Part shown: piece after piece, positions 1 to 64,000 of the stretch
Layout: every line of letters starts with the position of its first letter
How positions within the stretch are numbered: the first letter of the stretch is position 1
Sequence record: OP557969.1
DNA: 64,000 nt
Direction: 5' to 3' (one strand)
Source of the DNA: Escherichia phage ph0011
The notes under the pieces: generated by a model
The model's database searches: none
Told to the model about the DNA's origin: nothing
Seen by the model: the letters and a program-made list of their open reading frames with translations, nothing else
Made by a program: the position numbers and the translations under genes

Positions 1-2
1 TG

Positions 3-212
3 CATTTCAAGTACCAAGATGAAGAGGCAGACAATTATCCTTTACCTAATTTAGTACAAATACAGGAAGAGGAATTATTCCAGTACAGTTTAGTATACGA
101 CATTGATATTTGCACGATGCCAGTATTAATTAATATACAAAAAGTGATGCTCGATATGTATGATAAGCTAATACAAGGTATGTCAGGGAGGATCATTGAA
201 ATCGATATATAA
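3..212 (+). CDS. FQ-family paralog, 5' end truncated by window edge
   Basis: Open frame from window start to TAA at 210-212; contains family core motif EEELFQYSLVYD. Confidence 0.5.
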   Translation, partial: HFKYQDEEADNYPLPNLVQIQEEELFQYSLVYDIDICTMPVLINIQKVMLDMYDKLIQGMSGRIIEIDI

Positions 213-408
213 GAATTTACCTAATGCATATATGTTGAAGTACAAAGAGTTTATTAAAGATGTATATGTAGATCCTTTCAATATAAAATTATCAGAGTTC
301 GATGTATTATTTTATCTAGGGACAATAGTACAGGACCAATACGTTAATAATCTAATAAGGTGTTTGAAAAAGGAGATACAATGCAGACCCAAATGTACAA
401 AAAAATAA
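196..408 (+). CDS. small hypothetical protein, family B (LFYLGT motif)
   Basis: ORF track; probable TTG start after GGGAGG at 185-190; motif LSEFDVLFYLGTIVQ shared with ORFs at 381, 11717, 11913. Confidence 0.4.
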   Translation: MKSIYKNLPNAYMLKYKEFIKDVYVDPFNIKLSEFDVLFYLGTIVQDQYVNNLIRCLKKEIQCRPKCTKK

Positions 409-644
409 ACCGTTATTTGTATGCATCAAAGTACAGGGATTTTTGTTTACAAGGAGGTGAGGACGATTTCGGTCTGAGGTTATCGGAATTTAATATGTTA
501 TTTTATCTTGGTACATCCGTACAAGAAGAAATGGTTCAGAAATTTCTCAATAACCTTGTACAAAAAATTAATATTCAAATTATGATGCATAAATTACAGA
601 ATGAGATAAATGAATATGAATCTAGAAATAGTTCAGGATCTTAA
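381..644 (+). CDS. small hypothetical protein, family B (LFYLGT motif)
   Basis: ATG at 381 preceded by AGGAG; motif LSEFNMLFYLGTSVQ. Confidence 0.55.
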   Translation: MQTQMYKKINRYLYASKYRDFCLQGGEDDFGLRLSEFNMLFYLGTSVQEEMVQKFLNNLVQKINIQIMMHKLQNEINEYESRNSSGS

Positions 645-1005
645 AAAAGTAATATTTCTTTTGAATACAAGAAGCTCTTTATATAAGGAGTTCAAAGATA
701 AGGATAGTTCTTTTAAACCAGTATGTATAGAATTCAATGATTTAATTACAGATGCATTGTTTGAATTTTCCGAGAAATATCAAGATACAGTGTTTGGTGT
801 TAGGAATGCTATTCATCCAATTACAGGCACAAGGAAGATAACGTTATCTCATTTTACATTTGACAATAAAGATTTATTCAGTTATAATCCCAGTACATCT
901 TTATATTTTATTCCAAAAGGAGACAAGAATAGTCCGATTCATTACGGATGGATTATATCTTATGTAGTGCAAGGAAAGGAGTATCCTATCAAATGGCACG
1001 ATTAG
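610..1005 (+). CDS. hypothetical protein
   Basis: ATG-initiated 131-aa ORF, same strand, no FQ motif. Confidence 0.5.
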   Translation: MNMNLEIVQDLKKVIFLLNTRSSLYKEFKDKDSSFKPVCIEFNDLITDALFEFSEKYQDTVFGVRNAIHPITGTRKITLSHFTFDNKDLFSYNPSTSLYFIPKGDKNSPIHYGWIISYVVQGKEYPIKWHD

Positions 1006-1145
1006 GACAGGAAGATTATAGTTTAAATATATTATTAAGAAATATTAATGCGGATTATTGTGTATGGGTTAAGAATCGAGACATGATGTATTATGATTTT
1101 TATTTAGATTATGCCATCAAACGCTTTTTAAGAGAAGAATATTAA
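993..1145 (+). CDS. small hypothetical protein
   Basis: In-frame ATG at 993 after AAGGAAAGGAG; short, uncertain. Confidence 0.3.
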   Translation: MARLGQEDYSLNILLRNINADYCVWVKNRDMMYYDFYLDYAIKRFLREEY

Positions 1146-1321
1146 TGAAAGTGGTTAATACAAAAGCAATAAATGATTTAAATGATTCTTTATTAGTAAG
1201 TATTAAGTTGTATTATAATATTCATTTAAAGGGTGGTATTAACGATTTTAGTTATTACTTAAGTGCAATATCACAAGAGCATTTAAATTATCAAGATCAT
1301 TTATTACATCCAAATCATTAA
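1145..1321 (+). CDS. small hypothetical protein (58 aa)
   Basis: Hand-translated ORF below the track cutoff; TAATG start-stop overlap with upstream ORF; fills an otherwise empty interval. Confidence 0.3.
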   Translation: MKVVNTKAINDLNDSLLVSIKLYYNIHLKGGINDFSYYLSAISQEHLNYQDHLLHPNH

Positions 1322-1329
1322 GGCAAATT

Positions 1330-1890
1330 ATGAATGAGATAGAGTTATTATCACACAAGATTAGTACAATAGCTACAGTACTGAACAACAAAAATAAAGT
1401 ACATAGTTCCTTTTTAAGAATTAATAAAGTTGGTAGTAGTTTATATTTGGAAGTAAAAGCGGGTTTTGCAGGACAGTACAATGATAAAATCAAAGAAGAA
1501 GTTAAGGGAAATGAAGATGCTTTCATTGAGGTTTGTGCAACAGTTGGTTCAAATCCAATTTCAGTATCACCGTTAATGCGAAATGAAAATTCAGAATTTG
1601 ATTCCAGTTTCGAAGGTTATTTGTGGTACAATTATGGTGATAATTATTTTATATATCAGAATTCCAAAACGAATTATAGTGAAGAAGGTATAAAATTCAT
1701 TGATCCTTACAATGAAGCAGAAGTATTTCAGAAATCCCTAATATACAATACAAATCAAATGAAGTATCTTATGTTGTTTAGTACAATGCATTTGAATCCA
1801 TTGAAAGATAATTTAAAATTTTTCATTCGTTTAGAATTAGTTGATATTACTTATGATCTTTTAATCCAAGGAAGTAGTTATGAAGTATAA
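1330..1890 (+). CDS. FQ-family paralog
   Basis: ATG ORF; core motif EAEVFQKSLIYN. Confidence 0.65.
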   Translation: MNEIELLSHKISTIATVLNNKNKVHSSFLRINKVGSSLYLEVKAGFAGQYNDKIKEEVKGNEDAFIEVCATVGSNPISVSPLMRNENSEFDSSFEGYLWYNYGDNYFIYQNSKTNYSEEGIKFIDPYNEAEVFQKSLIYNTNQMKYLMLFSTMHLNPLKDNLKFFIRLELVDITYDLLIQGSSYEV

Positions 1891-2194
1891 AATGATGTAT
1901 ACACCATCATTAGTATATGTAGAATTAGAATCAAATGATAATGGGTGGAATTTCATTAAACATATCGATACCAATACATGGTACATGGCTCACTTGGATA
2001 ATAATGTGGTATCAGACCATTTTATGGATTTCAATATCTTAGATGAAGATGAATTTTTCCAAATGCAATTGGTGCTTGACACAAATGGTTTTGATATGGT
2101 ATTATTAAAGAATATACAGAAAGCTGTTGATGAATTAATAGCTGAACATAATTTGAGCGAAATAAGGATTAGTTATGACCTCGAAGTACTGTGA
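1880..2194 (+). CDS. FQ-family paralog
   Basis: ATG ORF after AGGAAG; core motif EDEFFQMQLVLD. Confidence 0.6.
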   Translation: MKYKMMYTPSLVYVELESNDNGWNFIKHIDTNTWYMAHLDNNVVSDHFMDFNILDEDEFFQMQLVLDTNGFDMVLLKNIQKAVDELIAEHNLSEIRISYDLEVL

Positions 2195-2525
2195 GTTTGA
2201 AATTAATAAGTTAAGAGAATGGTTTTATAATATTGAAATTGAGGCCATTCCTTATCATACATATGAACAAAGTGATTTACAATGTATTGATATTAGGGAG
2301 TTGTACAAATATTATCAAAGTGCGTTAGAGATGCATAAATTATTTTTGAGTACGGATTTCTTTATGCAGTATAATTTTGAGGAATATAATAATTATAACT
2401 TAGTACAGAAATACGTAGTAGCAAAGTACATGTACATTCAAGGTATTAAAGGTTGTATTGAATTCAATACTGTTCTTGCTTTAGTTGAGGTAATTTTATG
2501 TACAGCATGTGCATATCTAATTTAG
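2175..2525 (+). CDS. hypothetical protein
   Basis: ATG ORF 116 aa; no family motif. Confidence 0.5.
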   Translation: MTSKYCEFEINKLREWFYNIEIEAIPYHTYEQSDLQCIDIRELYKYYQSALEMHKLFLSTDFFMQYNFEEYNNYNLVQKYVVAKYMYIQGIKGCIEFNTVLALVEVILCTACAYLI

Positions 2526-3016
2526 AGTTTAGTTTAGATGCAGCCTTTAAATTTGCACATAAGATAGAAACAATATATAGTTTTTTTAGTGAAGTTTATG
2601 AAGTTTGTGCTAAACGATATATCGATACAATAGACATTAGCAATAAGTTCGATGTATGGCACAAAACAATCCAAAGCAAAAAGCAGTGTGCAGCAGTTTT
2701 TAGTGTTTTATCATTTAATCCCAGCAATTGTTACCCAGAGAAGCATGAACGTTATCCCAATGACGACATGTGGTTTGTGTACAAAGAAGATGCTGATATG
2801 TCGTCATTTGAAGTTCCTGATAATTTTGATATCAGTGATTTAACAGAAGAGTGGTGGTTCCAGCAGAATTTAGTACATGATGATATTGATTTATTTTTCT
2901 ATATCGTGTTCAAAATACTTTATCACAACAATATAGTTAAAGATAGTGTATCGTTTTCATGTCTATATATTGATGAGTTGTTCGAAGATATCAAAAATCT
3001 CAAGCCTGTATCGTAA
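2498..3016 (+). CDS. FQ-family paralog
   Basis: ATG ORF; core motif EEWWFQQNLVHD. Confidence 0.65.
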   Translation: MYSMCISNLEFSLDAAFKFAHKIETIYSFFSEVYEVCAKRYIDTIDISNKFDVWHKTIQSKKQCAAVFSVLSFNPSNCYPEKHERYPNDDMWFVYKEDADMSSFEVPDNFDISDLTEEWWFQQNLVHDDIDLFFYIVFKILYHNNIVKDSVSFSCLYIDELFEDIKNLKPVS

Positions 3017-3031
3017 GATATGGGCTTTTTT
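3002..3031 (+). terminator. candidate weak intrinsic terminator
   Basis: AAGCC...GGCTT stem around stop codon followed by TTTTTT. Confidence 0.35.
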
Positions 3032-3033
3032 GT

Positions 3034-3062
3034 TTGACTCAAGTACAAATGAATGGTACAAT
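3034..3062 (+). promoter_or_regulatory. sigma70-like early promoter
   Basis: TTGACT-N17-TACAAT about 25 nt upstream of the ATG at 3088. Confidence 0.45.
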
Positions 3063-3087
3063 GTGAAATCATTTTAAGGAGAACCCT

Positions 3088-3636
3088 ATGGAAAATTTTC
3101 AAATACCACAAGATTACGATACAGCGAAAGAGATGGTACACAAGGTTCATTACATTTTTAATGAATTAATTATTGCAAATTCATCCTGTATGCAAATTGA
3201 GTTAAAGGGTATTAATAGTGAAGAAGTTTTTTTGGCTTCTCCAAGTTCAATTATTCCGTTGTATGGTATGGACCGTTTATGGTTCATGAGAGATGCACCA
3301 ATTGACAGGTACAAAATACAAAAAAAATCAGAGAATGATTTTCTTTATGATTATTTTAATATTTCATTACAAGCACACGATATAAGTACAATGAGTGCAG
3401 AGGAATATTTTCAGCACAGTACAGTGTATAGTCCAGAAGAAATCTTTGTTGTTATGCTTGTTGCAAAATTGAGTACTGTTGATTTTGGGACGTACCCAAA
3501 TAAATCATTCAAGATTATTATTCCTGCATTTGTTGATCTTTATGATTTCATTGTGCACAAGAAAGAAAGTACAGTGTACGATATGCAGCGTTCAAATATC
3601 AGTTTAATTGCAGTAAGTGCAGGGGAATTAAAATGA
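3088..3636 (+). CDS. FQ-family paralog
   Basis: ATG after AAGGAG; core motif AEEYFQHSTVYS. Confidence 0.7.
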   Translation: MENFQIPQDYDTAKEMVHKVHYIFNELIIANSSCMQIELKGINSEEVFLASPSSIIPLYGMDRLWFMRDAPIDRYKIQKKSENDFLYDYFNISLQAHDISTMSAEEYFQHSTVYSPEEIFVVMLVAKLSTVDFGTYPNKSFKIIIPAFVDLYDFIVHKKESTVYDMQRSNISLIAVSAGELK

Positions 3637-4241
3637 ACATAGACCAATTAATGAAGTACAGTAAAAGTACAGTTCCAGTACTAAGTAAAGTGTTAGATGC
3701 CTTCACTGCTAAGTACCCTGAAGGTTCAGAGTTAAATATTCCTTTTACTACACCAGGGATTGATGATACTTACATGGTACACATTGGTAGTTCAGGTATT
3801 GTTTTGAAGCAAAAGTACAGTGATAGTGAATATTATGGTTTGAAACTGGATAAAATTTCAGGAGAGAAGACACCTTTTGAGTTTTGGATTCCGAATAGTA
3901 TTGAATCATGGAATACACATATTAATAAGAGAGACGAAGGTAATATTTCTCTTGTAAATTATAAGGAAAAAAGATTTGACGTATTTTATTATTACAGTAC
4001 AGATACGTTTCCAGAAGAGATTTATTTAAATTCAGAGATGTATGAAGATATTGAATCATTTTTCTTTCAGTTATCATTGGTACATGATATCATGCCATTG
4101 CAAGCGTTCAGGGATGAAATAAATTTAGCGAAAGAGATTTCGGATATGTTACCTGAATTTAGTGTTCTTTATGGTAGTAGAGCTTTACCTGAAAATGTGT
4201 ATATAGAATTTATTTCTTGTGTTCAAGGATTGAATATATAA
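3633..4241 (+). CDS. FQ-family paralog
   Basis: ATGA overlap with upstream stop; core motif ESFFFQLSLVHD. Confidence 0.7.
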   Translation: MNIDQLMKYSKSTVPVLSKVLDAFTAKYPEGSELNIPFTTPGIDDTYMVHIGSSGIVLKQKYSDSEYYGLKLDKISGEKTPFEFWIPNSIESWNTHINKRDEGNISLVNYKEKRFDVFYYYSTDTFPEEIYLNSEMYEDIESFFFQLSLVHDIMPLQAFRDEINLAKEISDMLPEFSVLYGSRALPENVYIEFISCVQGLNI

Positions 4242-4242
4242 T

Positions 4243-4437
4243 ATGAACGAAGATGATATCAAAAAAAGGCATACGAAGTTTGAACTGCTCCCTGACGAAA
4301 TCCACATTGATATAGTTAATTTTAACATCAAAGCGTCCTTGCATCCTATATCACAAGATGATTTTGACAACAGAGTGCTTAACATAGTGGTGATTTTGTG
4401 CTATAATCATTTCAGTGAATATTTTAACAAAAGATGA
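4243..4437 (+). CDS. small hypothetical protein
   Basis: ATG ORF 64 aa directly after upstream stop. Confidence 0.45.
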   Translation: MNEDDIKKRHTKFELLPDEIHIDIVNFNIKASLHPISQDDFDNRVLNIVVILCYNHFSEYFNKR

Positions 4438-4444
4438 GGTACAT

Positions 4445-4966
4445 ATGTATCAGCACACGTACAATACATCATATGAGTATGGGTACAGCATTTTGAAGAT
4501 TATCAAAGCGTTAGAGGGTGGATTGCTTAGTCATAAGTACACCAGAGTAGGTGACAATTGGTTCAGAAATGATGATGATGAGTTCAGAAGTCATAAAATC
4601 GTTTACAGTAATAATTACAGTGCTAATTATCTTCAGGATGTGGTTATGTGCTTTGAATACGTGTTACAGTTCAGGGGTTCCATCAGACCAGAGTTAAGAG
4701 AACACATGTACATTCGATACCTACCAATGCTTGAGGATGAGAAATCAATATTCAATTCAGTACACCACAGAGTACGAGATAGAACATTCAGGAATATTTT
4801 GGAAGATGAAGCTGCCTATTTTCAGCGATCATTGATTGATGCTCCTGATGTGTTACAGATGCAGAATTTGTATAATGTATTAGATGCGAACATCGATACT
4901 GATATCTTTTTTTCCTTAAGTGATTATGAAACATGTTTGGAAGATTTAAAGGAAATAGGATTATGA
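4445..4966 (+). CDS. FQ-family paralog
   Basis: In-frame ATG at 4445 after GAGG; core motif EAAYFQRSLIDA. Confidence 0.65.
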   Translation: MYQHTYNTSYEYGYSILKIIKALEGGLLSHKYTRVGDNWFRNDDDEFRSHKIVYSNNYSANYLQDVVMCFEYVLQFRGSIRPELREHMYIRYLPMLEDEKSIFNSVHHRVRDRTFRNILEDEAAYFQRSLIDAPDVLQMQNLYNVLDANIDTDIFFSLSDYETCLEDLKEIGL

Positions 4967-5307
4967 GTGGATTTACAGTATATATAGTAAACGTCAGTAC
5001 AGATGGTAGTTTAATTGAATTTGATGTAGTTGATGACGATGATAATGCATATGGTATTAAGGTGCAAGACAATGTTGTGCAGTTCAGTACAAGAACAAAT
5101 TACGAAAATCCAGTTCCTGTTCCTAATTTCATAGAAGACGAAGCTGTACGATTCCAATACGAAACTGCCTTTGACAATATAGCGATGCATATTATTATGC
5201 AACACAGTTTAGTTCAATTAGTTCCTTTATTTAGACAAAATGTATATGTACATGAATTGTCGATTAATAACGTTCAAAGTTCCGTTTTGTTCGGCACAAA
5301 TATGTAA
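4963..5307 (+). CDS. FQ-family paralog (divergent)
   Basis: ATG at 4963 overlapping upstream TGA (ATGA); motif EAVRFQYETAF. Confidence 0.55.
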   Translation: MSGFTVYIVNVSTDGSLIEFDVVDDDDNAYGIKVQDNVVQFSTRTNYENPVPVPNFIEDEAVRFQYETAFDNIAMHIIMQHSLVQLVPLFRQNVYVHELSINNVQSSVLFGTNM

Positions 5308-5316
5308 GGAAGGATA

Positions 5317-5859
5317 ATGAGTTTATTAGATACCATAGAAAAAGACAGAAGTGCCATTAAGAGATTAAAAAATCTGGTTCTGTGTATTGTGAACAACGTT
5401 GAAAAGTTTGAAGTCCAAGGAAGAATTGGTGATATTTCACATACAGGAATAAAATCCCTGAAGTCAGATTTATTAATTCATAAGGAAGATAAATTATTAT
5501 TTGTATTGAGTTCAGATTTATTGGTTGCAAGTAATGGTTTCAATTCGGTATCAACACAAGATGGTAGTACTGGATTATATCTATCACAGGGTGTACAGAC
5601 GAATGAACATAAGTGTTTTAGTTCAAGAGTACAGAATCCCTTTAAGTTTAATACAGAACAAGCTACAGAGCTTTTTGAGGCTTCAGAAGAGATGTTATTT
5701 CAGTACAAAATGGTCTATACAGATTTTGAAATACGATGCCTATACGCTGTTAAGCATTATGTACAAGAGTTCGAAGATTTAAATTATCTTTTAGTTCGAA
5801 CGAATACGAAGAACATTGACATATTAGAAGATTACATTTCAACAGTTGTTAGTGTGTAA
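5317..5859 (+). CDS. FQ-family paralog
   Basis: ATG after GGAAGGA; core motif SEEMLFQYKMVY. Confidence 0.65.
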   Translation: MSLLDTIEKDRSAIKRLKNLVLCIVNNVEKFEVQGRIGDISHTGIKSLKSDLLIHKEDKLLFVLSSDLLVASNGFNSVSTQDGSTGLYLSQGVQTNEHKCFSSRVQNPFKFNTEQATELFEASEEMLFQYKMVYTDFEIRCLYAVKHYVQEFEDLNYLLVRTNTKNIDILEDYISTVVSV

Positions 5860-6034
5860 TGGGATGTTGCTTATGAAGGAGTTATTTGATGAACAGTTCA
5901 ATGTATTAATGGATAATATTCTTTTTTATAGCCTTGGTAGTAAACGAGGAAATCGTGCTTACAATATAGATTACATATTAACTGTGTTGAGTTCACAGTA
6001 CACATATGCTGTGCAGAGGACATATTATGAATAG
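5846..6034 (+). CDS. small hypothetical protein (start uncertain)
   Basis: ORF track only; track start is TTG, in-frame ATG at 5873; weak. Confidence 0.25.
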   Translation: MLVCNGMLLMKELFDEQFNVLMDNILFYSLGSKRGNRAYNIDYILTVLSSQYTYAVQRTYYE

Positions 6035-6212
6035 TTATAGTGGTGTTGCTAAGGAGAAGTTAAATTGTAGTTTAGATTTTGGCTTAAATGATTTTCTTAC
6101 GTGCACAATGTTCAGGAATGATGATTATGAACAATCCGTAATTTCGTTGTATAGATATTTTGAAATAATTTACACAAGATACCTTAGAAGGTTAGAGGGA
6201 TTGGAATTATGA
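6027..6212 (+). CDS. small hypothetical protein
   Basis: In-frame ATG at 6027 after AGAGGA. Confidence 0.4.
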   Translation: MNSYSGVAKEKLNCSLDFGLNDFLTCTMFRNDDYEQSVISLYRYFEIIYTRYLRRLEGLEL

Positions 6213-6427
6213 TTTATGAACAAAAAGTACCAAGTGGTTATAGTGTTGATGGTTTTGAATTCATGATGGATTTGGTTTTAAAGAATACATTAGTAGTACA
6301 CCGTGCATTACCGGACCATGTAGATAGTGCGGTTCAACGAATAATGAATGTATACGAGATGACGAGTCGAAAGCTTTGTGCAATGAAAAGGATTGAAGAA
6401 ATCAAGCGTTCTAGGATGAATAATTAG
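6209..6427 (+). CDS. small hypothetical protein
   Basis: ATGA overlap with upstream stop; 72 aa. Confidence 0.45.
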   Translation: MIYEQKVPSGYSVDGFEFMMDLVLKNTLVVHRALPDHVDSAVQRIMNVYEMTSRKLCAMKRIEEIKRSRMNN

Positions 6428-6567
6428 AGACGTTTCGTATGATGTATTCAAACGTACAATAAAACAATACTATATAACTTTTTATAATTGATATTTTTTA
6501 AAAAATACACAATCACAACGTGCTCCTTTTATTGGAATTTACCTTATTAATTATAGTTGAGGGGAAG

Positions 6568-6945
6568 ATGGAAATGAAATATAAAGATTTTCATATAGGG
6601 ACATGGATGTACACTGGTGAGTTTATTACGTGCTGTAATTTATACAAGCGTGATTTAAACTACTCAAGGGAGAAGGTTATAAAGTTCGCAGATTCACAAT
6701 TTTATTTTATGGAGTTAAGTACTGGAATTCGTGTTAAATCAACCGTTATGCTGGATTATACAGTTCTGGATGAGGCACAATTATTTCAGGAGTCATTAGT
6801 ATTTGATAAGAAGTACAACTGTACATTAGAAGAGATAGTTGAAATCCAGCGTAGGATCAAATTTATTCACAAGGATTGTATCGATAAATGGTGTAAAACT
6901 GGTGAAACTAATTTTAGTAATTATTTCAATCTAGGGGAAGAGTGA
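6568..6945 (+). CDS. FQ-family paralog (short form)
   Basis: ATG at 6568 after GAGGGGAAG; core DEAQLFQESLVFDKKYNCTLEE. Confidence 0.7.
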   Translation: MEMKYKDFHIGTWMYTGEFITCCNLYKRDLNYSREKVIKFADSQFYFMELSTGIRVKSTVMLDYTVLDEAQLFQESLVFDKKYNCTLEEIVEIQRRIKFIHKDCIDKWCKTGETNFSNYFNLGEE

Positions 6946-7301
6946 TGGAATTTGATTTTGTAATATCAGTACATTCTTTCAAGAATAGTTTTCAGTACTT
7001 TTGTAATTTAAACAAAGGTGATTTAATGCACAGTGCAAATGAGTATATTCATTACACTGCTGGTAAATTTACATTTATTGATTACGATTCATTACAGTAT
7101 CCACATCAGGATATGCCGGACTTTACATTAATGGATGAGGCCGAACTATTCCAAGCTGCATTAGTATTCGATAAGAAGTACTTGTGTACACTAGAAGAAG
7201 TAATTGCCATACAAAATGAAATAAAAGAGTATGCTGCTTTGAATAAATCCAATGTAAGTATTAATCAAGAATACAAATTCAATATAGGAATTACAGAATG
7301 A
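6942..7301 (+). CDS. FQ-family paralog (short form)
   Basis: ATGA overlap; core DEAELFQAALVFDKKYLCTLEE. Confidence 0.7.
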   Translation: MMEFDFVISVHSFKNSFQYFCNLNKGDLMHSANEYIHYTAGKFTFIDYDSLQYPHQDMPDFTLMDEAELFQAALVFDKKYLCTLEEVIAIQNEIKEYAALNKSNVSINQEYKFNIGITE

Positions 7302-7663
7302 CATTTGATTATTCGATATACGTTTGCAAGTCCAGAACGGGGTGGGATTTGTGCTGTAATCTTGTCAAGGGTGACTCGGAACATGAGTTGAGTTTATATA
7401 TTCAGTACTCGGATTTGTGTTTTAATTTTATTGATGTATTGTATGATGACTTCGACTATAACTCTGAAAGTATTACAGATTATACAGTACTGGATGATGC
7501 TGAACTATTTCAAGCTTCTTTGGTGTTTGACAAGAATAAGTACTCATGTACAATAGAAGATATGATTTTTATACAAAATGAAATGAAGAGATATGTCAAA
7601 GAAAACACCTTTGATACATCTACACCAACAACAAGTAATTATTATTTCAATACAGGTGAGTAA
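7298..7663 (+). CDS. FQ-family paralog (short form)
   Basis: ATGA overlap; core DDAELFQASLVFDKNKYSCTIED. Confidence 0.7.
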   Translation: MTFDYSIYVCKSRTGWDLCCNLVKGDSEHELSLYIQYSDLCFNFIDVLYDDFDYNSESITDYTVLDDAELFQASLVFDKNKYSCTIEDMIFIQNEMKRYVKENTFDTSTPTTSNYYFNTGE

Positions 7664-7664
7664 T

Positions 7665-8006
7665 ATGGAATATGATTTTTCTATTTATATGCCTATAATT
7701 AGTTCACAAGATGTGTATTGTAATCTTAATAAAGGTGATTACGAACACAAAATGGATCAGTACATTAAATTTAATGGTGCGTACTTTAGCTTCATTGATT
7801 ATCAGGCCAAAGGATCAGTTGTAGAAAATATGAAAGACTATACAACAGTACATGGTGAGGCTGAAATATTTCAAGAGTCATTAATATTCGACAAGAAGTA
7901 CTTGTGTACTCTAGAGGAAGTAATTGAACTCCAACAGAAGATGAAAGAATATAGAAGAATCTACACAGAGACTGGTTCCAAAGATAGGTATCGTTTTAAG
8001 CTATGA
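7665..8006 (+). CDS. FQ-family paralog (short form)
   Basis: ATG at 7665 directly after upstream TAA; core GEAEIFQESLIFDKKYLCTLEE. Confidence 0.7.
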   Translation: MEYDFSIYMPIISSQDVYCNLNKGDYEHKMDQYIKFNGAYFSFIDYQAKGSVVENMKDYTTVHGEAEIFQESLIFDKKYLCTLEEVIELQQKMKEYRRIYTETGSKDRYRFKL

Positions 8007-8188
8007 ATAAAAAAGAACAAATGGAATCATTCATGAATACAATACTTCGACGATTCGTAATTGATATTAGACATAACAACATTACCAGGAATGACATGTG
8101 CTTCGGTACATATAATATTAGTGAATTGTATATAGCTAATATTCACATGGTGTACCGAGATTATATCCAGACACTACACGGGAGTTGA
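8003..8188 (+). CDS. small hypothetical protein
   Basis: ATGA overlap; 61 aa. Confidence 0.45.
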   Translation: MNKKEQMESFMNTILRRFVIDIRHNNITRNDMCFGTYNISELYIANIHMVYRDYIQTLHGS

Positions 8189-8189
8189 T

Positions 8190-8660
8190 ATGAGTTTTGA
8201 AAGAGCATTAGAAATTGCTAAGTTAATTGATGTATGTAAAAAAGAAATAGTGCTCAACAGACTCAATGGGTATCTATTCAAGGAAGGTAAATCTTATTGC
8301 CGAATGATATACGATGACAGTAGTGAATATATTCACATGTATGAAGAAAATCTTGATGAATCTGAAACAACACTCACTGGGTGTGATGTTAATCTGGAAG
8401 ATAATTACATGTACTTCTGTCGTGATGCTGATATTTTAATACAAGAAACATCATATCAAACTGGGAATCCAGAGGTATATCTTCCATATTCAGTACTGGA
8501 TAATGACTGGGGAAGTGAAGAGTTCTACTTCCAGCAGAATACTATCTACGATGAAGATGTACTTGACAAGCTTGTCATTCTGTGGTACTTTAAGAACACT
8601 GATACTCCTAACTTCTATATAGATTTGGATCTACTAAGAGTTATTAATGAGGATATATGA
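8190..8660 (+). CDS. FQ-family paralog (long form)
   Basis: ATG after GGGAG; N-terminal MSFERALEIAK; core PYSVLDNDWGSEEFYFQQNTIYD...WYFK. Confidence 0.7.
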   Translation: MSFERALEIAKLIDVCKKEIVLNRLNGYLFKEGKSYCRMIYDDSSEYIHMYEENLDESETTLTGCDVNLEDNYMYFCRDADILIQETSYQTGNPEVYLPYSVLDNDWGSEEFYFQQNTIYDEDVLDKLVILWYFKNTDTPNFYIDLDLLRVINEDI

Positions 8661-9097
8661 GTTTAGTAAGTGCACTTGAACTGGCACACAAAATACACAA
8701 CTTCCATGATAAAATAAAAAGTGGGTTTTATGGTGATAACGTAAGTGAATTTGGTAATGAGTATTATCTATCAAGTTCAAATACATACGCTGATGATATT
8801 TTACTTATGGGTCATGATAAAGACAATACTATACAGTACTCTTCATGTAGTCAATATGCTAGTTTTATGGTATATATTCCAGGAACTAAGATTACTTTTG
8901 ACACATCAAATACACCTGTTGACTTCGGGGTACTTGATGGTCCATGGGGTACTGAAGAGTATTACTTCCAACAGAGTCTTATTTTTAGCCAAGAGATGCT
9001 TGATACCTTGGTTGTGTTGTGGTACTTTAAAGAATTGAATTTTGAACCATTCTTTCTTGACTGGGGAGCATGTGAGTATTTAAGTTCAGGAGAATAA
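8657..9097 (+). CDS. FQ-family paralog (long form)
   Basis: ATGA overlap; N-terminal MSLVSALELAHK; core GPWGTEEYYFQQSLIFS...WYFK. Confidence 0.7.
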   Translation: MSLVSALELAHKIHNFHDKIKSGFYGDNVSEFGNEYYLSSSNTYADDILLMGHDKDNTIQYSSCSQYASFMVYIPGTKITFDTSNTPVDFGVLDGPWGTEEYYFQQSLIFSQEMLDTLVVLWYFKELNFEPFFLDWGACEYLSSGE

Positions 9098-9099
9098 TA

Positions 9100-9567
9100 A
9101 TGTCATTGCGAAGTGCATTGAAAGAAGCAAAGAAGATCCATAATTACATGATTATGGTACAAGAAGGTTCCGTGCCTGGTGTATATAAAACATCTGATAC
9201 TGAATTTTTCGTAAAAGATCGAGATGATTATGATGAGTCAGAGATATGTGCAGAAACGTTAGTACTGCACATTGATACGGATGATACTGATGACTGTGAA
9301 TATCAGATGCACAATCAATACCTTAGTTATTATAGGGATGAAGATATTATAATTTACACTCCTGATTACGATGATGATAACATAATCATTCCGTATTCAG
9401 TTCTGGAAGGTCCATGGGATAGTGAAGAATATTATTTCCAGCAAAGTACTGTGTATAATGAAGATGTTTTAGATGTTATTGTAATTATGTGGTACTTTAA
9501 AAGTATTGATTCTGACAGTTTCTATTTCGATTATGAATACGTAGAGAATACTGTAGGGGGAAGATAA
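9100..9567 (+). CDS. FQ-family paralog (long form)
   Basis: ATG after AGGAG; N-terminal MSLRSALKEAKK; core GPWDSEEYYFQQSTVYN...WYFK. Confidence 0.7.
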   Translation: MSLRSALKEAKKIHNYMIMVQEGSVPGVYKTSDTEFFVKDRDDYDESEICAETLVLHIDTDDTDDCEYQMHNQYLSYYRDEDIIIYTPDYDDDNIIIPYSVLEGPWDSEEYYFQQSTVYNEDVLDVIVIMWYFKSIDSDSFYFDYEYVENTVGGR

Positions 9568-10010
9568 TGTCATTACAAAGTGCTCTTGAAAAAGCAAAAG
9601 AACTTCATGCATATATTGAAGATATTAAGGCTGGGAAGTTCGAAGAAATATACAAAGCCGAGAATGGTAACTACTACAAGGATAGTGATTTTGCTACAAC
9701 TACAGTTATTCTTGGGTTGAATTCCAAAAGTCCAGTAGACTTTTCTCAATACAATCCAGATGCAGAATTTATTAGTTATGCTTATGGTGGCGAAATCCGT
9801 TTTTATAATCGCAGCAGACCTTTAAAATTGAACTTTGAAGTACTGAAAGGTCCGTGGGATAGTGAAGAGTACTACTTCCAGAATAGAACTTTGTATGATG
9901 ATGAAGTTCTAGATACTTTAGTTATTATGTGGTACTTTAAAAGTATTGATAGTACAAGATTTTATTTGGATTATGAATATGTACGTGAAGTTTATAAGGG
10001 TAAACGATGA
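9567..10010 (+). CDS. FQ-family paralog (long form)
   Basis: TAATG overlap; N-terminal MSLQSALEKAKE; core GPWDSEEYYFQNRTLYD...WYFK. Confidence 0.7.
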   Translation: MSLQSALEKAKELHAYIEDIKAGKFEEIYKAENGNYYKDSDFATTTVILGLNSKSPVDFSQYNPDAEFISYAYGGEIRFYNRSRPLKLNFEVLKGPWDSEEYYFQNRTLYDDEVLDTLVIMWYFKSIDSTRFYLDYEYVREVYKGKR

Positions 10011-10321
10011 AATTCTTATACAATATTCAGTACATTCCGGGTACAATTAGTTTAATGTATTTCTTCGACCATGATAATTTCCAACATCTTGCAGTTAGGA
10101 GATGTAATGAATCTTTAATGATCGAATATCTTCACGATTGTGATTATCTTCCTGACTTACTTGAATGTGATTACAGAGATGAGCATGAATCATTTCTGTT
10201 TCAGGAATCACTTGTATGGGACAAGAGAATAAATTTTTATGTTTTACTTGAGATACAAAAACAAGTAAAGTACTACTGGGATTACTTAATCACCCAAGAC
10301 TATATAGAGATTGAAATATAA
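10007..10321 (+). CDS. FQ-family paralog (short form)
   Basis: ATGA overlap; core HESFLFQESLVWDKR. Confidence 0.65.
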   Translation: MKFLYNIQYIPGTISLMYFFDHDNFQHLAVRRCNESLMIEYLHDCDYLPDLLECDYRDEHESFLFQESLVWDKRINFYVLLEIQKQVKYYWDYLITQDYIEIEI

Positions 10322-10764
10322 TGTACGAAAGTGATCTTAAGCACGCTGAAGAATTAGTTAATATAGTAAAGTTCTTTCAAAATAATGTAAAGTACTTAGA
10401 CTATAAAGGGGCTTATATTAGTACTATAAGTGTTGGTACAGATATTCTAGGATTAGGCAATGAATATAAGTACGAGTCCCATGATTATGACTTGGAATTC
10501 AAGTACTTCGTATGGGATTCTGGAACTTTCTATTCTATAGATGAAGATGGCAAATATTTTGAATTCACAGAAGAAGAAGTTCTATTCTTAAATTCAGAAG
10601 ATGCTTACTTTCAATATAGTACTATATACCCAAACGCGGCGTTAAGAGCTTTAGTAGTTTTTAATGCATTTCTGAAAGAGAACTTTAACAATTCTATATT
10701 CATTGATTTAGATTATGTATATGAACTAAATCAGGTGATATATATGGAGTCCAGAAAAGAATGA
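10321..10764 (+). CDS. FQ-family paralog
   Basis: TAATG overlap; core SEDAYFQYSTIYP. Confidence 0.65.
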   Translation: MYESDLKHAEELVNIVKFFQNNVKYLDYKGAYISTISVGTDILGLGNEYKYESHDYDLEFKYFVWDSGTFYSIDEDGKYFEFTEEEVLFLNSEDAYFQYSTIYPNAALRALVVFNAFLKENFNNSIFIDLDYVYELNQVIYMESRKE

Positions 10765-11216
10765 GTTATGAAAGTGCACTAAAAAAGGCTAATGATATTC
10801 TACGCGTTGTTCAGTTCTTAAAGGACTATCCTGTTTATGTAGATGATGAACGCAGAGAAGTTTCTAATGGCACGAAGATTACAATTGATTCTTTATTTGA
10901 CACTAGCAGCAACAACTGTAGTACTATTGAATTAGCATACGATTATATTTCATTGAACAGAAAATATGATGAAGTTACGATAGAGCGTCATGAGGATGAA
11001 GAATCTTTTAAAATTTCTGATATTTTATCCCTGAGTACTGAAGAAGGGTACTTCCAGGGAAGTACTCTTTATAATGAAGAAACACTTGACAATCTATGTA
11101 CATTTAGTGTACTATATCAGAAGTCAGTACTGGATATATTTTATCTAGACACTGAAAAACTTGATAGGTTAGTTGATTTCGTTACTATAGAAGAGGCATC
11201 CTTTGAGAAAAATTAA
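10761..11216 (+). CDS. FQ-family paralog
   Basis: ATGA overlap; N-terminal MSYESALKKAND; core TEEGYFQGSTLYN. Confidence 0.65.
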   Translation: MSYESALKKANDILRVVQFLKDYPVYVDDERREVSNGTKITIDSLFDTSSNNCSTIELAYDYISLNRKYDEVTIERHEDEESFKISDILSLSTEEGYFQGSTLYNEETLDNLCTFSVLYQKSVLDIFYLDTEKLDRLVDFVTIEEASFEKN

Positions 11217-11739
11217 CATTAATGATTATGATGCATTACAAGATTTATCAAAAAAGATTCGCACTATCGTACCAGTACTGAAGAAATGCAGTACTGGATT
11301 AATCGATCCTAGTACAGTTATTAGTGAGAAGTACAATTTTCATAAACTGTTACAAGGGAATGGTGCATTCCAGAAGTGTGAGATACGTGAGACACACGTA
11401 ATTGATACATCATTGTTTTCTATTGGTGCACCTGTGTCGAATAATACTATTTTCCTAGACAACGCTGGAAATATTCAACAATTAACATTTAAGAAAAGGA
11501 AAAAGAACAATAACATTGGTGTGTATGCGATGAAGTGGGGTCAACCTGATTTGAAGCGTGAAATTCACATCCCTAAGTACAATTACAATGCATTTGACGA
11601 ACAGTGTTTTCAACTATCGTGTACTGACCCTGACTATGCTATCATTCAGTTCTATATGGAATTGCAGATTGCATTTAACAGTAATTTGTATATTAACTTA
11701 TTGGCGATGAACATCGATGAAGTATTCAAAAACATTTAA
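11203..11739 (+). CDS. FQ-family paralog (divergent), probable TTG start
   Basis: No in-frame ATG near 5' end; TTG at 11203 after GAAGAGG; motif FDEQCFQLSCTDP. Confidence 0.5.
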   Translation: MRKININDYDALQDLSKKIRTIVPVLKKCSTGLIDPSTVISEKYNFHKLLQGNGAFQKCEIRETHVIDTSLFSIGAPVSNNTIFLDNAGNIQQLTFKKRKKNNNIGVYAMKWGQPDLKREIHIPKYNYNAFDEQCFQLSCTDPDYAIIQFYMELQIAFNSNLYINLLAMNIDEVFKNI

Positions 11740-11935
11740 TCGAATTGAATACATGAGAACTGTGAGTGCAGTGTGGGACATATGGTTCACTACTAAACCA
11801 AAAATGGATTACCATGACTTTAAGCTATTGTTCTTCGTTGGCTCTAACAAACAGGATGTTGCAATGAAGGGTTATATTCAGCACTTACAGGAACTAATCC
11901 AGAAGAGAATATATGAAAATAATAGACCAAGATGA
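11717..11935 (+). CDS. small hypothetical protein, family B
   Basis: ATG ORF; motif DFKLLFFVGSNKQ; overlaps upstream gene by 23 nt, start uncertain. Confidence 0.45.
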   Translation: MKYSKTFNRIEYMRTVSAVWDIWFTTKPKMDYHDFKLLFFVGSNKQDVAMKGYIQHLQELIQKRIYENNRPR

Positions 11936-12104
11936 TATTGCTAAACTATTCAATATATATTCTTCTAAAATGATGCAAATCGACTCATATAGTACTGAAT
12001 TCAAAGAATTAAAAGTACTGATGTATTTGGGTACACAACATCAGGAACAAGTTGTTAAAGAATATATTGATTCATTACAGAAGGATATACGTTATGTACA
12101 ATGA
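11913..12104 (+). CDS. small hypothetical protein, family B
   Basis: ATG ORF; motif LKVLMYLGTQHQEQVV. Confidence 0.5.
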   Translation: MKIIDQDDIAKLFNIYSSKMMQIDSYSTEFKELKVLMYLGTQHQEQVVKEYIDSLQKDIRYVQ

Positions 12105-12648
12105 GCTTGACTTAGCATTTGAACGTGTAAAAATCTTCATTGAAACTTATCTTATGCACAAAACTATATTGAAAACAAAAGGAATATGGTTCACTGATAA
12201 ATTTCTTACTATGGCTAAGAGAGATGGAATGGAACATCTTTACTGTACAGATAGTGCCAGAATTTCAGTACTGAATTATGATGAAAGTGTATCATCTGGT
12301 ACTAGTTTAATTTCGACATATAATGATAATATTACTAGTATTATGTATACTAAAAATTGTTCAAATGTTTCTGTATATAAAAACTGTGATAGTTCATTAT
12401 CGTACAATATCGATCAGTACTTTTATCCTAATACAGAAGAAAACATCTTTCAAAATAGTCTTATATTGGATGATACATCTAATAAATGTATATATCTTTA
12501 TAATAAATTAAAAGAGTACATTGATAACAGTTCAATTAGAACTAATACATTCAGTGTTTCTGTTTTAAATTATAATAAGGAAGATGTGTTTTATTATACA
12601 GAAATTGAAAGAATACATACAATGTATAAGGAACTACTATGTTATTAA
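12094..12648 (+). CDS. FQ-family paralog
   Basis: In-frame ATG at 12094 after GAAGGA; core TEENIFQNSLILD. Confidence 0.6.
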   Translation: MYNELDLAFERVKIFIETYLMHKTILKTKGIWFTDKFLTMAKRDGMEHLYCTDSARISVLNYDESVSSGTSLISTYNDNITSIMYTKNCSNVSVYKNCDSSLSYNIDQYFYPNTEENIFQNSLILDDTSNKCIYLYNKLKEYIDNSSIRTNTFSVSVLNYNKEDVFYYTEIERIHTMYKELLCY

Positions 12649-13241
12649 ATGCAAATAAATGTTGTAGTGCTGATGTTCATGTATATTTTAAGAAATTAGT
12701 CAATGATATCATCTATATGCAAGAAATCATTTATCACAAAAGAATGGACTTAGAAAAAGCATTAGCTCAGTTCTCTTTTAATCTAGATGGTGATATATCT
12801 TTAGATGGTGATGGGTTACGTATAACATTAGACAGCAATTCCAATAGAGTTTTCTTTTGGATAGATAATAAATTATGTTCCTCAATTTGTCGCACTTTTT
12901 ATAACCCTATTTCGGACTTGTATCAATTGGTTTATTCGAAAGGTGCGGTTGAAGCATCATATGGTGATAGTTTTGCACTAGGGAAGTCCATTCCATATAT
13001 GCAAACATTTGATATTGAATTAGTCAGTACTGATGAAGATGTAATGTTCACAAATGATCTAACGATGCAGCGTGAATCTGCAATGAGATATATAACAAAT
13101 TCAATGCATACCTTCTTTAAAATAGCAGAATTTGATAATGTATATATATCAAATGTAAATATTTTCACTGACTTGTGTCAGTTTTTGAGAAATATTTTTG
13201 ATTTTGATGAAAGATATTCTAAGTTTTATACTGAGGTTTAA
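12639..13241 (+). CDS. hypothetical protein (possibly a divergent FQ-family member)
   Basis: ATG ORF 200 aa; only a weak motif-like segment DEDVMFTNDL. Confidence 0.55.
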   Translation: MLLNANKCCSADVHVYFKKLVNDIIYMQEIIYHKRMDLEKALAQFSFNLDGDISLDGDGLRITLDSNSNRVFFWIDNKLCSSICRTFYNPISDLYQLVYSKGAVEASYGDSFALGKSIPYMQTFDIELVSTDEDVMFTNDLTMQRESAMRYITNSMHTFFKIAEFDNVYISNVNIFTDLCQFLRNIFDFDERYSKFYTEV

Positions 13242-13246
13242 ATCAA

Positions 13247-13606
13247 ATGAATACCATTAGTATTACGTACTACACAACTAAAAAATACGTTTGTTGTTTA
13301 CTTTCTTTGAAGACTAATGATGATATGTTCAATAATGTGGCATATACATTAGAATTGTCAGAAGATGGTTTTCAATGTCATGAAGCATACTCAAATACAC
13401 GTGAAGATACAATTGATACTACGCTCATGCAAGAGGATGAATTATTTCAAGAAAGTTTAGTATGGGATAAAAAGTACTATTGTGATTTTGATTTTCTATG
13501 TTTAATCCAGAAAGAAATGAAAAGGATCTTCGACAATTATCCAGTGAAGAGATTAAGTTCTGGACCAGAGCAGTACAGGAGGATGATATTCCGATATGAA
13601 GACTAG
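13247..13606 (+). CDS. FQ-family paralog (short form)
   Basis: ATG after GAGG; core QEDELFQESLVWDKKYYCD. Confidence 0.7.
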   Translation: MNTISITYYTTKKYVCCLLSLKTNDDMFNNVAYTLELSEDGFQCHEAYSNTREDTIDTTLMQEDELFQESLVWDKKYYCDFDFLCLIQKEMKRIFDNYPVKRLSSGPEQYRRMIFRYED

Positions 13607-13931
13607 ATTAGTAAAAGTAATGTATGCTACACATATTAAACTACTTCTTGTGAAATTTGATTATAATAAAAAACACAATGAGTTTTATACTTTAATTCGT
13701 AATGAAGAATCATTTTCATTGAGATGTAATAATATACCAATGAAAATAAACGATTACACCACATTAGATGAGGGAGAACTATTCCAAGAATCATTAGTTA
13801 TTGATAGTAATATAAAAATAGATATAGAAATTATTAAGCAGTACCAGACGTTATTAAACAAAATTATGAATTGTTATCCCTGTAGAATAGAAGGTAATAT
13901 GCAATTTAAATCGAAAATGTACGAGTTGTGA
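13596..13931 (+). CDS. FQ-family paralog (short form)
   Basis: ATG ORF; core DEGELFQESLVID. Confidence 0.65.
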   Translation: MKTRLVKVMYATHIKLLLVKFDYNKKHNEFYTLIRNEESFSLRCNNIPMKINDYTTLDEGELFQESLVIDSNIKIDIEIIKQYQTLLNKIMNCYPCRIEGNMQFKSKMYEL

Positions 13932-13938
13932 GGTTTTT

Positions 13939-14475
13939 ATGTTAGATAAAATAATCAATACTGGAACACCATACAACCATCTTAAGTTGGATACATTTGA
14001 GTCAGCATTAAGTACTGCCCAAGATATAATTGATATTATTAAGTACATTAAAGAAAATAAGATAAAATGTTTAAAAAAGATAAATCATTCAATGTACAAA
14101 GATGACGACATTCATGTATCAGTTCTAAAGCCAAAAGATAAAGTAAATGGGAGAGATTTTTATAATAATAGTGGACAGTATGAATGCGAATATGACCCAG
14201 AATTTCGTGGCGGGTTCATGTGCTACAGTAAAAATGACACATCACATATTGAGATACGTACAATAAACGGTGGTATAACTAGATTGGAGTTCATTGATAT
14301 AGTTTTAAATCAGGAAAATTACTTCCAACAAACATTAATTTATCCTTCTTATTATGTAGGAGTACTATTCATGTACAAGTACTTCTATGTGCACTTAAAT
14401 GAAGATTTCTATATAGACTTAGAAGATTACCAATTAGTATGGGAAGAAATGATAGAACTTCGCAATAACACTTGA
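13939..14475 (+). CDS. FQ-family paralog
   Basis: ATG after GAGG; core NQENYFQQTLIYP. Confidence 0.65.
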   Translation: MLDKIINTGTPYNHLKLDTFESALSTAQDIIDIIKYIKENKIKCLKKINHSMYKDDDIHVSVLKPKDKVNGRDFYNNSGQYECEYDPEFRGGFMCYSKNDTSHIEIRTINGGITRLEFIDIVLNQENYFQQTLIYPSYYVGVLFMYKYFYVHLNEDFYIDLEDYQLVWEEMIELRNNT

Positions 14476-14501
14476 CCCCCACCAAATCTTTGTGATATAA
14501 T
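14472..14501 (+). promoter_or_regulatory. sigma70-like early promoter with extended -10 (TGTGATATAAT)
   Basis: TTGACC-N18-TATAAT with TG two bases upstream of the -10; intergenic. Confidence 0.5.
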
Positions 14502-14534
14502 CTCTTTAAATTAATTGTAAAGGGTTATATCGCA

Positions 14535-15008
14535 ATGTCACCAGACCTCAATTTCGATAATGCACAAAAAATCGCACAATATATCATTAAACTTCATAAG
14601 TTTCTCATAACAGTTAAAGAGGATATAATTCTACCCAAAGGTAAACTTTATGTGGGCAAAAATTATTTGTCATATCGTGGAAATTTATTGTATACTACAG
14701 ATGAAAATTTCTGTGGTATTCGTGTAATTGACGATGTACCAACAGGAAACTTTATCTCATATTGTTTCCGTACATCTAGTCGTTTTAAGTACTATCATCC
14801 TAGATATGATGATGAACATGACACATTTGATGTTAGGACAGAAGAAGATTTTTTCCAGAACAGTACTTTACACGATGAGAGAATTGTGTTGAGTTCTACA
14901 ATTTTTACAGTTCTTAAAGATGAACTCAACGACGCAAATGATAGATTCTATATGGATTTAAACTTCGTAGATGAAATTATGGAGTACATGGAGACGAATG
15001 GTTTATGA
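14535..15008 (+). CDS. FQ-family paralog
   Basis: ATG after AAGGG; core TEEDFFQNSTLHD. Confidence 0.7.
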   Translation: MSPDLNFDNAQKIAQYIIKLHKFLITVKEDIILPKGKLYVGKNYLSYRGNLLYTTDENFCGIRVIDDVPTGNFISYCFRTSSRFKYYHPRYDDEHDTFDVRTEEDFFQNSTLHDERIVLSSTIFTVLKDELNDANDRFYMDLNFVDEIMEYMETNGL

Positions 15009-15475
15009 TTACAACAACATATGATTACGATGGTGTTTTGGAATTTGCATCTAACATTCATCGCATTGCTAAGGAGTTCAGAAGTCCCGAACCGTTTGGT
15101 GGAATGTTCCATTATGACATGTTCAGTTCACCCAAAGGAAAACTTGCCTATAAAAATAATAAGGGTAATCAAGTATATGCTGAAATCTTTGACGATAATG
15201 ACTTTCACTACAAAGCCGAATACATTTCATATTGTCCTGGGTCTGATTTGAAGATTTATATTGATAGGGATAAAGAAAATGTATTTGTTCCATATACTGA
15301 TTTAGTCTTCATGTCAGAGGAAATGTACTTTCAGGAATCATTGATTCATGATATAAAAGTTCTTAATGCTATATTATTATATGGTACACTACTTAATTAT
15401 TACAAATACAATCAAAGATTCTTTTTAGATTTAGAAGTATACTATATATGCGTGGATTATTTGAATGCAAAATAA
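15005..15475 (+). CDS. FQ-family paralog
   Basis: ATGA overlap; core SEEMYFQESLIHD. Confidence 0.7.
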   Translation: MITTTYDYDGVLEFASNIHRIAKEFRSPEPFGGMFHYDMFSSPKGKLAYKNNKGNQVYAEIFDDNDFHYKAEYISYCPGSDLKIYIDRDKENVFVPYTDLVFMSEEMYFQESLIHDIKVLNAILLYGTLLNYYKYNQRFFLDLEVYYICVDYLNAK

Positions 15476-15827
15476 GAAAACAATTCAGTACATCACTGAT
15501 GGCAATGAATACTTTGCTTCAAGATATGAATTCAGTGAGGGTCATTTCGTAACTTATATACCTGAATATAATCAGTTTTATCTCCAGATTTACCAAAAAG
15601 ATTCCAATATAAATGAATTATATACCGAAATAAAAATCCCAGATTATAGTACTTTATCAGAAGAGGAATTGTTTCAGGAGAGCACGATCAGTACTGAAGA
15701 TGTATACGAACTAATTGAATATCAGAAGGTACTTAAATATTTCCATAAATCACATGATATAGAAATGGATATGGTTAAACCGTGGCGTTATAATACATAT
15801 GAGGTAAATTATGTTAGAAATGATTAA
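15465..15827 (+). CDS. FQ-family paralog
   Basis: ATG ORF; core SEEELFQESTIST. Confidence 0.65.
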   Translation: MQNKKTIQYITDGNEYFASRYEFSEGHFVTYIPEYNQFYLQIYQKDSNINELYTEIKIPDYSTLSEEELFQESTISTEDVYELIEYQKVLKYFHKSHDIEMDMVKPWRYNTYEVNYVRND

Positions 15828-16224
15828 AATCATACAACGCTGTCTTGTTGACAAATATGGTATATATGGATATAGTTTAAGTGCTCCTATTGACAAAAAC
15901 AAAACAACCTATGTAAGCTATAATGCAGTGCGTGGGTTTGATATATTCATTAGTACTAATCATCAAATTAAACAAGCTAAAGATGTGTCTATGATGGCCC
16001 CTGACGAGTTGTTTCAGTACAGCTTAGTTCTTCCTACATGTATCGATATACATCGTCTAGGAGCTATACAGAAGGTTTTACGTGAACATAAAATACTACC
16101 TAATAAAATTACACACATCCCAGAAACAATCTTCAAAACCATAGAAGTAGAAACCCCTGATTATATGTTAAGTGATGATGAGTTCTACGAGAAGCACTTC
16201 CCTGGTAAAGTTTGGAGAGACTAA
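15811..16224 (+). CDS. FQ-family paralog
   Basis: ATG after GAGG; core APDELFQYSLVLP. Confidence 0.65.
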   Translation: MLEMIKIIQRCLVDKYGIYGYSLSAPIDKNKTTYVSYNAVRGFDIFISTNHQIKQAKDVSMMAPDELFQYSLVLPTCIDIHRLGAIQKVLREHKILPNKITHIPETIFKTIEVETPDYMLSDDEFYEKHFPGKVWRD

Positions 16225-16691
16225 TGAACCGAAAGTACAGAGAAACTATGAAGTTCACTAAGGAGTGTTTAGAGGTAGTTGATTTCATTTTCGATAACAA
16301 AGACTCTCTGGGTCATCACTTCGTAATTACAAAGAAAGAAGATAAGAGATACAAGTGTCAAAGACTAGGATACAGTATTGAGTTCTCCTTAATGAGTGAT
16401 GGAATGATTAACTCCTTATATGAATGTGGGAAGACTGATTACATTTCATTTAGATCATGGAGTGATAATATAATGTTCTTGAGTCCTAATGGAAGTAAAT
16501 ATCCATTTCTTAATGATTTATCAGAAGAAAGTTACTTTCAAAATAGTTTAATTTACACAGAAAAAGAACTCAAGATGCTATTCATTATGTCGTACTTTAA
16601 AAAGTACTGCAAATTTAAATTATTATCTTTTGAGATTTCATCAATGAAAGTATTCATTAAAAATGTAAAAGAATTAAAGAGGGTTTTTTGA
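16224..16691 (+). CDS. FQ-family paralog
   Basis: ATG at 16224 (TAATG overlap) after GGAGAG; core SEESYFQNSLIYT. Confidence 0.65.
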   Translation: MNRKYRETMKFTKECLEVVDFIFDNKDSLGHHFVITKKEDKRYKCQRLGYSIEFSLMSDGMINSLYECGKTDYISFRSWSDNIMFLSPNGSKYPFLNDLSEESYFQNSLIYTEKELKMLFIMSYFKKYCKFKLLSFEISSMKVFIKNVKELKRVF

Positions 16692-17233
16692 TGTACATAG
16701 AAAATGATAATGTAAAATGCATTTCTGACATTTGTATAAAATTAATGAAAATTTTCATTAACCCAAAATACAAGACTCGTTTATTACGTCATAACATTGA
16801 TGAACATTGTGTAATTACTATTTTAGGTAGTATGCTTGATGTAAAGTACGATGGAAAAATTCTTTTTGGTATAAGAGAAGAAAAGATTGAAGATTCCTTC
16901 TTTACTCCTAAAGATAAATTTGAACCTTCTGATTATAAAGTAATTATTCGTGATGATACACTATACATTAGTAGTGATTATTCCAACTTTTTGGACCAAA
17001 TATATACTGAAAATGTTGACTACTATCATGAATTATTAGATTTACCAAAAACTGACATAGATATGGAGAGAATTAAATTTTCATTATCATATAATGAGTT
17101 CTTAGGTATACAAACATATTATTCACTCAAAGGAAAGATTCCACCTTCTATGTATATAAGGATTGAGATTGGTAATGTATTCAATGAAAAAGTTCTATCA
17201 ATTGCTGATAAAATATTGAGGGTTGAATTATGA
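16691..17233 (+). CDS. hypothetical protein
   Basis: ATG at 16691 overlapping upstream TGA; 180 aa; no clear FQ motif. Confidence 0.55.
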   Translation: MYIENDNVKCISDICIKLMKIFINPKYKTRLLRHNIDEHCVITILGSMLDVKYDGKILFGIREEKIEDSFFTPKDKFEPSDYKVIIRDDTLYISSDYSNFLDQIYTENVDYYHELLDLPKTDIDMERIKFSLSYNEFLGIQTYYSLKGKIPPSMYIRIEIGNVFNEKVLSIADKILRVEL

Positions 17234-17802
17234 ATATTATGAATTTTACAAATTACCAATTTCATAGGCTTGAATTTCGTCATTGTGTTGCATTTGCAAA
17301 AACATTGATGTGTATCATTGACACTCTTTCAAACAAATCATTTCTAAAGGATAATGATTTATTTCTGAAAAAAAATCGTGTGGCATCATCCGATGTCGGT
17401 GTCGAACTATATGTTGAGATCAGTGTTGATACGGAAGATAGTTCAAGAGTGGGGTGTATTGGCACTATTGGTACACATTGTTTTACATGGAATCCAAATA
17501 CAAGTCAAGTTCGTATTGATAGAAACAATTCACGTTGGGTTAATCTTAGTACTGAACCCGATTTAGAATCAGTAATGTTTCAGTTGAGTTTAATACACGA
17601 ACCTAATGAACTTCTTTATATTATTGTATTCAGTTATCTTTCACAAAATTACGATAAACCAACAGGGTTTTTCATAGAATCGGATATAGATGAAATTATG
17701 GAAGAGATTCCTAGTTTAAAGCATATTTTAGTACAGAAAGATTTCTATGAAGACTTCAGAGATTTATATGACATGCACTTAGGGTTATTTAAGAATGGAT
17801 AA
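17230..17802 (+). CDS. FQ-family paralog
   Basis: ATGA overlap after GAGGG; core LESVMFQLSLIHE. Confidence 0.65.
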   Translation: MNIMNFTNYQFHRLEFRHCVAFAKTLMCIIDTLSNKSFLKDNDLFLKKNRVASSDVGVELYVEISVDTEDSSRVGCIGTIGTHCFTWNPNTSQVRIDRNNSRWVNLSTEPDLESVMFQLSLIHEPNELLYIIVFSYLSQNYDKPTGFFIESDIDEIMEEIPSLKHILVQKDFYEDFRDLYDMHLGLFKNG

Positions 17803-18313
17803 AGATGGTATTCTAATTAGACTAATTAAGAGTTTGATGAAGTTCACAAATAATGATGTCGATACATACAAAGTTGGGGATATTGAATTCAAATCATTTG
17901 GTATGTACGGTGAAGCCAAAACATATTATGCATCAATAAAATTACAAGAATCACACGAAATGTTAATATCGTTATCATACGAAGATGTTGACCCAAGATG
18001 GAGTTCCAGTATCTCGTTATCGAGAATGGTAATTCGTAATAATCACCGATACATTTCGTCAAGGAATACTCCTAACTTGTTTGATATTGTTTTGAATGAA
18101 AATACCAACCCTATATCTAAACATGATATCGTACCTTTAACTGATGAAGTTCGTTTTCAGTTGAGCACCATTTGTGACGAAGATGTAATATCATGTATGA
18201 AAATTTACGAGAAGGTTGGGAGTGATATTCCCATGAACTATTACCTAACCATCGATGGAACGTACATCCGAGATGATGTTCTTGTGTACATTGACAGTGT
18301 TTTACCAAAATAA
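17795..18313 (+). CDS. FQ-family paralog
   Basis: ATG ORF; core TDEVRFQLSTICD. Confidence 0.65.
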   Translation: MDKDGILIRLIKSLMKFTNNDVDTYKVGDIEFKSFGMYGEAKTYYASIKLQESHEMLISLSYEDVDPRWSSSISLSRMVIRNNHRYISSRNTPNLFDIVLNENTNPISKHDIVPLTDEVRFQLSTICDEDVISCMKIYEKVGSDIPMNYYLTIDGTYIRDDVLVYIDSVLPK

Positions 18314-18334
18314 AGACCCGTATGGGTCTTTTTG
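18313..18334 (+). terminator. rho-independent terminator
   Basis: AAGACCC-GTAT-GGGTCTT hairpin followed by a T-run, immediately after the stop at 18313. Confidence 0.6.
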
Positions 18335-18344
18335 TGTTTTAGGC

Positions 18345-18373
18345 TTTACATAAGCATTCAGGTGTGTTATACT
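18345..18373 (+). promoter_or_regulatory. candidate sigma70-like promoter
   Basis: TTTACA-N17-TATACT upstream of the ATG at 18401. Confidence 0.4.
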
Positions 18374-18400
18374 TGATTTTAAATAAAATTGGAGGAATAT

Positions 18401-18964
18401 ATGAGTACTGAATTAATTAAAGAAGTCACATTACTTCTGAAACATTGTTTTAAGTACATTCCTGATACTGGTTCACGCCAGTACATTAAAGTTAATGAGA
18501 AATATAACATTAATGTCTTAAAGAATGAAACCGTTAACAGTTATGCAAACATTGAGTTAGATGTTGAGGACAAATACACAGCATTACACATCATTTCGTC
18601 AGGCGATAGAAAACAAGATTATCGTTCTACATTTTATGATGAGAGTGTTACTGTTGGTTATAACTTTCATAAAAATAAAATTGCGTACAAGAATACATAC
18701 ACACATGAAGTAATTGAAGAGTACAATTATAAAATTAAAAAAGACGAGTACGATGTACTTTTATTCAATGCGAACCTCATACATAATGCTTGCACAGTTC
18801 GCAATCTTATGTTAGCATATGAAATTCCAAAGGTGATAGAAAGAAATGAATTGATAATCTTCAAAACTATTTTAAAATTCAGTACAGAAGAATTAGAAGA
18901 ACTAGTACTGGCTCTTAAGATGTTCATCAATGAATATGTGCCTGTTAAATTAGAGGACTTATAA
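18401..18964 (+). CDS. FQ-family paralog (divergent)
   Basis: ATG at 18401 after GGAGGA; C-terminal region LLFNANLIHN...LMLAYEIPK parallels downstream paralog (IFQRSLLNN...LMLCYEAAK). Confidence 0.6.
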   Translation: MSTELIKEVTLLLKHCFKYIPDTGSRQYIKVNEKYNINVLKNETVNSYANIELDVEDKYTALHIISSGDRKQDYRSTFYDESVTVGYNFHKNKIAYKNTYTHEVIEEYNYKIKKDEYDVLLFNANLIHNACTVRNLMLAYEIPKVIERNELIIFKTILKFSTEELEELVLALKMFINEYVPVKLEDL

Positions 18965-19548
18965 TGCAAGCTGAACACATTCAAATTATGAATTTGATGC
19001 ATGACATTGCGGAACTATCTGATAAGTACGATATTACTGTTCATGAGTCTATTGGAAATTATCGACTTAAAGTTGAAAACAAATCACCACATCGTTTTGG
19101 TTCTGTGACACTGGAGTCTTATAAAGATTACGGTTATGGAACGGCAAAAAAGGGTTTCTGGGATACTATGGCAATGTATATACGTACATCAAGACGTAGA
19201 GAACAAATCGGTTCAATTACGCCAAATATGATATTTGTCAATGCTGTACACAGTGATATTAATCGAATTGTTGAATCTAATTTTGGTGACGTTGAGAACG
19301 ATACATATTTGGAAATTCCACCAGAACTAGACCAATGTGAAGACATTCGTGAAGCATACATTTTCCAGAGATCATTACTTAACAACTTCAATGAGTTTCA
19401 GTACTTGATGCTTTGTTATGAAGCTGCAAAAGCTATTAAGACTGGTGAATTGGTAATGTATAATAATTTCATTAACTGCAAATCCGATACACTTAAAGAG
19501 TTACACACTGCCATCAAAAACATCAAGGATACATATGAACGCTTATAG
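18964..19548 (+). CDS. FQ-family paralog
   Basis: TAATG overlap after GAGGA; core REAYIFQRSLLNN. Confidence 0.65.
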   Translation: MQAEHIQIMNLMHDIAELSDKYDITVHESIGNYRLKVENKSPHRFGSVTLESYKDYGYGTAKKGFWDTMAMYIRTSRRREQIGSITPNMIFVNAVHSDINRIVESNFGDVENDTYLEIPPELDQCEDIREAYIFQRSLLNNFNEFQYLMLCYEAAKAIKTGELVMYNNFINCKSDTLKELHTAIKNIKDTYERL

Positions 19549-20113
19549 TTATATGACAGAACGTCATCAGATATTATATGATATCAGTACTAAAATGTTA
19601 TCAATCGTTAATAGTGGAAAAGAAATTGAAAAACAATACCTCATCCGTGATGTAGCAATTTCATCTAAATGTTGGTCCAATGAATATTACAACCACGGTA
19701 TTCTTACGATTTCTGGTGCTAGAAATATTTGTATTGTAAAAAATAAAAACAAAAGTAATGAAGAGTGTGAGATTAGAACCGATATACAAATTAAGGATGA
19801 TGGAAGTTTTTCACACTACCCATTTCATATTAGTACTATTGGTGTTTTATATAATATTAAAGTACTATTCGGTGATGAAGAGTATAAGTTAAAATATATC
19901 GACCCAGAATCGAGTACAGTCCAAGAAGACCTGTTTCAGATGAGCACAATTATGCCCGAAGAAGTTCTTAGTACTGTTGTTTTTTGTAGTTTAATTTATC
20001 ACGAATACAAAAAGAACCAATTCGATTTCCACATGATAGGAACGTACATCTTCAATAATTTGAATGTAGATCGTTTAAAAGCATTAAATTCAGCAATGGA
20101 TAAGGTGCTATAA
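19535..20113 (+). CDS. FQ-family paralog
   Basis: ATG ORF; core VQEDLFQMSTIMP. Confidence 0.65.
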   Translation: MNAYSYMTERHQILYDISTKMLSIVNSGKEIEKQYLIRDVAISSKCWSNEYYNHGILTISGARNICIVKNKNKSNEECEIRTDIQIKDDGSFSHYPFHISTIGVLYNIKVLFGDEEYKLKYIDPESSTVQEDLFQMSTIMPEEVLSTVVFCSLIYHEYKKNQFDFHMIGTYIFNNLNVDRLKALNSAMDKVL

Positions 20114-20541
20114 TGACAAGAGATGATTGTTTGTACATATGGGATGTAGTTGAAAATACACTTTCAAATCCAGAAAAATATAAAACACAAAAAAGACAGC
20201 GACATAAAACATGGATAGATTTGTTCGTTGAGGACATACACGCAGTGACTATTTGGGATTCACCGAGGGCATCAGCATCTACTCTATTGGACAATGAATG
20301 TATTGATTGCATTAATTCCACTTTTCATCTACACGGTTCTACAATTTTCGGTACATTTCTGGATATTGAAAATAAAGATGATATTGATTCACTTGCGTTA
20401 CAATATCAAGTACTGTATAATACTAAATTAATTTATGATTTAGTTCTAGCTTCTTATGTGTATAAATTAATGAAGAAATATAATTATATTTCTGTTTCAG
20501 TTTATACTAAGGATATTCTTTCATTAAGAGACAAAACATGA
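20113..20541 (+). CDS. hypothetical protein
   Basis: TAATG overlap; 142 aa; no clear FQ motif. Confidence 0.55.
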   Translation: MTRDDCLYIWDVVENTLSNPEKYKTQKRQRHKTWIDLFVEDIHAVTIWDSPRASASTLLDNECIDCINSTFHLHGSTIFGTFLDIENKDDIDSLALQYQVLYNTKLIYDLVLASYVYKLMKKYNYISVSVYTKDILSLRDKT

Positions 20542-21047
20542 ATTTATTAAATGCACGCGAATTGGTTGAGATGTATGAGATATTGTCTACATATAAAAAT
20601 TCACCTGACGATGTAATTATCAACAAAAAGTTCCATGTCAGTGTTGATCATATGACAAATATAGATATGATTTCTTTGGTTGAAAGTAATAAGTCAGGTC
20701 TTGAACGTGATATCATGCGTTTGATTTATATTCCCAAACCATCATATCCTAATGATAGTTCAATTAGTAATGAGACTTTTATATATAATCCTTATACTGA
20801 TTGTACTTTAGTTTCGGTATCGAATCAGAAACAAGATACTTTTCAATTCATCTATACCAGTACTGATAACCTTGAAGAAATCGAATTCCAAAATAATACA
20901 TTAAGTCCATGTGGAAGTATTATTGCATTCATGTCATATCTGTGGTCAATCAAATCAGATACCATAGTATATAGTTCAAATTATACACAGGATTGTATTG
21001 TTGAATCATTTAAAGTTCTAAAGGAATACTATGAAAATAACAAATGA
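20538..21047 (+). CDS. FQ-family paralog
   Basis: ATGA overlap; core LEEIEFQNNTLSP. Confidence 0.65.
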   Translation: MNLLNARELVEMYEILSTYKNSPDDVIINKKFHVSVDHMTNIDMISLVESNKSGLERDIMRLIYIPKPSYPNDSSISNETFIYNPYTDCTLVSVSNQKQDTFQFIYTSTDNLEEIEFQNNTLSPCGSIIAFMSYLWSIKSDTIVYSSNYTQDCIVESFKVLKEYYENNK

Positions 21048-21612
21048 TTTTATTAAAAGTTTAGTACACCCTATGCTTAGTGTTATGAAAAAATCACAGT
21101 CTCTACCTGAAGATAACGATTACAAGTATAATCGTTTTGATTCAGATGTGTTTTGTATTGAAATGGAAATTAATAACAATCGTGATTTTTATTTAAAATT
21201 CAAAGAATCTTCAAGTTCGTACTACAATTTTGACATGAATTTCAAAATGGACACAAATATTGAAGAAAACGCAATTTCAAATCATATTAGTAGAAATGGT
21301 TTTATGTATAGATCTAATATGCATAATAATAAAAAAAGTGTTAGATCTAAATGGAACCAGCAATTCACTAAAATTTGTGAAATTGATAGCAGTACTTTTG
21401 GTGAAGAACAATATTTTCAATTAAGCACAATTCATGAACTACCACCATATGATTTTGTTAAAACATGGTTTGATATTCATAATATAATTGATGAAACAAT
21501 TGAACTTCCATTTAGTTTATCAATATCATATACTGCAACTAAAACGTTTATTTTTACTGAAGATATGATTATGAAAAAAATATGGGCAATGCTCCCTCTT
21601 ATGAGTGATTAA
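21031..21612 (+). CDS. FQ-family paralog
   Basis: ATG after AAGGA; core GEEQYFQLSTIHE. Confidence 0.65.
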   Translation: MKITNDFIKSLVHPMLSVMKKSQSLPEDNDYKYNRFDSDVFCIEMEINNNRDFYLKFKESSSSYYNFDMNFKMDTNIEENAISNHISRNGFMYRSNMHNNKKSVRSKWNQQFTKICEIDSSTFGEEQYFQLSTIHELPPYDFVKTWFDIHNIIDETIELPFSLSISYTATKTFIFTEDMIMKKIWAMLPLMSD

Positions 21613-21624
21613 CGGAGAAACTAC

Positions 21625-22176
21625 ATGAATCAAAGTCATGATCTTTTTAAATTATGTGCATCCAAAGATGTTGAAGGATGGACAGATAAAGTCAATACAA
21701 TCATCAATAGATTCCGAGTCTTTAGTGCTCGTGCACGAAGTGATGGTTCTATGAATTTCAAATATTCAATGACAATTGATGGTGTTGTAATTCATGTAGA
21801 TGAAGAAAAACTATCTATTAATCTACATGATTCATGTGTATTTGCTATTCATCAAAAGATGGGTTCAGGATGGGGTTGCAACAACATGAACTCAAAAGCA
21901 TTCTTTTGGGTTGGTCATTACAATACAGTTCTTGATCCTTCCATCAAATCCAATCTATTAGTTAATAATATCGTTTATGATTTATCGTATCCAGAAGAGT
22001 CACATTTTCAATTGAGTACATTACATAATTTAGTCAAATATGAAGATTGTGTCAAAGCATTAGAATTATGTCATTCAATTGATCTTAAAGATAAGTTGAT
22101 ACAAATTTACCCGTTGTTCTTCCATGAAGAAGTACAATGCACACTTGAACATATTTTATATGGGTACGATAAATGA
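21625..22176 (+). CDS. FQ-family paralog
   Basis: ATG after GGAG; core PEESHFQLSTLHN. Confidence 0.65.
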   Translation: MNQSHDLFKLCASKDVEGWTDKVNTIINRFRVFSARARSDGSMNFKYSMTIDGVVIHVDEEKLSINLHDSCVFAIHQKMGSGWGCNNMNSKAFFWVGHYNTVLDPSIKSNLLVNNIVYDLSYPEESHFQLSTLHNLVKYEDCVKALELCHSIDLKDKLIQIYPLFFHEEVQCTLEHILYGYDK

Positions 22177-22775
22177 GAAAAAGTTACCAAGAAGCTATTG
22201 ACCTAATTCGAGAAGTTATTAAGGTTGCACCAGGTGCAATAGCATTCAAGAAGTCTCTATATAAGAAATATGGTCCCATGTCAAGTATGTGCTGTCAAAA
22301 GAAACGTAGTAAATTCACTACGCAGTACTGGCATGACTCTATTATCTTGAGTAATGAACATCAGCGTATTTTAACAATCGAATCAGTAGATAATCAATAT
22401 GGGGAAGGATTGATTTGTATTCCTGACTATGATGAAATTAATTTCAATTGTGGGGATTATGAGACAACATTATTATTACACGAGGGTTATCCTGAAGGTG
22501 ATGTAATGGCAGAGTATAATCCAAAAACAAAAATACTGAAACGTGGTATACAGTTCAAAATCGATAACAAAGATGATGTGGAAGCTGCACTAATGCAACT
22601 GAGTACAAGCGAACCTATCTCTATTGATGTAGAAGAGTTATGGGGAATCATTTCAGTACTTAATGAGTGTTATAAAATTAAATCATTGCATAAGTACTCT
22701 ATAATTTTACATACTAATTGTGCAATGATAAAATGTAAGAACATACAAGAGATGGTGGTTCCAGATGAACTTTAA
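22173..22775 (+). CDS. FQ-family paralog (divergent, F replaced by M)
   Basis: ATGA overlap; motif VEAALMQLSTSEP. Confidence 0.6.
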   Translation: MRKSYQEAIDLIREVIKVAPGAIAFKKSLYKKYGPMSSMCCQKKRSKFTTQYWHDSIILSNEHQRILTIESVDNQYGEGLICIPDYDEINFNCGDYETTLLLHEGYPEGDVMAEYNPKTKILKRGIQFKIDNKDDVEAALMQLSTSEPISIDVEELWGIISVLNECYKIKSLHKYSIILHTNCAMIKCKNIQEMVVPDEL

Positions 22776-23349
22776 AGAAATAGAAAGTAAAATTAAGTAC
22801 TTCAAAGATATCAAAAAACTTTGGGAAAAGTATAAAATTGTTTATCAATTCCAAGATGATGATACTGTTCAAACCATTGATATTAGTATTCGTGTGAAGT
22901 TCAAGAATGGTAGTTATGGTGAAGTTAAATTGAATTCTATGGGTGTATATCTTAGAGACTATGATGGTTCCACTCTTGCACAATTTGACTTCACACCTGA
23001 CCCTGATGATATGTTACTGAGTGAAATCAATGCGTATGACCTTGAGATGTTTGGTGGGAAACCTTTATTATTCCGCTTATCAGATGAATGGGATGAGGTT
23101 TACTACACATACAAAGATGGAGTGATTCGAGACGTGAATGATGAGGTTGTAAATGATATGGAAGAACGTCTATTCCAAGAATCATGTGTGTCATCTGAGT
23201 CATATACATACCAATACCTACTTGACATGTTCGATTTGTATAGTAAAATAGATTCAGAAATGGGTACATTGGGTATTCATTATCTCACAATAAATGACTA
23301 TGCTCAACTCGAAACCGCAGTGAAAGCATTATCTAAAGTTCTGAAATAG
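22765..23349 (+). CDS. FQ-family paralog
   Basis: ATG ORF; core MEERLFQESCVSS. Confidence 0.65.
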   Translation: MNFKEIESKIKYFKDIKKLWEKYKIVYQFQDDDTVQTIDISIRVKFKNGSYGEVKLNSMGVYLRDYDGSTLAQFDFTPDPDDMLLSEINAYDLEMFGGKPLLFRLSDEWDEVYYTYKDGVIRDVNDEVVNDMEERLFQESCVSSESYTYQYLLDMFDLYSKIDSEMGTLGIHYLTINDYAQLETAVKALSKVLK

Positions 23350-23358
23350 GAATGAATT

Positions 23359-23772
23359 ATGAAACTGTATCATGCGAGTACTGTAAAAATTGATAACTTT
23401 TATATCCCGTATGGTGGCCTTCATATGGGAGGTAAACACAGTGCACTTGAAGCTGCATTACGCAAGCTAAGAAGCCCACTGAACGTTGTTGCCGCTGATA
23501 CAGTATACTTGCATACTTTAGAAGTTGATGTTGACAACGTGCTTCTATGGGAGGATTTGGGTAGTGATGATGAGTGGCGTTCACTAATTGAACATTGTAA
23601 TTCTAAAGGTTACGATGCTGTTCAATACACAAATGAATACGAGCCGGATAATGTTCCTAGTTATATGATTTGGGATACGTCTAAGGTTCGCATTGTCGAA
23701 GTTGATGCTATGCATATGGATGATGCAGAAATGATCATCGAAGATTTCCTTGATGAATATGAAGGTGTATAA
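23359..23772 (+). CDS. hypothetical protein (non-family gene within the array)
   Basis: ATG ORF 137 aa; no FQ motif. Confidence 0.6.
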   Translation: MKLYHASTVKIDNFYIPYGGLHMGGKHSALEAALRKLRSPLNVVAADTVYLHTLEVDVDNVLLWEDLGSDDEWRSLIEHCNSKGYDAVQYTNEYEPDNVPSYMIWDTSKVRIVEVDAMHMDDAEMIIEDFLDEYEGV

Positions 23773-24290
23773 TGATTGAACCTATGACAGTACTAGCACG
23801 TACTAAATTATTATTGAAGATTGGTGAGATATTAACTGATATTTTGTACAGTGAGATTGATATACATGAATTATGCATTATACAACCATGGGAATTAACC
23901 AAATTCTCTGCGTTCTATCGTTTATCATATAAAGGGGAAACAGTTCTGGACTGGAACCCCAAAGCCAGATTTATGGAGTATGCAGCTTTATATGGAACAT
24001 GTGGTGGAATAACAAATGATTTTAAAGAAATTAAAACTCAAACAGCGTCACATGAATTTAATGATTTATTATATCCAGAATTTAAGTTAACAGAAGAATC
24101 ATTATTCCAGCACTCATTAATTTTAAAAGATCTTAATGATTTAGAGTACTACAAAGAATTAGTAGATATTTTTATGAATACACGACTTTCAAAAGATATT
24201 GTGATATTCTGGTATACAGAGCATGTTACGGAGGAATTGCTTACTGAATTTCTTCTAAATATGACAGCTATAAAGGAGAAGTTATGTTAG
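23772..24290 (+). CDS. FQ-family paralog
   Basis: TAATG overlap; core TEESLFQHSLILK. Confidence 0.65.
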   Translation: MIEPMTVLARTKLLLKIGEILTDILYSEIDIHELCIIQPWELTKFSAFYRLSYKGETVLDWNPKARFMEYAALYGTCGGITNDFKEIKTQTASHEFNDLLYPEFKLTEESLFQHSLILKDLNDLEYYKELVDIFMNTRLSKDIVIFWYTEHVTEELLTEFLLNMTAIKEKLC

Positions 24291-24757
24291 ATATTTTAGG
24301 AAACATCGATACTGCAAATTATTTTATCCAAGACGCACTGTTTAATACACTACAAAAAGGTTTAGAAGTTCGTCACAATGTATACCAAGGTGATGGTTAT
24401 TTCGTTGATATTATTGAGGCACGAAAGAATACGTTTAATCTTAACGTTACGACGCTTGGAAGACAGAACATTGCACGAATTTTAGTAAGTAAAGATGAAA
24501 TTGTATTAAGATACAGTGCTAAGTTTATGCTGACTTACAAGAAAAAAACTGACATGTTCAGTACTAATTTATTTGATGAGCCATTTGACCTTGAAGATAT
24601 TGAAGCTACTTTCTTCACTCAAAGTACTATGGTAAAATACACTGATGTTCAATTTTCAGCAGACGTTATGTCTGAAACATTACAAATGATCAAGGTATTA
24701 TTTTATGCTTTTGAGCAATTTAGAGAAGAAAGAAATAAGGTTAACAACCACAGATGA
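24284..24757 (+). CDS. FQ-family paralog (divergent)
   Basis: ATG after AAGGAGAAG; motif IEATFFTQSTMVK. Confidence 0.6.
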   Translation: MLDILGNIDTANYFIQDALFNTLQKGLEVRHNVYQGDGYFVDIIEARKNTFNLNVTTLGRQNIARILVSKDEIVLRYSAKFMLTYKKKTDMFSTNLFDEPFDLEDIEATFFTQSTMVKYTDVQFSADVMSETLQMIKVLFYAFEQFREERNKVNNHR

Positions 24758-25118
24758 ACTAATAGAGGCGATTACTAAGGATTCAAAATACCATAAAGGG
24801 ATTCGTCTATACTTTATAGATACTGGCTCAATGGAAGGTACATACATTTATGGCTCACAATCTTTGTCTTATGTTGTAATACCAAATAAAAATGTAAAAA
24901 TCTTTTTAGGTTCAAGTAAAAAAGCGTTCTTGACAGTTAATGACAACAGTGTTATTATGAATTCCTTGGGTCATGACAAGGTAGAAATTGATCTAAACAC
25001 ATTAGAAGAAATGGATTTTTTTCAGTACGAGTGTTTAGGCGTTGACTTACATGGTATCAGTAGTGATATGATAAAATCATTAATTAAATATTTCAAGGGT
25101 GTTTATAAATGTATCTAA
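24705..25118 (+). CDS. FQ-family paralog (start unresolved)
   Basis: Core LEEMDFFQYECLG; only in-frame ATG lies 53 nt inside the upstream gene with no RBS. Confidence 0.5.
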   Translation: MLLSNLEKKEIRLTTTDELIEAITKDSKYHKGIRLYFIDTGSMEGTYIYGSQSLSYVVIPNKNVKIFLGSSKKAFLTVNDNSVIMNSLGHDKVEIDLNTLEEMDFFQYECLGVDLHGISSDMIKSLIKYFKGVYKCI

Positions 25119-25606
25119 CAAAATCGATGAAAAATTCATTTGATAAGATCAAGAGTGTTCTTGGTGGTGAGCATATTACTAGTGTGACTCAAACGGCTGA
25201 CCAAATTCAATGCAGTTCAAATGATTATACTGTAATTCTAGGTTTACATAGTCTACGTTTGACAATAGTAAATAATATTGACAACACTGCAATTGTAATA
25301 ACACCATGCCATATCAAAAATGAAAATGGTGTATATCTTCATCATATGGGAACAGTATTTCATATTTTTAATACAAATGAAAATATTGTTAAAGAATACA
25401 ATACACTTAATATTGATTCAGGTGAATTATTTCAAATGAGCACGTTGTACTCATGTAATTTTACAGATACTTCACGTATTTTACCATTCTTCTTAGAAAT
25501 TATTAAGAAAATGGAAAATTTAAAACGTGAATACAATAAAGAAATGGTTCCTGAAGCTATATTAAATATTACTAATGCTATAGAGAAGTATAATTCAGTG
25601 ACTTAA
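25109..25606 (+). CDS. FQ-family paralog
   Basis: ATG ORF; core DSGELFQMSTLYS. Confidence 0.65.
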   Translation: MYLTKSMKNSFDKIKSVLGGEHITSVTQTADQIQCSSNDYTVILGLHSLRLTIVNNIDNTAIVITPCHIKNENGVYLHHMGTVFHIFNTNENIVKEYNTLNIDSGELFQMSTLYSCNFTDTSRILPFFLEIIKKMENLKREYNKEMVPEAILNITNAIEKYNSVT

Positions 25607-25648
25607 TAAAAACGCACATGGAGTGCATGAGAAGATCAAGGATAGATC

Positions 25649-26122
25649 ATGGAGATTAAAACCGTTGAAAATGGGGAAATTGATGACATTTTAGAGTTGG
25701 ATGCCTTCAAAGTTCATGATATAATGTTCAATGTGAAAGACATTATTCAATGTCTGTTTTTGTGCAGCAAGACTATGCATGACTTTTTTCACAACCCAAA
25801 TACAAATGTTTTTATACTAACAATCAGTACTGAAAGCTCGTTCATCATGGGTATGCCTATGAGTACGAATGAACAGTATATTGATTGTGTTATTCGCAAT
25901 AACGATAGTATTACACCTCAATCTGAAGTACGTAAAAAGAAAAACACTTACACAATCAAAGATGATAAAATTATGATGTGCTGTAGTAAGGGGTTTATAT
26001 TAGATAATTTTATTGTCAAAGATAGTTATCATGACTTTAAAGTTTCCGAAAACCAATCTAATGTAGTTCTTTATGCAAGTGACATAGAAAGTCTAACAGT
26101 AAAAGATCCCAGTTTGGAGTAA
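25649..26122 (+). CDS. hypothetical protein
   Basis: ATG ORF 157 aa; no family motif. Confidence 0.55.
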   Translation: MEIKTVENGEIDDILELDAFKVHDIMFNVKDIIQCLFLCSKTMHDFFHNPNTNVFILTISTESSFIMGMPMSTNEQYIDCVIRNNDSITPQSEVRKKKNTYTIKDDKIMMCCSKGFILDNFIVKDSYHDFKVSENQSNVVLYASDIESLTVKDPSLE

Positions 26123-26234
26123 TTATGTCGAAGAAAGTTAATAATTTCGTACAGAAACACATGAATGAGTTTAATAAACCTCAAACACATGTGGATCGTA
26201 AAAAAGAAATGAAAAATGGTAAAGTAAAACATAA

Positions 26235-26262
26235 GTCGAGATTTATTCTCGACTAATTTTTT
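26235..26262 (+). terminator. candidate rho-independent terminator
   Basis: GTCGAG-ATTTATT-CTCGAC hairpin followed by TAATTTTTT. Confidence 0.45.
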
Positions 26263-26285
26263 GTCCAAATTTATGGAGATTGTAT

Positions 26286-27134
26286 ATGTTAGATAGTACA
26301 GAATTTCGCAACTTCAAAAAGTATTCAGTACTTGAACATATCAACGAATTTCTGAATTCTCCAACACCATTTGGTATCAGTACATCAGATTCATACGATG
26401 GATATAGAATCTTCACATGTAATGACTTTCAAATTTCTGTCAAAAAAGGTACTTCAAAAGAAGTTGCAATTCGTGATGTAGTACTGTATAGCGATTCTTC
26501 CATTTCTTACTGTCATGATGTGAACAATTTTGAATCTCTTTCAACACCTAATTGTTCATACTACAAATCCCATGACACGATGATGTATAAAGAACAACAT
26601 ATCAATGGCGTTTCGTTCTATAAAACTAGCAGTGATAAATCATATACATCTAGAGATGATTTTGGAAAATACACATGTACTATGTACACGGATAATGAAA
26701 AAACAAATTACACTCATTCATTCGAGTCCAAATTCAAAGAAAGTGAAGTTTCAAATATCACTATACAAGAACAGGTATCAGAAGGCATTGTTTATCGTAG
26801 CACTGCATTCTTTCGCATGAAAGATATTGAATCTGGTAGGCCAATGATGTATAATATTGATATATACATGCAAGGTGAAATATCTGAAGTAGTGATTAGT
26901 GTTGGATATCGTACTAGCTTCACATTTACGATAAACTCACCAGATGCATCATTGGTACACCTCTTTGACAAATTGTATACATTCCAAGTTGAGTTTTGTC
27001 TCAATTCAAACGAATATCAAATATTCGATATATTAAAAAGTAATATCATTAATAAATTAGAATATTACTATAAGTTGGGTGGGAAGATGAGTATAGTTAA
27101 TACAATGATACATAATATAAAAGAAACATTATAA
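26286..27134 (+). CDS. hypothetical protein
   Basis: ATG at 26286 after GGAG; 282 aa. Confidence 0.6.
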   Translation: MLDSTEFRNFKKYSVLEHINEFLNSPTPFGISTSDSYDGYRIFTCNDFQISVKKGTSKEVAIRDVVLYSDSSISYCHDVNNFESLSTPNCSYYKSHDTMMYKEQHINGVSFYKTSSDKSYTSRDDFGKYTCTMYTDNEKTNYTHSFESKFKESEVSNITIQEQVSEGIVYRSTAFFRMKDIESGRPMMYNIDIYMQGEISEVVISVGYRTSFTFTINSPDASLVHLFDKLYTFQVEFCLNSNEYQIFDILKSNIINKLEYYYKLGGKMSIVNTMIHNIKETL

Positions 27135-27150
27135 ATCTGGAGGATTTGGT

Positions 27151-27444
27151 ATGGATACTAAATTCAAAATTATTTTTAAAACGAAGCCGTATATACCATA
27201 TACTGCCGAACGTTTTATACCACCTGGTGCAGAGGAAATTATTCACCAAGATGGTACAAAGTTATATCTAGTTCCATGTTCATATGAACGTGCAGTAGAA
27301 ATGCTACTCATGAATTCTAAACTATGCACAAATAAGTATATTAGTTACCTATATAATGAACATATCTTAGAGTTCAATGATGAAAATATGTTTATTCTTG
27401 CAATTGAAGATTTTAATAAATGGTTTGAATTTATTAAAGTCTAA
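27151..27444 (+). CDS. hypothetical protein
   Basis: ATG after GGAGGA; 97 aa. Confidence 0.6.
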   Translation: MDTKFKIIFKTKPYIPYTAERFIPPGAEEIIHQDGTKLYLVPCSYERAVEMLLMNSKLCTNKYISYLYNEHILEFNDENMFILAIEDFNKWFEFIKV

Positions 27445-27457
27445 TGAAAAAAATAAT

Positions 27458-27486
27458 GTGGACAAATTAAATCCCTGTGATATAAT
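27458..27486 (+). promoter_or_regulatory. sigma70-like early promoter with extended -10 (TGTGATATAAT)
   Basis: GTGGACA -35-like, about 16-17 nt spacer, TGaTATAAT; intergenic upstream of 27517. Confidence 0.5.
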
Positions 27487-27516
27487 GTTCGCATCTTTTT
27501 GATAACGGAGATATAG

Positions 27517-27903
27517 ATGAATACAAGTTCAATCCTAAAAGCAATTGGTGGTGTTTTACTCATTGAGGTGAAAGGTGAACCAAAACTATGCTGTTTAGAA
27601 GATATGAAGAACACAAAACACTTCAGTACTGGTCAGATTTTCAATGCAATTCGCGTTCTGAATGACAAATCCATTGCTGATTATGGTAAAGTTTGGCCTG
27701 TATATCAAAATTCTGATGGTGAGATCAGTTCTGATTGGAAAACAATTGAAGAAGTTCGACAAAATTGTGATTGTGATTGGGACTTTATCGTTGAAGTATG
27801 TGACCAACTACAAGAAGATGTACCAGAAATCGTAGAACGAAAGGAAGTTCTGGCAAATCTAGAAAAATTCCGTAATGGAACACTCCAATACGACACAATC
27901 TAA
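27517..27903 (+). CDS. hypothetical protein
   Basis: ATG after GGAG; 128 aa. Confidence 0.6.
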   Translation: MNTSSILKAIGGVLLIEVKGEPKLCCLEDMKNTKHFSTGQIFNAIRVLNDKSIADYGKVWPVYQNSDGEISSDWKTIEEVRQNCDCDWDFIVEVCDQLQEDVPEIVERKEVLANLEKFRNGTLQYDTI

Positions 27904-27952
27904 TCTGCTTATTTAAAAATAGCTAGTTAACATTATATAAAAGGAATTTAAA

Positions 27953-28258
27953 ATGGAAGACAATGGAATGAAATTTGATATGTTTGAGGGTGTGCCTGAG
28001 TTTGATTTTAACAAACTTGAAGAAGGTGAAGCCACTGAACTTGTCAGTGTTACGCTTAAAGCTGATACTAAAAAGAAATATTCACCATCAGTTCGTGCAC
28101 GCTCAAAAGAAGAATATGAAACATTTATTGAGAGTATTCATTATGAAACATTCTATCACAAAGATGGAACTCCATATGAAGTACGTGTAACAGTTCTGAA
28201 GCCTGAAGTAAACCCAATGGAAAATCTACGTCCTGTTTACTGCTGGGCAAGCCACTAA
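27953..28258 (+). CDS. hypothetical protein
   Basis: ATG after AAGGA; 101 aa. Confidence 0.6.
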   Translation: MEDNGMKFDMFEGVPEFDFNKLEEGEATELVSVTLKADTKKKYSPSVRARSKEEYETFIESIHYETFYHKDGTPYEVRVTVLKPEVNPMENLRPVYCWASH

Positions 28259-28267
28259 TAAACCATA

Positions 28268-28298
28268 GGACGGGATATAATATCTCGTCCTTTTTTTT
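28268..28298 (+). terminator. rho-independent terminator
   Basis: GGACGGGAT...ATCTCGTCC hairpin followed by T8, just after the stop at 28258. Confidence 0.55.
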
Positions 28299-28310
28299 GT
28301 CTGGAGATAT

Positions 28311-29159
28311 ATGAAACTTTATCTAATCGTTGACTACAGTAAGGGTTATTATGACTACGCAGAAGAATCTGAAGGGTATTGCTCGTCTACTAATGTCAAT
28401 GTACGCACCAGTAGTACACATGAGCATGAATCTATTACAAATCTAAAAGATTTTATTGCATATCGAGCATTTGAAAAGAATTTCTGTCGTAGTAGATATT
28501 CGAAGTTTGAGTACCCGTTAATTGATGTTCCTGATGAATTGATGTTCCAGTTAATGCTCACTGGAGTACAAGATTATGATTACATTGCGTACAATCACAT
28601 TACTAAGAAAATTTATATCGGTACGTCAACGCATGACATTTCTATGTATGCATCATGCCCCGATGATCGAATGAATGATAGAAAATCATACTATAGTGGT
28701 TCAGTTGGTTCAAATGTTCCATCAAATAAAAATTTATTCTTTGAGTACGAGTTTGATAATCATCGAGGGAAAACAGACCGAGAAGATTATTGTACTGAAA
28801 TTAATAGTTCAAATGGATATGAAGAAGTGAAAGAAGCAATAATGCCATATATCCTAGACAAGTACTACAAAGATTTTCAGTACTGTAGTAATTTTCTAAT
28901 CCGAAATTCTATCAAAATCGGTCGTCAAAGCACTGCATTCTCTAAGTACTACAATGATTCCCCTGTTGCTGAAAATGAATACTGTAATGTTCTCTCAATC
29001 CCACGTGAAGATATGGTATTCATGTTCACATCTTTCATTGAAGATGATGAGTTGTATGTAAAAAACAAGCACAGGTTCATGCTAAGTAATATTGAGGTTA
29101 TGAGAAGCTTAAGTGCAGATATATTAACGAATTTCACTGAAAAAACAGAATACAACTGA
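28311..29159 (+). CDS. FQ-family-related protein (atypical, long C-terminal extension)
   Basis: ATG after GGAG; motif PDELMFQLMLTG near residue 75 of 282. Confidence 0.6.
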   Translation: MKLYLIVDYSKGYYDYAEESEGYCSSTNVNVRTSSTHEHESITNLKDFIAYRAFEKNFCRSRYSKFEYPLIDVPDELMFQLMLTGVQDYDYIAYNHITKKIYIGTSTHDISMYASCPDDRMNDRKSYYSGSVGSNVPSNKNLFFEYEFDNHRGKTDREDYCTEINSSNGYEEVKEAIMPYILDKYYKDFQYCSNFLIRNSIKIGRQSTAFSKYYNDSPVAENEYCNVLSIPREDMVFMFTSFIEDDELYVKNKHRFMLSNIEVMRSLSADILTNFTEKTEYN

Positions 29160-29189
29160 GACATACCATAAGTTTATGATATAATATAA

Positions 29190-29220
29190 GGTGACAGCAG
29201 AATATGTTGTCACCTTTTTT
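29190..29220 (+). terminator. rho-independent terminator
   Basis: GGTGACA-11 nt loop-TGTCACC hairpin followed by TTTTTT, 30 nt after the stop at 29159. Confidence 0.6.
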
Positions 29221-29762
29221 AATCCTGAAAGGTTCCTTTAAAGGAAACGTTTAAAACCTAATCCACTCGAAAATGTAGAGGGTAGATGAGTAGTCCTTTC
29301 AGTACGAACAGCAGATGAAACCCGTTAGATGATGGCATAGTTTGAACCACTCACGGCAATGCGGCTGTATAAAGAACTCCAATAGGATAAAGAGAGTTCC
29401 TCGATAGACATATAAGGATCGCACCTTACCAATTATCTAAGGGAGATTTCATGAGAAATATGCGGTCGGAATTATACAATATAGTTGCGTCCAAATTTTG
29501 TGAAATCAAATACAAGTACTGGTCATATGGTATTTGTATTATGTGTTGGGATGTTTAAGACCAACGACCGTTGCTACAAGAACCGCGATAGAGAGAAACC
29601 GAGCAACCCGCTTTCGTCTCGTATGAGAATTCGTGATATGAACTATGTGAAGACCACCAGCGTCAAATTTTTTTGTTCTTTCCCCTGCGGGGGGATGAAA
29701 TATGCTCAAACAAACCTCGTCAATATTAATTAAAAGAATTATTATTACTTGTAGAATTTGAC
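29221..29762 (+). other. ORF-free island of about 540 bp; candidate structured non-coding RNA or regulatory region
   Basis: No convincing ORF on either strand in an otherwise densely coding genome; appears locally G+C-richer by eye with several short inverted repeats (e.g. CCCCTGCGGGG at about 29682-29692). Confidence 0.3.
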
Positions 29763-30386
29763 ATGCGTAGCATGGATAATTCTACTGGTGTTGATGTAAT
29801 CAACATCACGTATATATTCATTGAAGTTTCCACAGGAATAATGATGGCATTTATTAAAAAACAAAAAACATTTACCTATAAGACTTTGGATTTTATTGAT
29901 TGCGAAAATCAAACACAGAATGAAGATAACTTTACTGGATTTGTTGTTATTAAAGAAAAAGGATGTATTTCGTATATCAAGGAATTACAAAATGGAATTG
30001 AAGTAACGTCGGTTAAATTACTTCCTACACAAAAGCCAACAATATCCAAAGCACAATATGGTAATTATTTTGAGGAAAGATATAGTAATAATTTAATAAG
30101 TGTTAAGGCTCATATTATAAAAGGAGAACTAGAAGGAGAATATAGAAAATTCAATCCACAAGGAAAATGTGTTTGGGTTAAATACTTCAATTCAGGAAAT
30201 GATGTAACATCTGAAATAATTGAGTTTTTAGGTTTAACATGTACCCCTGAAACTCTTCATGACTACAAATTTAATGCTGAAGAAGAGTTTAATCTGATGA
30301 TGCGTTATGGAACACATTTTAAATTTTTATATGAATATAACATTGACAGTGGTGTTTTTGATAGGATAGTACAAAACTGTCTTTAA
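29763..30386 (+). CDS. hypothetical protein with MORN/YwqK-like repeat segment (start uncertain)
   Basis: ATG ORF; segment GEYRKFNPQGKCVWVKYFNSG resembles MORN-type repeats; alternative ATG further downstream. Confidence 0.45.
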   Translation: MRSMDNSTGVDVINITYIFIEVSTGIMMAFIKKQKTFTYKTLDFIDCENQTQNEDNFTGFVVIKEKGCISYIKELQNGIEVTSVKLLPTQKPTISKAQYGNYFEERYSNNLISVKAHIIKGELEGEYRKFNPQGKCVWVKYFNSGNDVTSEIIEFLGLTCTPETLHDYKFNAEEEFNLMMRYGTHFKFLYEYNIDSGVFDRIVQNCL

Positions 30387-30402
30387 CAAAAGGATTTATA
30401 AC

Positions 30403-30927
30403 ATGTCGAAGAAGGATACTTCGAAGAAAAAGCAATCAGTACATTTCAGTACTGGAAAAGATAACTGGACAACTCCAAAGGATTTCTTTGAAGAGTTGGA
30501 TGAGTTATGGGGATTCACACTTGATGCTGCTTGTGTTGATGAGACGGCATTATGTGAAAATTATTTTACACCAAATGACGATTCTCTATCACAGGATTGG
30601 GGAAAGAATATAGTTTGGTTAAACCCGCCATATAGTGATTTGAAAACATGGTTATCTAAAGCAGTAGATGCGTATAATAAAGGAGCAACAGTCGTAATTC
30701 TAGTTCCATCACGAACTGATACAATAGCCTTCCATGAATATGCTGCAAAAGTTTGTGATTGTATTTGTTTCATTAAAGGAAGATTACGATTTGGTATCCC
30801 AGAAGAACCAGAGAAGAAGACAGATTCAGCACCATTTCCTTCATGTCTTATAGTTCTTGATAATTACTTAACTACTGCTAAAATAAATTATCTTAAATCT
30901 ATTGGGTTGGTAATGAAGAAACTATGA
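30403..30927 (+). CDS. dam: DNA N6-adenine methyltransferase, phage Dam family
   Basis: ATG after AAGGA; motifs WTTPKDFFEEL and catalytic NPPY (VWLNPPYS) typical of phage N6-adenine methyltransferases. Confidence 0.88.
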   Translation: MSKKDTSKKKQSVHFSTGKDNWTTPKDFFEELDELWGFTLDAACVDETALCENYFTPNDDSLSQDWGKNIVWLNPPYSDLKTWLSKAVDAYNKGATVVILVPSRTDTIAFHEYAAKVCDCICFIKGRLRFGIPEEPEKKTDSAPFPSCLIVLDNYLTTAKINYLKSIGLVMKKL

Positions 30928-31457
30928 AAGAAACATGTATTTTATCATTTATGAGATGTAACCCTGTACATAATGGACATGGTTTAGTTTTTGAAAAGGC
31001 CAAAACATTACAAGAACAGTACAATGCTGATTTGAAAATATATCTAAGTACCAGTACTGACAATATAAAAAACCAACTCCCACCTGAACTAAAAATGTAT
31101 TATACAGAGGGATTTTATCCTTCAGTACAAGAGAACATCTACACCGAAGACAATCTATTTGATATAATGAGAGAACTGGATGGAAAATACTTAGATGTAT
31201 TTTTCATATGTGGTTCAGACCGTATTGAATCTTTTCAGAAAACTCTTGACAGTTACAATGGGAAATTATATAATTTTTGTAATATAAAAGCAATTCAAGC
31301 AGGTATTGATCGCCAATCAAGTCAATATAGTTCAACACAAATGCGTAACTTCGCAAAAAATGAAGATTTTGATAATTTTCGAGAATTTTTACCAGGTAAT
31401 GATGAGGACTTAAAAATTCAATTATTTGAAGATGTTATCAAATACATGAGGAAATAA
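30924..31457 (+). CDS. HxGH-motif nucleotidyltransferase (NMN/NaMN adenylyltransferase-like)
   Basis: ATGA overlap with dam; N-terminal CNPVHNGHG (HxGH) and C-terminal SSTQMRN (ISSTxxR-like) motifs. Confidence 0.7.
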   Translation: MKETCILSFMRCNPVHNGHGLVFEKAKTLQEQYNADLKIYLSTSTDNIKNQLPPELKMYYTEGFYPSVQENIYTEDNLFDIMRELDGKYLDVFFICGSDRIESFQKTLDSYNGKLYNFCNIKAIQAGIDRQSSQYSSTQMRNFAKNEDFDNFREFLPGNDEDLKIQLFEDVIKYMRK

Positions 31458-31459
31458 CT

Positions 31460-31753
31460 ATGACAGTACTGTTCAAAACTAATCCAGTTCTTTGGGAACA
31501 AAATGAGCAAGCAGGATTCCGTTCTATCCATGTTGAATACAAGGGTAACACGGTAGTTGCAATTATTGCTAATAAAACTTTAGGAAAATGGACTGCACAA
31601 GTTGTTCCTATGGGATATTCTTATACATCTGATGAGGTAGAATTTTTGGCTGATCTTTATCGTCAAATGCCTTTTATCATTAATGTTCTAGAACAAAGTG
31701 ATACATTAACACATGAAGATGTAATCAACTTTCTTGGAAACTTACATGTGTGA
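31460..31753 (+). CDS. hypothetical protein
   Basis: ATG after GAGGA; 97 aa. Confidence 0.6.
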   Translation: MTVLFKTNPVLWEQNEQAGFRSIHVEYKGNTVVAIIANKTLGKWTAQVVPMGYSYTSDEVEFLADLYRQMPFIINVLEQSDTLTHEDVINFLGNLHV

Positions 31754-32033
31754 TGTGATTAATCTTACTGGATATTTTTTACAAGAATCAATGATTAAAT
31801 TTAGTGAACACTTTCCAGTACTGGATGGTATAGAAATGTGGCATGTTAAGCCACTTTTCAACTCTTTCAGTAAAGAGCACAAAATGTTATTGACAGAAGC
31901 GAGTAAATCTAATAACATATGTGAAATCAAGATTGGTGTGAATGTCTATAAAGGGTTGGTAATCTTTTTTGACAATAACAGCAATTATTTTTATATTGTT
32001 AAGGAGCATTACGTTGACAAATACAAATACTAA
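31746..32033 (+). CDS. hypothetical protein
   Basis: In-frame ATG at 31746; 95 aa. Confidence 0.45.
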   Translation: MCDVINLTGYFLQESMIKFSEHFPVLDGIEMWHVKPLFNSFSKEHKMLLTEASKSNNICEIKIGVNVYKGLVIFFDNNSNYFYIVKEHYVDKYKY

Positions 32034-32625
32034 TACATACTTTAGATATCTTCGCCTTGGTCTTTCCCTACGTCCTATTCGTGGTAAGTGTGATTCGCTT
32101 ACAGATCTTGATTATGCATATGCATTACATCATGAAGGTGTACAGTATGTATTAGGTGATTATGGCGAATTTGAAGAAACAAATGACAGTACTGCTATTA
32201 ATGCAGGTGTTGAAAATCTTAACAACATTGCTAATAGTTCTCGTCATGATATTGTGTTACAAATCCAGAACTTTATTGAACAACACACAGGTAAACGTGT
32301 TTGGTGCTATGTAGGCACTGATGCACAAATGTCAATTTCCTTCGGGAACGATGAAGGATATGTTGCACAGCTTATTATGGATTTTGAATCTGAAGAGAAG
32401 TTTTTAGAATTTAAAGAGAAAATCATCCAGTCACTCGTTGATATGGGTATCCCAGAAGATAAAATGCCAGAAGTTCAAAACATCGATGAATTTGTTTTGA
32501 TTCCATCTGATGAAAAGTATGATGCAATGTTTACTGCTCTTAATATTCCCGGAGTTATTGTGGAGTACTTTGATGATGGTGATGATAGTATCTATATCGA
32601 CCTAGATGATGATGATGATGAATAA
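32014..32625 (+). CDS. hypothetical protein with poly-acidic C-terminus, probable TTG start
   Basis: No in-frame ATG; TTG at 32014 is 7 nt after AAGGAG; C-terminal DDGDDSIYIDLDDDDDE. Confidence 0.45.
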   Translation: MTNTNTNTYFRYLRLGLSLRPIRGKCDSLTDLDYAYALHHEGVQYVLGDYGEFEETNDSTAINAGVENLNNIANSSRHDIVLQIQNFIEQHTGKRVWCYVGTDAQMSISFGNDEGYVAQLIMDFESEEKFLEFKEKIIQSLVDMGIPEDKMPEVQNIDEFVLIPSDEKYDAMFTALNIPGVIVEYFDDGDDSIYIDLDDDDDE

Positions 32626-32632
32626 TGCAAAC

Positions 32633-32659
32633 AGCCCGACATAAGTTCGGGCTATTTTT
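32633..32659 (+). terminator. rho-independent terminator
   Basis: AGCCCGA-CATAAGT-TCGGGCT hairpin followed by ATTTTT. Confidence 0.6.
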
Positions 32660-32671
32660 GTAAGGAAAAAT

Positions 32672-32941
32672 ATGAATTACAAAAATATACAATTCACTTA
32701 TATGGAATTATTTAAATTACACCATAAAAACAGAAGTTCTAACACAATTATTAAAAATGCGTTTACCCATAAACTATGGACAAATTACCTAGAAGAATTG
32801 CGTGAATATTTTGTTGATACTGAAATTTTCATTGGTGGTAAAAAACGAAAAATACTTAGAGTCGATAGTTTTGGTGGTCGATTAGTTCTTTCATATAAAC
32901 TTAATAACGATCTATGTTCTGTGAATTTGGTAGATTTATGA
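32672..32941 (+). CDS. small hypothetical protein, family C (N-terminal NIQFTY motif)
   Basis: ATG after AAGGA; MNYKNIQFTY; C-terminal beta-rich segment shared with next four genes. Confidence 0.6.
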   Translation: MNYKNIQFTYMELFKLHHKNRSSNTIIKNAFTHKLWTNYLEELREYFVDTEIFIGGKKRKILRVDSFGGRLVLSYKLNNDLCSVNLVDL

Positions 32942-33198
32942 ATTATAAAGATTTCCAATTTACATTCAAATATATTCGTAGTATAGCAGATAAAAATAAT
33001 AGTGTGTTTTTAGAAGACACATGTTCTGAAATGATTAATACTGTTCGTGATAGGATTAAAGAAAAATTCAGTACTGTTATTATTAACGATGAACATGCAG
33101 AATTTTCAGATATAATAATTCGACGAGATGGTAAAGTTGAGGTTCAGTACTACACTGATTTTGGATTTACCAGTGTTACGTTGGAGATATTCCCTTGA
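32938..33198 (+). CDS. small hypothetical protein, family C
   Basis: ATG at 32938 (ATGA overlap); MNYKDFQFTF. Confidence 0.55.
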   Translation: MNYKDFQFTFKYIRSIADKNNSVFLEDTCSEMINTVRDRIKEKFSTVIINDEHAEFSDIIIRRDGKVEVQYYTDFGFTSVTLEIFP

Positions 33199-33506
33199 GA
33201 TTAAATTTAAATGATATTCAATTTACATATAAAAATATATACGATTTGTATGATATGTATCTTTTTAGTGGGAAGATTGGTAACCATACTGAATCAAAAG
33301 AATCACCATTTATCCAAAATTACTTTGATTACTTAGATGCAGTTGGTGAATATATAAAAAAGAATTACAGTACTTACACTGATGGAGATGATATGTTTGA
33401 ATATTCAGGTATAAAATCTTATCAAGGAATTATCCATGTTGAGTTTCTTGAAAAAACTGATAGGGAGTTTATAGAGATCAAAGTGATGAAGTTAACGGAC
33501 CTGTAA
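33195..33506 (+). CDS. small hypothetical protein, family C, probable TTG start
   Basis: TTG after GGAG; LNDIQFTY motif. Confidence 0.5.
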   Translation: MRLNLNDIQFTYKNIYDLYDMYLFSGKIGNHTESKESPFIQNYFDYLDAVGEYIKKNYSTYTDGDDMFEYSGIKSYQGIIHVEFLEKTDREFIEIKVMKLTDL

Positions 33507-33516
33507 GGATTGACAT

Positions 33517-33807
33517 ATGATTCTTAATGATATACAATTCACATATAGAGTTTTATACATGGAGTACTCTCATACTGATCCTAAAGACTATCACTATTAT
33601 GAAACCTTTCGAACGATATGGATTGAATTTTTAGATGAATTAAAAGCGTATTACGGTAGTGTTCGTATTGTTCGTGATGGTAGAATTTACACTTGTAAAG
33701 ATGTTGTCAGTCATAGTGGTAAGCTACGATTAGAATTATATACAGAAGGACATGGTTGGATTGGTGTAAATTTACTGGATTTAGATAATGAAACACAACT
33801 TAAATGA
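33517..33807 (+). CDS. small hypothetical protein, family C
   Basis: ATG after AAGGA; MILNDIQFTY. Confidence 0.6.
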   Translation: MILNDIQFTYRVLYMEYSHTDPKDYHYYETFRTIWIEFLDELKAYYGSVRIVRDGRIYTCKDVVSHSGKLRLELYTEGHGWIGVNLLDLDNETQLK

Positions 33808-34066
33808 CATACAAGTGTTCTATAGCTTCGTATATGAATCTTATGCATCAGAAGGTTACTATGAAAGTGTGTATTATTTTTTATGGCAACAATACCGTAC
33901 TATAGTACGAGATTTATATATAGGAAAATATATAACATACTGTGATAGTAGAATGATGTGCACAGATGTTCTTAGTTATCATGGTAGGTTGGTATTCCAG
34001 TTCGAAGACAGTGAAGGTAGTATGTCTTTAAATGTAAGAGATTTAAAAGGAGTGCATTTTGAATAA
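33788..34066 (+). CDS. small hypothetical protein, family C
   Basis: ATG ORF; NLNDIQVFY motif. Confidence 0.55.
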   Translation: MKHNLNDIQVFYSFVYESYASEGYYESVYYFLWQQYRTIVRDLYIGKYITYCDSRMMCTDVLSYHGRLVFQFEDSEGSMSLNVRDLKGVHFE

Positions 34067-34259
34067 GTGTCCATATTGTAACAGTACTCAATTAGCTCGT
34101 TTCCGTTTAGATTCAGACTGGGCCACTGGTGCTGGTGATTTCTTTCCTATCAATGATGATGCAGAATATACAGAAGAACAGCACAAAGATTTTGATAAAT
34201 CATGGCGACCTGACATTGAGTGCATTTATTGTCTTAATTGTGAGCGTATACATGACTAA
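34059..34259 (+). CDS. small zinc-ribbon protein (CxxC...CxxC), probable TTG start
   Basis: TTG after AAAGGAG; CPYC ... CIYCLNC cysteine pairs. Confidence 0.45.
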   Translation: MNKCPYCNSTQLARFRLDSDWATGAGDFFPINDDAEYTEEQHKDFDKSWRPDIECIYCLNCERIHD

Positions 34260-34515
34260 AGCTGAACTGATCGTACAAACACTGCGTTTATTGAGGGATT
34301 TAGATATCCCACGCATGGATGTGAAACTTGAAGATATCTACATTGAATCTCTTAGTGAAGATTACACCGATACCGTAATGATGCTGAATGACGTGCTTTA
34401 TCGTATAGATAGCATCAGTCGTCTTGGAAGTACTTTAAAAGTGAATATGGAAAGAGTTGATAAACTTTATGTACATATATATAGTCTACCTATTTCAATA
34501 TTAAACTATAGATGA
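34252..34515 (+). CDS. small hypothetical protein
   Basis: In-frame ATG at 34252; 87 aa. Confidence 0.4.
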   Translation: MTKAELIVQTLRLLRDLDIPRMDVKLEDIYIESLSEDYTDTVMMLNDVLYRIDSISRLGSTLKVNMERVDKLYVHIYSLPISILNYR

Positions 34516-34802
34516 ATATTATATTGATACAAAAAACATATGCGTTATTGATGAAAGAATATACTAATACTTATGATGAAAAGTGCAGTGCAAATCATAA
34601 TATGTATAAATTCATTACCCAAGAGTACAGGGATTATATATATGCTGCGTTAGTGGGTAGATATTTCAGTACTAAAAAACGTAAAGAACTCAAAGTTGTA
34701 GATATTACTTTTTTCTACAACGGGCATATAACAATTCATGGTGTTGAACATAATTCACAAATATATCGTAACTATTCATTCAATGAGGTAACAATTATAT
34801 GA
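34512..34802 (+). CDS. small hypothetical protein
   Basis: ATGA overlap; 96 aa. Confidence 0.5.
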   Translation: MNIILIQKTYALLMKEYTNTYDEKCSANHNMYKFITQEYRDYIYAALVGRYFSTKKRKELKVVDITFFYNGHITIHGVEHNSQIYRNYSFNEVTII

Positions 34803-34981
34803 GAGTAGTATTTTTTATCTGGAGTCTTTTCTCACTAGCAGTACTGACAGTTTCAGGTGCTTATTCTTTTTTAACAATGAACACATGGTATGTTAATTTA
34901 CTATTCCCAATTGTTGGTGTCGGTTTAGGATTTACTTTACATAGTGTATGTAAGGATTACAATGACAAATACAACAAATGA
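34799..34981 (+). CDS. small predicted membrane protein
   Basis: ATGA overlap; two hydrophobic segments in 60 aa. Confidence 0.45.
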   Translation: MRVVFFIWSLFSLAVLTVSGAYSFLTMNTWYVNLLFPIVGVGLGFTLHSVCKDYNDKYNK

Positions 34982-35240
34982 AGTTCTTATTGCTGAAACA
35001 ATGAATATGATTTATTTTATTACTACGGCACAGGATTTGTCTTATCCAGTGAAATCGTTACTTAGGTCAATGTATATTGATATTGTAAAAGAATATTATA
35101 AATCTAAACACAGAAGTATTATTAGTGTTTATCGTGATTATGAAAGGATTCGTATTTTATTCTGGAACAAGAACCGAGTTCGTGAGGAATGTGATCTAGT
35201 AGATTTTAAATTAGAGAATCTTTATTGTTACAAAATTTAA
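34962..35240 (+). CDS. small hypothetical protein
   Basis: In-frame ATG at 34962 after AAGGA. Confidence 0.5.
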   Translation: MTNTTNEVLIAETMNMIYFITTAQDLSYPVKSLLRSMYIDIVKEYYKSKHRSIISVYRDYERIRILFWNKNRVREECDLVDFKLENLYCYKI

Positions 35241-35296
35241 AAGATGATAAATATTTTACAAAAGAATGTTTTTTTAGAAAAAAAAGGATTTTGTAA

Positions 35297-36781
35297 ATGA
35301 AAGTATGTACGAATTTAAATGTTACTGGTGATATAACGTCTAATGGGATGACGTTAAGCAAGAATCATAATTATGAGAATTTTAGTGACCTACAAGAAAG
35401 ATGTACTAAAATGCTTTTACAATTTGATAAACCTGAAGTATACGATCCTGATATTACTATTACAATAACTACTAAAAATGTAAATTATACATATAAAGGA
35501 CCAATTGATGGTATGTGTGATATAGAAAATCCTTCATTGTATAAAATTTCCATGTATGTATACACTGACAAAGAGTATTTTATAAACGATGTACAATTAT
35601 CAGATGATGGTAGTTTTCATTTTTCTAAAACGAATAATGGCTCAAAACAATTTAGACTAATTAGAATATCTGATAATAAATGGATTGATACATTAGAATA
35701 TGCATTATTGACTAGAAGTTATATAATACCAGAAACTGAAGATTCGCAAGTTAGAAATACAATGAAAGATCGTTGTTACACATATGATCAAGCGGCAGTT
35801 GCTATTGCATTAATGGTACAAAACCACCCAGAGATGGATAGATATGTATATGGTTTGTGTCAATTGGTTGAGGAAAATGGTGGAATAAAATTTTTTGTTA
35901 ATAGGATATCGGCATTTTCCAATAGAGCATACTATAGAATGGGTAATGCTGCATGGGTATTATATGGATTAGCTTTTTACTTATGGAAATTCCCAGATGG
36001 GGTATATGCGAATTTGGCCCGTGAAAAACTTTTGTTAGGGTTAGAATGGGTATCAACTTTTAAAGTAACTACACCCGGTGATAAAAGAGAAGGTTTATAT
36101 ATGGGTGGAAAAGGAAAATTTATCAATAATGGTTCTCAATTTGACCCGAATTACATTGCTAGTTGGTGTGCAATGGAACACAATTTAGATCTTTGGTTTT
36201 TATTTGATCTATGCTCTGTTATTGGAATTCAGAATTATGATACAATAGCAAAGGAATTACATAATAATATAAATGATAAATTGTGGATAGAAAGTGAAGG
36301 ACGTTTTCGTCAAGGTGTACATGAAACAACAGATGATAATGCTGCTGCATTAGATCAATCATCATGGGGTGGTTTGTATTCTTTATATGCAGATGGTAAT
36401 GATACAAAAGCAGTAAAATGTCACAAATATATGGAACGTTTTATGTTTGGTACGTTGGAATGTGAGGGATATACGCCTTATAATAAATTATTTGGTTATC
36501 CAAATGCAGTACAAGGTGTATGGACTGAAGGAACTGCTGGTGTGGCTTTGTTTGAACGTGCATTGGGTAATGACAGAACTGCCGCAAAATTAATTGCTAA
36601 TTTGAAGCCTATATGTGACCCAGTTTATGGATATCGTGACTCATGTGATGACCCAGATTACGATGTTCTTCCAGATTGGCCTTCCTCGTGTAATACAGCA
36701 TGGATTATTCTGGCTATTAACCCACAAGGTTTCTGGAAAGTTGAAGCCCCACTGATGGATATTGGGCTTGTGAAATATTAA
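35297..36781 (+). CDS. large hypothetical protein, possible alpha/alpha-toroid (six-hairpin) glycoside-hydrolase-like fold
   Basis: ATG after AAGGA; 494 aa; repeated aromatic/Gly-rich segments (NAAWVLYGLAFY, LDQSSWGGLY, VWTEGTAGVALF, SCNTAWIILA); fold call is my pattern-based guess. Confidence 0.5.
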   Translation: MKVCTNLNVTGDITSNGMTLSKNHNYENFSDLQERCTKMLLQFDKPEVYDPDITITITTKNVNYTYKGPIDGMCDIENPSLYKISMYVYTDKEYFINDVQLSDDGSFHFSKTNNGSKQFRLIRISDNKWIDTLEYALLTRSYIIPETEDSQVRNTMKDRCYTYDQAAVAIALMVQNHPEMDRYVYGLCQLVEENGGIKFFVNRISAFSNRAYYRMGNAAWVLYGLAFYLWKFPDGVYANLAREKLLLGLEWVSTFKVTTPGDKREGLYMGGKGKFINNGSQFDPNYIASWCAMEHNLDLWFLFDLCSVIGIQNYDTIAKELHNNINDKLWIESEGRFRQGVHETTDDNAAALDQSSWGGLYSLYADGNDTKAVKCHKYMERFMFGTLECEGYTPYNKLFGYPNAVQGVWTEGTAGVALFERALGNDRTAAKLIANLKPICDPVYGYRDSCDDPDYDVLPDWPSSCNTAWIILAINPQGFWKVEAPLMDIGLVKY

Positions 36782-36793
36782 TTATAATAAAAA

Positions 36794-36825
36794 ATGAACA
36801 TATAAAAATATATGTTCATTTTTTT
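36794..36825 (+). terminator. rho-independent terminator
   Basis: ATGAACATATA-loop-TATATGTTCAT hairpin followed by T7. Confidence 0.6.
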
Positions 36826-36826
36826 A

Positions 36827-36854
36827 TGGACATTATTAATATTTGTGATATAAT
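36827..36854 (+). promoter_or_regulatory. sigma70-like early promoter with extended -10 (TGTGATATAAT)
   Basis: TGGACA-N16-TGaTATAAT directly downstream of the terminator. Confidence 0.5.
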
Positions 36855-36894
36855 ATTGGATAAGGAACAATAACTAACACAAGGAGTGTGGAAA

Positions 36895-37623
36895 GTGCTT
36901 GACCGTATCCGTTTTGCCACAGAGATGGCGAATGAATTAAACATGGCAAATTTTCAAATGTTAACATCAGTGATGGCTGAACATGCATGTGCTTATTCTG
37001 TAAGTGGTGTGCAGTGTGGTCAGGAGAATATGTTAGCAGATGTATATAGCGAAGTTCAAAGTAAACAATACAGTGTAAAGACGTACAAGGATAAGTTCGT
37101 TAGTCTTTATATGAATGAAGACATTTCAGAAGACCGCAAATATACTGATTTTATTATTGAACGAAGAGTATCAGGTGTATCTAATCCTAACGCACCAAGT
37201 GATGAAGTTTTTTCAGAAGTACTGAAAGATATATACGAAAATGAATTGAAAAGTAAGAATCATTACAATGTACGTGAAACTAACACTGTGCTCTTGGGAT
37301 ATGATGAAGACGATCAATATTATTATTTCCGTATGACAGAAGTCCCTTTTGAATACAAATCACCAAGTACTACTGCTGTAAAAGAATTTACCGAGAAAAG
37401 CAAGAACTACAAGAAACATGAAGGCAACCGTTGTAGTATAAATGGTTATAATGAAGATGGTGTTCATATATATGAATGGGTTCATCCTAATTGCCAGACA
37501 TATACCCGTTGCTTGAAGAAACGTTATAATTTAGAAGACAATGAATCCTTCTACTTTAAAGTTAAGAAACAAAGCTATACTCGCCCTGAAGATTCAGAAT
37601 TGATGGGTATGGTATATTTCTAA
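36895..37623 (+). CDS. hypothetical protein (start uncertain: GTG at 36895 or ATG at 36925)
   Basis: ORF track frame; AAGGAG at 36881-36886. Confidence 0.5.
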   Translation: MLDRIRFATEMANELNMANFQMLTSVMAEHACAYSVSGVQCGQENMLADVYSEVQSKQYSVKTYKDKFVSLYMNEDISEDRKYTDFIIERRVSGVSNPNAPSDEVFSEVLKDIYENELKSKNHYNVRETNTVLLGYDEDDQYYYFRMTEVPFEYKSPSTTAVKEFTEKSKNYKKHEGNRCSINGYNEDGVHIYEWVHPNCQTYTRCLKKRYNLEDNESFYFKVKKQSYTRPEDSELMGMVYF

Positions 37624-37632
37624 GGAACTGTT

Positions 37633-37914
37633 ATGGATTTTTACCTACACACATGGTCATACGAACAATACATTACATTATATCTTGAGATTATTAATAC
37701 TGATCCCAGATATGGTTGTGATTTTGCTGATATTATAAAAGAGTATGCAGATGAGTTTGAGTTTGTATATCTTGGCTCTGACCTATTCGTGAAGAGTGTA
37801 GGTAAAACCGGACGCATCACTGAGATTGATTATGATACTGTTAGTGTGAATTTCTATGTTGATTTTCCTTGTGATGGCGTTGATGGTGTATATTGTCTAT
37901 ATGAAATAATTTAA
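37633..37914 (+). CDS. hypothetical protein
   Basis: ATG after AAGGA; 93 aa. Confidence 0.6.
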   Translation: MDFYLHTWSYEQYITLYLEIINTDPRYGCDFADIIKEYADEFEFVYLGSDLFVKSVGKTGRITEIDYDTVSVNFYVDFPCDGVDGVYCLYEII

Positions 37915-37931
37915 ATTTTTAGGCCAGCGTT

Positions 37932-37955
37932 TGCTGGTCTTTTTTCGCAGGTACA
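37932..37955 (+). terminator. rho-independent terminator
   Basis: GGCCAGC-GTTT-GCTGGTC hairpin followed by T6. Confidence 0.6.
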
Positions 37956-37958
37956 AAG

Positions 37959-38258
37959 ATGATTAGTATAGATTTAATTAACAGTACTATAAAGTTGTTG
38001 GCTGATGTAGTGAGAGAATCCAATGGAACTGTATACCCATCAATGTATAAAATCTTTGAACGATACATCAAGGATTGTAACATATCCTTATATGGACTGG
38101 CGGTTGATATAGACGACCACTATGAAATTAATACTTCATATAAAACAGGAATGTTAATTGGTATTAATATGATGGGATATTTTCCTTATTACTGTATAGG
38201 ATTACCAGATAGTACTATGGTAGATTACCCAGCCAGTACTATTAAATTAAGAGGATAA
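37959..38258 (+). CDS. hypothetical protein
   Basis: ATG ORF 99 aa. Confidence 0.55.
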   Translation: MISIDLINSTIKLLADVVRESNGTVYPSMYKIFERYIKDCNISLYGLAVDIDDHYEINTSYKTGMLIGINMMGYFPYYCIGLPDSTMVDYPASTIKLRG

Positions 38259-38265
38259 AACTAAA

Positions 38266-38844
38266 ATGAATGTATTAGAATTAAGTACTAAGCTTATTAG
38301 TATGCGTAATGAGTGGTACGATTGGTTTTATAAAGGCACTGATATGGATTTTTCAAAATATCCATTTATGGAATCAGGATGTGATGCAAACTACCGCTGG
38401 TTGAGCAAAAGTGATTCTGGTTTATTCATTCGAATTGATGATAGTGGTCAAGGAATTTTAAAAGATTTAATTCGAGTTGAAGAACTCGTCCATGACAATT
38501 GGTGTGATAATGATCCATACCTTGGAAATATGATTTATGTAAGTGAAAATGATTGCATATTCGTTATCCAGCGTCATGGTGATTCTATGTTTTATGTAGC
38601 AGACAACAGTACACCTGACGGTGCGGCAGCCAGTGAACTTATGCCTAAGATTGGTATATTGGAATTTGGATTACCTGAGCACTTTCAGATTAGTACTTTA
38701 TACGATATTCCACCACTTGAGTTCTTTGAAGAATTTAAATTATACTACAATGATCTTCAAAAATTGAGTTCTGAACATCGAATTGAAATAATAGTCAAGT
38801 ACATGGATGGGACAAAATTAACCGATACGGGGATAGAATTTTGA
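38266..38844 (+). CDS. FQ-family paralog (outlier copy)
   Basis: ATG after GAGGA; core LPEHFQISTLYD. Confidence 0.65.
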   Translation: MNVLELSTKLISMRNEWYDWFYKGTDMDFSKYPFMESGCDANYRWLSKSDSGLFIRIDDSGQGILKDLIRVEELVHDNWCDNDPYLGNMIYVSENDCIFVIQRHGDSMFYVADNSTPDGAAASELMPKIGILEFGLPEHFQISTLYDIPPLEFFEEFKLYYNDLQKLSSEHRIEIIVKYMDGTKLTDTGIEF

Positions 38845-39530
38845 TTAAAGATTTAGATAGAATTTTATATGTACTAAGGGGTGTGATTACATTGCATCCA
38901 CAGATTAATCGCATGGAGCGTGTATTTGAATTAAAATCAATAGAAACTCCATATTCACATATATCAAATGTAGTTGGATCATTCAGTACTGAAGACTCTC
39001 CATATGATATTTGTGTATGTGAAGTACAACCAAGTTCGGATATTGGATTTGCTATTTTTGATAAAAATCGAAATCTTATTAGTATGTTTCAGTGCAATAA
39101 TCCTTTTTGGAAAACATGCCTGTATCCAGAGTGGGCTATGCTTGATCCAACAAAGAGTAACATTAAAGTGTACGACTCTAAAAACAAAGAAGTCGTTATT
39201 GATTTGGATGAGTCAATGACTGAGGAAGAACACTTTCAGTTAATGATGTTGCGAGCTATGCCTGAATACAATGCAATGATTAACACTGTGAAATATATTA
39301 ATGATACTATGCAATCATTGCGTACACATGAGTTTTGTCATCCAGTATTGTATGAAAATTTAGATTTAGACTTCAGTACTATTAAATTTAAAGATAATGT
39401 TGTAAATTACATTCAAGAGAATGTTAAATTTGATTTTATTAATACTATGAATAATAATCCAAAAACAAATTTCAGGCATCAGTATAATGAATCGCTCTCT
39501 AATGGACGCGATACCAGTTGGTGGAAATAA
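38841..39530 (+). CDS. FQ-family paralog (outlier copy), probable TTG start
   Basis: TTG overlapping upstream TGA; core TEEEHFQLMMLRA. Confidence 0.5.
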   Translation: MIKDLDRILYVLRGVITLHPQINRMERVFELKSIETPYSHISNVVGSFSTEDSPYDICVCEVQPSSDIGFAIFDKNRNLISMFQCNNPFWKTCLYPEWAMLDPTKSNIKVYDSKNKEVVIDLDESMTEEEHFQLMMLRAMPEYNAMINTVKYINDTMQSLRTHEFCHPVLYENLDLDFSTIKFKDNVVNYIQENVKFDFINTMNNNPKTNFRHQYNESLSNGRDTSWWK

Positions 39531-39531
39531 T

Positions 39532-39795
39532 ATGAATATCCAAGATAGATTACAATTGTTGTGCACACTTGAACAAGCTGCTTATGAACTTGTTAATAAA
39601 ATCTCTGAAGAACTTCCCAAAGGAACTAGAGTTCGTGTTCGTGAAATGGATTATGTAACGGGTGAAATTGAAGAAAAAGTTTTAACAGTGGTTAAAGTAA
39701 CATACTATGAGTCAGAGCTATCAATTCAATGTAAGTCAGATAATGGTTACATTTCCTACTATGGCACTGATATAGAGATGGAGGTAATCAAATGA
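39532..39795 (+). CDS. small hypothetical protein
   Basis: In-frame ATG at 39532 after GGTGGA. Confidence 0.5.
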   Translation: MNIQDRLQLLCTLEQAAYELVNKISEELPKGTRVRVREMDYVTGEIEEKVLTVVKVTYYESELSIQCKSDNGYISYYGTDIEMEVIK

Positions 39796-40934
39796 CCCTT
39801 TTACAAATATATGAAGATTTGATGCACTTATGTAATACCCGTGAGGCTTTCTTTTATGTAGATCATAAAAGTCCTGCTGGTGGCACATATCGTGTATTCA
39901 GTTATCGACTAGCATCATATACTGATTTCATGCAACCGAATGCATTGGAAACCCGTGGTTCTATGTGGGAAATCGATGACGATGGCAACATGATACGTTG
40001 TGCATCACGTTGTATGAAAAAGTTCTTTAATGCTTACGAAAATCCTGCTACGATGTTCCCTGCTGATACCAAATGTGATGACATTGCAGTAGTGATGCCT
40101 AAGTTGGATGGTTCAATTATCAGTTCTTACCGTGATAATGATGGTATTATTCGTTGTAAATCACATACCTCATTGTATTCTGACCATGCAATTAACAGTA
40201 CTCGACTAATTAACGAGAACCAGAATTTGTATCAGTACATTGATGAAGCTGAACGTTTGGGTTACACGGTTAACATGGAGTACACAAGCCCAGAGTACCG
40301 AATCGTATTGCCATATCAGGTAGAACAACTATTTGTTCTAAACGTCCGTCATCGTGTAAGTGGTGAATTGTTGTGTGGTAAAGCATTACGCGAAAAGTTT
40401 CCTTGTCTTTCACAGTACAGCACCAATATGACAGGTAAAGATATTCATCACACGTTTCCGGTAAGAAATACATTTCGTGAAAGTGTTGAAGAAGTTCATA
40501 AAATGCTTGATATTGAGGGTTTTGTTTGTATTCTAAAAGATGGGACAATGTGTAAAATAAAGACGGATTGGTATAGTTCATTACATCTAACAAAAGACAG
40601 TATCATTATTGATTCACATTTGTTCGAAGCTGTGTTAAATGGTTCAAGTGACGACTTGAAACAATTATTCAGTACTGACGAATATGCTATGCAAAAGATA
40701 TTGAGAATGGAACAATTGGTATTTTCGTGCTATAATTCATTACAAGATGAGGTAGAAAACTTCGTCAATACACACAAGCACTTGGGACGAAAGGAATTCG
40801 CAATGAAGGTTCAGGAGTGTTTGACTAATGAACTAAATCGTCAGGGCTTGGCCTTTGCAATGTATAACAATAAGTATGTTGATTATAAAGAAACTCTTAT
40901 CAAATACATGAAAGTAGTACTAAAGGACTTTTAG
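39792..40934 (+). CDS. rnlA: RNA ligase 1 (T4 Rnl1/gp63-like)
   Basis: ATGA overlap after GAGG; 380 aa; N-terminal segment FFYVDHKSPAGGTYRVFSYRLASYTDFMQPNALETRGSMWEID closely parallels T4 Rnl1 as I recall it, including the adenylylation-site lysine context. Confidence 0.9.
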   Translation: MTLLQIYEDLMHLCNTREAFFYVDHKSPAGGTYRVFSYRLASYTDFMQPNALETRGSMWEIDDDGNMIRCASRCMKKFFNAYENPATMFPADTKCDDIAVVMPKLDGSIISSYRDNDGIIRCKSHTSLYSDHAINSTRLINENQNLYQYIDEAERLGYTVNMEYTSPEYRIVLPYQVEQLFVLNVRHRVSGELLCGKALREKFPCLSQYSTNMTGKDIHHTFPVRNTFRESVEEVHKMLDIEGFVCILKDGTMCKIKTDWYSSLHLTKDSIIIDSHLFEAVLNGSSDDLKQLFSTDEYAMQKILRMEQLVFSCYNSLQDEVENFVNTHKHLGRKEFAMKVQECLTNELNRQGLAFAMYNNKYVDYKETLIKYMKVVLKDF

Positions 40935-40966
40935 TATAATCTATAGCCTAAGCACAAGGAGAAGTG

Positions 40967-41221
40967 ATGGCTAAACCTAAGTATAGAAATGACGGTTCCC
41001 TTTCTCCAACAGAGTTCAGGAAGATACAAGAAGAAATCGATACATTACAGCACAAACGCTCTAAGAAAGGTGTGAAGATTAGTAAGAAACGAATCGAGAA
41101 TACTTTCGGTTGTAGTAGTACTGAATATAAAAAGAAAAGGAAACCGAAAGATGTTAGACCGAGAATATATGATATTACTCGTTATACATCAAGACGTGAA
41201 AATAAGTTTGATCCACTATAA
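40967..41221 (+). CDS. small basic hypothetical protein
   Basis: ATG after AAGGAG; Lys/Arg-rich 84 aa. Confidence 0.55.
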   Translation: MAKPKYRNDGSLSPTEFRKIQEEIDTLQHKRSKKGVKISKKRIENTFGCSSTEYKKKRKPKDVRPRIYDITRYTSRRENKFDPL

Positions 41222-41230
41222 GGAGTTCAT

Positions 41231-41461
41231 ATGAAAGTTGAAGTTCAGCATAGTATTGTTCAAGATATGTCGGTAGTGAAATTTCATTCTCTGAAAGATT
41301 ACTTCAGGTGTATCAAGTTTCTAGAAGAATCTCATTTACAGTGGACTCCATTGAAATACAGTTCATTTAATGATACAGCTAGTATTCGTTGTGATGAATC
41401 TGTACTTGTAAAAATTACAAAACGATTTGGGTTAGGTAAAATTAATGAGCACAGTAAATGA
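41231..41461 (+). CDS. small hypothetical protein
   Basis: ATG after AAGGAG. Confidence 0.55.
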   Translation: MKVEVQHSIVQDMSVVKFHSLKDYFRCIKFLEESHLQWTPLKYSSFNDTASIRCDESVLVKITKRFGLGKINEHSK

Positions 41462-41699
41462 CCTAAAATACTACAACCAAACTGCGGATACCTTTATTAC
41501 CCATTTATATGAAGAATTCAGTCGTATCCGCAATGAATATACTGGTAAATGTATTTTATATAGCTTTTATCATAGTGGTGAAATTGAACTTGCTTACATT
41601 ACTAAAGTGAAGTTTTCAGATGACTATCAATTACTCTTTGAATTAGACAATAGTTTCGTTATTGAAGCTAATTTGATAGTTGATGTACTAGATAAGTGA
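41445..41699 (+). CDS. small hypothetical protein
   Basis: ATG ORF 84 aa. Confidence 0.5.
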   Translation: MSTVNDLKYYNQTADTFITHLYEEFSRIRNEYTGKCILYSFYHSGEIELAYITKVKFSDDYQLLFELDNSFVIEANLIVDVLDK

Positions 41700-41705
41700 G
41701 GACAC

Positions 41706-42020
41706 ATGAATAAAGAACTTGCTCAAAAAGGCATTGATCAGTTAAAGTACATTGAAAAGGAACTAATAGAATCAGTTGAATTAATGGTCGAAGATTTCGT
41801 GTTTGATTTTAAGAAAACATTGATTGGATGTAAAGTCAAATGCTGGGACCATACTATCAGGGAATGGTTTAGTACTATAATCCTTGATGTTAAAGTATCG
41901 CGTACTGCTTTTGGTAACTTAGTAAATGGTGAATGCTTTGTATACACTGAATACAATAACGGAACAAGACACCTTTCAAAAGGATGGCACAGACTCGAAG
42001 ATGTAGAATTCATTGAGTAG
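41706..42020 (+). CDS. small hypothetical protein
   Basis: ATG after GAGGA. Confidence 0.55.
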   Translation: MNKELAQKGIDQLKYIEKELIESVELMVEDFVFDFKKTLIGCKVKCWDHTIREWFSTIILDVKVSRTAFGNLVNGECFVYTEYNNGTRHLSKGWHRLEDVEFIE

Positions 42021-42032
42021 TAAGGAGTAATA

Positions 42033-42965
42033 ATGCCGACTATCACACTAACAGTTGGTTTACCTGGATGTGGTAAAACAACATGGGCAGTACAAGAGAT
42101 TAAAAAAGCCAAATCCAAGACTATCAATATCAACCGTGATGATATTCGTGAATCGATGGCTGGGTCACATGATGCTTACAAATTCAATGATGCTAATGAG
42201 AAGTACGTAACTAATTTACAGTTCAGTGCAGCAAAATTAGCAGCAGAGAATGGTTGGAATATTATTGTATCCGACACAAACCTTAAACCACATTTCCGTG
42301 AACAATGGAAAATGTGGGCTAAAGATAATGGTTATGATTATAAAGAAAAGAACTTCTATGATGATTTTGTACCAAAGGAAGACCGTGGTGCAGATGTTCA
42401 TGAATTCTTTAAGATTAAAGAGTTTGTAAAACTTTGTAAGAAATATAACCTCCAGCGTGAGCGTTCAGTACAAGATAATATCATTGACACAATGGCAGAT
42501 ACGTACTATTATAGTAAGGCATTGCATATTGGTTACTATGGTAATTCTCGTGAAGAAGCGATTATCGTTGATATCGATGGAACTCTTGCTCATAAATGGA
42601 ACCGCAATCCATTTGATGAAAGTACAGTTCTCCAAGATACACCAGACGAAGAAGTTATTTTGTCTGTTATCGCCGAAGCAGTTTTTCATAAACGCAAGAT
42701 TATTGTCATGAGTGGTCGTACTGAAGGGTGTCGTGCTGACACAGAACAGTGGTTGAAGAATTGGGGTGTTCCCTACGATGCATTGTTTATGCGAGGCATT
42801 GATGATAAACGTCCCGATGATGTTGTTAAATTCGACCTGTACATGAAAAATGTGGTTGATCATTACGATGTTAAAAAAGTATATGATGACAGAGCACAAG
42901 TCGTATTCATGTGGCGTAAACTACTTGGATTGAAAGTGATGCAAGTTGCGGAAGGAAATTTTTAG
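42033..42965 (+). CDS. pseT: polynucleotide 5'-kinase/3'-phosphatase (T4 Pnk-like)
   Basis: ATG after AAGGAG; P-loop GLPGCGKTT in kinase domain; phosphatase DxDGT motif (VDIDGTL); collinear with T4 PseT as I recall it. Confidence 0.92.
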   Translation: MPTITLTVGLPGCGKTTWAVQEIKKAKSKTININRDDIRESMAGSHDAYKFNDANEKYVTNLQFSAAKLAAENGWNIIVSDTNLKPHFREQWKMWAKDNGYDYKEKNFYDDFVPKEDRGADVHEFFKIKEFVKLCKKYNLQRERSVQDNIIDTMADTYYYSKALHIGYYGNSREEAIIVDIDGTLAHKWNRNPFDESTVLQDTPDEEVILSVIAEAVFHKRKIIVMSGRTEGCRADTEQWLKNWGVPYDALFMRGIDDKRPDDVVKFDLYMKNVVDHYDVKKVYDDRAQVVFMWRKLLGLKVMQVAEGNF

Positions 42966-42973
42966 TACAAAAA

Positions 42974-42997
42974 GGGATCAGTATATGATCCCTTTTT
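42974..42997 (+). terminator. rho-independent terminator
   Basis: GGGATCA-GTATA-TGATCCC hairpin followed by T5. Confidence 0.65.
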
Positions 42998-43034
42998 CTT
43001 TTAAGGTACATTATAGTGAATGTAACAACACAAA

Positions 43035-43193
43035 TGTTATTACGAAAAGATTATTTAGAAAATATAGAAAGATTCTATAGAATGTCTTTGTATGAAAATA
43101 AGCATAAAAATTATAATTTTGATAAACTGCTAAATTCCAGTACTGATGATTATTTATTTTCATCAATGTTTTATGTGAGAGGATTATTGTAAT
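43035..43193 (+). CDS. small hypothetical protein (52 aa)
   Basis: Hand-translated ORF below the track cutoff; TAATG overlap with the next gene. Confidence 0.25.
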
Positions 43194-43452
43194 GGATAAA
43201 TTTCATACAGATATAACACAGATAGGTAACCTTATCAATAGTCTAATTACTGATTTAGAAGAAAAGTACTTAGGGCGAAATGTATACGTAGAAATGTATG
43301 AAACATATGGTGTTATTGATATGATTTATTATAGTGCATTGAAATATGAAATACGTTTAACTGTATGTTTATATGAAAAAGGTACATTTAAAAGAAGTTC
43401 TGCAATCCGTCAAGTCGGAGTTGACGACATTGAATTATACGAGGAACAATGA
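43192..43452 (+). CDS. small hypothetical protein
   Basis: ATG ORF 86 aa. Confidence 0.55.
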   Translation: MDKFHTDITQIGNLINSLITDLEEKYLGRNVYVEMYETYGVIDMIYYSALKYEIRLTVCLYEKGTFKRSSAIRQVGVDDIELYEEQ

Positions 43453-43703
43453 TGTTTGAGCAGGACTTAGAGCTATTCAAAAGTTATATTGAGTACTTAG
43501 TTACTTTAGAAAAAGAGCTAACTGCAAAGTACAAGGGTGTTCGTGTTCAGTGCTGGTATGACGATTGTGATTATAAACGTGAACTTATTATTGACCGAAT
43601 ATATTTCATCGATGGTGTATTGAATGTACATGGTGTTAATGATTTTGGACATTCATATACTTATTCAAATAATGCAAAATTCAAGAGGATTGACAATGAA
43701 TGA
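43449..43703 (+). CDS. small hypothetical protein
   Basis: ATGA overlap after GAGGAA. Confidence 0.55.
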   Translation: MMFEQDLELFKSYIEYLVTLEKELTAKYKGVRVQCWYDDCDYKRELIIDRIYFIDGVLNVHGVNDFGHSYTYSNNAKFKRIDNE

Positions 43704-43998
43704 GTATTATCAAAATTTATTCAAATACATAAAACTAATAGATGATCTTGCTTTTGATTTTCTTAGTACTGATAAAGTTGATGAGCCTTTATATTATGAT
43801 TGTATTGGTTCACTTTGTTCATATGAAAAAGAAATATTAGAAAACAATTTACCATCAACGCTCTGTATTATCAATGGTTCTAAAGCGGTGGTGGTAGATG
43901 TTAATTTTTATAAATCACTTAATACAATTGTTTACAAGTTTGATAACACTGGGTTTAATCATATAACAGGTAATATTAAATCTGTGAGGTTCTTATGA
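43696..43998 (+). CDS. small hypothetical protein
   Basis: In-frame ATG at 43696 after AGAGGA. Confidence 0.5.
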   Translation: MNEYYQNLFKYIKLIDDLAFDFLSTDKVDEPLYYDCIGSLCSYEKEILENNLPSTLCIINGSKAVVVDVNFYKSLNTIVYKFDNTGFNHITGNIKSVRFL

Positions 43999-44291
43999 AT
44001 TTAAAACATTTGTTAGAACAGGCTCATTTATTGTATAGCTGTGCTGATGGTTCTGGTAAGGAGTATAGTGAAGTTTATTTAGAACTGTTTAGAACGGAAA
44101 TACACATAATTAGAAGATACTTAATTGATAATAAAACTGAAGTAAAAGTTAGATACCATAATGGTACTTTAAAGAATGGTATAATTATTGGATTGATAGT
44201 TTCACGAATGTCTAGTAATATTAAAGTTGCAATTAGATTAATGACTGATGATGGTGTCTACACCATAGAAGTAAGTGAGATTATATATTAA
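43995..44291 (+). CDS. small hypothetical protein
   Basis: ATGA overlap. Confidence 0.55.
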   Translation: MNLKHLLEQAHLLYSCADGSGKEYSEVYLELFRTEIHIIRRYLIDNKTEVKVRYHNGTLKNGIIIGLIVSRMSSNIKVAIRLMTDDGVYTIEVSEIIY

Positions 44292-44597
44292 ATGGATATA
44301 CAAACATTCAATAAACTTAAGTACTACGACAATGGTTTTACTATTATTATTAATGAACTGGATGGGATACCATATGAGTATCATAATGGTGTAATGAAAA
44401 TATTAAAAAGTATTTGTGATGATTTAAAAACTATATTTGAAAATGAATATGTTTACGACTTAGGCATAAACAATAAAAAATTATACATAAAGAAATTCAG
44501 TGGGACGCATTGTGGGCTGATGGTTAATTTGGGTTTATGTGCTGACAATAATTTTGAAGCATGTAGTTTATATCTGGATGAAATGCGAATCTCATGA
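44292..44597 (+). CDS. small hypothetical protein
   Basis: ATG directly after upstream TAA. Confidence 0.55.
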   Translation: MDIQTFNKLKYYDNGFTIIINELDGIPYEYHNGVMKILKSICDDLKTIFENEYVYDLGINNKKLYIKKFSGTHCGLMVNLGLCADNNFEACSLYLDEMRIS

Positions 44598-44655
44598 GAC
44601 ATATCTTGAATCGGTGATATAATTTCATTACAACACTGACAATGGAGTAGATGTT

Positions 44656-44985
44656 GTGGATGACGATTTTTTTAAAACGTTGGATAAAACGATAGTTATT
44701 CTATCTAGTTCATTAATGCACATTTTCAGTACTGATAATTCTTATAGTTCACATACATTTGATTTAATATGTAATAACTATGTAAATGGTATATCAGATG
44801 ATTTATGTCCATTTATTGCATATTTACTCGATGATAGTGAAGAATTTAATATATGCAACATTAGTTGTGGATTTGGTGATTGGATTGTGTTAAATGAACG
44901 TGGTGGGATCTGTTTATACACCGAAGATATTGGTAAATTTATATATAAAGGAGTAGAATATGTTAACAATCGCAGCAGTTATTAG
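44656..44985 (+). CDS. hypothetical protein, probable GTG start
   Basis: ORF track frame; GTG 9 nt after GGAG. Confidence 0.4.
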   Translation: MDDDFFKTLDKTIVILSSSLMHIFSTDNSYSSHTFDLICNNYVNGISDDLCPFIAYLLDDSEEFNICNISCGFGDWIVLNERGGICLYTEDIGKFIYKGVEYVNNRSSY

Positions 44986-45550
44986 TGTACTAGGCGTAGC
45001 CATTACAGGTATGCTTGCTTACAATTACAACCGTAGTGTTATCGGTTATGTACTACTTAGTCTAGTACTAACACCAGTACTAGCCATCGTTACTTTATTA
45101 GTATTAGGTGAACGTAAAATCAACTTCATTATTAATGATAAACGTGATCAAGTTACACCCGAACCCGAAAAAGTTATCAATGAAGAACGAGAAGAGCAAA
45201 AAGTTGAAGTTCAAATGAAAGTGAATGTTCACAACGCACTTGATGAAACTGACCCTAAAGTTAATATTACTGTTGTTCCTAAAGTCAATGAAGTAAAGCC
45301 TAAAACAGCAACAAAAAGTTCTAAATCAAAGAAAAGCACCAAGACCACAAAGAAAGCTCGCAACACAAAAGGTAAGAATAAAAACAAAGTTCAAGATGAA
45401 CCACAACAAGACACACATGATCATACTTCCCATATTATTACAGCAGCTACAACCGCAGCAGTTGTGACACCATATATCTCTTCTGCTGATACTGGTTCAT
45501 ATGATAGCTCTAGCTGTGATTCAAACACTAGTTCTGGAAGCGGTGATTAA
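44960..45550 (+). CDS. predicted membrane protein with Lys-rich basic tail
   Basis: ATG after AAGGAG; two N-terminal hydrophobic helices then KSSKSKKSTKTTKKARNTKGKNKNK. Confidence 0.6.
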   Translation: MLTIAAVISVLGVAITGMLAYNYNRSVIGYVLLSLVLTPVLAIVTLLVLGERKINFIINDKRDQVTPEPEKVINEEREEQKVEVQMKVNVHNALDETDPKVNITVVPKVNEVKPKTATKSSKSKKSTKTTKKARNTKGKNKNKVQDEPQQDTHDHTSHIITAATTAAVVTPYISSADTGSYDSSSCDSNTSSGSGD

Positions 45551-45552
45551 CA

Positions 45553-45885
45553 ATGAAACATCTTGTACAATATAATCAGTACTTGATTTCATTACACAAA
45601 ATGAAAGATGATTTCTTTAGAAGTGCTGAGATTGAACTCGTTGGTAAGATAGTAAAATTTACTGACGAGTATATCAAAAGATACACTGACATAGATGATG
45701 ACCCAGAGTATGAATCATACTACCAGTACATAAATCAATATACTAGAATGCGAATTGTTGGAATTTTAAAATTCGGTATACGATTAGTTGCACATGTGGA
45801 ATTCATCAATTACGAAGCAATTGATGCAGCAGCCTTTGGGGATGAAATTAGTTTAGATCATCTTATACTAGTTGATGAGGAATAA
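45553..45885 (+). CDS. hypothetical protein
   Basis: ATG ORF 110 aa. Confidence 0.55.
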   Translation: MKHLVQYNQYLISLHKMKDDFFRSAEIELVGKIVKFTDEYIKRYTDIDDDPEYESYYQYINQYTRMRIVGILKFGIRLVAHVEFINYEAIDAAAFGDEISLDHLILVDEE

Positions 45886-45887
45886 TA

Positions 45888-46103
45888 ATGATTACATTTT
45901 TTGCAATATATGGGTTTGTTGCGTTTTGTTCATTTATATGTAACTTTCTAGTACTAAATTGGAATTGTTTCAAAGATGAAATCATAACTGCAATGAGTCT
46001 GCAATCAGCAGCACTAATGGCTATAATTTGGCCTGTAACTATGGTGTATCTTTTTATCTCAATAATAAAAGATATCACATCCCACTTCAAGAGAAAGAAA
46101 TAA
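45888..46103 (+). CDS. small predicted membrane protein
   Basis: ATG ORF; hydrophobic 71 aa. Confidence 0.5.
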   Translation: MITFFAIYGFVAFCSFICNFLVLNWNCFKDEIITAMSLQSAALMAIIWPVTMVYLFISIIKDITSHFKRKK

Positions 46104-46354
46104 TGTTTAACACAGACTATTCACATTTACGATATCTTATGTCTTTGGCTGATGATTTTATTAATGATTTGAAGCCTAAGTATATTGGACAGGAAGTAAG
46201 TTTGATAAACTCTAGGGGTTATGGAAAGTACATTATTACTGATATGTATATTAGCGGTGGAGAATGGCGTTTCAAAGTTAATACGTATCTTAAAGATGGT
46301 TCTTTTGCAGGTACACAAGTTACAAAACACACTAACATTATATGGTTGAAATAA
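46103..46354 (+). CDS. small hypothetical protein
   Basis: ATG at 46103 (TAATG overlap). Confidence 0.5.
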   Translation: MFNTDYSHLRYLMSLADDFINDLKPKYIGQEVSLINSRGYGKYIITDMYISGGEWRFKVNTYLKDGSFAGTQVTKHTNIIWLK

Positions 46355-46356
46355 TA

Positions 46357-47100
46357 ATGAAACATTTCTTAGAAGTTACAGTACCGGATGATAAAGATTT
46401 ATATATTGTTGGTGATTTACATGGTAATGGAAAACTGTGGGACGCGACTAAGAAAGAGTTCGGTGTCACCAACGAAGATTACGTGTTTTCTGTTGGTGAT
46501 GTTATTGACCGTGGTGACCAGAACTCTAAGCTTCTATTTGAATTCCTTTTCGGTGAAAACCGTTTTATGATTACTGGGAACCACGAGATGATGTGTGTTG
46601 ATTCTGAAACTCATCGTGACTGGTATCACTGTTGGGTCCAAAATGGTGGAGATAAGTTCATTGATGAAGTTGGGGTAACAGGCATTCAATTCTTTCGTCA
46701 GTACTTAAATGATCTCCCTATGATTATCCAAATCAATCACCGAGGATTGAAGATTGGGTTAGTTCATGCAGGTGTTCCATTGGAATATACAACATGGGAA
46801 CGTTTCGTTAATGGGACAAAATCACTTAGTGCTGATATAATTGAGAAGTGCTTGTGGGAACGTGATACATTTGACTACTGCAAGAAAAATAACACATATT
46901 ACGCCCCTAGACTTGATGGTATCCATTGCGTATTTAGTGGTCATACCGCAGTATCTGACCCACTCATTTATGGTAATCGTATTTGGATTGATAGTCAGTT
47001 TTTAACAGGTGATTTGACTCTTGCAACTCCACAAAGCGGTGGGATGAGATACTTACGTAAAGAAAAAGATGAGTACTCATTCAATCGTTTCAAAAGGTAA
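46357..47100 (+). CDS. metallophosphoesterase (Ser/Thr-phosphatase-like)
   Basis: Motifs GDLHG, GDVIDRG, GNHE characteristic of calcineurin-like phosphoesterases; start could also be the ATG at 46342. Confidence 0.75.
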   Translation: MKHFLEVTVPDDKDLYIVGDLHGNGKLWDATKKEFGVTNEDYVFSVGDVIDRGDQNSKLLFEFLFGENRFMITGNHEMMCVDSETHRDWYHCWVQNGGDKFIDEVGVTGIQFFRQYLNDLPMIIQINHRGLKIGLVHAGVPLEYTTWERFVNGTKSLSADIIEKCLWERDTFDYCKKNNTYYAPRLDGIHCVFSGHTAVSDPLIYGNRIWIDSQFLTGDLTLATPQSGGMRYLRKEKDEYSFNRFKR

Positions 47101-47105
47101 TAATT

Positions 47106-47366
47106 ATGCATGACGTAATTAAAAAATACTTAAATGATAGATATGTCCTGACAAAATCTATTAATTCTATACTAAAAGACCATGCTAATCAAATACATGA
47201 GATTCTATCCGAGAAACTTATTGGTTGTTCAGTTGAATTTGACTACAAAAAGAATATCGGAGTTATTCGACGTGTAGTTGATGTTTATGAACAAAATGTA
47301 TATGTTGAAATTGTATATGATGGTAAATTATTACAACTAAGTACTGAAGATTTGACATTTTTATAA
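47106..47366 (+). CDS. small hypothetical protein
   Basis: ATG after AAAGG. Confidence 0.55.
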   Translation: MHDVIKKYLNDRYVLTKSINSILKDHANQIHEILSEKLIGCSVEFDYKKNIGVIRRVVDVYEQNVYVEIVYDGKLLQLSTEDLTFL

Positions 47367-47376
47367 GGAAATAGAA

Positions 47377-47604
47377 ATGAAAGTAATTCAAGTTATGGTA
47401 GAAAAATACCAAACTGAAGATGGTCGCATTTTTGATTCAGCAAAACAAGCTGAACATCATGAACGTATTATTTCTGGTACACGTAAAGTGTGTCCTACAT
47501 GTAATGGAACACAACAAGTACCGTCAGAGGATTACCGCAGCTTTTATGCTTGTCCACAGTGTGACGGTAAAGGTTACGTAGAAAAACAAGAGGTATGGAA
47601 ATGA
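47377..47604 (+). CDS. small zinc-ribbon protein
   Basis: ATG after AAGGA; CPTC ... CPQC cysteine pairs. Confidence 0.55.
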   Translation: MKVIQVMVEKYQTEDGRIFDSAKQAEHHERIISGTRKVCPTCNGTQQVPSEDYRSFYACPQCDGKGYVEKQEVWK

Positions 47605-48014
47605 AATTATATTGCTTAACTAATATGTATTGTCAAGGTGTCCAAGCTGGTATTCAAGCATTTCATGCTGGAGTTAAACTAATCAAAGAATATGAAGGTT
47701 CTTCGTTCAGTACTATGATTGATGAATGGTACAATGAGCATGAAACTATTGTAGTACTAAATGCGGGTGGACATGATAAATTAAATTCTTATTATAAAGA
47801 CCTTAACAAACAGGGAACAGTTCCGTTTGCCAAATTCAATGAAGCTGGATTGAATGATGCTATTACATGTATAGCAGTACTGTGTACATCTGAAATGGTT
47901 GAAGATATGTCTATTATGCGTATGAATCTTCCTGCTGGTGATCAGTTAATGCAGGTGAAATATGGATCATTATTTGACACATTAAAAGCAATTAGTACTA
48001 TGAGGACTATTTGA
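47601..48014 (+). CDS. hypothetical protein
   Basis: ATG at 47601 (ATGA overlap) 8 nt after AGAGG. Confidence 0.55.
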   Translation: MKLYCLTNMYCQGVQAGIQAFHAGVKLIKEYEGSSFSTMIDEWYNEHETIVVLNAGGHDKLNSYYKDLNKQGTVPFAKFNEAGLNDAITCIAVLCTSEMVEDMSIMRMNLPAGDQLMQVKYGSLFDTLKAISTMRTI

Positions 48015-49213
48015 TGGATTTTCCAGAGAAGTTATTTGTTGCACGTTCCTATATAAACCACAACCAAGTTAATGGTTATATTATCGATGCAACAAAATCA
48101 CACACAAAAGCATTCGAAACAAAGAAAGAAAGAGCTGAGTACTGGGCCAACAAGAACAAACTCCCATCGTTGTATATTGATAATGTACCAACTACAGGTT
48201 TTTGTGTAGTTGATAAATTGACAATTCATGCACGTGAAACATATTTCACTATCCGACATCCTGAAGGATTTGAATTTATGATTAGTTCCAAAAACATGAA
48301 TGATTTGATTATTAATAATGATATAATTAAAGGTGTTTTTGTTGACCCAATGTTTTTCAATAATAACTTAGAGTTGATCAATGGTAAAACAAAAGCATTT
48401 GCTAAGTTGGTTGATAAAGAAAATAAAAAAGAAAAACAAAAAGAAATTGTAGCAGGACTCAAAGTTGGTGATGGCTTCACTTATAACAAAGAAGATTACT
48501 ATTACTGTGGTAAAGTACATGCAATTTGTATAAAGAAAACTAAAGAATTTGCATACCCAGATAAAAGTTCAGTATATCATTTAGTGTTTAATAGTTCTCG
48601 TGGAACTTATGCTTTGAATCAACGTTTGGATAATTACAAACTGGAACCTCGTGCTCTTTTGAATAAGAAGACTACAACAGATGAAGAAATTAAACTTGCT
48701 AATGAATTTTGGCAAAGCTATAGAACAAACAGACATAACCCATTAGGTGAATCTAACATTCCAGTACTGGTACACAATAAATCATTTAAAGCAAAAGACC
48801 TTAAAATTAAATACGAAGAAATAAATGTTGATGATCTTATGAACAATGGACGTTTCAACGAAAACGTACCATTCATGACTAAAGATAATGAACAATCTTA
48901 TCGCGTATTTTTTGGTGTAAGTAATAATACAACACGTAGTTATTACGGGCGTAGTGGAGATTACACTATCCATTACAATGATAAATTTGAACGATTTAGT
49001 GCATATCCAGTTCAAATAGATGATAATGGAATTATGGTAATGGATGTTGATATTAACACACACTCTTCATTCAGTACATGGAATGGTCATCGTTCTCCAT
49101 TCTTTCCACCAAATGAACGCAAAACATCAAGTACTCGTTACTATCAAGATAAGCCGTGTCACGTACAACTAGCAATCAGCAATCCACTTTACATTGGAAA
49201 GTATTATCTATAA
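48014..49213 (+). CDS. hypothetical protein (399 aa)
   Basis: ATG at 48014 overlapping upstream TGA, 8 nt after GAGGA. Confidence 0.65.
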   Translation: MDFPEKLFVARSYINHNQVNGYIIDATKSHTKAFETKKERAEYWANKNKLPSLYIDNVPTTGFCVVDKLTIHARETYFTIRHPEGFEFMISSKNMNDLIINNDIIKGVFVDPMFFNNNLELINGKTKAFAKLVDKENKKEKQKEIVAGLKVGDGFTYNKEDYYYCGKVHAICIKKTKEFAYPDKSSVYHLVFNSSRGTYALNQRLDNYKLEPRALLNKKTTTDEEIKLANEFWQSYRTNRHNPLGESNIPVLVHNKSFKAKDLKIKYEEINVDDLMNNGRFNENVPFMTKDNEQSYRVFFGVSNNTTRSYYGRSGDYTIHYNDKFERFSAYPVQIDDNGIMVMDVDINTHSSFSTWNGHRSPFFPPNERKTSSTRYYQDKPCHVQLAISNPLYIGKYYL

Positions 49214-49224
49214 AGGAATATACA

Positions 49225-50643
49225 ATGAGCATTTTAGCAATTATTGAAAGCATTAAAAATACTAGTAGTACACTAGGCAAAAAAGCTATCCTTGAACAAA
49301 ATAAAGATAACTTAACTTTACAAAAAGTACTGAAATATACTCTCGACCCTTCAATTGTAAGTGGCTATAAGAAACTCCCTGCCGCTGATGACGTAGATCA
49401 ACATATGACGTTAGATGAAGCAATTGATAAGCTAGAATGCATTTACAAGCGTAGCTTGACAGGAAATGCGGGGCGTGATTTCATTGCTTCAGTACTGGGT
49501 TCAGTATCAGAAGATGATCAGGAAGTTCTCCGTAAAATGCTCACTAAGAACCTTGATTGTGGTATCCAAGAAAAGAACTGCAATGATGTGTTTGGTAAAG
49601 GATTCATCAAAGACGAACCATATATGCGTTGTTCTTTGATTGACAAAAAGACTGCAAAGAACATTAACTTCAAAGACTATGGCTATGCAGTCTCTGAGGT
49701 GAAAATGGATGGTCAGTACTTGAACCACGTTGTCATTAATGGTTCATTAACTTCTACATCCCGTAATGGTAAACTCTACGACTTCCTGGGTTGTCGTGAT
49801 GGTGAGATGGCAGGTCTTGCTCACATCATCCAAAGTAAAGATGAACGTTTTAGTAGTGGTGTAGTCTTTATGGGTGAAGGTGTAGTACTGGATACTGATG
49901 GAGAAACCATTCTCCCGCGTACTACAGGTAATGGTATTATTCAGAAAGCTGGAAAAGATTCAATCACTCAAAGTGAAGCAATGCGTACTGTATTCGTTCT
50001 ATGGGATGTTGTTCCATATGATGCATTCAGTGAAGGTGTATGGAATGTAAAACGTAAAGAACGCCGCGAGATCTTAGTTGGTGCAATCAATGAACTCGGT
50101 AGTGAATTTGTTCGTATGGTTGGGTTCCGTAAAGTTAACAACATCAAAGAAGCATTTGAGTACAACAGTGAACTGATGAACAAAGGTGAAGAAGGTTCAG
50201 TACTGAAATGTGAAGATGGTATCTGGAAATCTCATACTTCTCCTAAGCAGTTGAAAATGAAACTTAAGATGCAATTGGATTTGCGTATTGTTGGTTTCAA
50301 TGAAGGTGAAGGTAAGCGTAAAGGTAGCCTTGGTTCTTTACAACTGGAAAGTGCATGTGGTACACTAAAAGTAAATGTAGGTACAGGTATCCGTGAAAAA
50401 GATGCCGAATGGACGTTTAAAACCATTTGGGAAAGAATGCAAGAACTCATTGGTAAAGTAGTAACCGTGGAGTGCAATGATATAGTACAAGATAAGCGTA
50501 CTGGCGAACCATCACTATTTTTACCTGTGTTTATTGAATTTAGATTTGACAAAAACACTTGCGACGATTATACTCGTATCTTAGAAATTCGTGATAGTGC
50601 AGTTGAAGTGTTTTCAAACAGTATTATTGAAGTTTTAGGTTAA
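49225..50643 (+). CDS. 30: ATP-dependent DNA ligase (T4 gp30-like)
   Basis: ATG at 49225 after AAAGGAA; N-terminal KKAILEQNKDN and active-site KMDG (Kx-DG) motif; overall collinear with T4 DNA ligase as I recall it. Confidence 0.9.
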   Translation: MSILAIIESIKNTSSTLGKKAILEQNKDNLTLQKVLKYTLDPSIVSGYKKLPAADDVDQHMTLDEAIDKLECIYKRSLTGNAGRDFIASVLGSVSEDDQEVLRKMLTKNLDCGIQEKNCNDVFGKGFIKDEPYMRCSLIDKKTAKNINFKDYGYAVSEVKMDGQYLNHVVINGSLTSTSRNGKLYDFLGCRDGEMAGLAHIIQSKDERFSSGVVFMGEGVVLDTDGETILPRTTGNGIIQKAGKDSITQSEAMRTVFVLWDVVPYDAFSEGVWNVKRKERREILVGAINELGSEFVRMVGFRKVNNIKEAFEYNSELMNKGEEGSVLKCEDGIWKSHTSPKQLKMKLKMQLDLRIVGFNEGEGKRKGSLGSLQLESACGTLKVNVGTGIREKDAEWTFKTIWERMQELIGKVVTVECNDIVQDKRTGEPSLFLPVFIEFRFDKNTCDDYTRILEIRDSAVEVFSNSIIEVLG

Positions 50644-50662
50644 CCATTTATTGGAGGTAATT

Positions 50663-51454
50663 ATGAAATTTGTCGTAACATCTGATGTACACGGTAGTAC
50701 TGATTACCTCCATAGTGGGGATTACAGCGATACAGTACTGATTATTGCGGGAGACTTCGATGAAGTTAAACGAAGTCGTTATCGTACTGGTATTGAATCA
50801 CTGTGTAAGCAGTTCAAGAATGTAGTTCTGGTTCCAGGAAACCATGAGTATTATGGTTCAAACATTCACAAAACGCATCGAGTACTGTCCGATATGCAAG
50901 ATGAGATTCCAAATTTCATCTTTTTGCAAAACAAATTTGTATGGCTGGATGGTGTACTGCTCGTTGGTAGCACACTATGGACTGACTTTGATAAAGGCAA
51001 TGCACTGGTTAAGTTTGATGCTCAACAAAAGATGAATGATTATAAACACATTCGTCATGGAACAACATCAGAACCGTGGAAACGTAAACTCAAACCTGAT
51101 GATGTTGAGTTCATGCATTATCAGGATAAACAATTTATCAAAAATTCAGTTGATACAGTTCGTCTAATGAATGATAATGATATCAAGGTTGTGGTGGTAA
51201 CACATCATGCACCAAGTTATCAGAGTGTATCTCCGAGATACAAGAATGACTCACTGAATGGATGTTATTGTTCTGATATGGACCAGTACATCGAAGATTT
51301 GGGTGCTGATGTTTGGATTCATGGTCACGTTCATAGTAGCTTTGACTACCACATTGGTAAGACACGTATCATTTGTAATCCACGAGGCTATGAATCGTAC
51401 AGTGGTGCTTGTGAGAATTTTGATTACAATCCAAAATTTGTAGTTGAAATCTAA
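50663..51454 (+). CDS. metallophosphoesterase
   Basis: ATG after GGAGG; motifs SDVHG, GDFDE, GNHE, GHVH typical of the calcineurin-like superfamily. Confidence 0.75.
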   Translation: MKFVVTSDVHGSTDYLHSGDYSDTVLIIAGDFDEVKRSRYRTGIESLCKQFKNVVLVPGNHEYYGSNIHKTHRVLSDMQDEIPNFIFLQNKFVWLDGVLLVGSTLWTDFDKGNALVKFDAQQKMNDYKHIRHGTTSEPWKRKLKPDDVEFMHYQDKQFIKNSVDTVRLMNDNDIKVVVVTHHAPSYQSVSPRYKNDSLNGCYCSDMDQYIEDLGADVWIHGHVHSSFDYHIGKTRIICNPRGYESYSGACENFDYNPKFVVEI

Positions 51455-51463
51455 GGTAAGGTT

Positions 51464-51859
51464 ATGATACATACATTTCACATTGATGATAAGATGCTTG
51501 TTATATTGAGTTGCTGTCATATGTTTCAACGATTGGGTATGCGTATGCTATACTCTTGTGACAAAATCCAATACTACAATCCTGATGGTACTGGTACAGT
51601 GATGAAAGATAGATATAACTTCACCCGTGATGTAAAACGAGCAGACGATTTAGATTCATTTGTGGGAAAGGCGTATGTTCTTGTTCATGATGACAGTCGT
51701 GGTGATGTGTTACCATTCAGCACTTTATCAATTAATATGTTCTTTAAATATGAACAATTTTCAAATACACTAAGAATGATTGAGATTGATTTTGATAACA
51801 TTCCTGTTGGTACACGTTATGAATTTCTTTATGCCCTTACCACAATAGGGGTGTACTGA
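51464..51859 (+). CDS. hypothetical protein
   Basis: ATG after AAGG; 131 aa. Confidence 0.55.
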   Translation: MIHTFHIDDKMLVILSCCHMFQRLGMRMLYSCDKIQYYNPDGTGTVMKDRYNFTRDVKRADDLDSFVGKAYVLVHDDSRGDVLPFSTLSINMFFKYEQFSNTLRMIEIDFDNIPVGTRYEFLYALTTIGVY

Positions 51860-52242
51860 TGGAAAATGTCGTTGTATATGTATTTGAGATCAATAATGAA
51901 ATCAAGTACGTAATTAATGGTTATAAACATTACACAAGAGCAGACCGAAAGCTGGAAATATATTCAAAAGAAGCAAGAAACTACTGCTTAGGTGATGATT
52001 CAGTTGAGGTTTGGATTGATGGAAATGCAGAGTATTTTGATGCTGACTTCTATGATGATCTTGACAAATCAAATGACTTGTACATTTATGTAGAAAATGA
52101 ACATTATTACACAAATTCTTTGTTTGACATTACCGACAGTACAGTATATGATACTGCTATGGTTAAGTTACTAAAGATTGACCACGATATGTTTAATAAA
52201 CATACAATTTGTGGTTTATTAGATTTTTTCAGAAACTTGTAG
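51859..52242 (+). CDS. hypothetical protein
   Basis: ATG overlapping upstream TGA; 127 aa. Confidence 0.55.
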   Translation: MENVVVYVFEINNEIKYVINGYKHYTRADRKLEIYSKEARNYCLGDDSVEVWIDGNAEYFDADFYDDLDKSNDLYIYVENEHYYTNSLFDITDSTVYDTAMVKLLKIDHDMFNKHTICGLLDFFRNL

Positions 52243-52267
52243 ACAAATACGATCACTGTGATATAAT
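52240..52267 (+). promoter_or_regulatory. sigma70-like early promoter with extended -10 (TGTGATATAAT)
   Basis: TAGACA-N16-TGaTATAAT in the intergenic region upstream of the ClpP-like gene. Confidence 0.45.
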
Positions 52268-52301
52268 ACTCACATAAATGAAACAATAGAGGAAAATAAC
52301 A

Positions 52302-52997
52302 ATGGTTGAACAATTCAATTTTGGTGGTTATGCTAATGGTGAAGTAAGTAACATTTCTATTCCATATGTAGTTGAGAAAGTTAATGGTTCAGAACGTACA
52401 TATGATCTAGCATCTCGTATGATGCAAGACCGTATCATTTTCCTTGATACTGACTTCAATGACCAAATGGCACATATCATCAAACAACAATTGGTGTGGT
52501 TAGACTCACAAGGTGATTCCCCTATTACATTCTATATTAGCTCACCGGGCGGTTCAGTACACGCAGGATTGGGTATTGCAGATGTTGCCAAGTCTTGTGT
52601 TTCACCAATTCGTACTGTAGTAATGGGTTATGCAGCTTCAATGGGGTGTTATACTCAATCGGTAATTGGTACTAAAGGTTTTCGTTTAGGTGGTAAGCGT
52701 TCTTACTTTATGTGTCATCAAGTAAGTTCTGGCACACAAGGTTTAATTACCGACCAGAAGATTTCACTTAAACATTCTGATGAATTGAATACACTATTGA
52801 CCAAAGAAATCGCAGAAGCAGTAGGTGTTTCTCATGAACAACTACTGAAAGATGCAGACCGTGATTTGTGGTTGAATGCTGAAGAAGCACTCGAATATGG
52901 TGAAAAAGGATTTATCGATGGTATTATCCTTGGACCACGCAACGAGAAAGGTCAATACCTAGTCAAGCGTCGTGGTGGTGTTGAAGAGTGGGTGTAA
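52302..52997 (+). CDS. ClpP-like serine protease (peptidase S14 family)
   Basis: ATG after GAGGAAAA; segments RIIFLDTDFND, ISSPGGSVHAG, GYAASMGC (Ser), MCHQ (His) align with canonical ClpP. Confidence 0.85.
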   Translation: MVEQFNFGGYANGEVSNISIPYVVEKVNGSERTYDLASRMMQDRIIFLDTDFNDQMAHIIKQQLVWLDSQGDSPITFYISSPGGSVHAGLGIADVAKSCVSPIRTVVMGYAASMGCYTQSVIGTKGFRLGGKRSYFMCHQVSSGTQGLITDQKISLKHSDELNTLLTKEIAEAVGVSHEQLLKDADRDLWLNAEEALEYGEKGFIDGIILGPRNEKGQYLVKRRGGVEEWV

Positions 52998-53045
52998 AAT
53001 AGTTTTATTGATACCCCAAATGGGGTATCATCTTTTGGAGATTAT

Positions 53046-53336
53046 ATGAAAGTTCTAGTTCGTAATAATACTGAAGTGGAAAGTGTATTAGATGATTCCG
53101 ATTTTATTAATGTTGCATTCGACCAAATGAGCACAGTAGTGCTTGAATTAAAAAATATAGATGAAGCCGAACGTGTACTGAATGGATTTGCAATTGTGCT
53201 TGAATTAATGAAAGAAGTATTAATTAAAAAGAACATGAATCCAGGTGATGTGGTTAAACATGCAGAAGCTGAGCGTAAAGAACACGGGTCATTCTCTGAT
53301 AAAAAATACATTCAAACTGATGAGGTAAAAGAATAA
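53046..53336 (+). CDS. hypothetical protein
   Basis: ATG after GGAG; 96 aa. Confidence 0.55.
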   Translation: MKVLVRNNTEVESVLDDSDFINVAFDQMSTVVLELKNIDEAERVLNGFAIVLELMKEVLIKKNMNPGDVVKHAEAERKEHGSFSDKKYIQTDEVKE

Positions 53337-53337
53337 T

Positions 53338-53784
53338 ATGTCCAATGCACAATATAAAGATGGTTATGACGCATACAAAGCAAAAGTAGTTCTAAGTGCT
53401 GAACAACTAAAAATGCAGCACCCATTGTATCGTCAGGGTTATCGTGCAGCACAAGCAGAATCGATGAAGAAAAATAATGTAACTTTCCCTACGACGTTAT
53501 ATGATATTCCAAAACGCCCACACATTTTTAAAGCAGAATGGACTGATATTATGGCAGCAACTAAACGTCCTCGTTTTGCTAAACTTCACACTGATGAAGG
53601 TCGATGGCTACTAATGGGTATTATGAAAGCAGTTGAGAATCAATCTCACAAAATCGTTCGTTATAAAGATGTTGTGGCTATGGTTGATAAAGCATTTGAT
53701 CTCGTGCTACAATACGGCTATGAAGAAGGCGTATTAACTGTTGCAGATTGTGAACAATATCAGTACACACCTTTTCAAAAATAG
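53338..53784 (+). CDS. hypothetical protein
   Basis: ATG ORF 148 aa. Confidence 0.55.
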   Translation: MSNAQYKDGYDAYKAKVVLSAEQLKMQHPLYRQGYRAAQAESMKKNNVTFPTTLYDIPKRPHIFKAEWTDIMAATKRPRFAKLHTDEGRWLLMGIMKAVENQSHKIVRYKDVVAMVDKAFDLVLQYGYEEGVLTVADCEQYQYTPFQK

Positions 53785-53795
53785 TATAACAAAAA

Positions 53796-53822
53796 GGAAT
53801 CCAGATCTGGATTCCTTTTCTT
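53796..53822 (+). terminator. rho-independent terminator
   Basis: GGAATCCAGA/TCTGGATTCC palindrome followed by a T-run. Confidence 0.65.
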
Positions 53823-53875
53823 ATTACTGTATACTTAAATGAATATATGAAATTAGTTCTGGTTTAGAGGACATA

Positions 53876-54400
53876 ATGAAATATACACAACTAAACAACA
53901 ATGATACTAATATATGGTTAGGAAATATATCTAAAACACTTGAATTGGTTAAATTCACACTACAAAAATCGGTCGATATTGAAATTAATATTAAGAAAGA
54001 AATATTAAAACATTATCATAAAAATAAATTTTACAAGTTTATTTCTAAATTAATCTATGGGTTATATGATATTGAAGATATTTGTATTGGGTACAGTACT
54101 GGTATTTGTTTCACTACTGATGGTATAATGAATGATTTAAATTTTCGACTAACCCGCGAAGAACAAGATTTTCGTATATTTTGTGATAATATCATGAATG
54201 AAGATAAAATCCAATTTGTGATTGAATTGAGTCAGATATGGTCTGTATATGCAGACAAACCATTCGAAATTAATGAATCAGATATATTAAACTATATTCG
54301 AATAATGAAAATTCATGATTTATGTAAAAACGCATTACTAAGTATTGGAGCCTATGATGAAGCATACGACGTGGTTAAAGATAGCAGAAGTGGTTGCTGA
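53876..54400 (+). CDS. hypothetical protein
   Basis: ATG after GAGGA; 174 aa; 3' end overlaps the cd start by about 44 nt in another frame. Confidence 0.5.
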   Translation: MKYTQLNNNDTNIWLGNISKTLELVKFTLQKSVDIEINIKKEILKHYHKNKFYKFISKLIYGLYDIEDICIGYSTGICFTTDGIMNDLNFRLTREEQDFRIFCDNIMNEDKIQFVIELSQIWSVYADKPFEINESDILNYIRIMKIHDLCKNALLSIGAYDEAYDVVKDSRSGC

Positions 54401-54836
54401 AGAAAGTAAATGTCTTTCTCAAAAAGTTGGGTGTGTGATTGTTAAAAATAACCGAGTATTGAGTACTGGTTATAATGGTACTCCATCTAAACAACCTAAT
54501 TGTTGTGATGTTAATCAACATTTAGTTAAGAATGGTCGTTTTCAAGACTGGATTAGTGATGAAGCAAAGCATGAACACCATGAGTGGAGTAATATTCATG
54601 AAATACATGCAGAAATGAATGCACTGTTATATAGTTCTCCGACTGAGCGTCAAGGTTCAACACTTTACACAACACTCCAACCGTGTTATACTTGTTCTAA
54701 ATTGATAGCGGGGAGTGGTGTTTCTCGTGTAATTTATCAAAAAAGTTATCCTCGTACTCCACCAGAGGCTATTAAAGTACTGGAAGATGCTGGGATTATT
54801 GTAAATTGCATTTATGATAAGGATCTTGACAAATGA
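54357..54836 (+). CDS. cd: dCMP deaminase
   Basis: ATG 6 nt after GGAG; zinc-binding motifs HAEMNAL and PCYTCSKLI (HAE...PCxxC) and ESKC N-terminal segment as in T4 Cd; the ATG at 54354 is an alternative start. Confidence 0.88.
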   Translation: MKHTTWLKIAEVVAEESKCLSQKVGCVIVKNNRVLSTGYNGTPSKQPNCCDVNQHLVKNGRFQDWISDEAKHEHHEWSNIHEIHAEMNALLYSSPTERQGSTLYTTLQPCYTCSKLIAGSGVSRVIYQKSYPRTPPEAIKVLEDAGIIVNCIYDKDLDK

Positions 54837-55090
54837 CATTATTGGCAATCGCTGGTTTTTTGTTTATATTAGTTTTCTTGTTATTATTGGTAATGTTTGT
54901 TATTGATGATAACGATGGATATTTCAGAAATTATAAAGTACGCTTTTCTGCACAAAATAATAAGTATTATATTGTGAATTGTATTAAACATCGTGAAAAG
55001 AATGTAACAAATAGATTTGGATTTACAATTTATTACAAAGACCGCGTAGAGGCTGATATGATTTGTCAAAAACTTAACACAGTAGAATAA
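54833..55090 (+). CDS. small predicted membrane protein
   Basis: ATGA overlap; N-terminal hydrophobic helix. Confidence 0.5.
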   Translation: MTLLAIAGFLFILVFLLLLVMFVIDDNDGYFRNYKVRFSAQNNKYYIVNCIKHREKNVTNRFGFTIYYKDRVEADMICQKLNTVE

Positions 55091-55118
55091 AAAAAGGAGC
55101 CATATGGCTCCTTTTTTA
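55088..55118. terminator. bidirectional rho-independent terminator
   Basis: A-run, GGAGCCA-TA-TGGCTCC hairpin, T-run; sits between convergent + genes and the minus-strand gene. Confidence 0.7.
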
Positions 55119-55320
55119 TGTTTTTACGTAAGATGTATAGATCATTATTCAATTTGATTTTGTGAATCATATACATAGAACAAAAACCTCCAACACCTGC
55201 TTTTTCATCTTTTAATTTAATGAAGAAAGTATCATCTCTTAGACTTTCATCTGAATTTTCGATACTATCAATAGAAAAAGGAAGTCTTCCGGTTAATGCA
55301 ATTATGCTACTCTAAGGAAA

Positions 55321-55342
55321 GTGCATGATAATTATCATGCAC
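55321..55342 (-). terminator. candidate hairpin downstream of the minus-strand gene
   Basis: GTGCATGATA/TATCATGCAC palindrome 15 nt beyond the stop; weak U-run. Confidence 0.3.
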
Positions 55343-55356
55343 TATATTATTAAAAA

Positions 55357-58029
55357 TTAAGCACTGATTGTTACAGTTGCAGTATCTTTTTTATTACCAT
55401 CCACTGTAGTCACTGTAATGATTACAGAACCTTCTTCTAGAGCAGTTACTAATCCATCATCACTAATAGATACTTTAGTAGGTTTATCTGCACTATAAGT
55501 TACTGATTTGTTAGTTGCTTTAGCTGGTAGAACTTCTGGAACTAGTTGAACTGTTTTAGTTCCTGATAGTGAAAGTTCAGTAGTTTTAGGTGTTAAACTA
55601 ACACTGGATACTGGAACTGGAATATTAACGATTACTGATGTTTGACCAGTAACATCACTACCATCAGCGGCAGTAGCGATAATATTTGCAGTACCATTAG
55701 TTAGTGCAGTTACGATACCAGTATTAGCATCTACTTTAGCAATTTCTGGAGCACTGGATGACCAAATTACATTTTTATTGGTTGCATCACTTGGGGTAAT
55801 TGCAGCAGCCATTTGTTTAGTTGCATTCAATGTAGTCAAAGTTTGATCTTTAGGAGTTACATCAATTGCAGTTACTGGCACTGGAATATTAACAGTAATA
55901 ACACCTTGACCTGTTTTACCACTTCCATCAGCAGCAGTTGCGATAATGTTTGCAGAACCGTTAGTTAACGCAGTTACAACACCAGTACTAGCATCTACTT
56001 TCGCTACAGCAGGTTTACTGGAAGACCATGTTACAGATTTATTTGTTGCGTTAGTTGGAAGAACTTCAGCAGCCATTGCTTGAGTTGCGTTAACAGCAGT
56101 CAATGTTTTAGTTGCTGGAGTAACATTAATAGATGCGACTGGAACTGGAATTGCTACAGTTACCGCACATTTTGCAGTTTTTGCTCCATCAGCAGTTGTT
56201 ACTGTGATATCAGCAGTGCCATTTGCTACAGCAGTGATTAAACCAGTTGGACTAACAGTTGCCACTCCATCAGCAGAAGTACTATAAGTTACTGCTTTGT
56301 TGGTAGCATTAGGTGGTAGTACAGTTGGTGTTAGTTGTTGAGTATCACCGACTGAAGTTAATTTAGCACTTGTTGGAGATACTGATACACTTGCAACAGG
56401 AACTGGAATGTTAACAGTTACCACGCAAACTTTAGAAAATCCACCATCAGATGTGGTTGCTGTAATATTTGCAGTACCGTTTGCAACAGCAGTGATTAAA
56501 CCAGTTGGACTTACCGTTGCGACACCCTCAGCAGAAGTAGTGTATGAAATATCTTTACGACGAGCGTTATCTGGAATAACAGATGCAGTTAGTTGTTGAG
56601 TAGCACCTACAGAAGTTAGGGTTGCTGTCAACGGAGTCATATTAATTCCAGTTACTGGGATCGTTACATCAATCACTGATTCAGCAGTTTTAGCACCATC
56701 ATCAGTGGTAACAGTAATAGTTGTAGTACCGTTATCAACCGAAGTTACTAGACCAGTATTACTAACTTTTGCTACGTCTGGATATGAAGAAACATATGAA
56801 ACTGCTTTATTGGATGCAGTTGCAGGAGCAACGGTTGTTTCTAATTGTTTAGTATCACCTAATGTTGAGAATGTATAAGTACTAGGAGTCATTGTGACAC
56901 CAGATACTGGTGTTTTCACTGTGATTGTAGTAGTGTCCGTTTTAGCACCATCTTCGGTTGTAGCTGTAATCACCACTGTGCCGTTAGCCACACCAGTTAC
57001 TAGACCAGAAGTAGGGTTAACAGTTGCTATATCAGGTGTTGCTGAAGACCACGTGACGTTTTTATTAGTTGCATCATCAGGAGATATTGTAGCAGTTAAT
57101 TGTTGAGTACTGCCAACGTTAATTGATGCAGTTTTAGGAGAAACAACAACACCACTAACTGGAGTTGTTACAGTAACAGTACATTTTGAAACAAATGAAC
57201 CATCAACTGTAGTTGCAATTACATCAGTACTGCCATCTGCAATACCAGTTACCATACCAGTTGGACTTACAGTTGCGAAGCGTGGTATACTGGATGACCA
57301 AATAACACTTTTATCACTTGCATCATCGGGTGATACGGTAGCTGTTAGTTGATGAGTTTTACCAACACCAAGAGATAGAGTTGAAGGAGAAACAACAACA
57401 CCACTAACTGGAGTTGTTACAGTAAATGCACAAACATCGGTGAAACCACCATCATGAGTAGTAACTGTTACATTTGCATTACCATTAGCACGGGCAATTG
57501 CTAAACCAGTTTGAGCATCAACTTCAACTATTGTTGGAGCAGAGGAACTATAACTTACTGTTGGATCATTTGCATAATCTGGATTAATTGTAGCTGATAG
57601 TTGTTGTGTGCTACCAACTTTAAGTGCTACTACTTTGGGTGAAATAATAACACCATTAACTGGTGTAGTATAATCACGTTTAACCACACGACCATTGTTC
57701 AATTTAATAATACGACCCATATAAAGAGTAGCATATCCCTTACTAATCCCATCATCTACATAAATCATAAATGAATTGTCTTGAACCATATTAATTGCGT
57801 CTACTGGCTTAACAGTATTTGGAATGTCGATACCACGGGTATCATACCAACACATGGAAACTTTGTAATATATATCACCATTATCATTGATGAGATCATA
57901 CACGTTACTGGAACGTTGACGGTTAATATATAAAGTTTCGGTTAATACCTTACCATCGATTTTAGCGACAGAAACTTTAATACCACCAATACCAAATGGC
58001 AATTTACCTTCACTAGATATTGCTTTCAT
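55357..58029 (-). CDS. large virion-surface-type protein with about nine to ten tandem Ig-like (Big_2-type) domains
   Basis: 890-aa ORF, the only strong minus-strand gene; AAGGAAA RBS; repeated 85-90-aa units TPVSGV..SP...L.VG.TQQLTATV.P.DATNK.V.WSS..P..A.V...G.VT.VA.GT..ITATT.DG; ~120-aa non-repeat N-terminal domain. Confidence 0.85.
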   Translation of the reverse strand: MKAISSEGKLPFGIGGIKVSVAKIDGKVLTETLYINRQRSSNVYDLINDNGDIYYKVSMCWYDTRGIDIPNTVKPVDAINMVQDNSFMIYVDDGISKGYATLYMGRIIKLNNGRVVKRDYTTPVNGVIISPKVVALKVGSTQQLSATINPDYANDPTVSYSSSAPTIVEVDAQTGLAIARANGNANVTVTTHDGGFTDVCAFTVTTPVSGVVVSPSTLSLGVGKTHQLTATVSPDDASDKSVIWSSSIPRFATVSPTGMVTGIADGSTDVIATTVDGSFVSKCTVTVTTPVSGVVVSPKTASINVGSTQQLTATISPDDATNKNVTWSSATPDIATVNPTSGLVTGVANGTVVITATTEDGAKTDTTTITVKTPVSGVTMTPSTYTFSTLGDTKQLETTVAPATASNKAVSYVSSYPDVAKVSNTGLVTSVDNGTTTITVTTDDGAKTAESVIDVTIPVTGINMTPLTATLTSVGATQQLTASVIPDNARRKDISYTTSAEGVATVSPTGLITAVANGTANITATTSDGGFSKVCVVTVNIPVPVASVSVSPTSAKLTSVGDTQQLTPTVLPPNATNKAVTYSTSADGVATVSPTGLITAVANGTADITVTTADGAKTAKCAVTVAIPVPVASINVTPATKTLTAVNATQAMAAEVLPTNATNKSVTWSSSKPAVAKVDASTGVVTALTNGSANIIATAADGSGKTGQGVITVNIPVPVTAIDVTPKDQTLTTLNATKQMAAAITPSDATNKNVIWSSSAPEIAKVDANTGIVTALTNGTANIIATAADGSDVTGQTSVIVNIPVPVSSVSLTPKTTELSLSGTKTVQLVPEVLPAKATNKSVTYSADKPTKVSISDDGLVTALEEGSVIITVTTVDGNKKDTATVTISA
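55360..57670 (-). repeat. in-frame tandem repeats of about 255-270 bp encoding Ig-like domains
   Basis: Recurrent nucleotide and peptide units visible across the gene body. Confidence 0.65.
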
Positions 58030-58066
58030 ATACTTTCCTTTATAAAATTGTATTGTATTGTTATAT

Positions 58067-58074
58067 TATTTATA
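58067..58074 (-). promoter_or_regulatory. T4-type late promoter (TATAAATA)
   Basis: TATAAATA on the minus strand 38 nt upstream of the ATG at 58029. Confidence 0.45.
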
Positions 58075-58265
58075 TTATAACAAAATTATTTTAGTATTAA
58101 AAAGGTGTTCGAATGCTTCTTGAAATCTGGCTTGGACAGGTCAATCTTTGCTTTTAAAATGGAATTGTAAACTGCCTCCTGATATGATATCATAGTTTAA
58201 ATGGTAAATCAATAAACTTAACAAAAAAAACTTGCTACTACAGTCATAATTGTTCAATTTTGTAC

Positions 58266-58294
58266 TTGACATAATTAATCAATTATTGTACTAT
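58266..58294 (+). promoter_or_regulatory. candidate sigma70-like promoter
   Basis: TTGACA-N17-TACTAT about 35 nt upstream of the ATG at 58330. Confidence 0.4.
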
Positions 58295-58329
58295 TGTTAA
58301 TGTTCCTTAACTCAAATCCGAGGTAATCA

Positions 58330-58935
58330 ATGAAACTATTCTTGAAAGAGATTGTACAAACCGTTGTTTTAATCGCTGCATTAAATTTTCCAGCAGCGGC
58401 AGAAGTTTCAAAAAAAGCATCTGTTCTTCTATTAAATGAACAGGTTGTATCAATGGATGGTGAACTAAATGATAATACGGTACAAGAAGTAGAGCAGTTG
58501 TGGAAAGAAAAAAGATTTAAAATTTTAACAATTACATCACCTGGGGGTGATTTTGATGCTGGTATTAAAATGGCAAATTTTGTTAGAGACAATGGTATAA
58601 ATTTAATTGTTTCTAAATATTGCAATTCGGCATGTACTGTGGTATTCTTTAGTGTATCCCCAGAAAAGCGATATATGACAAATCAATCAGTACTGGGATT
58701 GCATAATATTTCAATCAAAAGTAACGTTAAAGATATGGATCATACTTTCGTATCTGTTAGACAACTATCATCATTTACTGAAGAAATGGCAACAAAAGTA
58801 GGATTTTTATTTACACTATATTCAGCTAATGGTATTCCACCTAGCATTCTATATAAAGTTAGTCGTTCACGTGGTGAAGATGTTGTTATCTTAACAAAAA
58901 CAGACCTAATAAATTACGGTTCAGTCAATCCATGA
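58330..58935 (+). CDS. putative secreted ClpP/SppA-fold serine peptidase-like protein
   Basis: ATG after GAGG; N-terminal signal-peptide-like hydrophobic segment; ITSPGGDFDAG and CNSACTVVFF resemble the ClpP/S49 SPGG and Ser regions. Confidence 0.45.
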   Translation: MKLFLKEIVQTVVLIAALNFPAAAEVSKKASVLLLNEQVVSMDGELNDNTVQEVEQLWKEKRFKILTITSPGGDFDAGIKMANFVRDNGINLIVSKYCNSACTVVFFSVSPEKRYMTNQSVLGLHNISIKSNVKDMDHTFVSVRQLSSFTEEMATKVGFLFTLYSANGIPPSILYKVSRSRGEDVVILTKTDLINYGSVNP

Positions 58936-59003
58936 AAATAATTATAATAACAGGATGATTATGTTGTTCTTCCTTTGTTATTAACTATATCGGAAATATA
59001 ACC

Positions 59004-59264
59004 ATGACAAACATCCAGAATTTGACATCTATTATTTTTTATGCTACAGTGGTGATATATGCTATTGTACTTATTTTAACAGTTTTTATATACAAAGATT
59101 ACAAAAAAGGCTTTATTAATAGCACAACAATCAAGTTCAATTCTAAATTTAAAGAAATTATATTTTATGTTTTGACAACATCATATTTGTTGTGTATATT
59201 GTTACTAGGGCCATTGATTTATATTTTATATACAACATTATTTGCAATTGGAGCTATTTTATGA
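59004..59264 (+). CDS. small predicted membrane protein
   Basis: ATG ORF; two hydrophobic helices; stop overlaps next start (ATGA). Confidence 0.5.
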   Translation: MTNIQNLTSIIFYATVVIYAIVLILTVFIYKDYKKGFINSTTIKFNSKFKEIIFYVLTTSYLLCILLLGPLIYILYTTLFAIGAIL

Positions 59265-59857
59265 CATGTATTATTGCACACACTAACGGTGTAACTTCAT
59301 TTATTGCAGGGGACAAGATGGGGAGTGATGGTTTTACGAAATCAATCCAAACAGAGCCGAAAGTGTTTGAGAAAGAATTCGTAAAGATTAGTGGTGATGA
59401 CGGCTTGACTCGTACAAAAGATGTTATGACTTTTGGATTCACTACATCATTTCGTATGGGGCAACTGCTAACTTACAATTTAAATTTACCAGACCAAAAT
59501 TCAAATGAGACGTTTCTACAGTACTTAGTACTGAAAGTTATTCCTATTATTCGCCAAATGTTTAAAGACGAATGGGGTGCACGTGATACATCACAAGATG
59601 TTGGTGGTGGTCAATTTATTATTTTACACAATCATAAGATTTATGAAATTCAGGAAGATTTTTCAGTTCTCCAGTCAAAATCAAGTATTGCATCAGTTGG
59701 TAGTGGTACATATCATGCAATTGCAGCGATGCAAGCATACATTGAACTCGAAAAAGAAACTAACGTACAACTTCATGAACGTATCAAATCTATTTTCAAA
59801 ATTGTCAGTGATAATGTGTCGAGTGTAAGTGAAGAGTTTGATGTATTAAAATATTAA
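59261..59857 (+). CDS. proteasome-type Ntn-hydrolase (HslV-like peptidase)
   Basis: ATG at 59261; N-terminal MTCIIAHTNGVTSFIAGD (Thr directly after Met) and IASVGSGTYHAIAAMQAYIE parallel HslV TTIV...IAGD and IAIGSGGPYA segments. Confidence 0.65.
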   Translation: MTCIIAHTNGVTSFIAGDKMGSDGFTKSIQTEPKVFEKEFVKISGDDGLTRTKDVMTFGFTTSFRMGQLLTYNLNLPDQNSNETFLQYLVLKVIPIIRQMFKDEWGARDTSQDVGGGQFIILHNHKIYEIQEDFSVLQSKSSIASVGSGTYHAIAAMQAYIELEKETNVQLHERIKSIFKIVSDNVSSVSEEFDVLKY

Positions 59858-59872
59858 AATTATAAGAGAGAA

Positions 59873-60067
59873 ATGATGGCATACACAATTTATGAATGGA
59901 TTTTGAGTTTTATTATAGTATTTTTTATGGTTGTAATTTACAATAATGCTAAATGCTTATATAGAGATTTAAAATCCAATGGTTATCATGCAAACAATAA
60001 TTTAATGTATGCCTATCATATTGGAATCATTCTATTATTATCAATATATTTAATTGGCTTTATATAA
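59873..60067 (+). CDS. small predicted membrane protein
   Basis: ATG ORF; hydrophobic 64 aa. Confidence 0.5.
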   Translation: MMAYTIYEWILSFIIVFFMVVIYNNAKCLYRDLKSNGYHANNNLMYAYHIGIILLLSIYLIGFI

Positions 60068-60076
60068 GGATTACGT

Positions 60077-60829
60077 ATGATATCAGAAAAATTCATAAGT
60101 AATGAGGGAAACAAGAGATTACTTATCATCTCAGGAGCAGGTCTTTCCGTTGAAAGTGGTATGGACCCATTTCGTTTCGATGATGGCCTATGGGATACAT
60201 TTAAAATTAATGATGTATGTAATATTGCAAATTTAGATACAAAATATCATATTGTTCATTCGTTTTATAACACGCTGCGTGTTAAACTGGGTCAATGTGA
60301 ACCAAATGCAATGCATTATTTTATAAAATCATTAGAGGAACAATATGGTGATTGTTTCCTTCATATGACTTCAAATATGGATGATCTTTACACCCGTATT
60401 GGCGGTAAAGAACTTAAACTTCATGGTAATTTATGTGAAGTGATAGAAAATTATAGTATTAATGGTGATGATTACAACATTGTTAACTGTGGTTATGAGC
60501 CATATATCCCAAAACATGATATTTTTGCTAAACCAAATGTAGTGATGATTGGTGAGTATCATCGTTATGTAGATGGTGTACGCCTACCAATATATGAAGA
60601 ACGAAATAATGTCTTGAAATCCCTTGATGAAAATGATACAGTTATTGTTATTGGTAGCAGCGATACTGTTCTTGTATGGTCCCGATTGGTAGCATCATTG
60701 CCATGTTATAGTGTCAATGTTAATATTAGAAAGAATGATAATGATTTTTTGTTTAATGAAAAAATTATCAAGCCAGCAACCAAAGCAATACCACAACTAG
60801 AGACTATAATTAAGGAACGTATGAAATGA
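60077..60829 (+). CDS. Sir2-like (sirtuin family) protein
   Basis: ATG after AAGGA; LLIISGAGLSVESGMDPFR (GAGxS.ESG..FR), LHGNL (catalytic His), VVMIGE and TVIVIGSS motifs; canonical Zn CxxC pairs not evident. Confidence 0.78.
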   Translation: MISEKFISNEGNKRLLIISGAGLSVESGMDPFRFDDGLWDTFKINDVCNIANLDTKYHIVHSFYNTLRVKLGQCEPNAMHYFIKSLEEQYGDCFLHMTSNMDDLYTRIGGKELKLHGNLCEVIENYSINGDDYNIVNCGYEPYIPKHDIFAKPNVVMIGEYHRYVDGVRLPIYEERNNVLKSLDENDTVIVIGSSDTVLVWSRLVASLPCYSVNVNIRKNDNDFLFNEKIIKPATKAIPQLETIIKERMK

Positions 60830-61377
60830 GTGTTAAAGAAGTTCCCTTTGGTGAATATGGTTCACGTGCAAATTTTGTATTCTGCTATTTCTTTGCAAGA
60901 GGATGTAATCCCTACGAAAACTATGAGTTGAATGATATACCAGAAGTAAATTTAGTATTACTTCAACTACGATGGGATGGCCTTCTGGGTGGATGTGGTG
61001 GTACAGTTGAAAGTACTGATATCTCATTAGAAGATGCGTTGCGTCGTGAAATACAAGAAGAAATGAACTACTATATTTTTGTTTCTCACCTAAAACCACT
61101 TAAAACGTTTGAAATTTACCCAGGTGCAAACAGTCATAGTTTCAGTTATGAAGTAACATATGATGAGTTAAAATACATTCGTGATGGGTATACAACTGCC
61201 AAACATGCAAGTGCCGAAGTTGCTGGTGTAAATTTATGTCACATTTCTCGTTATTCTAAGGGACAAAATCGAGAAGCGGGATATAATAATCTTATGACAC
61301 AGAACTTCATCGGTACAGCAAAACACGAATTAGCGTATCTGGTACAAAAAGAGAACTTACTAATTAGCTATCTATAG
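60826..61377 (+). CDS. Nudix-like hydrolase (tentative)
   Basis: ATGA overlap with the Sir2-like gene; Nudix-box-like GCGGTVE...RREIQEEMN with non-canonical spacing. Confidence 0.45.
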   Translation: MSVKEVPFGEYGSRANFVFCYFFARGCNPYENYELNDIPEVNLVLLQLRWDGLLGGCGGTVESTDISLEDALRREIQEEMNYYIFVSHLKPLKTFEIYPGANSHSFSYEVTYDELKYIRDGYTTAKHASAEVAGVNLCHISRYSKGQNREAGYNNLMTQNFIGTAKHELAYLVQKENLLISYL

Positions 61378-61387
61378 GAGTTTAAAA

Positions 61388-61708
61388 ATGTCTTACTCTA
61401 TGTTTTTGGATGACATTCGTGATGCAAAACAATATTACCCTAATCAAGATATGGTAGTATGTCGTGATTTTAACAGTGCGTGTGAATATGTTGTTAAAAA
61501 TGGAATTCCAGCATTTGTATCATTTGACCATGACTTGGGTGATATGAGTGGAGACGAAAAAACTGGATATTCTTTTGCTAAATTTCTTATTGATTATATG
61601 TTTGATAATAATATTAAAGAACCGTTTGAGTACTTTGTGCACAGTAGTAACCCAGTTGGTAAAGTTAACATTGAAACATACTTAAACAATGGATTTAATG
61701 CATTATGA
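61388..61708 (+). CDS. hypothetical protein
   Basis: ATG after AGGAG; 106 aa. Confidence 0.55.
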   Translation: MSYSMFLDDIRDAKQYYPNQDMVVCRDFNSACEYVVKNGIPAFVSFDHDLGDMSGDEKTGYSFAKFLIDYMFDNNIKEPFEYFVHSSNPVGKVNIETYLNNGFNAL

Positions 61709-62007
61709 TTCAAACACATATTAAAAGTATCATTTGCACTATACTACTAGGTGTAGGAGTTCTATGGTTCAGTAATTATCACGAGAACACTAAGCGTACA
61801 AATATTCACTATAATACCGCAGAAGTTGTAAGTTTAGGACAATGTAGTGAGTACAAATGTTCGTTTATGTACAAAACCAGTAATGGTGAAGTACGTAATG
61901 GACTATCTAGTGAACCAGTTTCGATTGGTCAAATTGTTTACCAGGAGTGCTGGGAAGAAAAGGTTCGAGGTTCACGATGTTATGTTGAATACGAACCAAA
62001 AATGTAA
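61705..62007 (+). CDS. hypothetical protein with N-terminal transmembrane segment
   Basis: ATGA overlap; hydrophobic N-terminus. Confidence 0.5.
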   Translation: MIQTHIKSIICTILLGVGVLWFSNYHENTKRTNIHYNTAEVVSLGQCSEYKCSFMYKTSNGEVRNGLSSEPVSIGQIVYQECWEEKVRGSRCYVEYEPKM

Positions 62008-62070
62008 TAATAACATGAGTCAATAATAATAGCCGAGTACAAGGATGTACTCACAATTCAAGGATGTTTT

Positions 62071-63510
62071 ATGAAAAAATATACAATTGACACAAACGTA
62101 CTACTATCTGATCCAAATGCATCTGTTGCTTTTGATGGTGCTGCAATCATTCTACCATTTACAGTACTGGAAGAATTGGATTCGATTAAGAGTCGCAATG
62201 TTGATGTTTCACGTGATGCTCGTGTTGCGATTCGTAACATTGAAGCAATTATTGCAGAGGCATCACATAATGAGATTAGTTGTACTGGTGTTAATATTGC
62301 TGATGTTCATACCAATATGAGTCCTGAAAGCAAATTGTTTGTTATTACAAACGAAGAAGCTGAAGCACTAATTCGTACTAAGGCAATTGAAGATAAAGTT
62401 CAAACACTTCTCAAAAGTTCTGTACCAGATGATAAAATTATCTTAGTCGCTTTAGCAACTGATTCAGTACTGGTTACCCGTGATATCAATATGCGTATCA
62501 AGGCTCTTAGTTATGGAGTTGAAGTACAGGATTATCGTCATGATGTGGTTATCGGTGATAGCGATCTAATGCACGTAGGTCAACATCATCTCGATATCGA
62601 TTTCTGGGCAGAATTCAGTGGGATTGAAAATGCTGAAATTAAATCTGAAAAAACAGGTCGCCGCCTGTATCATTATATCCCAACACATCTAATCAAAGAT
62701 CTTCTTCCACAAAATCTTTGTATTGGTGACTATCTATATGATAATGCTGATGTGCTCTTTGTTTACGAAGGTCAGTCTGCAATCGAAGAAGATGATGGTA
62801 GTCTAACACCAGAAGATATTTTGGTCTTCCAAGATATTGGTCAATCTGTTGCATTACGTGCTAATGTATGGGATATTAAAGCTAAGAATGTCAAACAAGC
62901 ACTAGCTATTAATAGTATTCTCGATCCCGATGTACATCTAACAGTTCTACTAGGTTCTGCTGGGACAGGAAAAACACTAATTACGATTGCTACTGCACTA
63001 GAGTTAGTTCTGGAAAAACGTAAATACGACCGTATTATCTTCTCTAAAACACAAGATTCACAGTTTGAAGATATCGGATTCTTGCCTGGTTCAGAGGCCG
63101 AGAAAGTGATTCCATTTTGTGGTCCAGCGATTGACGCACTAGAGTACCTACATAAAGATGATGCAAATCCACAAGGTAGCATTGAGGAAATCATGAAACG
63201 TAATGTTATCCAGTTCAAAGCATTGAACTTTATTCGTGGTCGTTCTTTTGCCAATACAATTCTAATTGTGGATGAAGCACAGAACTTAACACCAGCCCAG
63301 CTAAAAACTGTCTTGACAAGAGCCGGAGAAAACTGTAAAGTAATCATACTTGGTAACCTAGCACAGATCGATAACAAGTTTATCAGTCCAGTAAACAGCG
63401 GTCTAACTTATGTAACTGAGAAATTTAAAAATTGGTCTGGTTGTCGTATCATTGAATTGGAAGGTGTTGTTCGTTCACCACTTGCTGAATTTGCTGAAGA
63501 AAATATGTAA
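62071..63510 (+). CDS. phoH: PhoH-like ATPase with N-terminal PIN domain (YlaK type)
   Basis: ATG after AAGGA; PIN-like N-terminus (YTIDTNVLLSDPNA...LEELD); Walker A LLGSAGTGKT, Walker B ILIVDEAQNL. Confidence 0.88.
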   Translation: MKKYTIDTNVLLSDPNASVAFDGAAIILPFTVLEELDSIKSRNVDVSRDARVAIRNIEAIIAEASHNEISCTGVNIADVHTNMSPESKLFVITNEEAEALIRTKAIEDKVQTLLKSSVPDDKIILVALATDSVLVTRDINMRIKALSYGVEVQDYRHDVVIGDSDLMHVGQHHLDIDFWAEFSGIENAEIKSEKTGRRLYHYIPTHLIKDLLPQNLCIGDYLYDNADVLFVYEGQSAIEEDDGSLTPEDILVFQDIGQSVALRANVWDIKAKNVKQALAINSILDPDVHLTVLLGSAGTGKTLITIATALELVLEKRKYDRIIFSKTQDSQFEDIGFLPGSEAEKVIPFCGPAIDALEYLHKDDANPQGSIEEIMKRNVIQFKALNFIRGRSFANTILIVDEAQNLTPAQLKTVLTRAGENCKVIILGNLAQIDNKFISPVNSGLTYVTEKFKNWSGCRIIELEGVVRSPLAEFAEENM

Positions 63511-63538
63511 TATTGTATGGGACAATATGTCCCATACA

Positions 63539-63547
63539 TGATATAAT
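63539..63547 (+). promoter_or_regulatory. candidate extended -10 promoter (TGaTATAAT)
   Basis: Follows an 8-bp hairpin immediately after the phoH stop; upstream of the ATG at 63580. Confidence 0.4.
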
Positions 63548-63579
63548 GCTGTTATCATAATACAGAAGGAGATAGTAAA

Positions 63580-63768
63580 ATGGCTAAACAACCTAAGAAA
63601 AAAGAACCAGTAGCTAAAGTTAAAAAAGCAAAAGTTATTACATCCACAGAACAACGTATGTACGAACAACGTAAGAGTGAAACACTTTCTGGTCTACAAG
63701 CTCTTCGCAAACAAGGAGTCCTAACTCGTGCACAATATCGTAAGTTGGTAACACAAAAAGGTTATTGA
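63580..63768 (+). CDS. small basic hypothetical protein
   Basis: ATG after AAGGAG; Lys-rich 62 aa. Confidence 0.55.
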   Translation: MAKQPKKKEPVAKVKKAKVITSTEQRMYEQRKSETLSGLQALRKQGVLTRAQYRKLVTQKGY

Positions 63769-63870
63769 TACATTTGAAGTAATATTATGGGGTTCTTAAT
63801 AAATAACCTTATAAGAATAATAATACTTTTTATTAAATTAAAAAGAACTCCATGTGTTATTTCAGTTTTT

Positions 63871-63897
63871 ATCCCTGTCGGTTGGCAGGGATTTTTT
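63871..63897 (+). terminator. rho-independent terminator
   Basis: ATCCCTG-loop-CAGGGAT hairpin followed by T6. Confidence 0.5.
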
Positions 63898-63994
63898 CTA
63901 TCTATGTATTGACAAAAGGATTAATTTATGAGAACATGTATAAAAGGCCGTATGACATTCCATTAGGTTAGTTTTTAACTTAAAGGAGATATAT

Positions 63995-64000
63995 ATGTTT
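63995..64000 (+). CDS. start of a gene truncated by the window end
   Basis: ATG 8 nt after AAGGAG at the last six bases of the window. Confidence 0.3.

What the first reader, a model, noticed from the sequence alone, without database searches (positions are those of the whole stretch)
32014..32625. Protein with poly-acidic C-terminal tail and a likely TTG start
The frame has no ATG for >100 codons; the only well-placed initiator is TTG at 32014, 7 nt after AAGGAG. The product ends DDGDDSIYIDLDDDDDE. Highly acidic phage proteins sometimes act as DNA mimics that block restriction or other DNA-binding defence proteins.
Basis: inference. Interest (0 to 1): 0.45.

Follow-up and report, generated by a model that had tools for sequence, protein, structure and literature searches.

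The report
Acidic-tailed core protein of Rak2-like phages
This is a real, TTG-initiated, very acidic 203-residue protein that all Rak2-like giant phages carry at the end of a conserved DNA-methylase operon, but nothing yet shows that it is a DNA mimic and its function remains untested.

Summary
ORF 32014-32625 (+) starts at TTG, 7 nt after AAGGAG. The first in-frame ATG is codon 106. The product ends DDGDDSIYIDLDDDDDE (net charge -29, pI 4.08).

The start is well supported. Eight phage lineages begin the protein at the same place (ATG in five, GTG in one). Codons 1-46 show 11 synonymous and 1 non-synonymous change against phage 121Q.

The window comes from a 121Q/PBECO4-like (Asteriusvirus-like) jumbo phage. 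The protein is the orthologue of 121Q gp421 (98.5% identical) and belongs to phrog_15575, function unknown. It was found in 69 phage records, all from Rak2-like genera. It is the last cistron of a conserved operon that includes a Dam methylase and ends at a terminator.

No sequence or fold link to Ocr, ArdA or SSB was found. The DNA-mimic idea is plausible but untested. Core-gene status and strong purifying selection argue against a typical anti-restriction gene. Interest is modest.

In passing, a conserved 510-nt structured RNA lies upstream of the operon (29220-29728). Related phage genomes hold 4-5 copies, and it matches no Rfam family.

The parts
29156..29185 (+). Promoter of the unit: -35-like CTGAGACA and an extended -10 TGATATAAT (29177-29185)
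   Evidence: scores it 10/12 with TG. TGnTATAAT is conserved at the same place in 8 of 9 lineages. GAP32-type phages have GTGAAACG as the -35 element, which is the 'divergent RpoD-like' promoter class of the CBB paper.
29188..29216 (+). 12-bp hairpin plus T-run: terminator of the upstream unit and/or 5' hairpin of the new transcript
   Evidence: The hairpin is kept in relatives through compensatory changes.
29220..29728 (+). Conserved structured leader RNA or ncRNA of about 510 nt, upstream of the operon
   Evidence: It is 95.5% identical to 121Q, against about 84.5% for the 3-kb coding stretch compared (window 31000-34000). It aligns at 70-73% with GAP32, Munch and CBB. The consensus structure has 75 pairs, 43 with compensatory changes, against 20.1 +/- 2.7 in shuffles. 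No Rfam match.
29763..30386 (+). Operon gene 1, phrog_16210, function unknown (true start probably further downstream)
   Evidence: Synteny.
30403..30927 (+). Operon gene 2, DNA N6-adenine methyltransferase (Dam, PF05869)
   Evidence: (E 7e-33).
30924..31457 (+). Operon gene 3, cytidylyltransferase-like nucleotidyltransferase (phrog_3041)
   Evidence: Annotated as such in relatives.
31460..31753 (+). Operon gene 4, 97 aa, phrog_14956, function unknown
31734..32033 (+). Operon gene 5, 99 aa, phrog_38105, function unknown; its last 20 nt overlap the start of the acidic protein gene
32001..32006 (+). Shine-Dalgarno AAGGAG, 7 nt before the TTG
   Evidence: A purine-rich motif sits at the same place in all 8 lineages.
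32014..32625 (+). CDS of the acidic protein (203 aa, TTG start, TAA stop); orthologue of 121Q gp421, RaK2 ORF451, GAP32_071 and CBB gp075; phrog_15575
32566..32622 (+). Codons 185-203: the poly-acidic tail YFDDGDDSIYIDLDDDDDE, predicted disordered
   Evidence: (pLDDT about 54-58 for residues 191-203). One search shows the tail is specific to this clade.
32633..32653 (+). Intrinsic terminator (7-bp GC-rich stem plus T-run) that ends the operon
   Evidence: The sequence is conserved in 121Q and annotated as a terminator in phage G17.

Best explanation
Shown. This is a genuine protein-coding gene translated from TTG 32014. It is the orthologue of the 'hypothetical protein' 121Q gp421 and belongs to phage family phrog_15575. 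It was found in 69 phage records, all from Rak2-like genera. It is the last, tightly packed cistron of a conserved operon: unknown gene, Dam methylase, cytidylyltransferase-like gene, one or two small genes, then this gene. The operon is preceded by a conserved promoter-like motif (TGnTATAAT) and a 510-nt structured leader, and it ends at an intrinsic terminator. Transcription itself was not measured. The product was not detected in phAPEC6 virions. It consists of a compact alpha/beta domain (residues about 7-184) with no solved structural relative, followed by a disordered tail of about 19 residues, more than half of them Asp or Glu.

Inferred (about one chance in three). The protein acts inside the infected cell as a stoichiometric binder. 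The folded domain would give specificity. The acidified surface and the poly-acidic tail would occupy the basic, nucleic-acid-binding surface of a conserved partner, either a host or a phage DNA- or RNA-binding protein. It would thus act as a polyanionic decoy or regulator rather than as an enzyme. The partner cannot be named from sequence. The stated confidence refers to this inferred mechanism; confidence in the gene, its start and its family is about 0.95.
For: Gene and start:
- 45 of 49 nucleotide differences from 121Q fall at third codon positions. There are 43 synonymous and 2 non-synonymous codon changes, and 11 to 1 within codons 1-46.
- Eight lineages start 5-8 residues before the conserved T-Y/F-x-R/K-Y-L-R-L/M-G motif, with ATG in five, GTG in one and TTG in two. 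All have a purine-rich SD, and an in-frame stop lies 3-11 codons upstream in six of the eight.

Family and distribution:
- phrog_15575, E 4e-93, full length.
- 22 database homologues.
- 69 phage records from Rak2-like genera.

Operon:
- Same gene order in 121Q, G17, RaK2, GAP32, Munch, CBB, Serratia BF, Yen9-04, XbC2 and Hallingskeid.
- Gene junctions range from -20 to +16 nt.
- Terminator and promoter.

Not detected in virions:
- No gp38x-40x entry appears in the phAPEC6 virion mass-spectrometry table.

Structure:
- pLDDT 91.6, pTM 0.84; the tail has pLDDT about 55.

Decoy idea:
- In the Rak2-like clade the core carries -0.10 charge per residue, and the tail averages 16 residues at 57% D/E.
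- In remote homologues the core is neutral (-0.014 per residue) and the protein ends right after the last strand.
- The tail sequence drifts but its composition persists down to 26-29% identity.
- About 15 core positions are conserved as acidic; about 10 of them are less than one-third acidic in remote homologues.
- The protein is 98.5% identical to 121Q, against 55-93% for all but one of the 14 nearby genes compared, which implies a conserved partner.
- The gene is co-operonic with a genome-protecting Dam methylase.
Against: There is no experimental datum for any family member, and no paper found mentions it.
- No similarity to any known DNA mimic by sequence or by fold.
- Acidity is common among this phage's small proteins: 13% have pI below 4.5.
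- Y45, H78, F110, G111 and F173 are nearly invariant across the whole family, including the neutral members. This suggests a conserved ligand-binding, catalytic or structural site unrelated to charge.
- The tail could simply aid solubility.
Confidence: 0.35

Rival explanations
1. Classical anti-restriction DNA mimic. The protein imitates B-form DNA and blocks Type I R-M, BREX or similar DNA-binding defence enzymes, as T7 Ocr or ArdA do.
For: pI 4.08, net charge -29 and 21% D+E in a 23-kDa protein. Ocr also ends in an acidic tail and has 34 D/E in 116 residues (PMC3439906). The gene shares an operon with Dam, another anti-restriction device. TATAAATA, the T4 late-promoter motif that the CBB paper's predicted late motif resembles, is absent from the + strand of the whole window. 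That suggests non-late expression.
Confidence: 0.12
2. Accessory or regulatory subunit of the phage's own nucleic-acid machinery. The partner could be the co-operonic Dam or nucleotidyltransferase, or the T4-like replisome. The acidic tail would serve as a docking or autoinhibitory element, as in T4 gp32 and T7 gp2.5.
For: Core-gene status, fixed synteny and very strong purifying selection. There is a 20-nt overlap and tight packing with the upstream cistrons, typical of co-translated complex subunits. A basic N-terminal patch (R11, R14, R20, R23) is also specific to this clade and could pair with the tail. The tail mixes acidic with aliphatic or aromatic residues (IYIDL, EWLDL, FFGSY), as the gp32 tail does (own knowledge).
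Against: There is no OB fold and no SSB-family match. The other operon proteins are not basic (pI 4.9-6.0), so no obvious electrostatic partner lies next door. Nothing links the protein physically to Dam or to the replisome.
Confidence: 0.2
3. The conserved alpha/beta domain is an enzyme or small-molecule binder, and its function is shared with the neutral remote homologues. The acidity and tail would be secondary adaptations for solubility or half-life, with no decoy role.
For: Y45, H78, F110, G111 and F173 are nearly invariant across all 38 aligned family members, including the neutral ones. Polar positions Q44, D49, R77 and Q105 are invariant in the close clade. Two neighbouring genes encode enzymes.
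Against: No match to any enzyme family or fold. A tail kept at 10-24 residues across lineages only 26-29% identical points to selection on the tail itself.
Confidence: 0.15
4. Mis-called gene. Either the frame is not translated, or translation starts elsewhere: at the internal TTG used in the phAPEC6 annotation (158 aa), or at the upstream TTGs 31969 or 31996 used by some automatic gene calls.
For: Database entries disagree. phAPEC6 gp390c starts 46 codons further in. P0001, P0002, P0004, P0005 and P0008 carry N-terminal extensions.
Against: Invariant residues G16, L17, R20, P21, R23 and G24 lie upstream of the phAPEC6 start. Codons 1-46 show 11 synonymous and 1 non-synonymous change. Relatives have ATG plus SD at the equivalent position and an in-frame stop just upstream. 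The upstream TTGs have no SD.
Confidence: 0.02

Closest known systems
121Q gp421 (YP_009102008), RaK2 ORF451, GAP32_071, CBB gp075: PHROG family phrog_15575, function unknown
   Same: Full-length homology (E 4e-93 to the PHROG profile) and 98.5% identity to 121Q gp421. Same TTG start, same operon position and same terminator.
   Different: Nothing of substance differs. The window's copy has one Asp fewer in the tail and two substitutions. The family has never been characterised.
T7 Ocr (gp0.3), the archetypal DNA-mimic anti-restriction protein
   Same: Small, very acidic phage protein (Ocr has 34 D/E in 116 residues) that ends in a poly-acidic tail. Presumed non-late expression (PMC3439906).
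   Different: No sequence or fold similarity. Ocr mimics DNA with its folded helical dimer, and truncations of its tail still block restriction. Here the family's fold is neutral outside this clade and the tail is the most conspicuous acidic element. Ocr-type genes are usually regarded as accessory (own knowledge), whereas this one is core.
ArdA (conjugative-element DNA mimic)
   Same: Comparable size (own knowledge of ArdA).
   Different: No match to any Pfam or PHROG family other than phrog_15575, and no strong structural neighbour. ArdA is an elongated three-domain dimer (PMC2731889, title and abstract). This protein is predicted to be a single compact alpha/beta domain with a tail.
Acidic C-terminal tails of phage and bacterial single-stranded DNA-binding proteins (T4 gp32, T7 gp2.5, E. 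coli SSB)
   Same: A disordered C-terminal tail that mixes Asp/Glu with a few hydrophobic residues on a protein of about 200-300 residues. In SSBs such tails dock partner proteins and compete with DNA for the protein's own basic surface (own knowledge).
   Different: No OB fold is predicted and no SSB family matches. The tail ends in DDDDDE rather than in a hydrophobic C-terminal residue. phAPEC6 annotates a separate SSB, gp204c.

Membership tests
phrog_15575 (uncharacterised phage protein family; 121Q gp421 orthologues) | Full-length, significant match to the family profile | tested here: met
   E 4.1e-93, residues 1-200 on profile positions 1-193 of 193. All 40 aligned relatives hit the same PHROG.
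phrog_15575 (uncharacterised phage protein family; 121Q gp421 orthologues) | Orthologous genomic position: downstream of Dam and a cytidylyltransferase-like gene in Rak2-like jumbo phages | tested here: met
   Same gene order in 10 annotated relatives from at least 4 named genera.
Ocr family (T7 gp0.3-like DNA mimics) | Sequence homology to Ocr (the Pfam and PHROG libraries include anti-restriction families; own knowledge) | tested here: not met
   No Pfam family at E up to 1. The only PHROG at E up to 1 is phrog_15575.
Ocr family (T7 gp0.3-like DNA mimics) | All-helical dimer whose surface carboxylates superimpose on DNA phosphates | tested here: not met
ArdA family | Sequence or fold homology to ArdA | tested here: not met
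DNA-mimic proteins in the operational sense | Small, pI below 5, high Asp+Glu content | tested here: met
   23.2 kDa, pI 4.08, 42 D/E in 203 residues. The criterion is weakly specific: 13% of the window's ORFs have pI below 4.5.
DNA-mimic proteins in the operational sense | Binds the DNA-binding site of a target protein and competes with DNA | not testable with these tools
   Needs pull-downs, EMSA competition or complex prediction. None is available here.
Single-stranded DNA-binding proteins with acidic tails (gp32, gp2.5, SSB) | OB-fold DNA-binding core | tested here: not met

The most novel reading that the evidence does not exclude
The protein founds a structurally orphan class of polyanionic decoy. 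A neutral phage alpha/beta fold was converted, in the ancestor of Rak2-like jumbo phages, into a highly acidic protein with a nucleic-acid-like disordered tail. On this reading it neutralises a conserved host DNA- or RNA-binding protein (a nucleoid protein, RNA polymerase or a defence nuclease). It would be expressed before the late phase from a Dam 'genome-protection' operon that is itself led by a new 510-nt multi-copy structured RNA.
Probability: 0.15. Interest if true: 0.65.

Novelty: new member of a known kind. Interest (0 to 1): 0.3.

Why it matters
About 83% of phAPEC6's predicted proteins have no known function. A protein that is present in every matched member of the group, nearly invariant within a genus, structurally orphan and conspicuously polyanionic is a sensible first target for finding out how these phages handle host DNA-binding proteins. 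If it is a decoy, it would add a new fold, and a tail-based mode, to the short list of nucleic-acid mimics. On the practical side, the comparative evidence fixes the start codon and corrects inconsistent database annotations: the phAPEC6 entry is truncated and several automatic gene calls are over-extended. The unannotated multi-copy structured RNA at the head of the operon may be the more valuable lead for RNA biologists.

Tried and rejected
Searches that gave nothing:
- Pfam, NCBIfam and PDB sequence searches, with the single protein and with profiles, gave no usable hit.
- Foldseek against BFVD found only orthologues: RaK2, CBB and phAPEC6.
- The afdb50 library was not available.

Remote homologues:
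- An exhaustive profile search found 43 hits. They are neutral and tail-less, many carry an N-terminal extension of 60-80 residues, and none has a Pfam domain.
- Their contexts (L005-L007, L014) were uninformative.
- A scan of 185,579 species genomes found one MAG locus only, so the family is essentially viral.
- The alignment A3 was too divergent for that scan.

Literature:
- No paper mentions gp421, gp390, gp538 or CBB_75, or assigns a temporal class to this operon.

Ideas considered and rejected:
- A near-consensus sigma-70 promoter at 31969-31997 just before the gene. Its -10 element would start transcription inside the SD. The region lies inside the upstream gene (31734-32033), so its conservation in 121Q may reflect coding constraint. 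Promoter-like hits are not enriched: 34 found against 37 expected.
- Production as a frameshift fusion with the upstream ORF. This is unnecessary, because relatives have their own ATG and SD.
- The antisense 45-aa ORF 32555-32692 with a His run. This is simply the reverse complement of the GAT repeat.

- A surface-charge map of the model, because coordinates are not exposed.

Full report
OBSERVATION. AAGGAG lies at 32001-32006. TTG lies at 32014-32016, after a 7-nt spacer. The frame runs to TAA at 32623-32625. In-frame start candidates are TTG 31969, TTG 31996 and TTG 32014, then nothing until GTG 32254 and the first ATG at 32329, which is codon 106. The product has 203 residues (23.2 kDa), 24 Asp, 18 Glu, 7 Lys and 6 Arg. 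Its net charge is -29 and its pI 4.08. It ends EYFDDGDDSIYIDLDDDDDE. Among about 126 + strand ORFs in the window it has the largest net charge, and it is the only one with a poly-acidic C-terminus. From the window's amino-acid composition, such a tail is expected 0.0016 times among the C-termini. The first 20 residues are basic (+3), and the last 23 carry -12.

START CODON. The window is about 85% identical in DNA to Asteriusvirus jumbo phages such as 121Q, PBECO4, G17 and Sharanji. In 121Q, G17 and Sharanji the orthologue is annotated from the same TTG. phAPEC6 annotators chose an internal TTG, giving 158 aa. Several automatic gene calls extend upstream.

Three lines of evidence settle the matter.
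- The window and 121Q differ at 49 nucleotides in this gene, 45 of them at third codon positions. Within codons 1-46 there are 11 synonymous changes and 1 non-synonymous change.
- Residues G16, L17, R20, P21, R23 and G24 are invariant in 21 homologues, and they lie upstream of the phAPEC6 start.
- In eight lineages the protein starts 5-8 residues before the conserved T-Y/F-x-R/K-Y-L-R-L/M-G motif. The start is ATG in five (two metagenomic relatives, RaK2, GAP32, CBB), GTG in Munch and TTG in the window and 121Q. All have a purine-rich SD, and six of the eight have an in-frame stop 3-11 codons upstream.

The start overlaps the last 20 nt of the preceding gene, which fits translational coupling.

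IDENTITY AND DISTRIBUTION. The protein matches only phrog_15575 (function unknown), at E 4e-93 over its full length. No Pfam or NCBIfam family matches. A search of 5.8 billion proteins returned 22 homologues down to 45% identity. tblastn of the phage collection found it in 69 records. These are E. coli, Salmonella, Klebsiella, Erwinia, Yersinia, Serratia, Cronobacter, Pectobacterium and Xanthomonas phages, among them Asteriusvirus, Alcyoneusvirus, Mimasvirus, Eneladusvirus and Munch-like phages. It is always annotated 'hypothetical protein'. It is 98.5% identical to 121Q gp421, whereas all but one of the 14 nearby genes compared are 55-93% identical. So it is a core gene under unusually strong purifying selection.

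An exhaustive profile search of 1.84 billion cluster representatives found 43 relatives. A scan of 185,579 species genomes found one MAG locus. A viral scan found one more, in a 424-kb contig. The family is essentially viral.

OPERON AND EXPRESSION CONTEXT. The gene order is conserved in 121Q, G17, RaK2, GAP32, Munch, CBB, Serratia BF, Yen9-04, XbC2 and Hallingskeid (family assignments). The order is:
- an unknown gene (phrog_16210);
- Dam methylase (PF05869);
- a cytidylyltransferase-like gene (phrog_3041);
- one or two small unknown genes;
- this gene.

In the window the junctions range from -20 to +16 nt. An intrinsic terminator follows 8 nt after the stop, at 32633-32653; phage G17 annotates the equivalent site as a terminator. 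Upstream of the first gene lies a gap of about 600 nt that is conserved in every relative.

Nothing in the literature assigns a temporal class. However, TATAAATA, the T4 late-promoter motif that the CBB paper's predicted late motif resembles, occurs only twice in the 64-kb window, against 15.1 expected. Both copies are on the - strand. The long + strand gene array is therefore probably not late. No gp38x-40x entry appears in the phAPEC6 virion mass-spectrometry table, so the orthologue gp390c was not detected in virions.

ANATOMY OF THE PROTEIN. With the 21-sequence alignment, AlphaFold2 gave pLDDT 76.9. With a 38-sequence alignment that includes remote relatives it gave pLDDT 91.6 and pTM 0.84. 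The model has an N-terminal helix (7-14), a beta hairpin (36-47), three helices (52-92), a three-strand meander (97-124), a long helix (127-143), and then strand-helix-strand (160-183). The tail beyond residue 190 has pLDDT of about 55.

In the alignment of the wider family, remote members end directly after the last strand and are about neutral: -0.014 charge per core residue, and a post-strand tail averaging 6 residues at 14% D/E. The 14 Rak2-like members carry -0.10 per core residue and a tail of 10-24 residues at 57% D/E. About 15 core positions are conserved as acidic in the clade, and about 10 of them are less than one-third acidic in the remote group. A basic N-terminal patch (R11, R14, R20, R23) is also specific to the clade. 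Across the whole family only Y45, H78, F110, G111 and F173 are nearly invariant. The tail sequence drifts (IYIDLDDDDDE, EWLDLDGDEDD, FFGSYDDEEDDEDD, YYDEDEDED) but its composition persists. In 121Q the Asp run is encoded by mixed GAT and GAC codons and is one residue longer, so it is maintained at the protein level.

COMPARISON WITH KNOWN KINDS. The protein meets the generic description of a DNA mimic: small, pI about 4, and about 21% acidic residues. It fails every test of membership in a known mimic family.
- It has no sequence match.

In T7 Ocr, which also ends in an acidic tail, mimicry resides in the folded dimer. Truncations of 7 or 17 C-terminal residues still inhibit EcoKI (PMC3439906). 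So a tail by itself is not diagnostic. Acidic tails with embedded hydrophobic residues are also typical of gp32, gp2.5 and SSB (own knowledge), but no OB fold is predicted here.

MECHANISM. The shown steps are these: the gene, its start, its family, its operon position, its absence from the phAPEC6 virion proteome, a high-confidence model of a folded domain with a low-confidence tail, and the clade-specific gain of negative charge.

The inferred step is as follows. Selection for negative charge on both the core and the tail, together with near-invariance within a genus, suggests a stoichiometric binder. Its polyanionic surface and tail would occupy a basic nucleic-acid-binding surface on a conserved partner, with the folded domain giving specificity. 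I give this about 0.35.

The rivals are:
- a classical anti-restriction mimic (0.12), disfavoured by core-gene status and slow evolution;
- an accessory subunit of the phage's own Dam, nucleotidyltransferase or replisome, with a gp32-like tail (0.20);
- an enzyme or ligand binder with an incidental tail (0.15), suggested by the family-wide Y45 and H78;
- a mis-called gene or start (0.02).

NOVELTY AND VERDICT. The sequence is already in GenBank as a hypothetical protein with the same start. What is added here is the comparative proof of the TTG start, the operon definition, a confident orphan-fold model, and the demonstration that the acidity and tail are derived traits. I class it as a new member of a known, uncharacterised kind, and the interest is modest (0.3). 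The DNA-mimic reading remains a reasonable but untested hypothesis.

SIDE FINDING. The 'intergenic' stretch 29160-29762 is 95.5% identical to 121Q, although the 3-kb coding stretch compared (window 31000-34000) is about 84.5% identical. It still aligns at 70-73% over 430-500 nt with GAP32, Munch and CBB, whose orthologues of the acidic protein are only 28-45% identical.
- It holds no convincing ORF and matches no Rfam family even at E up to 10.
- RNAalifold on 8 orthologues and 3 paralogues predicts 75 pairs, 43 of them with compensatory changes.
- Counting on that structure gives 94.7% of cells paired, against 81.8 +/- 0.8 in shuffles. It gives 43 double-change pairs, against 20.1 +/- 2.7 (0 of 500 shuffles reach the observed value) and 10-13 in slid controls.
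- The element occurs 4-5 times per genome: 70 records hold 280 places.
- In phage EC22.5-2 the four copies lie at 89.9, 143.4, 223.2 and 333.3 kb, all on the + strand. Each is preceded by TGnTATAAT, and three of the four are followed closely by a + strand gene array (after the 223-kb copy the first + strand ORF starts about 650 nt downstream).
- A motif scan of IMG/VR found 37 sites, most of them in contigs of 350-405 kb, with up to 5 per contig.
- Upstream of the window's copy lie a conserved extended -10 promoter (29177-29185) and a hairpin plus T-run (29188-29216).

This looks like an undescribed multi-copy leader RNA or ncRNA family of Rak2-like phages. Its role was not determined. It could be a cis-acting antiterminator or leader, a stable ncRNA, or an origin transcript.

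Noticed in passing
window 29220-29728 (+): A conserved structured RNA of about 510 nt with no Rfam match lies upstream of the Dam operon. It is 95.5% identical to 121Q, against about 84.5% for the 3-kb coding stretch compared (window 31000-34000). It still aligns with GAP32, Munch and CBB at 70-73%. The predicted structure has 75 pairs, 43 with compensatory changes (20.1 +/- 2.7 in shuffles; 0 of 500 reach it). Related phage genomes hold 4-5 copies on one strand; in EC22.5-2 they lie at 89.9, 143.4, 223.2 and 333.3 kb. Each copy follows a TGnTATAAT promoter, and three of the four are followed closely by a + strand gene array. Some records annotate tiny spurious ORFs over it (Yen9-04 g047 and g048, Hallingskeid CDS0625-0629)..
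   Followed up: partly
window 29156-29216 (+): A conserved phage promoter, with a -35-like CTGAGACA (GTGAAACG in GAP32-type phages) and an extended -10 TGATATAAT, is followed at once by a 12-bp hairpin plus T-run that is kept through compensatory changes. It may be a terminator of the upstream unit overlapping the promoter of the next unit, or a 5'-terminal hairpin or attenuator..
   Followed up: partly
whole window; 58067-58074 (-) and 7682-7689 (-): TATAAATA, the T4 late-promoter motif that the CBB paper's predicted late motif resembles, occurs only twice, against 15.1 expected, and never on the + strand. One copy sits about 38 nt upstream of the start of the only long - strand ORF (55357-58029, 890 aa). 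This suggests that ORF is late and the + strand array is not.
   Followed up: no
window 32672-34066 and 34512-34802 (+): A tandem array of paralogous genes of about 90 aa. The proteins share an N-terminal N-D-I-Q-F-T-Y motif and a C-terminal V-x-L-x-D-L motif. They diverge fast (55-75% identity to 121Q) and belong to phrog_32291 and phrog_21004, function unknown.
   Followed up: partly
window 34059-34259 (+): A 66-aa protein with two CxxC pairs (zinc-ribbon-like; phrog_22354). It is 98.5% identical to 121Q, as conserved as the acidic protein, while surrounded by fast-evolving genes.
   Followed up: no
L008 1653-2129 (phAPEC6 gp390c); proteins P0001, P0002, P0004, P0005, P0008: Database annotations of this gene disagree on the start. 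phAPEC6 truncates 46 conserved codons, and several metagenomic gene calls add 5-24 spurious N-terminal residues.
   Followed up: yes
window 31246-31274 (+) and 31969-31997 (+): A perfect sigma-70 consensus (TTGACA-17-TATAAT) lies inside the nucleotidyltransferase gene, and an 11/12 match lies just before the acidic protein's SD. Promoter-like hits are not enriched overall (34 found, 37 expected), so these may be chance matches or internal promoters.
   Followed up: no
L021 about 41669-42450 (EC22.5-2 genome 91669-92451): This Asteriusvirus-like phage (record marked UNVERIFIED_ORG) carries an extra 261-aa ORF between Dam and the nucleotidyltransferase gene. The ORF is absent from the window and from 121Q, so it may be a mobile insertion. 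It was not examined.
   Followed up: no
window 32555-32692 (-): A 45-aa antisense ORF with a His run (HHHHH...HHHH). It is only the reverse complement of the GAT/GAA repeat that encodes the acidic tail, and it spans the terminator. It is not a gene.
   Followed up: yes

Follow-up and report, generated by a model that had tools for sequence, protein, structure and literature searches.

The five small tandem genes described here encode a lineage-restricted, tandemly expanded and fast-evolving family of small soluble proteins, a description in which we have high confidence. More tentatively, with a rough probability of 0.45, we propose that they represent a birth-and-death family of cytoplasmic proteins that would be made before the late phase and would act as binders in host interaction or counter-defense.

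A tandem array of small genes in an Asteriusvirus-type phage

The window analyzed here, a 64-kb stretch of Escherichia phage ph0011 (64,000 nucleotides, OP557969.1), has a G+C content of ~31% and carries almost all of its long ORFs on the + strand. The source phage is an E. coli jumbo phage of the 121Q/PBECO4 type (Asteriusvirus). A megablast search with positions 32000-36800 matched 34 phage records, all from E. coli or Salmonella jumbo phages of this type with genomes of 310-386 kb; the closest was WPEC5 (89.5% identity), and 121Q showed 80.8%. Named genes in the neighborhood encode Dam methylase, cytidylyltransferase, RNA ligase 1 (Rnl1), polynucleotide kinase (Pnk), a NinI-like phosphatase and DNA ligase. 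In annotated relatives, all genes of the array region are labeled 'hypothetical protein', and about 83% of the genes in 350-kb phages of this group lack a functional assignment (PMC7247149). Two larger paralog arrays are present in the same window.

As the initial annotation had described, five + strand ORFs follow one another across 32672-34066 (Table 1). They are closely packed, with overlaps at three of the four junctions. Of the five, ORF2 has diverged the most; its ATG, at 32938 within a longer ORF from 32914, shares an ATGA with the stop codon of ORF1. ORF5 overlaps ORF4 by 20 nt. The suggestion that one of the genes uses a TTG start was borne out for ORF3, whose TTG at 33195 overlaps the ORF2 stop as TTGA, has a GGAG 8 nt upstream, and is kept in four phages, namely the source phage, WPEC5, 121Q and a metagenomic relative. 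In these same four phages, tGGAGatattccc lies directly 5' of the TTG and no alternative in-frame start precedes the motif; codon 2 varies among relatives (AGA, AAA or GGA). Internal starts chosen in some annotations (WPEC5; 121Q gp426 for ORF5) drop the conserved N-terminus.

Table 1 Features of the array region in the 64-kb window
Feature	Position	Strand	Length (aa)	Description	Profile or database match
Terminator-like site	32633..32653	+		G+C-rich hairpin and T-run, 18 nt 5' of ORF1; small-gene block starts here	
5' boundary gene of expansion slot	31969..32625	+	218	Acidic tail, conserved; not a family member	phrog_15575
Family member 1 (ORF1)	32672..32941	+	89	MNYKNIQFTY...; pI 9.5	Family HMM E 2e-29; phrog_32291
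Family member 2 (ORF2)	32938..33198	+	86	MNYKDFQFTF...	Family HMM E 2e-25; phrog_35943
Family member 3 (ORF3)	33195..33506	+	103	M-RLNLNDIQFTY...; TTG start	Family HMM E 2e-29; phrog_21004
Family member 4 (ORF4)	33517..33807	+	96	MILNDIQFTY...; AlphaFold-modeled	Family HMM E 2e-32
Family member 5 (ORF5)	33788..34066	+	92	MKHNLNDIQVFY...	Family HMM E 1e-30
3' boundary gene of expansion slot	34059..34259	+	66	CxxC...CxxC zinc-ribbon-like, conserved; not a family member	phrog_22354
Candidate eighth member (very weak)	34252..34515	+	87		jackhmmer inclusion E 8e-4
Family member 6 (distant)	34512..34802	+	96	MNIILIQKTY...	HMM E 5.5e-5; phrog_28826
Candidate seventh member (weak)	34962..35240	+	92	From ATG 34962; ortholog of 121Q gp431	HMM E 0.0056

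Homology extends beyond the N-terminal motif

ORFs 1-5 share the N-terminal pattern N-x-x-[DN]-[IF]-Q-[FV]-[TF]-[YF] at residues ~2-10, which is degenerate (IILIQKTY) in the ORF at 34512. Six-frame translation of the window yields six occurrences of the core motif [IF]Q[FV][TF][YF], five of them at residues ~6-12 of ORFs 1-5, whereas 200 shuffles averaged 0.8 and never exceeded 4. Overall, the window paralogs are 12-25% identical (35% in helix 1 of the predicted fold and 12-17% elsewhere), and pairwise phmmer connects only ORF1 with ORF4 and ORF4 with ORF5 (E ~1e-5 to 3e-6). An HMM built from ORFs 1, 4 and 5 retrieves ORF3 (7e-7), ORF2 (7e-5) and the ORF at 34512-34802 (6e-5), and the search converges with nothing beyond these six members among the 352 ORFs of the window.

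The first 14 residues were cut from all 36 sequences, and each orthogroup was compared with the rest by hhalign. Probabilities remained at 98.2% for ORF1, 89.2% (E 2e-6) for ORF2, 94.5% for ORF3, 98.7% for ORF4 and 99.0% for ORF5. Because the matches survive this truncation, with 89-99% probability, the relationship is not restricted to the N-terminal hexapeptide, and sequence comparison identifies ORFs 1-5 as true paralogs of one family. In HMM leave-one-out searches without the N-terminus, ORFs 1, 3, 4 and 5 were retrieved clearly (1e-5 to 3e-15), whereas ORF2 (0.015) and the 34512 ORF (E 1.9) were weak.

These results also bear on the idea that the N-terminal segment is a signal at the DNA or RNA level, such as a repeated regulatory element or a recombination site, carried by ORFs that merely look related. 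A sigma-70-like match, TTGACA-17-TACAAT (33510-33538), does overlap the motif codons of member 4. However, the motif codons differ synonymously among both paralogs and orthologs (ATT/ATA, TTT/TTC, CAA/CAG and ACA/ACT), and the segment is modeled within a helix. Together with the homology that persists after removal of the segment, the codon differences largely refute this explanation, to which we assign almost no probability.

The single family extends past the array. A distant sixth member is the ORF at 34512-34802, with two unrelated small genes between it and the array: its orthogroup reaches an hhalign probability of 86.8% at full length and 36.7% without the N-terminal 14 residues, and Foldseek aligned the member-4 model with its slurp01 ortholog at E 1.7e-4 and a TM score of 0.71 over 90 columns. 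A family of five paralogs, as first described, is thus correct for the array and too small for the window, which holds at least six members. The ORF at 34962-35240 is a weak candidate for a seventh (hhalign 15-40%; Foldseek to 121Q gp431, A0A097EY16, E 0.015 and TM 0.45). The one at 34252-34515 is a very weak candidate for an eighth, with hhalign probabilities of merely 5-11%; in 121Q and A4, its slot holds an alternative allele that is ~30% identical and reaches an HMM E of ~0.006.

The motif is predicted to form part of a compact helical and beta-sheet domain

AlphaFold2 was run on member 4, the sole member modeled directly, with a 27-sequence family alignment, and returned a model with a pLDDT of 90.3 and a pTM of 0.79. 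The family is predicted to fold as one compact domain in which an N-terminal two-helix hairpin (helices 3-19 and 25-46) packs on a four-stranded antiparallel beta-sheet (strands 50-53, 56-66, 69-76 and 80-85), followed by a short C-terminal helix. In a Foldseek search of BFVD, the significant matches to this model were orthologs of family members, with TM scores of 0.71-0.78 for those of other members. The family proteins have GRAVY values of -0.3 to -0.5 and contain no long hydrophobic segment. No fold similarity to PDB-solved phage counter-defense or host-takeover proteins was found.

Conserved positions fall in helix 1 (N2, Q7, T9, Y10, L13 and Y17), helix 2 (W35 and Y/F38) and the sheet, where D62 and S65 lie in strand 2 and the invariant G68 in the next turn, and also include L89. 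N2, Q7 and Y10 are at least 90% conserved in the 27-sequence alignment, and Q7, T9 and Y10 are 81-92% conserved across 36 sequences. Helix 1 begins at the motif segment, which is modeled within it at a pLDDT of ~92, and I6, Y10, L13 and Y17 are spaced as expected for residues on a single buried face of the helix. From the model, we infer that the 'hexapeptide' probably caps helix 1 and supplies its core face instead of serving as a free signal. A role as an N-terminal degradation or recognition tag would be disfavored by the confident placement of the motif inside the helix.

The family is confined to one group of jumbo phages

When 5.8 billion clustered proteins were searched with a profile, 35 matched, and every one came from this phage group or from E. 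coli assemblies and metagenomes carrying such phages. Exhaustive HMMER searching of 1.84 billion representatives gave 18 matches, 17 of which are family members or fragments. With tblastn, an ORF4 ortholog was found in 35 phage records, one copy in each, all from E. coli or Salmonella jumbo phages of this type. The family is therefore restricted to this jumbo phage group. The eighteenth HMMER match, a 1243-aa repeat protein (P0044), was rejected as a homologue, since its E of 7e-5 came only from summing ten matches to 37-residue repeats.

Searches of Pfam-A, NCBIfam, PADLOC and PDB sequences gave no significant match for the family proteins. The description of a separate, expanded family without assigned function was upheld in that homology runs past the hexapeptide and no library supplied a function. 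In PHROGs, the family is scattered over four groups that are neither connected nor annotated (phrog_21004, phrog_32291, phrog_35943 and phrog_28826); the window proteins match their own groups at E 1e-24 to 8e-45, with cross-matches between 21004 and 32291; profile-profile comparison and the shared predicted fold join them here. Outside the group, an uncharacterized 89-aa protein (H6X4R2) of Klebsiella phage RaK2, a jumbo phage that belongs to the same broad clade but is more distantly related, has a similar predicted structure (Foldseek E 9e-3, TM 0.61-0.65 over 83 columns), but it is 16% identical and was missed by all sequence searches, so that it is at most a putative homologue.

Copy number turns over and protein divergence is accelerated

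The array occupies a slot between the conserved 218-aa gene and the zinc-ribbon-like gene, the latter being 97% identical in WPEC5, 121Q and A4 and 89% identical in JNE01. This slot holds five family genes in the source phage, WPEC5, 121Q and A4, three in JNE01, and one in a divergent metagenomic relative (L009/L010). A neighbor-joining tree separated the family into six orthogroups whose origin predates the split of these phages and in which individual lineages have gained and lost copies: groups 2 and 3 are missing from A4, which has additional group-1-like copies, and the JNE01 copies are strongly divergent. The origin of the family is best explained by successive tandem duplications within a single syntenic slot, after which the copies diverged rapidly. 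Some assemblies contain apparent chimeras (P0031).

Compared with 121Q, family members are 55-76% identical, whereas Dam, cytidylyltransferase, Rnl, Pnk and the zinc-ribbon gene are 88-98% identical. The family dN of 0.14-0.34 is 3-10 times higher than that of the flanking genes (0.006-0.057), and dN/dS is 0.11-0.61 versus 0.02-0.13 in the flanks, with all values below 1. These data show that protein evolution is accelerated under residual purifying selection. In ORF2, ORF4 and ORF5, dS is at flank level and dN is elevated. In three members dS is high (~1.4-1.5), which suggests at the sequence level that their alleles may have been replaced by older ones. Divergence is mosaic: ORF4 is 94% identical to WPEC5 but 60% identical to 121Q, and ORF4 and the 34512 ORF, taken together, show 94-96% identity to WPEC5 and 55-60% to 121Q. 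ORF5 of the source phage is a distinct allele, with 59% identity to the allele common to WPEC5, 121Q and A4.

The same measurements could be read as those of dispensable ORFans that drift under relaxed constraint, the array being a by-product of unequal recombination, within an accessory region dense in genes, and its copies having no distinct functions. The raised dN, a dN/dS of up to 0.61, a copy number that ranges from 1 to 5 and the apparent chimeras are what such drift would produce. However, reading frames are intact in all six orthogroups in every phage examined, dN/dS stays below 1, the conserved motif codons show synonymous changes, and one glycine is invariant alongside the conserved Q7, T9 and Y10. 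Given also a confidently predicted fold and orthogroups that predate the divergence of these phages, drift is an unlikely account of the array.

The array lies in a putative pre-late context

The terminator-like hairpin ahead of ORF1 marks the start of the small-gene block; the nearest other terminator-like sites on the + strand are at 29188 and 37921. Its stem is kept, with differing loops, in WPEC5, 121Q, A4 and JNE01, and is absent from the one-copy metagenomic relative (L009). A sigma-70 promoter scan of the window was uninformative, with 48 sites versus 52.7 expected, which is chance level. The T4-type late promoter core TATAAATA, by contrast with expectation, is strongly avoided, with two copies in the window versus 15.1 +/- 3.6 expected. 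Both copies are on the - strand and none is on the + strand of the whole window; one lies ~38 nt upstream of the sole long minus-strand gene, which encodes 890 aa with intimin-like Ig repeats. In the related phage CBB, for which a late motif resembling TATAAATA has been described, the corresponding stretch of short hypothetical genes has been suggested to be early (PMC5259590). Literature searches found no Asteriusvirus transcriptome and no functional study of the array genes.

In phage phAPEC6, gp384c and gp386c-389c, the orthologs of five of the six members, are missing from the 62 virion proteins detected by mass spectrometry (PMC7247149 Table 1); this comparison covers those five, the ORF5 (FAM5) ortholog being unannotated in phAPEC6. 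Jumbo phages of this group do have many uncharacterized virion proteins (PMC7247149), and assembly chaperones or minor components of an unusual virion with hair-like fibers and an inner body would be one use for such proteins, the more so with a tail-protein-like gene 1.2 kb downstream. Against this, the orthologs are not on the virion list, the + strand carries no late-promoter motif, and the tail-like gene is an insertion missing from all relatives, leaving a structural or assembly role highly unlikely. The tail-protein-like gene was itself horizontally acquired.

Small size and the pre-late context would also be compatible with regulators of phage or host gene expression, that is, small factors binding RNA polymerase, sigma or nucleic acid, like T4 AsiA, Alc or gp33 or T7 Gp2, with paralogs tuned to particular promoters or stages. 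Three members of the 34512 orthogroup weakly match Pfam PF25742 'Phage Gene 33 protein' near full length (residues 12-90 to profile positions 7-88 of 100), and some BFVD neighbors of the model of a downstream small protein, presented below, are annotated as T4-like 'transcriptional regulator'. The best PF25742 score is 17.1 bits (E 0.0067) against a gathering cut-off of 27 bits, and only these 3 of 27 family members match the profile; we rejected membership in PF25742. A regulatory role appears quite improbable.

Downstream small proteins form a network of their own

The initial annotation had raised the possibility that small proteins at 37633, 39532, 43449-44291 and 46103-47366 belong with the array, but none of them joined the family by sequence at robust thresholds. 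The family HMM scored the downstream small proteins at E 0.01 or worse, and hhalign between the family and the downstream network gave at most 15% in an all-against-all comparison and, in a separate run, 26.5% (43995) and 8% (46028). In a 644-ORF database, jackhmmer linked the two sets in both directions and recruited 0 antisense decoys; the link was lost in a 1492-sequence database with 848 reversed and shuffled decoys. Merging the two sets by iterative search was therefore rejected, as its outcome hinged on threshold and database size. The downstream proteins instead form a loose hhalign network of their own around 46103-46354, which reaches 50-88% to 43192, 41706 and 45553 and 20-35% to 43449 and 37633.

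Structure prediction may bring the two sets closer. The AlphaFold model of 46103-46354 (pLDDT 85.8) has one long helix (H3-27) and five strands, and its top BFVD match is 121Q gp426, the ORF5 ortholog annotated without helix 1 (E 6e-3, TM 0.61-0.64). The network (46103-46354, 41706, 43192, 43449, 47106, 37633, 41445 and 45553) resembles the family in size class, strand, region and phage-group restriction, and, by prediction, in an N-terminal helix that leads into a beta-meander beginning with a [YL]-x-G-x-x-V motif. It differs in its one long helix and five strands, versus two helices and four strands, and in lacking the N-D-I-Q-F-T-Y helix, and the sequence links are borderline. From the predicted structures, a common helix-plus-beta-meander core of family and network is plausible. 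The family is thus separate in terms of sequence, as first proposed, and may cease to be so at the level of the fold, given the similar predicted core of 46103-46354.

A broader reading would have the six to eight members and ~10 downstream small proteins (37633-47366) descend from one repeatedly duplicated and remodeled helix-plus-beta-meander scaffold in Asteriusvirus and RaK2-type phages and form a binder library. We hold this to be doubtful. If true, each binder domain of the single-scaffold library would neutralize a different host defense or host factor, and the extra N-terminal helix with its N-D-I-Q-F-T-Y cap would be the mark of one sub-branch.

Discussion

In the model that we favor, the array proteins would be produced ahead of late gene expression, each paralog would bind a different protein of the host or of a competing element, and binding would serve host takeover or the neutralization of defenses, with duplication and divergence broadening or renewing the range of targets. 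This binder model is based on the pre-late context, the conflict-associated neighbors, the turnover in copy number, the mosaic alleles, the raised dN under persisting purifying selection and the differing surface charge of the paralogs. Dam methylase, Rnl1, Pnk and NinI-like phosphatase are genes typical of host-conflict regions, and the spread of paralog pI from 4.7 to 9.5 fits different partners.

Four PHROGs that lacked annotation are merged here into a single family for which a confident structural model is available. The family occupies a slot that has grown from one copy to five and evolves several times faster than the neighboring genes. Since these phages are considered for therapy against pathogenic E. 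coli, the array offers a compact, testable set of candidate host-range or counter-defense factors.

Large phages commonly carry lineage-specific arrays that encode small, fast-evolving accessory proteins, and large eukaryotic DNA viruses carry multigene families of tandemly amplified, fast-evolving accessory genes, to whose logic that of a single-scaffold binder library would be comparable. Copy-number variation among close relatives, raised non-synonymous divergence and mosaic alleles liken the array to the amplified accessory and counter-defense genes of large viruses. In phage T6, tandem amplification of anti-defense loci has recently been reported (PMC13096335), and this segmental amplification resembles the array in tandem duplication within one slot. 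The array copies are old and only 12-25% identical and do not stem from recent amplification; the analogy is one of evolutionary mode and not of family membership. The array is a new, uncharacterized example of a familiar phenomenon rather than a new kind of system.

Gene content and variation around the array

In the alignment of array upstream regions (A6), the related jumbo phages A4 and JNE01 keep the GCCCGA/TCGGGC stem of the terminator-like hairpin that precedes the array, with differing loops. The hairpin is missing in L009, a metagenomic relative with one family copy in the array slot, where the family gene directly adjoins the flanking gene. Downstream, the 87-aa gene shares 99% identity with WPEC5, and the occupants of its slot in 121Q and A4 show only ~30% identity to it over 57 residues; it is an instance of allelic replacement inside a block that is otherwise collinear.

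The 494-aa ORF had no counterpart at the corresponding position in any of 34 related jumbo phages (0/34). It shares 56% identity with a 'tail protein' from phiSTEC1575, an Stx2k lambdoid phage, and ~28% with Microbacterium phage minor tail proteins, and a Pfam search returned no match. The ORF appears to be a tail-spike or depolymerase-like gene gained by horizontal transfer.

Features of the window discussed in this part
Feature	Coordinates	Strand	Remark
Terminator-like hairpin	32633-32653	+	
87-aa gene	34252-34515	+	
494-aa ORF	35297-36781	+	directly downstream of weak candidate gene 34962-35240
Small-ORF network	37633-47366	+	ORFs 46103, 41706, 43192, 43449, 47106, 37633, 41445, 45553
Network ORF with predicted structure	46103-46354	+	
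Ten-member paralog family	1880, 6520, 6942, 7298, 7593, 10007, 13247, 13596, 15465, 19535	+	~105-190 aa; phmmer E < 1e-4
Nine-member paralog family	8190-11216, 14535, 15005, 16212	+	~150 aa; phmmer E < 1e-4
TATAAATA copy	58067-58074	-	~38 nt upstream of the 890-aa gene
890-aa protein gene	55357-58029	-	intimin-like Ig repeats; sole long minus-strand gene of the window

Relatives of the family and other small proteins

In P0031 (Salmonella phage SD-6_S16), parts of an ORF2-type and an ORF3-type paralog are joined as a chimera, whereas in P0030 the reading of an ORF6-type protein continues into the next frame; the two reflect either paralog recombination or assembly errors. P0044, a metagenomic protein of 1243 aa, has ten ~55-residue helix-plus-hairpin repeats containing FIKDNQVKLPGFTVESFNVLSNRDGKLKIKVKDNNNSFQGTVEITYSVK, every one of which aligns to positions 52-88 of the family profile, a likeness that is probably due to convergence.

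Profile-profile comparison linked eight small ORFs into a loose network, in which an N-terminal helix is followed by a common [YL]-x-G-x-x-V motif; five strands and one long helix were predicted for one of them. Separately, all-against-all phmmer (E < 1e-4) recovered two paralog families larger than the array, both within 1880-20113 (+).

Late promoter motif

The T4-type late promoter core, TATAAATA, is strongly depleted, occurring twice in the whole window against an expected 15.1 +/- 3.6, with both copies on the minus strand. This depletion, together with the copy preceding the 890-aa gene, suggests that non-late genes avoid the motif and that the late promoters are T4-like.

Follow-up and report, generated by a model that had tools for sequence, protein, structure and literature searches.

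Background

Phage depolymerases, according to reviews, occur both as virion-bound and as soluble forms. Receptor-binding heads determine which bacteria a phage attacks, and the characterised depolymerase heads are nearly all beta-helices or beta-propellers. Among the polysaccharide-degrading folds of phage receptor-binding proteins the alpha/alpha-toroid is rare (~1%), with 11 of 984 proteins from INPHARED and 29 of about 3,900 proteins from Klebsiella prophages (PMC11326577, PMC12491483). In these depolymerases (DepoScope; Klebsiella prophage survey) the toroid forms the distal end of the receptor-binding protein, and the fold predicted for the 494-residue protein described here is of the same kind. 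The catalogues rely on known CAZy folds in anchored receptor-binding proteins, whereas the present copy is anchorless.

The closest relatives by sequence are the heads of enterobacterial prophage side tail fibres (PHROG 13714, 7032 and 4128), annotated as "prophage tail fiber N-terminal domain-containing protein". These fibres have 600–850 residues, consist of an anchor (PF08400, PF12571, PF18668 or PF03406) and a shaft followed by the head, and are encoded after J and lom or in tail gene clusters. Their two-domain head module is homologous to residues 25–494 of our protein, with 46–59% identity and common invariant residues. Unlike these fibres, the 494-residue protein lacks anchor and shaft, and its gene (33% versus 48% GC) is located away from the structural genes of a virulent jumbo phage. 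A second group, the methylmannose-polysaccharide hydrolase MmpH (PDB 7QSJ) and clan GH-L (GH15 glucoamylase, glucodextranase and dextran dextrinase; GH125), is similar in fold, but with just 7–13% identity and without a sequence-profile link; our protein also has an added N-terminal beta domain, and it belongs to phage fibres whereas these enzymes are metabolic.

The genetic arrangement resembles that of morons, the autonomous promoter–gene–terminator insertions of phage genomes: the insert sits exactly between genes that adjoin each other in relatives, has its own terminator and a promoter-like motif, and leaves the signals of the neighbouring genes working. It differs in that morons reside in temperate phages and have host-type promoters active in lysogens, whereas this cassette resides in a virulent jumbo phage and its motif is of the phage-late type. 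Also, unlike in morons, the base composition is not distinct from that of the genome (GC 33.1% versus 32.5%).

The kind of protein is already known, since alpha/alpha-toroid depolymerases have been listed and the PHROGs group the protein with tail fibres. What is new is that the heads of many fibres form a widespread family of (alpha/alpha)6 glycosidase-like modules without a curated family, that a jumbo phage bears this module as an anchorless cassette outside its structural genes, and that anchorless copies of the module recur.

Reading frame and upstream signals

The window, i.e. the whole 64-kb stretch of DNA that was analysed, belongs to a virulent Asteriusvirus (121Q/PBECO4-like) jumbo phage. 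The original prediction had placed a 494-residue protein on the + strand at 35297–36781, described it as the largest + strand protein in the middle of the window, and pointed to a near late-promoter sequence upstream. The reading frame, with an ATG start, was borne out by ORF and translation checks, and the size statement holds between about 27 and 48 kb, where this ORF exceeds all others; for the entire window it would fail, as the DNA ligase ORF at 49156–50643 (495 residues) is marginally longer. A ribosome-binding site, AAGGA, can be read from the sequence 8 nt upstream of the ATG (35284..35288, +). An in-frame TAA directly abuts the ATG on its 5' side, making a longer form of the protein impossible.

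The promoter-like sequence is ATAAATAT at 35247–35254, 50 nt upstream of the ATG. It includes an ATAAATA motif (35247..35253, +), located within GATAAATAT and immediately followed by A/T-rich sequence, which matches the T4-type late promoter TATAAATA at 7 of 8 positions. In the related phages CBB and GAP32, MEME identified ATAAATA plus an A/T-rich sequence upstream of structural genes; this was put forward as their late promoter, together with a gp55-like sigma factor (PMC5259590). The late-promoter resemblance in the original prediction is backed by this clade literature and by the strong depletion of the motif. ATAAATA is about 10-fold depleted in the genome; among the 21 A5T2 permutations it has the lowest count in the window (5 copies, versus 15–74 for the others), and likewise in the 100 kb of phage E9.1 that were examined (6 copies versus 11–102). 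The longer forms follow the same trend in the window, with ATAAATAT observed once versus 17 expected and TATAAATA twice versus 15 expected. Such avoidance is the expected outcome if the sequence is a functional signal.

An exact TATAAATA is found about 40 nt upstream of the gene at 55357–58029 (-), which encodes an Ig-domain virion structural protein and is the sole large minus-strand gene in the window; in the examined 100 kb of E9.1, one exact copy precedes an 898-residue ORF without known function. On the + strand of the window ATAAATA occurs only twice, and one of these copies lies in the leader of the 494-residue gene, making late expression of this gene plausible. The motif is identical in all six other copies of the cassette described below. 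With a 7/8 rather than an exact match, it should be regarded as a putative promoter of the cassette.

An inserted gene cassette between conserved genes

The 12 kb around the gene are about 87% identical to the Asteriusvirus phages slurp01, 121Q, G17, Sharanji and E9.1, with 85% covered, and the uncovered portion is the 494-residue gene. Blastn breakpoints (window 35234, corresponding to slurp01 L001 5744, and window 36828, corresponding to L001 5748) and the junction sequences delimit an inserted cassette of 1.59 kb (35235..36826, +), such that 1,592 bp stand in place of 3 bp (CAG) of slurp01. In slurp01 the empty site is flanked by a 92-residue and a 242-residue gene, with 58 bp between them. 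The site is also empty in EC22.5-2 and E9.1, and tblastn detected no homologue of the encoded protein in any Asteriusvirus record of the phage collection, slurp01 and EC22.5-2 included. No second cassette-like sequence was found elsewhere in the 64-kb window; a weak nucleotide match at 35762–35979 was considered as an internal paralogue, but rejected, as it represents the homologue from an Stx2k phage.

The cassette consists of a 62-nt A/T-rich leader with the GATAAATAT sequence, the ORF, and an intrinsic terminator (36790..36826, +). The terminator is an AT-rich hairpin with core ATGAACATATA / TATATGTTCAT and loop AAAA, followed by a T run; the hairpin begins 9 nt past the stop codon, and the terminator finishes at the right breakpoint. 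Its predicted RNA fold of -14.9 kcal/mol (z -5.2) was equalled by 0 of 200 shuffled sequences, while a G+C-based terminator scan overlooked this AT-rich hairpin. The insertion provides the upstream gene with a new stop (…YKI* versus …YKQGQ* without insert). The downstream gene has a resident sigma70-type promoter (36827..36854, +; TGGACA-N16-TGaTATAAT, 11/12 consensus), which lies outside the cassette, is intact after insertion and is conserved in slurp01. The layout is therefore that of an autonomous promoter–gene–terminator unit, of which the promoter part is putative. No terminator was found between the upstream genes and the cassette, so that read-through from upstream early promoters is possible. 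The neighbours are small hypothetical genes of the early type and genes for nucleic-acid and related enzymes (Dam methylase, cytidylyltransferase, RNA ligase, polynucleotide kinase), with no tail or fibre module.

Homology to tail-fibre heads and absence of an anchor

The translated ORF (35297..36781, +) corresponds to an anchorless tail-fibre head module, based on its match with PHROG 13714, "tail fiber protein" (E 5.7e-184), which covers profile positions 155–631 of 631 only. Further matches were found with phrog_7032 (E 3.5e-141) and phrog_4128 (E 1.7e-51). In all three "tail fiber protein" PHROGs, the profiles of which are 603–866 positions long, only the C-terminal ~470 positions are matched. 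The top phage match is a 609-residue "tail protein" of Stx2k phage phiSTEC1575 (WCJ00198; 56% identity over residues 26–494), encoded after J and lom, i.e. in the side-tail-fibre position. In a collection of 5.8 billion proteins the nearest relatives, with 46–59% identity, are prophage fibre heads of E. coli, Salmonella, Citrobacter and Yersinia. The homologous heads follow at least five types of N-terminal anchor (PF08400, PF12571, PF18668, PF03406 and PF25613).

More distant relatives (23–30% identity) form, in Microbacterium phages, the C-terminal end of the last minor tail protein and, in a Coprococcus phage, that of a protein encoded shortly past the tape measure with one gene in between; others occur in Thermus phages and Saccharibacteria. 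An exhaustive search gave at least 449 clusters at 50% identity from several phyla, and of 5,426 complete E. coli genomes 41 carry one variant of the family. Searches with the 494-residue protein gave no match in Pfam (E<=1) or NCBIfam and no defence or exclusion family in PADLOC, and neither phmmer with the single sequence nor the 57-sequence family profile matched any PDB sequence. Only one of the 57 family members has a marginal match to PF22422 (GH63-like; E 0.001). No experimental work on this module was found in the library of papers searched. Gifsy-1 Stf (PMC12312913) was considered as a characterised relative but dropped, as no link could be established.

None of the five anchor types was detected in the 494-residue protein. 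Its N-terminal 25 residues (35297..35371, +) are unique, predicted to be disordered (pLDDT 35–53 for residues 1–20 in the AlphaFold2 model) and contain no anchor domain; comparison with the homologues places the start of the conserved module at about residue 25. The N-terminal 38 residues, searched for an anchor or docking motif, had zero tblastn matches at E<=10 in 50,697 phage records. Direct reading of the N-terminus revealed neither a signal peptide nor a lipobox. The C-terminal-only PHROG match, the TAA codon before the ATG, and the disordered and unmatched N-terminus together establish that the protein is without a virion-anchoring domain. From this absence we infer that it most likely acts as a free, or at most loosely attached, enzyme.

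A different location is conceivable, namely that the protein is a virion component: an extra receptor-binding or depolymerase head, docked on branched fibres through its short N-terminal peptide or its beta domain, that would widen the host range. We regard this as unlikely, albeit deserving serious consideration. Those homologues that can be characterised are all proteins of tail fibres or tails, the late-promoter-like motif would suit a structural gene, and jumbo phages of the Rak2 clade assemble hyperbranched fibres from many proteins (PMC9700779). In one anchorless relative, P0074 (see below), the module is N-terminal and the gene belongs to a fibre cluster. However, P0074 carries a C-terminal DUF7941 extension that is missing here, none of the five known anchors is present, the ~25 disordered residues preceding the module are unmatched in the 50,697 phage records, and the gene is located among small early-type genes and nucleic-acid enzymes, away from the tail genes.

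Predicted fold and conserved residues

An AlphaFold2 model based on the 57-sequence alignment has a pLDDT of 94 and a pTM of 0.92. According to DSSP analysis of this model, residues 26–134 (35372..35698, +) form a beta-rich N-terminal domain of one helix and seven strands, in which G115 and K117 are invariant in the 57-sequence alignment. Structure prediction and fold searches identify residues ~150–481 (35744..36739, +) as an (alpha/alpha)6 barrel, modelled with about twelve long helices that form six hairpins in two concentric layers. Fold searches gave values of 30.9 for MmpH, a mycobacterial endo-alpha-1,4-mannosidase, 30.8 for a GH15 dextran dextrinase, 29.5 for a GH15-related glycosidase, about 29 for cellobiose 2-epimerases and 27.5 for GH76. 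In the viral library BFVD the single strong match was F9VHN7 (585 residues, the length of Thermus phage TMA_030), next to giant-virus glucoamylase-like barrels. As the family profile finds no PDB or Pfam glycosidase, the barrel represents an uncurated family within the (alpha/alpha)6 fold.

These results agree with the original prediction, in which an alpha/alpha-toroid spacing of helices and a six-hairpin glycosidase-like fold had been recognised and a fold comparison proposed as a check: (alpha/alpha)6 glycosidases were matched, and no competing unrelated fold emerged. The suggested roles, be it as a virion protein or as a polysaccharide-modifying enzyme (depolymerase or cell-wall enzyme), fit homologues that are phage tail-fibre heads. 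Features that had not been foreseen are the insertion of the cassette at a site that is empty in close relatives, the lack of a virion anchor, and the lack of a curated glycoside-hydrolase family.

Twelve polar and aromatic residues, Y163, D164, R214, E294, H295, D298, D347, D353, W357, W409, E411 and W469, are 88–98% conserved among 156 non-redundant family members (<70% identical). All twelve are retained in the 494-residue protein, which deviates from the >=75% consensus at three positions only, all of them non-polar. Mapping onto secondary structure (DSSP), rather than 3D coordinates, places Y163/D164, R214, E294/H295/D298, D353/W357 and W409/E411 each at the start of an alternate helix (residues 162–173, 215–231, 293–308, 352–366 and 410–422, respectively), with D347 in the loop ahead of the 352–366 helix and W469 within the 464–474 helix. 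In the (alpha/alpha)6 enzymes MmpH and GH15/GH125, carboxylate acid/base pairs are located at the funnel-forming helix ends (PMC9883506); in MmpH the catalytic base and acid are E262 and D47. By its position in the sequence, E411 is a candidate for the catalytic base. Because the carboxylates are invariant across hosts as diverse as Enterobacterales and Actinobacteria, we favour a shared catalytic machinery over unrelated binding sites. It would be rather improbable, in our estimate, that the barrel is a non-catalytic carbohydrate-binding head (adhesin or lectin), or that it performs another chemistry such as epimerisation or a lyase reaction. A non-hydrolytic head of this kind would be compatible with either answer on the location of the protein.

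Evolution of the cassette

The 494-residue gene has a GC content of 33.1% and a GC3 of 20.4%, in a window of 32.5% GC, while a prophage homologue has 48% GC and a GC3 of 46% over its full length and 47% within the module. Such a phage-like codon composition suggests long residence in low-GC phages. The protein forms a separate deep branch, with 52–59% identity to the modules of group 1, which are 63–94% identical among themselves, and 47–48% to those of group 2. That the gene was taken up recently from an E. coli prophage was considered, and rejected on account of this separate deep branch, the best non-self relative among 5.8 billion proteins being only 59% identical, and of the composition, which is already phage-like. 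The donor was probably a low-GC genome that has not been sampled.

The cassette is found at the same site, with the gene identical in protein and nucleotide sequence, on contigs that come from at least six independent samples and include a scaffold of 349 kb. The flanks of these copies differ by 0.35–1.85% outside mosaic patches, from which 5–27 differences would be expected in the gene (mosaic patches excluded), versus 0 observed. This suggests a recent spread of the cassette by recombination, short of proof, since the flanks too contain 1.4-kb runs without differences. Close to the gene, the only variable features are the A/T-run length of the leader and the loop of the terminator. Such identity of sequence across at least six samples suggests that the gene is maintained.

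The copies lack nucleotide differences, so purifying selection on the gene is not measurable, which would be consistent with the cassette being a functionless hitch-hiker, a fibre fragment from illegitimate recombination that has yet to decay. The gene indeed resembles a truncated fibre gene, and the cassette is dispensable, as most Asteriusvirus genomes lack it. Nevertheless, we consider this explanation highly improbable: the ORF is intact with its own ribosome-binding site and terminator, all family-invariant residues are kept, GC3 is phage-like (20% versus 46% in the prophage homologue), the deep branch at 52–59% identity shows no frameshifts, and the cassette has been retained in six samples or more although their flanks differ.

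Anchorless copies in other elements

Proteins with the module but without an N-terminal anchor were found in several other lineages. P0072 (482 residues, 54% identity) is encoded directly after a PhoH gene on a contig of E. coli that is about 103 kb long, among genes for DnaB, CobT, AAA_5, Pol III alpha and an integrase; the integrase region of this contig resembles non-mobilizable plasmids of 105–117 kb. P0189 (504 residues, 45% identity) is encoded after PhoH and before a portal/head module. Both are anchorless and located outside tail modules. In P0074, the module is N-terminal and followed by the DUF7941 extension, and the gene lies beside those for a Gp34-like fibre and a Gp38-like adhesin. 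These three proteins thus show recurrent use of the module without an N-terminal anchor, although P0074, being anchorless at its N-terminus yet part of a fibre gene cluster, counts against the free-enzyme mode.

The position of P0072 and P0189 next to PhoH, among replication and metabolism genes, would also fit an intracellular role, in which the protein acts on cytoplasmic glycans or on lipid-linked precursors of surface glycans, thereby remodelling the cell surface (superinfection exclusion) or redirecting host carbohydrate. The lack of a signal peptide or lipobox, the early-type region and the possible read-through from upstream promoters are consistent with such a role. On the other hand, the anchored homologues must all act extracellularly at the fibre tip, the motif in the cassette is of the late rather than the early type, and no defence or exclusion family was matched; we therefore consider intracellular action very unlikely.

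Proposed function and significance

We propose, with somewhat better than even confidence, that the locus is an acquired, self-contained cassette encoding an anchorless polysaccharide-hydrolase head, probably expressed late and acting free or loosely attached on host glycan. A transcription unit comprising the late-promoter-like ATAAATA, ribosome-binding site, ORF and intrinsic terminator would have been acquired horizontally between two conserved Asteriusvirus genes. Its product is a stand-alone distal head, composed of the beta domain and the (alpha/alpha)6-barrel glycoside-hydrolase-like domain. The barrel would most likely bind and cleave a host surface polysaccharide in a funnel that may be lined by D164, E294, D298, D347, D353, E411, H295, R214 and the tryptophans. 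Made late and freed at lysis, the protein could strip surface glycan from neighbouring cells or debris.

As a tentative and wider reading, which we put forward with some doubt, the module may constitute a glycoside-hydrolase family that is both new and widespread, situated at the tips of the side tail fibres of enterobacterial prophages, those of Stx phages included, with a target shared across Enterobacterales, e.g. colanic acid, enterobacterial common antigen or LPS core. In that case the anchorless copies would be recurrent non-virion, lysis-released, receptor-destroying enzymes: free enzymes of large phages, represented by the present jumbo phage and by two phage-like elements with the gene next to PhoH, of which one is plasmid-like.

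The receptors of this jumbo phage are poorly known (PMC11895373). Knowledge of the substrate would close a gap in our understanding of E. coli recognition by lambdoid prophages, Stx phages included, and could add a new glycoside-hydrolase family. With the anchorless cassette, nature supplies the enzyme in an already soluble form suited to expression, and the phage lineages with and without it provide a natural experiment on the benefit of a free depolymerase.

Mosaicism and gene content around the cassette

Two short mosaic patches lie near the inserted cassette that carries the tail-fibre head gene. One (window 34282-34511) is without alignment to the cassette-free relatives slurp01 or EC22.5-2. 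At the other (window ~37300-37900) two metagenomic copies of the region (L007 and L009), which are otherwise ~99% identical, differ by ~20-45% per 100 nt. These patches indicate allele replacement by recombination near the cassette.

A set of nucleic-acid repair enzymes is encoded downstream of the cassette, consisting of an RnlA-type RNA ligase (39792-40934, +), labelled 'RNA ligase and tail fiber attachment catalyst' in relatives, a polynucleotide kinase (42033-42965, +) and an ATP-dependent DNA ligase (49156-50643, +). Small paralogous ORFs arranged in tandem on the + strand fall into two families by all-against-all blastp (E<1e-5), one with six members (6520-8006 and 13247-13931) and one with five (8190-10010 and 15005-15475). 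ARAGORN detected neither tRNA nor tmRNA genes in window 1-64000; several tRNAs are encoded elsewhere in the genomes of related jumbo phages.

Late-promoter motifs and an Ig-like virion gene

The motifs ATAAATA and TATAAATA are depleted about 10-fold in both the whole window and positions 1-100000 of the related phage E9.1, and among the 21 A5T2 permutations ATAAATA has the fewest copies in each sequence. This is consistent with a role of the motif as the late promoter of this phage group. An exact copy of the T4-type late-promoter motif TATAAATA (58067-58074) is located ~40 nt upstream of the only large minus-strand gene in the window (55357-58029, -), which encodes a virion structural protein of 890 residues with many Ig-like repeats (PHROG 215/341). 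The length of this locus is variable among relatives, since the annotation of E9.1 has only a 125-residue 'virion structural protein' at the equivalent position (82306-82683), versus 890 residues here.

Non-tail contexts of the module family

In two other phage-like elements (L013-L016, an E. coli contig of ~103 kb, and L017), a PhoH-like gene is directly followed by a stand-alone copy of the tail-fibre head module (P0072 and P0189). The PhoH gene of the window (62071-63510) is 25 kb from the cassette, and therefore this association is absent here. The sequence AATAAATA is conserved 3' of the PhoH gene in the window (63799) and in E9.1 (88387). The homologue from Thermus phage TMA, TMA_030 (L005 4446-6203), adjoins a sugar-phosphate nucleotidyltransferase gene and is close to the DNA polymerase gene, outside any obvious tail module, and its locus is a further non-tail setting for the module family.

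Follow-up and report, generated by a model that had tools for sequence, protein, structure and literature searches.

Two probable divergent members of an expanded FQ-motif protein family beside the RNA-repair genes of a Rak2-like jumbo coliphage

Genes of the ligase-proximal region

The window analyzed here is a 64,000-nucleotide stretch of the genome of Escherichia phage ph0011 (OP557969.1). It was found to represent a jumbo coliphage of the 121Q/PBECO4 type (Asteriusvirus, Rak2-like), with the region 36800–42000 showing approximately 90% nucleotide identity to 121Q, PBECO4, slurp01 and other Asteriusvirus phages. The G+C content of the window is approximately 32% and all of its substantial ORFs lie on the + strand. 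An earlier note on this DNA had described two ORFs near the RNA ligase gene as outlying copies of a protein family defined by an FQ motif, the main array of which lies in the first part of the window. Both ORFs, g38266 and g38841, were found on the + strand with the motif present, and they are listed with the surrounding features in Table 1.

Table 1. Location of the main FQ-family array and of features in and around the ligase-proximal region of the window
Feature	Coordinates	Strand	Description
Main FQ-family array	1330..25606	+	41 profile-supported paralogs of 104–202 aa, mostly abutting or overlapping; from motif listing and iterative HMM
Sigma-70-type promoter-like site	36827..36854	+	Near-consensus, TGGACA-16-TG-TATAAT; one of 20 sites; in the gap before g36886
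g36886	36886..37623	+	Conserved 245-aa gene bounding the ligase-proximal block upstream; phrog_16105; without a match in Pfam or PDB
Terminator-like hairpin	37921..37940	+	8 pairs, 5 of them G-C, then a T run; between g37633 and g37959
g38266	38266..38844	+	ATG start; 192 aa; probable FQ-family member, motif PEHFQISTLYD
g38841	38841..39530	+	TTG start; 229 aa; probable FQ-family member, motif EEEHFQLMMLRA
Small ORF	39487..39795	+	102 aa, the 87-aa length annotated in 121Q being the more probable; phrog_28139; between g38841 and rnlA
rnlA	39792..40934	+	T4 Rnl1-type RNA ligase; Pfam RNA_lig_T4_1 and T4_Rnl1_C; annotated as RNA ligase in all relatives
PNKP gene	42033..42965	+	Polynucleotide kinase/phosphatase, T4 pseT-like; Pfam HAD_PNKP (6.9e-43) and AAA_33

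The product of g38266 contains ..LPEHFQISTLYD.., with EFGLPEHFQISTLYD at residues ~135–149, and its motif (L-P-E-H-F-Q-I-S-T-L-Y) is located 52 residues from the C-terminus. In the product of g38841, SMTEEEHFQLMMLRA occupies residues ~125–139 and the motif (E-E-E-H-F-Q-L-M-M-L) lies 96 residues from the C-terminus. Here the FQ and the acidic run are kept with M replacing S, and the sequence past FQ departs from the family consensus, being L-M-M-L instead of x-S-[LT]-[IV]. The first protein is acidic, with a pI of 4.4, and the second has a pI of 5.2. The TTG start of g38841 overlaps the stop codon of g38266 within the sequence TTGA, giving an overlap of 4 nt between the two genes; this TTG start is also used in 121Q, with ATG found in more distant orthologs. 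The two are real protein-coding genes under purifying selection, with dN/dS values against 121Q of 0.32 for g38266 and 0.14 for g38841.

Orthologs of the two genes are annotated as hypothetical proteins in 121Q (genes 435 and 436), PBECO4, phAPEC6 (gp379c and gp378c) and other phages. Those of g38266 (80–91% identity) were found only in Asteriusvirus-type phages, the gene being missing in Turkey5. The orthogroup of g38841 comprises 23 members which are only 21–25% identical overall. Residues D74, W98, E128, E130, H131, F132, Q133, P141 and Y171 are invariant in this orthogroup, the E.EHFQ motif being retained across all 23 members despite this low identity.

The two genes were previously placed immediately upstream of rnlA. 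They do lie near the ligase gene, but a small ORF intervenes which is not a member of the FQ family, its score with the family profile being 10.0 bits (E 0.019). This ORF also separates the g38841 ortholog from rnlA in 121Q and Turkey5; EJP2, Erwinia phage Hallingskeid and Klebsiella phage fENko-Kae01 (Kae01) lack it, and in these genomes rnlA either adjoins the g38841 ortholog or overlaps with it. The rnlA product was identified by matches to PF09511 (2.2e-15, 57.6 bits against a cut-off of 28.3) and PF20819 (4.9e-17, 62.8 bits against a cut-off of 27). The RnlA (Rnl1) and PseT (PNKP) pair of phage T4 mends tRNA cut by a host anticodon nuclease. The neighbors found here resemble this pair in carrying its defining Pfam domains, and their order is kept in all relatives. 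In contrast, the T4 tRNA-repair module has no counterpart of the two FQ genes, whose link to RNA repair is one of position only.

The FQ family and its main array

A signature of [ST]-E-E-x-x-F-Q-x-S-[LT]-[IV] was found in nearly every gene from position 1330 to ~25600, approximately 40–75 residues from the C-terminus, with the fuller family signature being D..[ST]-E-E-x-x-F-Q-x-S-[LT]-[IV]. At least 41 genes share the motif and the FQ dipeptide is nearly invariant across the array, the residue following the Q being variable (Q, N, E, L, M, H, Y, K, R, A, G or I). Using the window alone, 28 array genes could be linked by iterative HMM from one BLAST cluster, and the FQ shares one alignment column in all 28. 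In alignments A3 and A4 the Q is invariant and the F is present in at least 90% of rows. For a broader profile, main-array genes, taken as those upstream of the DNA methyltransferase, were drawn from the window phage and from the left-end regions of three divergent relatives (EJP2, Hallingskeid and Kae01); after iteration to convergence the profile comprised 123 proteins, 41 of them from the window, with no ligase-proximal gene in training. Among the internal columns of this profile, those of F (93%) and Q (95%) stand far above all others in information content, with E at position −4 and D at position −11 ranking next.

With at least 43 copies in the window, the family takes up approximately 40% of its 64 kb. 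Family proteins have a lower pI than other proteins of the window (median 4.9 against 5.4, p=8e-4). The products of g38266 and g38841 fit this general picture, since members are small (about 100–230 aa), acidic, encoded on the same strand and arranged in tightly packed or overlapping runs. The gap of approximately 9 kb that had been given between the two genes and the main array holds if g28311 (282 aa, PDELMFQLMLTG) is counted as a member. However, g28311 had no score against the family profile, and as the last profile-supported member ends at 25606 the gap is 12.7 kb.

The FQ family evolves faster than its neighbors, yet under purifying selection: the median dN is 0.135 for the family and 0.072 for the neighbors (p=0.008), while dN/dS is similar (0.25 and 0.19, not significant). 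No sign of positive selection was seen in gene-wide dN/dS against 121Q. It is worth noting, too, that a family engaged in an arms race might have been expected to show such selection at the gene-wide level.

Distribution and earlier descriptions of the family

An exhaustive HMMER search with the 41-member window alignment against 1.84 billion representative proteins yielded only 118 matches with E<=0.001, none of which reached E<=1e-30. Ten of the 118 matching clusters were sampled, six of which had named members and four of which were nameless. The named members were hypothetical proteins of Asteriusvirus-type phages or of ~350-kb contigs filed under E. coli, with one partial sequence filed under another organism, and each sampled cluster with an informative name could be traced to the Asteriusvirus/Rak2-like phage group. 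The family was found in every Rak2-like relative examined. Sequence searches of Pfam, NCBIfam and PDB gave no match for FQ-family members, and g38266 and g38841 remained below threshold against the curated models (Pfam-A, NCBIfam, annotated PHROGs and PDB chains). PHROGs scatters the examined members among many small families without function, with g38266 and g38841 each falling in its own small family.

Uncharacterized paralog families are known from RaK2, CBB, 121Q and PBECO4, which like the window phage are Rak2-like jumbo phages with orthologs recorded as hypothetical. The RaK2 and CBB genome papers mention unexplained paralogs in general terms; in CBB, 22 paralogous ORFs were reported and an early region with RpoD-like promoters was proposed (PMC5259590). 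Neither the family nor its FQ signature, size or small array beside RnlA was found described in the papers searched on 121Q, PBECO4, RaK2, CBB, phAPEC6 and Kae01 or in a comparative survey of jumbo phages. A comparable case among the lineage-specific expansions of other large phages and giant viruses is the zinc-ribbon expansion of Bacillus phage G, with ~35 copies, where a single jumbo genome likewise carries small paralogs by the dozen, arranged in tandem and diverging rapidly (PMC7824862). In that survey such expansions are taken to be adaptive, serving interaction with the host or regulation; as far as it was searched, it makes no mention of the FQ family. The FQ family differs from that of phage G in its fold and motif and has no metal-binding signature. 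To judge from the papers searched, the FQ family is undescribed, and it deserves a curated model.

Relationship of the two genes to the family

A motif model of 18 columns was built from the 28 array members that had been linked statistically without use of the motif. It ranked g38266 and g38841 as the top two proteins outside the array region, above all window proteins downstream of ~25.6 kb, with empirical per-protein P values of 0.0012 and 0.0016 for the two genes against 13,500 shuffles. The occurrence of the motif in both genes is thus more than chance.

Detecting similarity beyond the motif depended on the breadth of the profile. BLASTP within the window at E<=1e-3 linked neither gene to any other window protein, and at E<=10 gave weak matches to g21031 and g21625 (E 0.003–0.017). 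Comparison of shallow ortholog profiles with the window array by hhalign aligned 25–31 motif columns alone (P 0.009 and 0.011). For g38266, homolog searches gave close orthologs and nothing else; for g38841 they gave just its own orthogroup, without any link to the main array. When a profile of the g38841 orthogroup was used in an exhaustive word-seeded search, that orthogroup alone came back. The earlier note had named failure against a profile of the main array as the observation that would speak against membership, and taken literally this is what the window-only 28-member profile gave, leaving both genes undetected (E 7.3 and 7.7, or no match).

The four-phage profile of 123 proteins supported membership, with 30.0 bits (E 1.3e-8) for g38841 and 16.7 bits (E 1.7e-4) for g38266, both above all decoys. 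The best of 3690 composition-matched shuffles reached 12.3–13.2 bits in any iteration, leaving g38266 a margin of 3.5 bits over the best decoy, and among the remaining real non-array proteins of the window the highest score was 10.0 bits. The alignments of both genes to this profile extend past the motif on either side, and in a MAFFT alignment of 39 sequences the FQ of g38266 falls at the column where Q is invariant. The evidence for homology beyond the motif comes from this one iterated profile. It is concluded from these comparisons that g38266 and g38841 are very divergent members of the FQ family. The assignment of the pair is considered very likely to be correct, with the case for g38841 firm and close to certain and that for g38266 reasonable and likely.

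A second array conserved in related phages

Synteny was examined in related phages and the order of a 245-aa gene, one to five FQ genes, RnlA and PNKP was found to be conserved. This order is kept in eight relatives, down to 25% identity, and the block was seen in 121Q, Turkey5, EJP2, Hallingskeid, Kae01, 7t3 and three distinct IMG/VR contigs. The first gene of the block (243–245 aa) is 61–79% identical among the window phage, 121Q, Turkey5, EJP2, Hallingskeid, Kae01/7t3 and IMG/VR, the FQ genes there being 25–30% identical. In EJP2, Hallingskeid, Kae01, 7t3 and the three IMG/VR contigs, the gene directly upstream of RnlA is a distant homolog of g38841 (21–30% identity). It is preceded in these genomes by one to four more genes scoring up to 32 bits against the main-array profile. 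Weak BLAST links (E 4e-5 to 8e-4) connect g38266 to mini-array genes of the IMG/VR contigs which themselves score up to 29 bits. In Turkey5 the mini-array consists of the g38841 ortholog alone. Between the mini-array and the main array there is a conserved block containing the methyltransferase and a nucleotidyltransferase.

The suggestion that the family is dispersed and not confined to one block was borne out, as a second mini-array of one to five FQ genes is present in every relative examined. Based on the conservation of this block, the two genes are regarded as the reduced remnant of an ancestral second mini-array, an old arrangement and not a recent escape from the main array.

Promoters, transcription and virion content

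Within the window, 20 sigma-70-type sites with 11 or more of the 12 consensus positions matched were predicted on the + strand and none on the − strand, with 2.7 expected from shuffles. The terminator-like hairpin listed in Table 1 stands between the nearest strong promoter and g38266/g38841, and no further terminator-like hairpin was found on the + strand between 37940 and 44000. From g38266 through rnlA each gene overlaps the next through its start and stop codons. Due to these overlaps and the lack of a later + strand terminator-like site up to 44000, co-transcription of g38266 and g38841 with the RNA-repair genes, as put forward in the earlier note, is plausible. In Kae01 the main array starts directly after the 19.7-kb terminal repeat. 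It is suspected that the family is expressed early in infection.

The virion proteome of phAPEC6 (62 proteins) has no entry between gp347 and gp549 (PMC7247149). The phAPEC6 counterparts of the pair (gp379c and gp378c) and a member of the main array (gp426c) fall within this gap, which indicates that the family was not found in virions in this one proteome. The LC-MS/MS sample of Kae01 was an ultrafiltered lysate which included replication enzymes and is uninformative on virion association.

Predicted structure

An AlphaFold2 model of g38841 based on its orthogroup alignment (pLDDT 78, pTM 0.75) predicted two N-terminal helices and a seven-strand beta region, after which come the motif helix (residues 128–137), a long helix, one strand and additional helices. 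The motif forms the start of helix 128–137 in this model, with a pLDDT of 83–86. The model of g38266, obtained with a paralog-dominated alignment, is unreliable (pLDDT 50.5) and unsuited to fold searching, with its elements in the same order as those of the g38841 model. A search of BFVD with the g38841 model returned orthologs together with weak matches (E 1e-4 to 1e-2, TM 0.27–0.39), the latter being uncharacterized proteins of 178–201 aa from the phages RaK2, GAP32 and fHe-Yen9. The weak structural neighbors were small alpha+beta proteins of inhibitor or immunity type (Tni2, BLIP-like, PepSY/YpmB and LolA-like).

In the model the [ST]-E-E at the helix start looks like an N-cap with acidic residues, a reading that would account for part of the conservation but leaves out the invariance of the F and Q. 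The helical core may be a constant scaffold, with the variable sheet as a diversified binding surface.

Interpretation and alternative explanations

The explanation which best accounts for the observations, with a probability of roughly 0.6, is that g38266 and g38841 are divergent FQ-family members of an ancestral mini-array which may encode early host-factor-binding proteins. The family would be a lineage-specific and greatly expanded group of small, acidic, cytoplasmic alpha/beta proteins of Asteriusvirus/Rak2-like jumbo phages, with the FQ signature forming the N-terminus of a core helix after a variable beta-sheet. Its products would be early intracellular proteins that bind and neutralize host factors in host takeover or counter-defence, with the two ligase-proximal copies possibly made from one transcript with the tRNA-repair enzymes. 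The host-type promoter-rich region and the absence from virions make an early intracellular binder of host factors the role most likely among those considered; as a functional reading, early cytoplasmic host-binding or counter-defence proteins is a tentative best guess.

The orthogroup of g38841 could instead be a dedicated accessory of RnlA/PNKP in RNA repair that targets or regulates the ligase, the likeness to the family being ancestral. This would be compatible with FQ-family membership while implying a different function. An ortholog is found upstream of RnlA in every relative examined, a position far more stable than that of other family members, and in Hallingskeid, Kae01, 7t3 and, judging by ORF calls, the IMG/VR contigs it runs into the RnlA start at its 3′ end, suggesting translational coupling. 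The orthogroup also has additional invariant (D74, H131 and Y171) and near-invariant (H163 and D177) polar residues which the wider family does not have. However, these residues may simply mirror orthology, adjacency alone is no proof of interaction, the small unrelated ORF parts g38841 from rnlA in the window, 121Q and Turkey5, and no known Rnl1 partner resembles g38841, as there were no PDB or Pfam matches. Such a role is regarded as unlikely. A related proposal, slightly more doubtful again, is that the FQ helix is a shared docking or effector module, with the 40+ paralogs forming a diversified library of adaptors or decoys, each directed at a different host protein of defence or housekeeping, and the ancient g38841 orthogroup acting as a hitherto unrecognized RnlA-coupled subunit or specificity factor of a tRNA-repair counter-defence system. 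That the two genes are unrelated to the array and share the FQ string by chance or convergence is disfavored and improbable. The failure of the window-only profile, the 25–31 columns aligned by hhalign at P ~0.01, the separate small PHROGs families and the g38841 orthogroup search which returned only itself would all fit this. Against it, the broad profile parts both genes from all decoys and unrelated real proteins, the two matches are adjacent with the motif at a like relative position in proteins of family-typical size, genes at the equivalent position in relatives reach scores of up to 32 bits, and the motif is kept at 21–25% identity.

Two further alternatives concern the motif itself. 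Some members read EEYYFQQS, EEGYFQGS or EESYFQNS, which is near the TEV protease specificity of ENLYFQ/S (the slash marking the cut), and jumbo phages such as phiKZ have paralogous internal head proteins that are processed by a protease. The FQ motif might by this comparison be a TEV-type E-x-x-Y-x-Q/S or Q/G processing site and the family a set of processed, possibly virion-packaged internal proteins, which is highly unlikely. The motif is predicted to be a helix N-terminus in the g38841 model and no exposed linker, and its P1′ residue is highly variable, whereas 3C/NIa sites have a small P1′ residue. Prohead proteases of the T4 gp21 type cut after Glu. The sole protease noted is of this type and no cognate 3C/NIa-like protease was seen, nor is any family member present in the phAPEC6 virion proteome (PMC7247149). 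The consensus FQxSL[IV][FY] also resembles a sliding-clamp motif, which would have the Q-x-S-L-[IV]-[FY] portion mimic that motif and the family dock on the host beta clamp, and this resemblance is the sole support for such a role. The bacterial clamp-binding consensus is QL[SD]LF or QLxLxL, and such motifs normally occur in disordered termini, while here the motif is internal and predicted to be helical; there is also no obvious cause for 40+ paralogs with one common target, and clamp docking can hardly be expected.

Implications

The analysis adds two more probable members and a second conserved location to the paralog family and is in this sense incremental and largely confirmatory. With the signature, the profile and the RnlA/PNKP anchor, several dozen genes now listed as hypothetical may be annotated in each genome of this group, which includes jumbo coliphages that are candidates for phage therapy. 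The definition of the FQ family would also allow members to be picked for functional tests of a possible part in early host takeover or counter-defence.

Ligase-proximal mini-array and neighbouring genes

The copy number of the ligase-proximal mini-array, consisting of the FQ genes between the 245-aa protein gene and the RNA ligase gene rnlA, differs between the phages. Turkey5 has one such gene, the window phage and 121Q have two each, and in Kae01 and 7t3 there are several that are profile-positive. With EJP2, profile-positive genes also occupy the stretch from the nucleotidyltransferase gene to the 245-aa protein gene, bringing the total to approximately eight, part of them weakly scoring. 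The 245-aa protein is conserved across the relatives with 61–79% identity, compared to only 25–30% for the adjacent FQ genes, and carries a conserved N-terminal string (ELNMANFQ.L). No match to it was detected in Pfam, NCBIfam or PDB, nor with the FQ profile.

Three larger genes lie just downstream of the main FQ array, two with motif-like strings (see table). The family profile matched none of the three proteins, which may be either highly diverged or fused relatives or else unrelated. BLASTP within the window (E<=1e-3) also identified four further small paralog groups.

Coordinates of features described in this section (ORFs named by start coordinate)
Feature	Coordinates	Strand	Remark
284-aa protein	26280-27134		
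282-aa protein	28311-29159		PDELMFQLMLTG
207-aa protein	29763-30386		EEEFNLMMRYG
177-aa gene	30924-31457		after DNA methyltransferase; 121Q gene 418
Tail-fibre-like ORF, 494 aa	35297-36781	+	PHROG match
245-aa protein gene	36886-37623	+	
g196/g360/g11913	196-644, 11913-12104		paralog group
g32672/g33517/g33788	32672-34066		paralog group
g52302/g58330	52302-52997, 58330-58935		paralog group
g56408/g56705/g56894	56408-57106		paralog group
Sigma-70-like site examples	860-888, 31246-31274, 36827-36854	+	

Flanked by small genes and the 245-aa protein gene, within an early-type region, is a 494-aa ORF that aligns to tail-fibre PHROGs over their C-terminal ~480 residues (phrog_13714, E 5.7e-184). 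A gene at this position is absent from 121Q and Turkey5, and megablast against 50,697 phage records gave no nucleotide match to the ORF, with the last 55 bases, which are the promoter-bearing spacer, being the sole stretch matched. The ORF thus has the look of a fibre or depolymerase-like gene, truncated at its N-terminus, that was inserted specifically in this strain.

Annotation and deposition

The phAPEC6 ortholog of g38841, the second of the two FQ genes upstream of rnlA, is annotated as a truncated protein of 130 aa (gp378c), leaving a gap of ~290 nt. However, tblastn located an intact 229-aa ortholog with 89.5% identity (MK817115.1, 276983-277669), and its TTG start was therefore probably overlooked by the annotators. 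The 121Q and 7t3 counterparts of the 177-aa gene are named 'ribonucleotide reductase A', which looks like a mis-annotation; those of EJP2, Hallingskeid, Kae01 and Turkey5 are labelled cytidylyltransferase or nucleotidyltransferase. Another point of note is that many FQ family members lie on 345–360-kb contigs and are filed as proteins of 'Escherichia coli'. These contigs are whole Asteriusvirus genomes within bacterial assemblies, deposited under the host name, whether from a carrier state or from contamination.

Promoter-like sites

Using a cut-off of at least 11 of 12 consensus positions, 20 near-consensus sigma-70 promoter-like sites were detected on the + strand of the window and none on the − strand, with ~2.7 expected from shuffled sequences. 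Two of the 20 are perfect (TTGACA-17-TATAAT). The sites usually lie near the 3′ end of a gene, 30–150 nt upstream of the following gene. Their number, strand bias and placement suggest that the entire window represents an early region transcribed by the host RNA polymerase.
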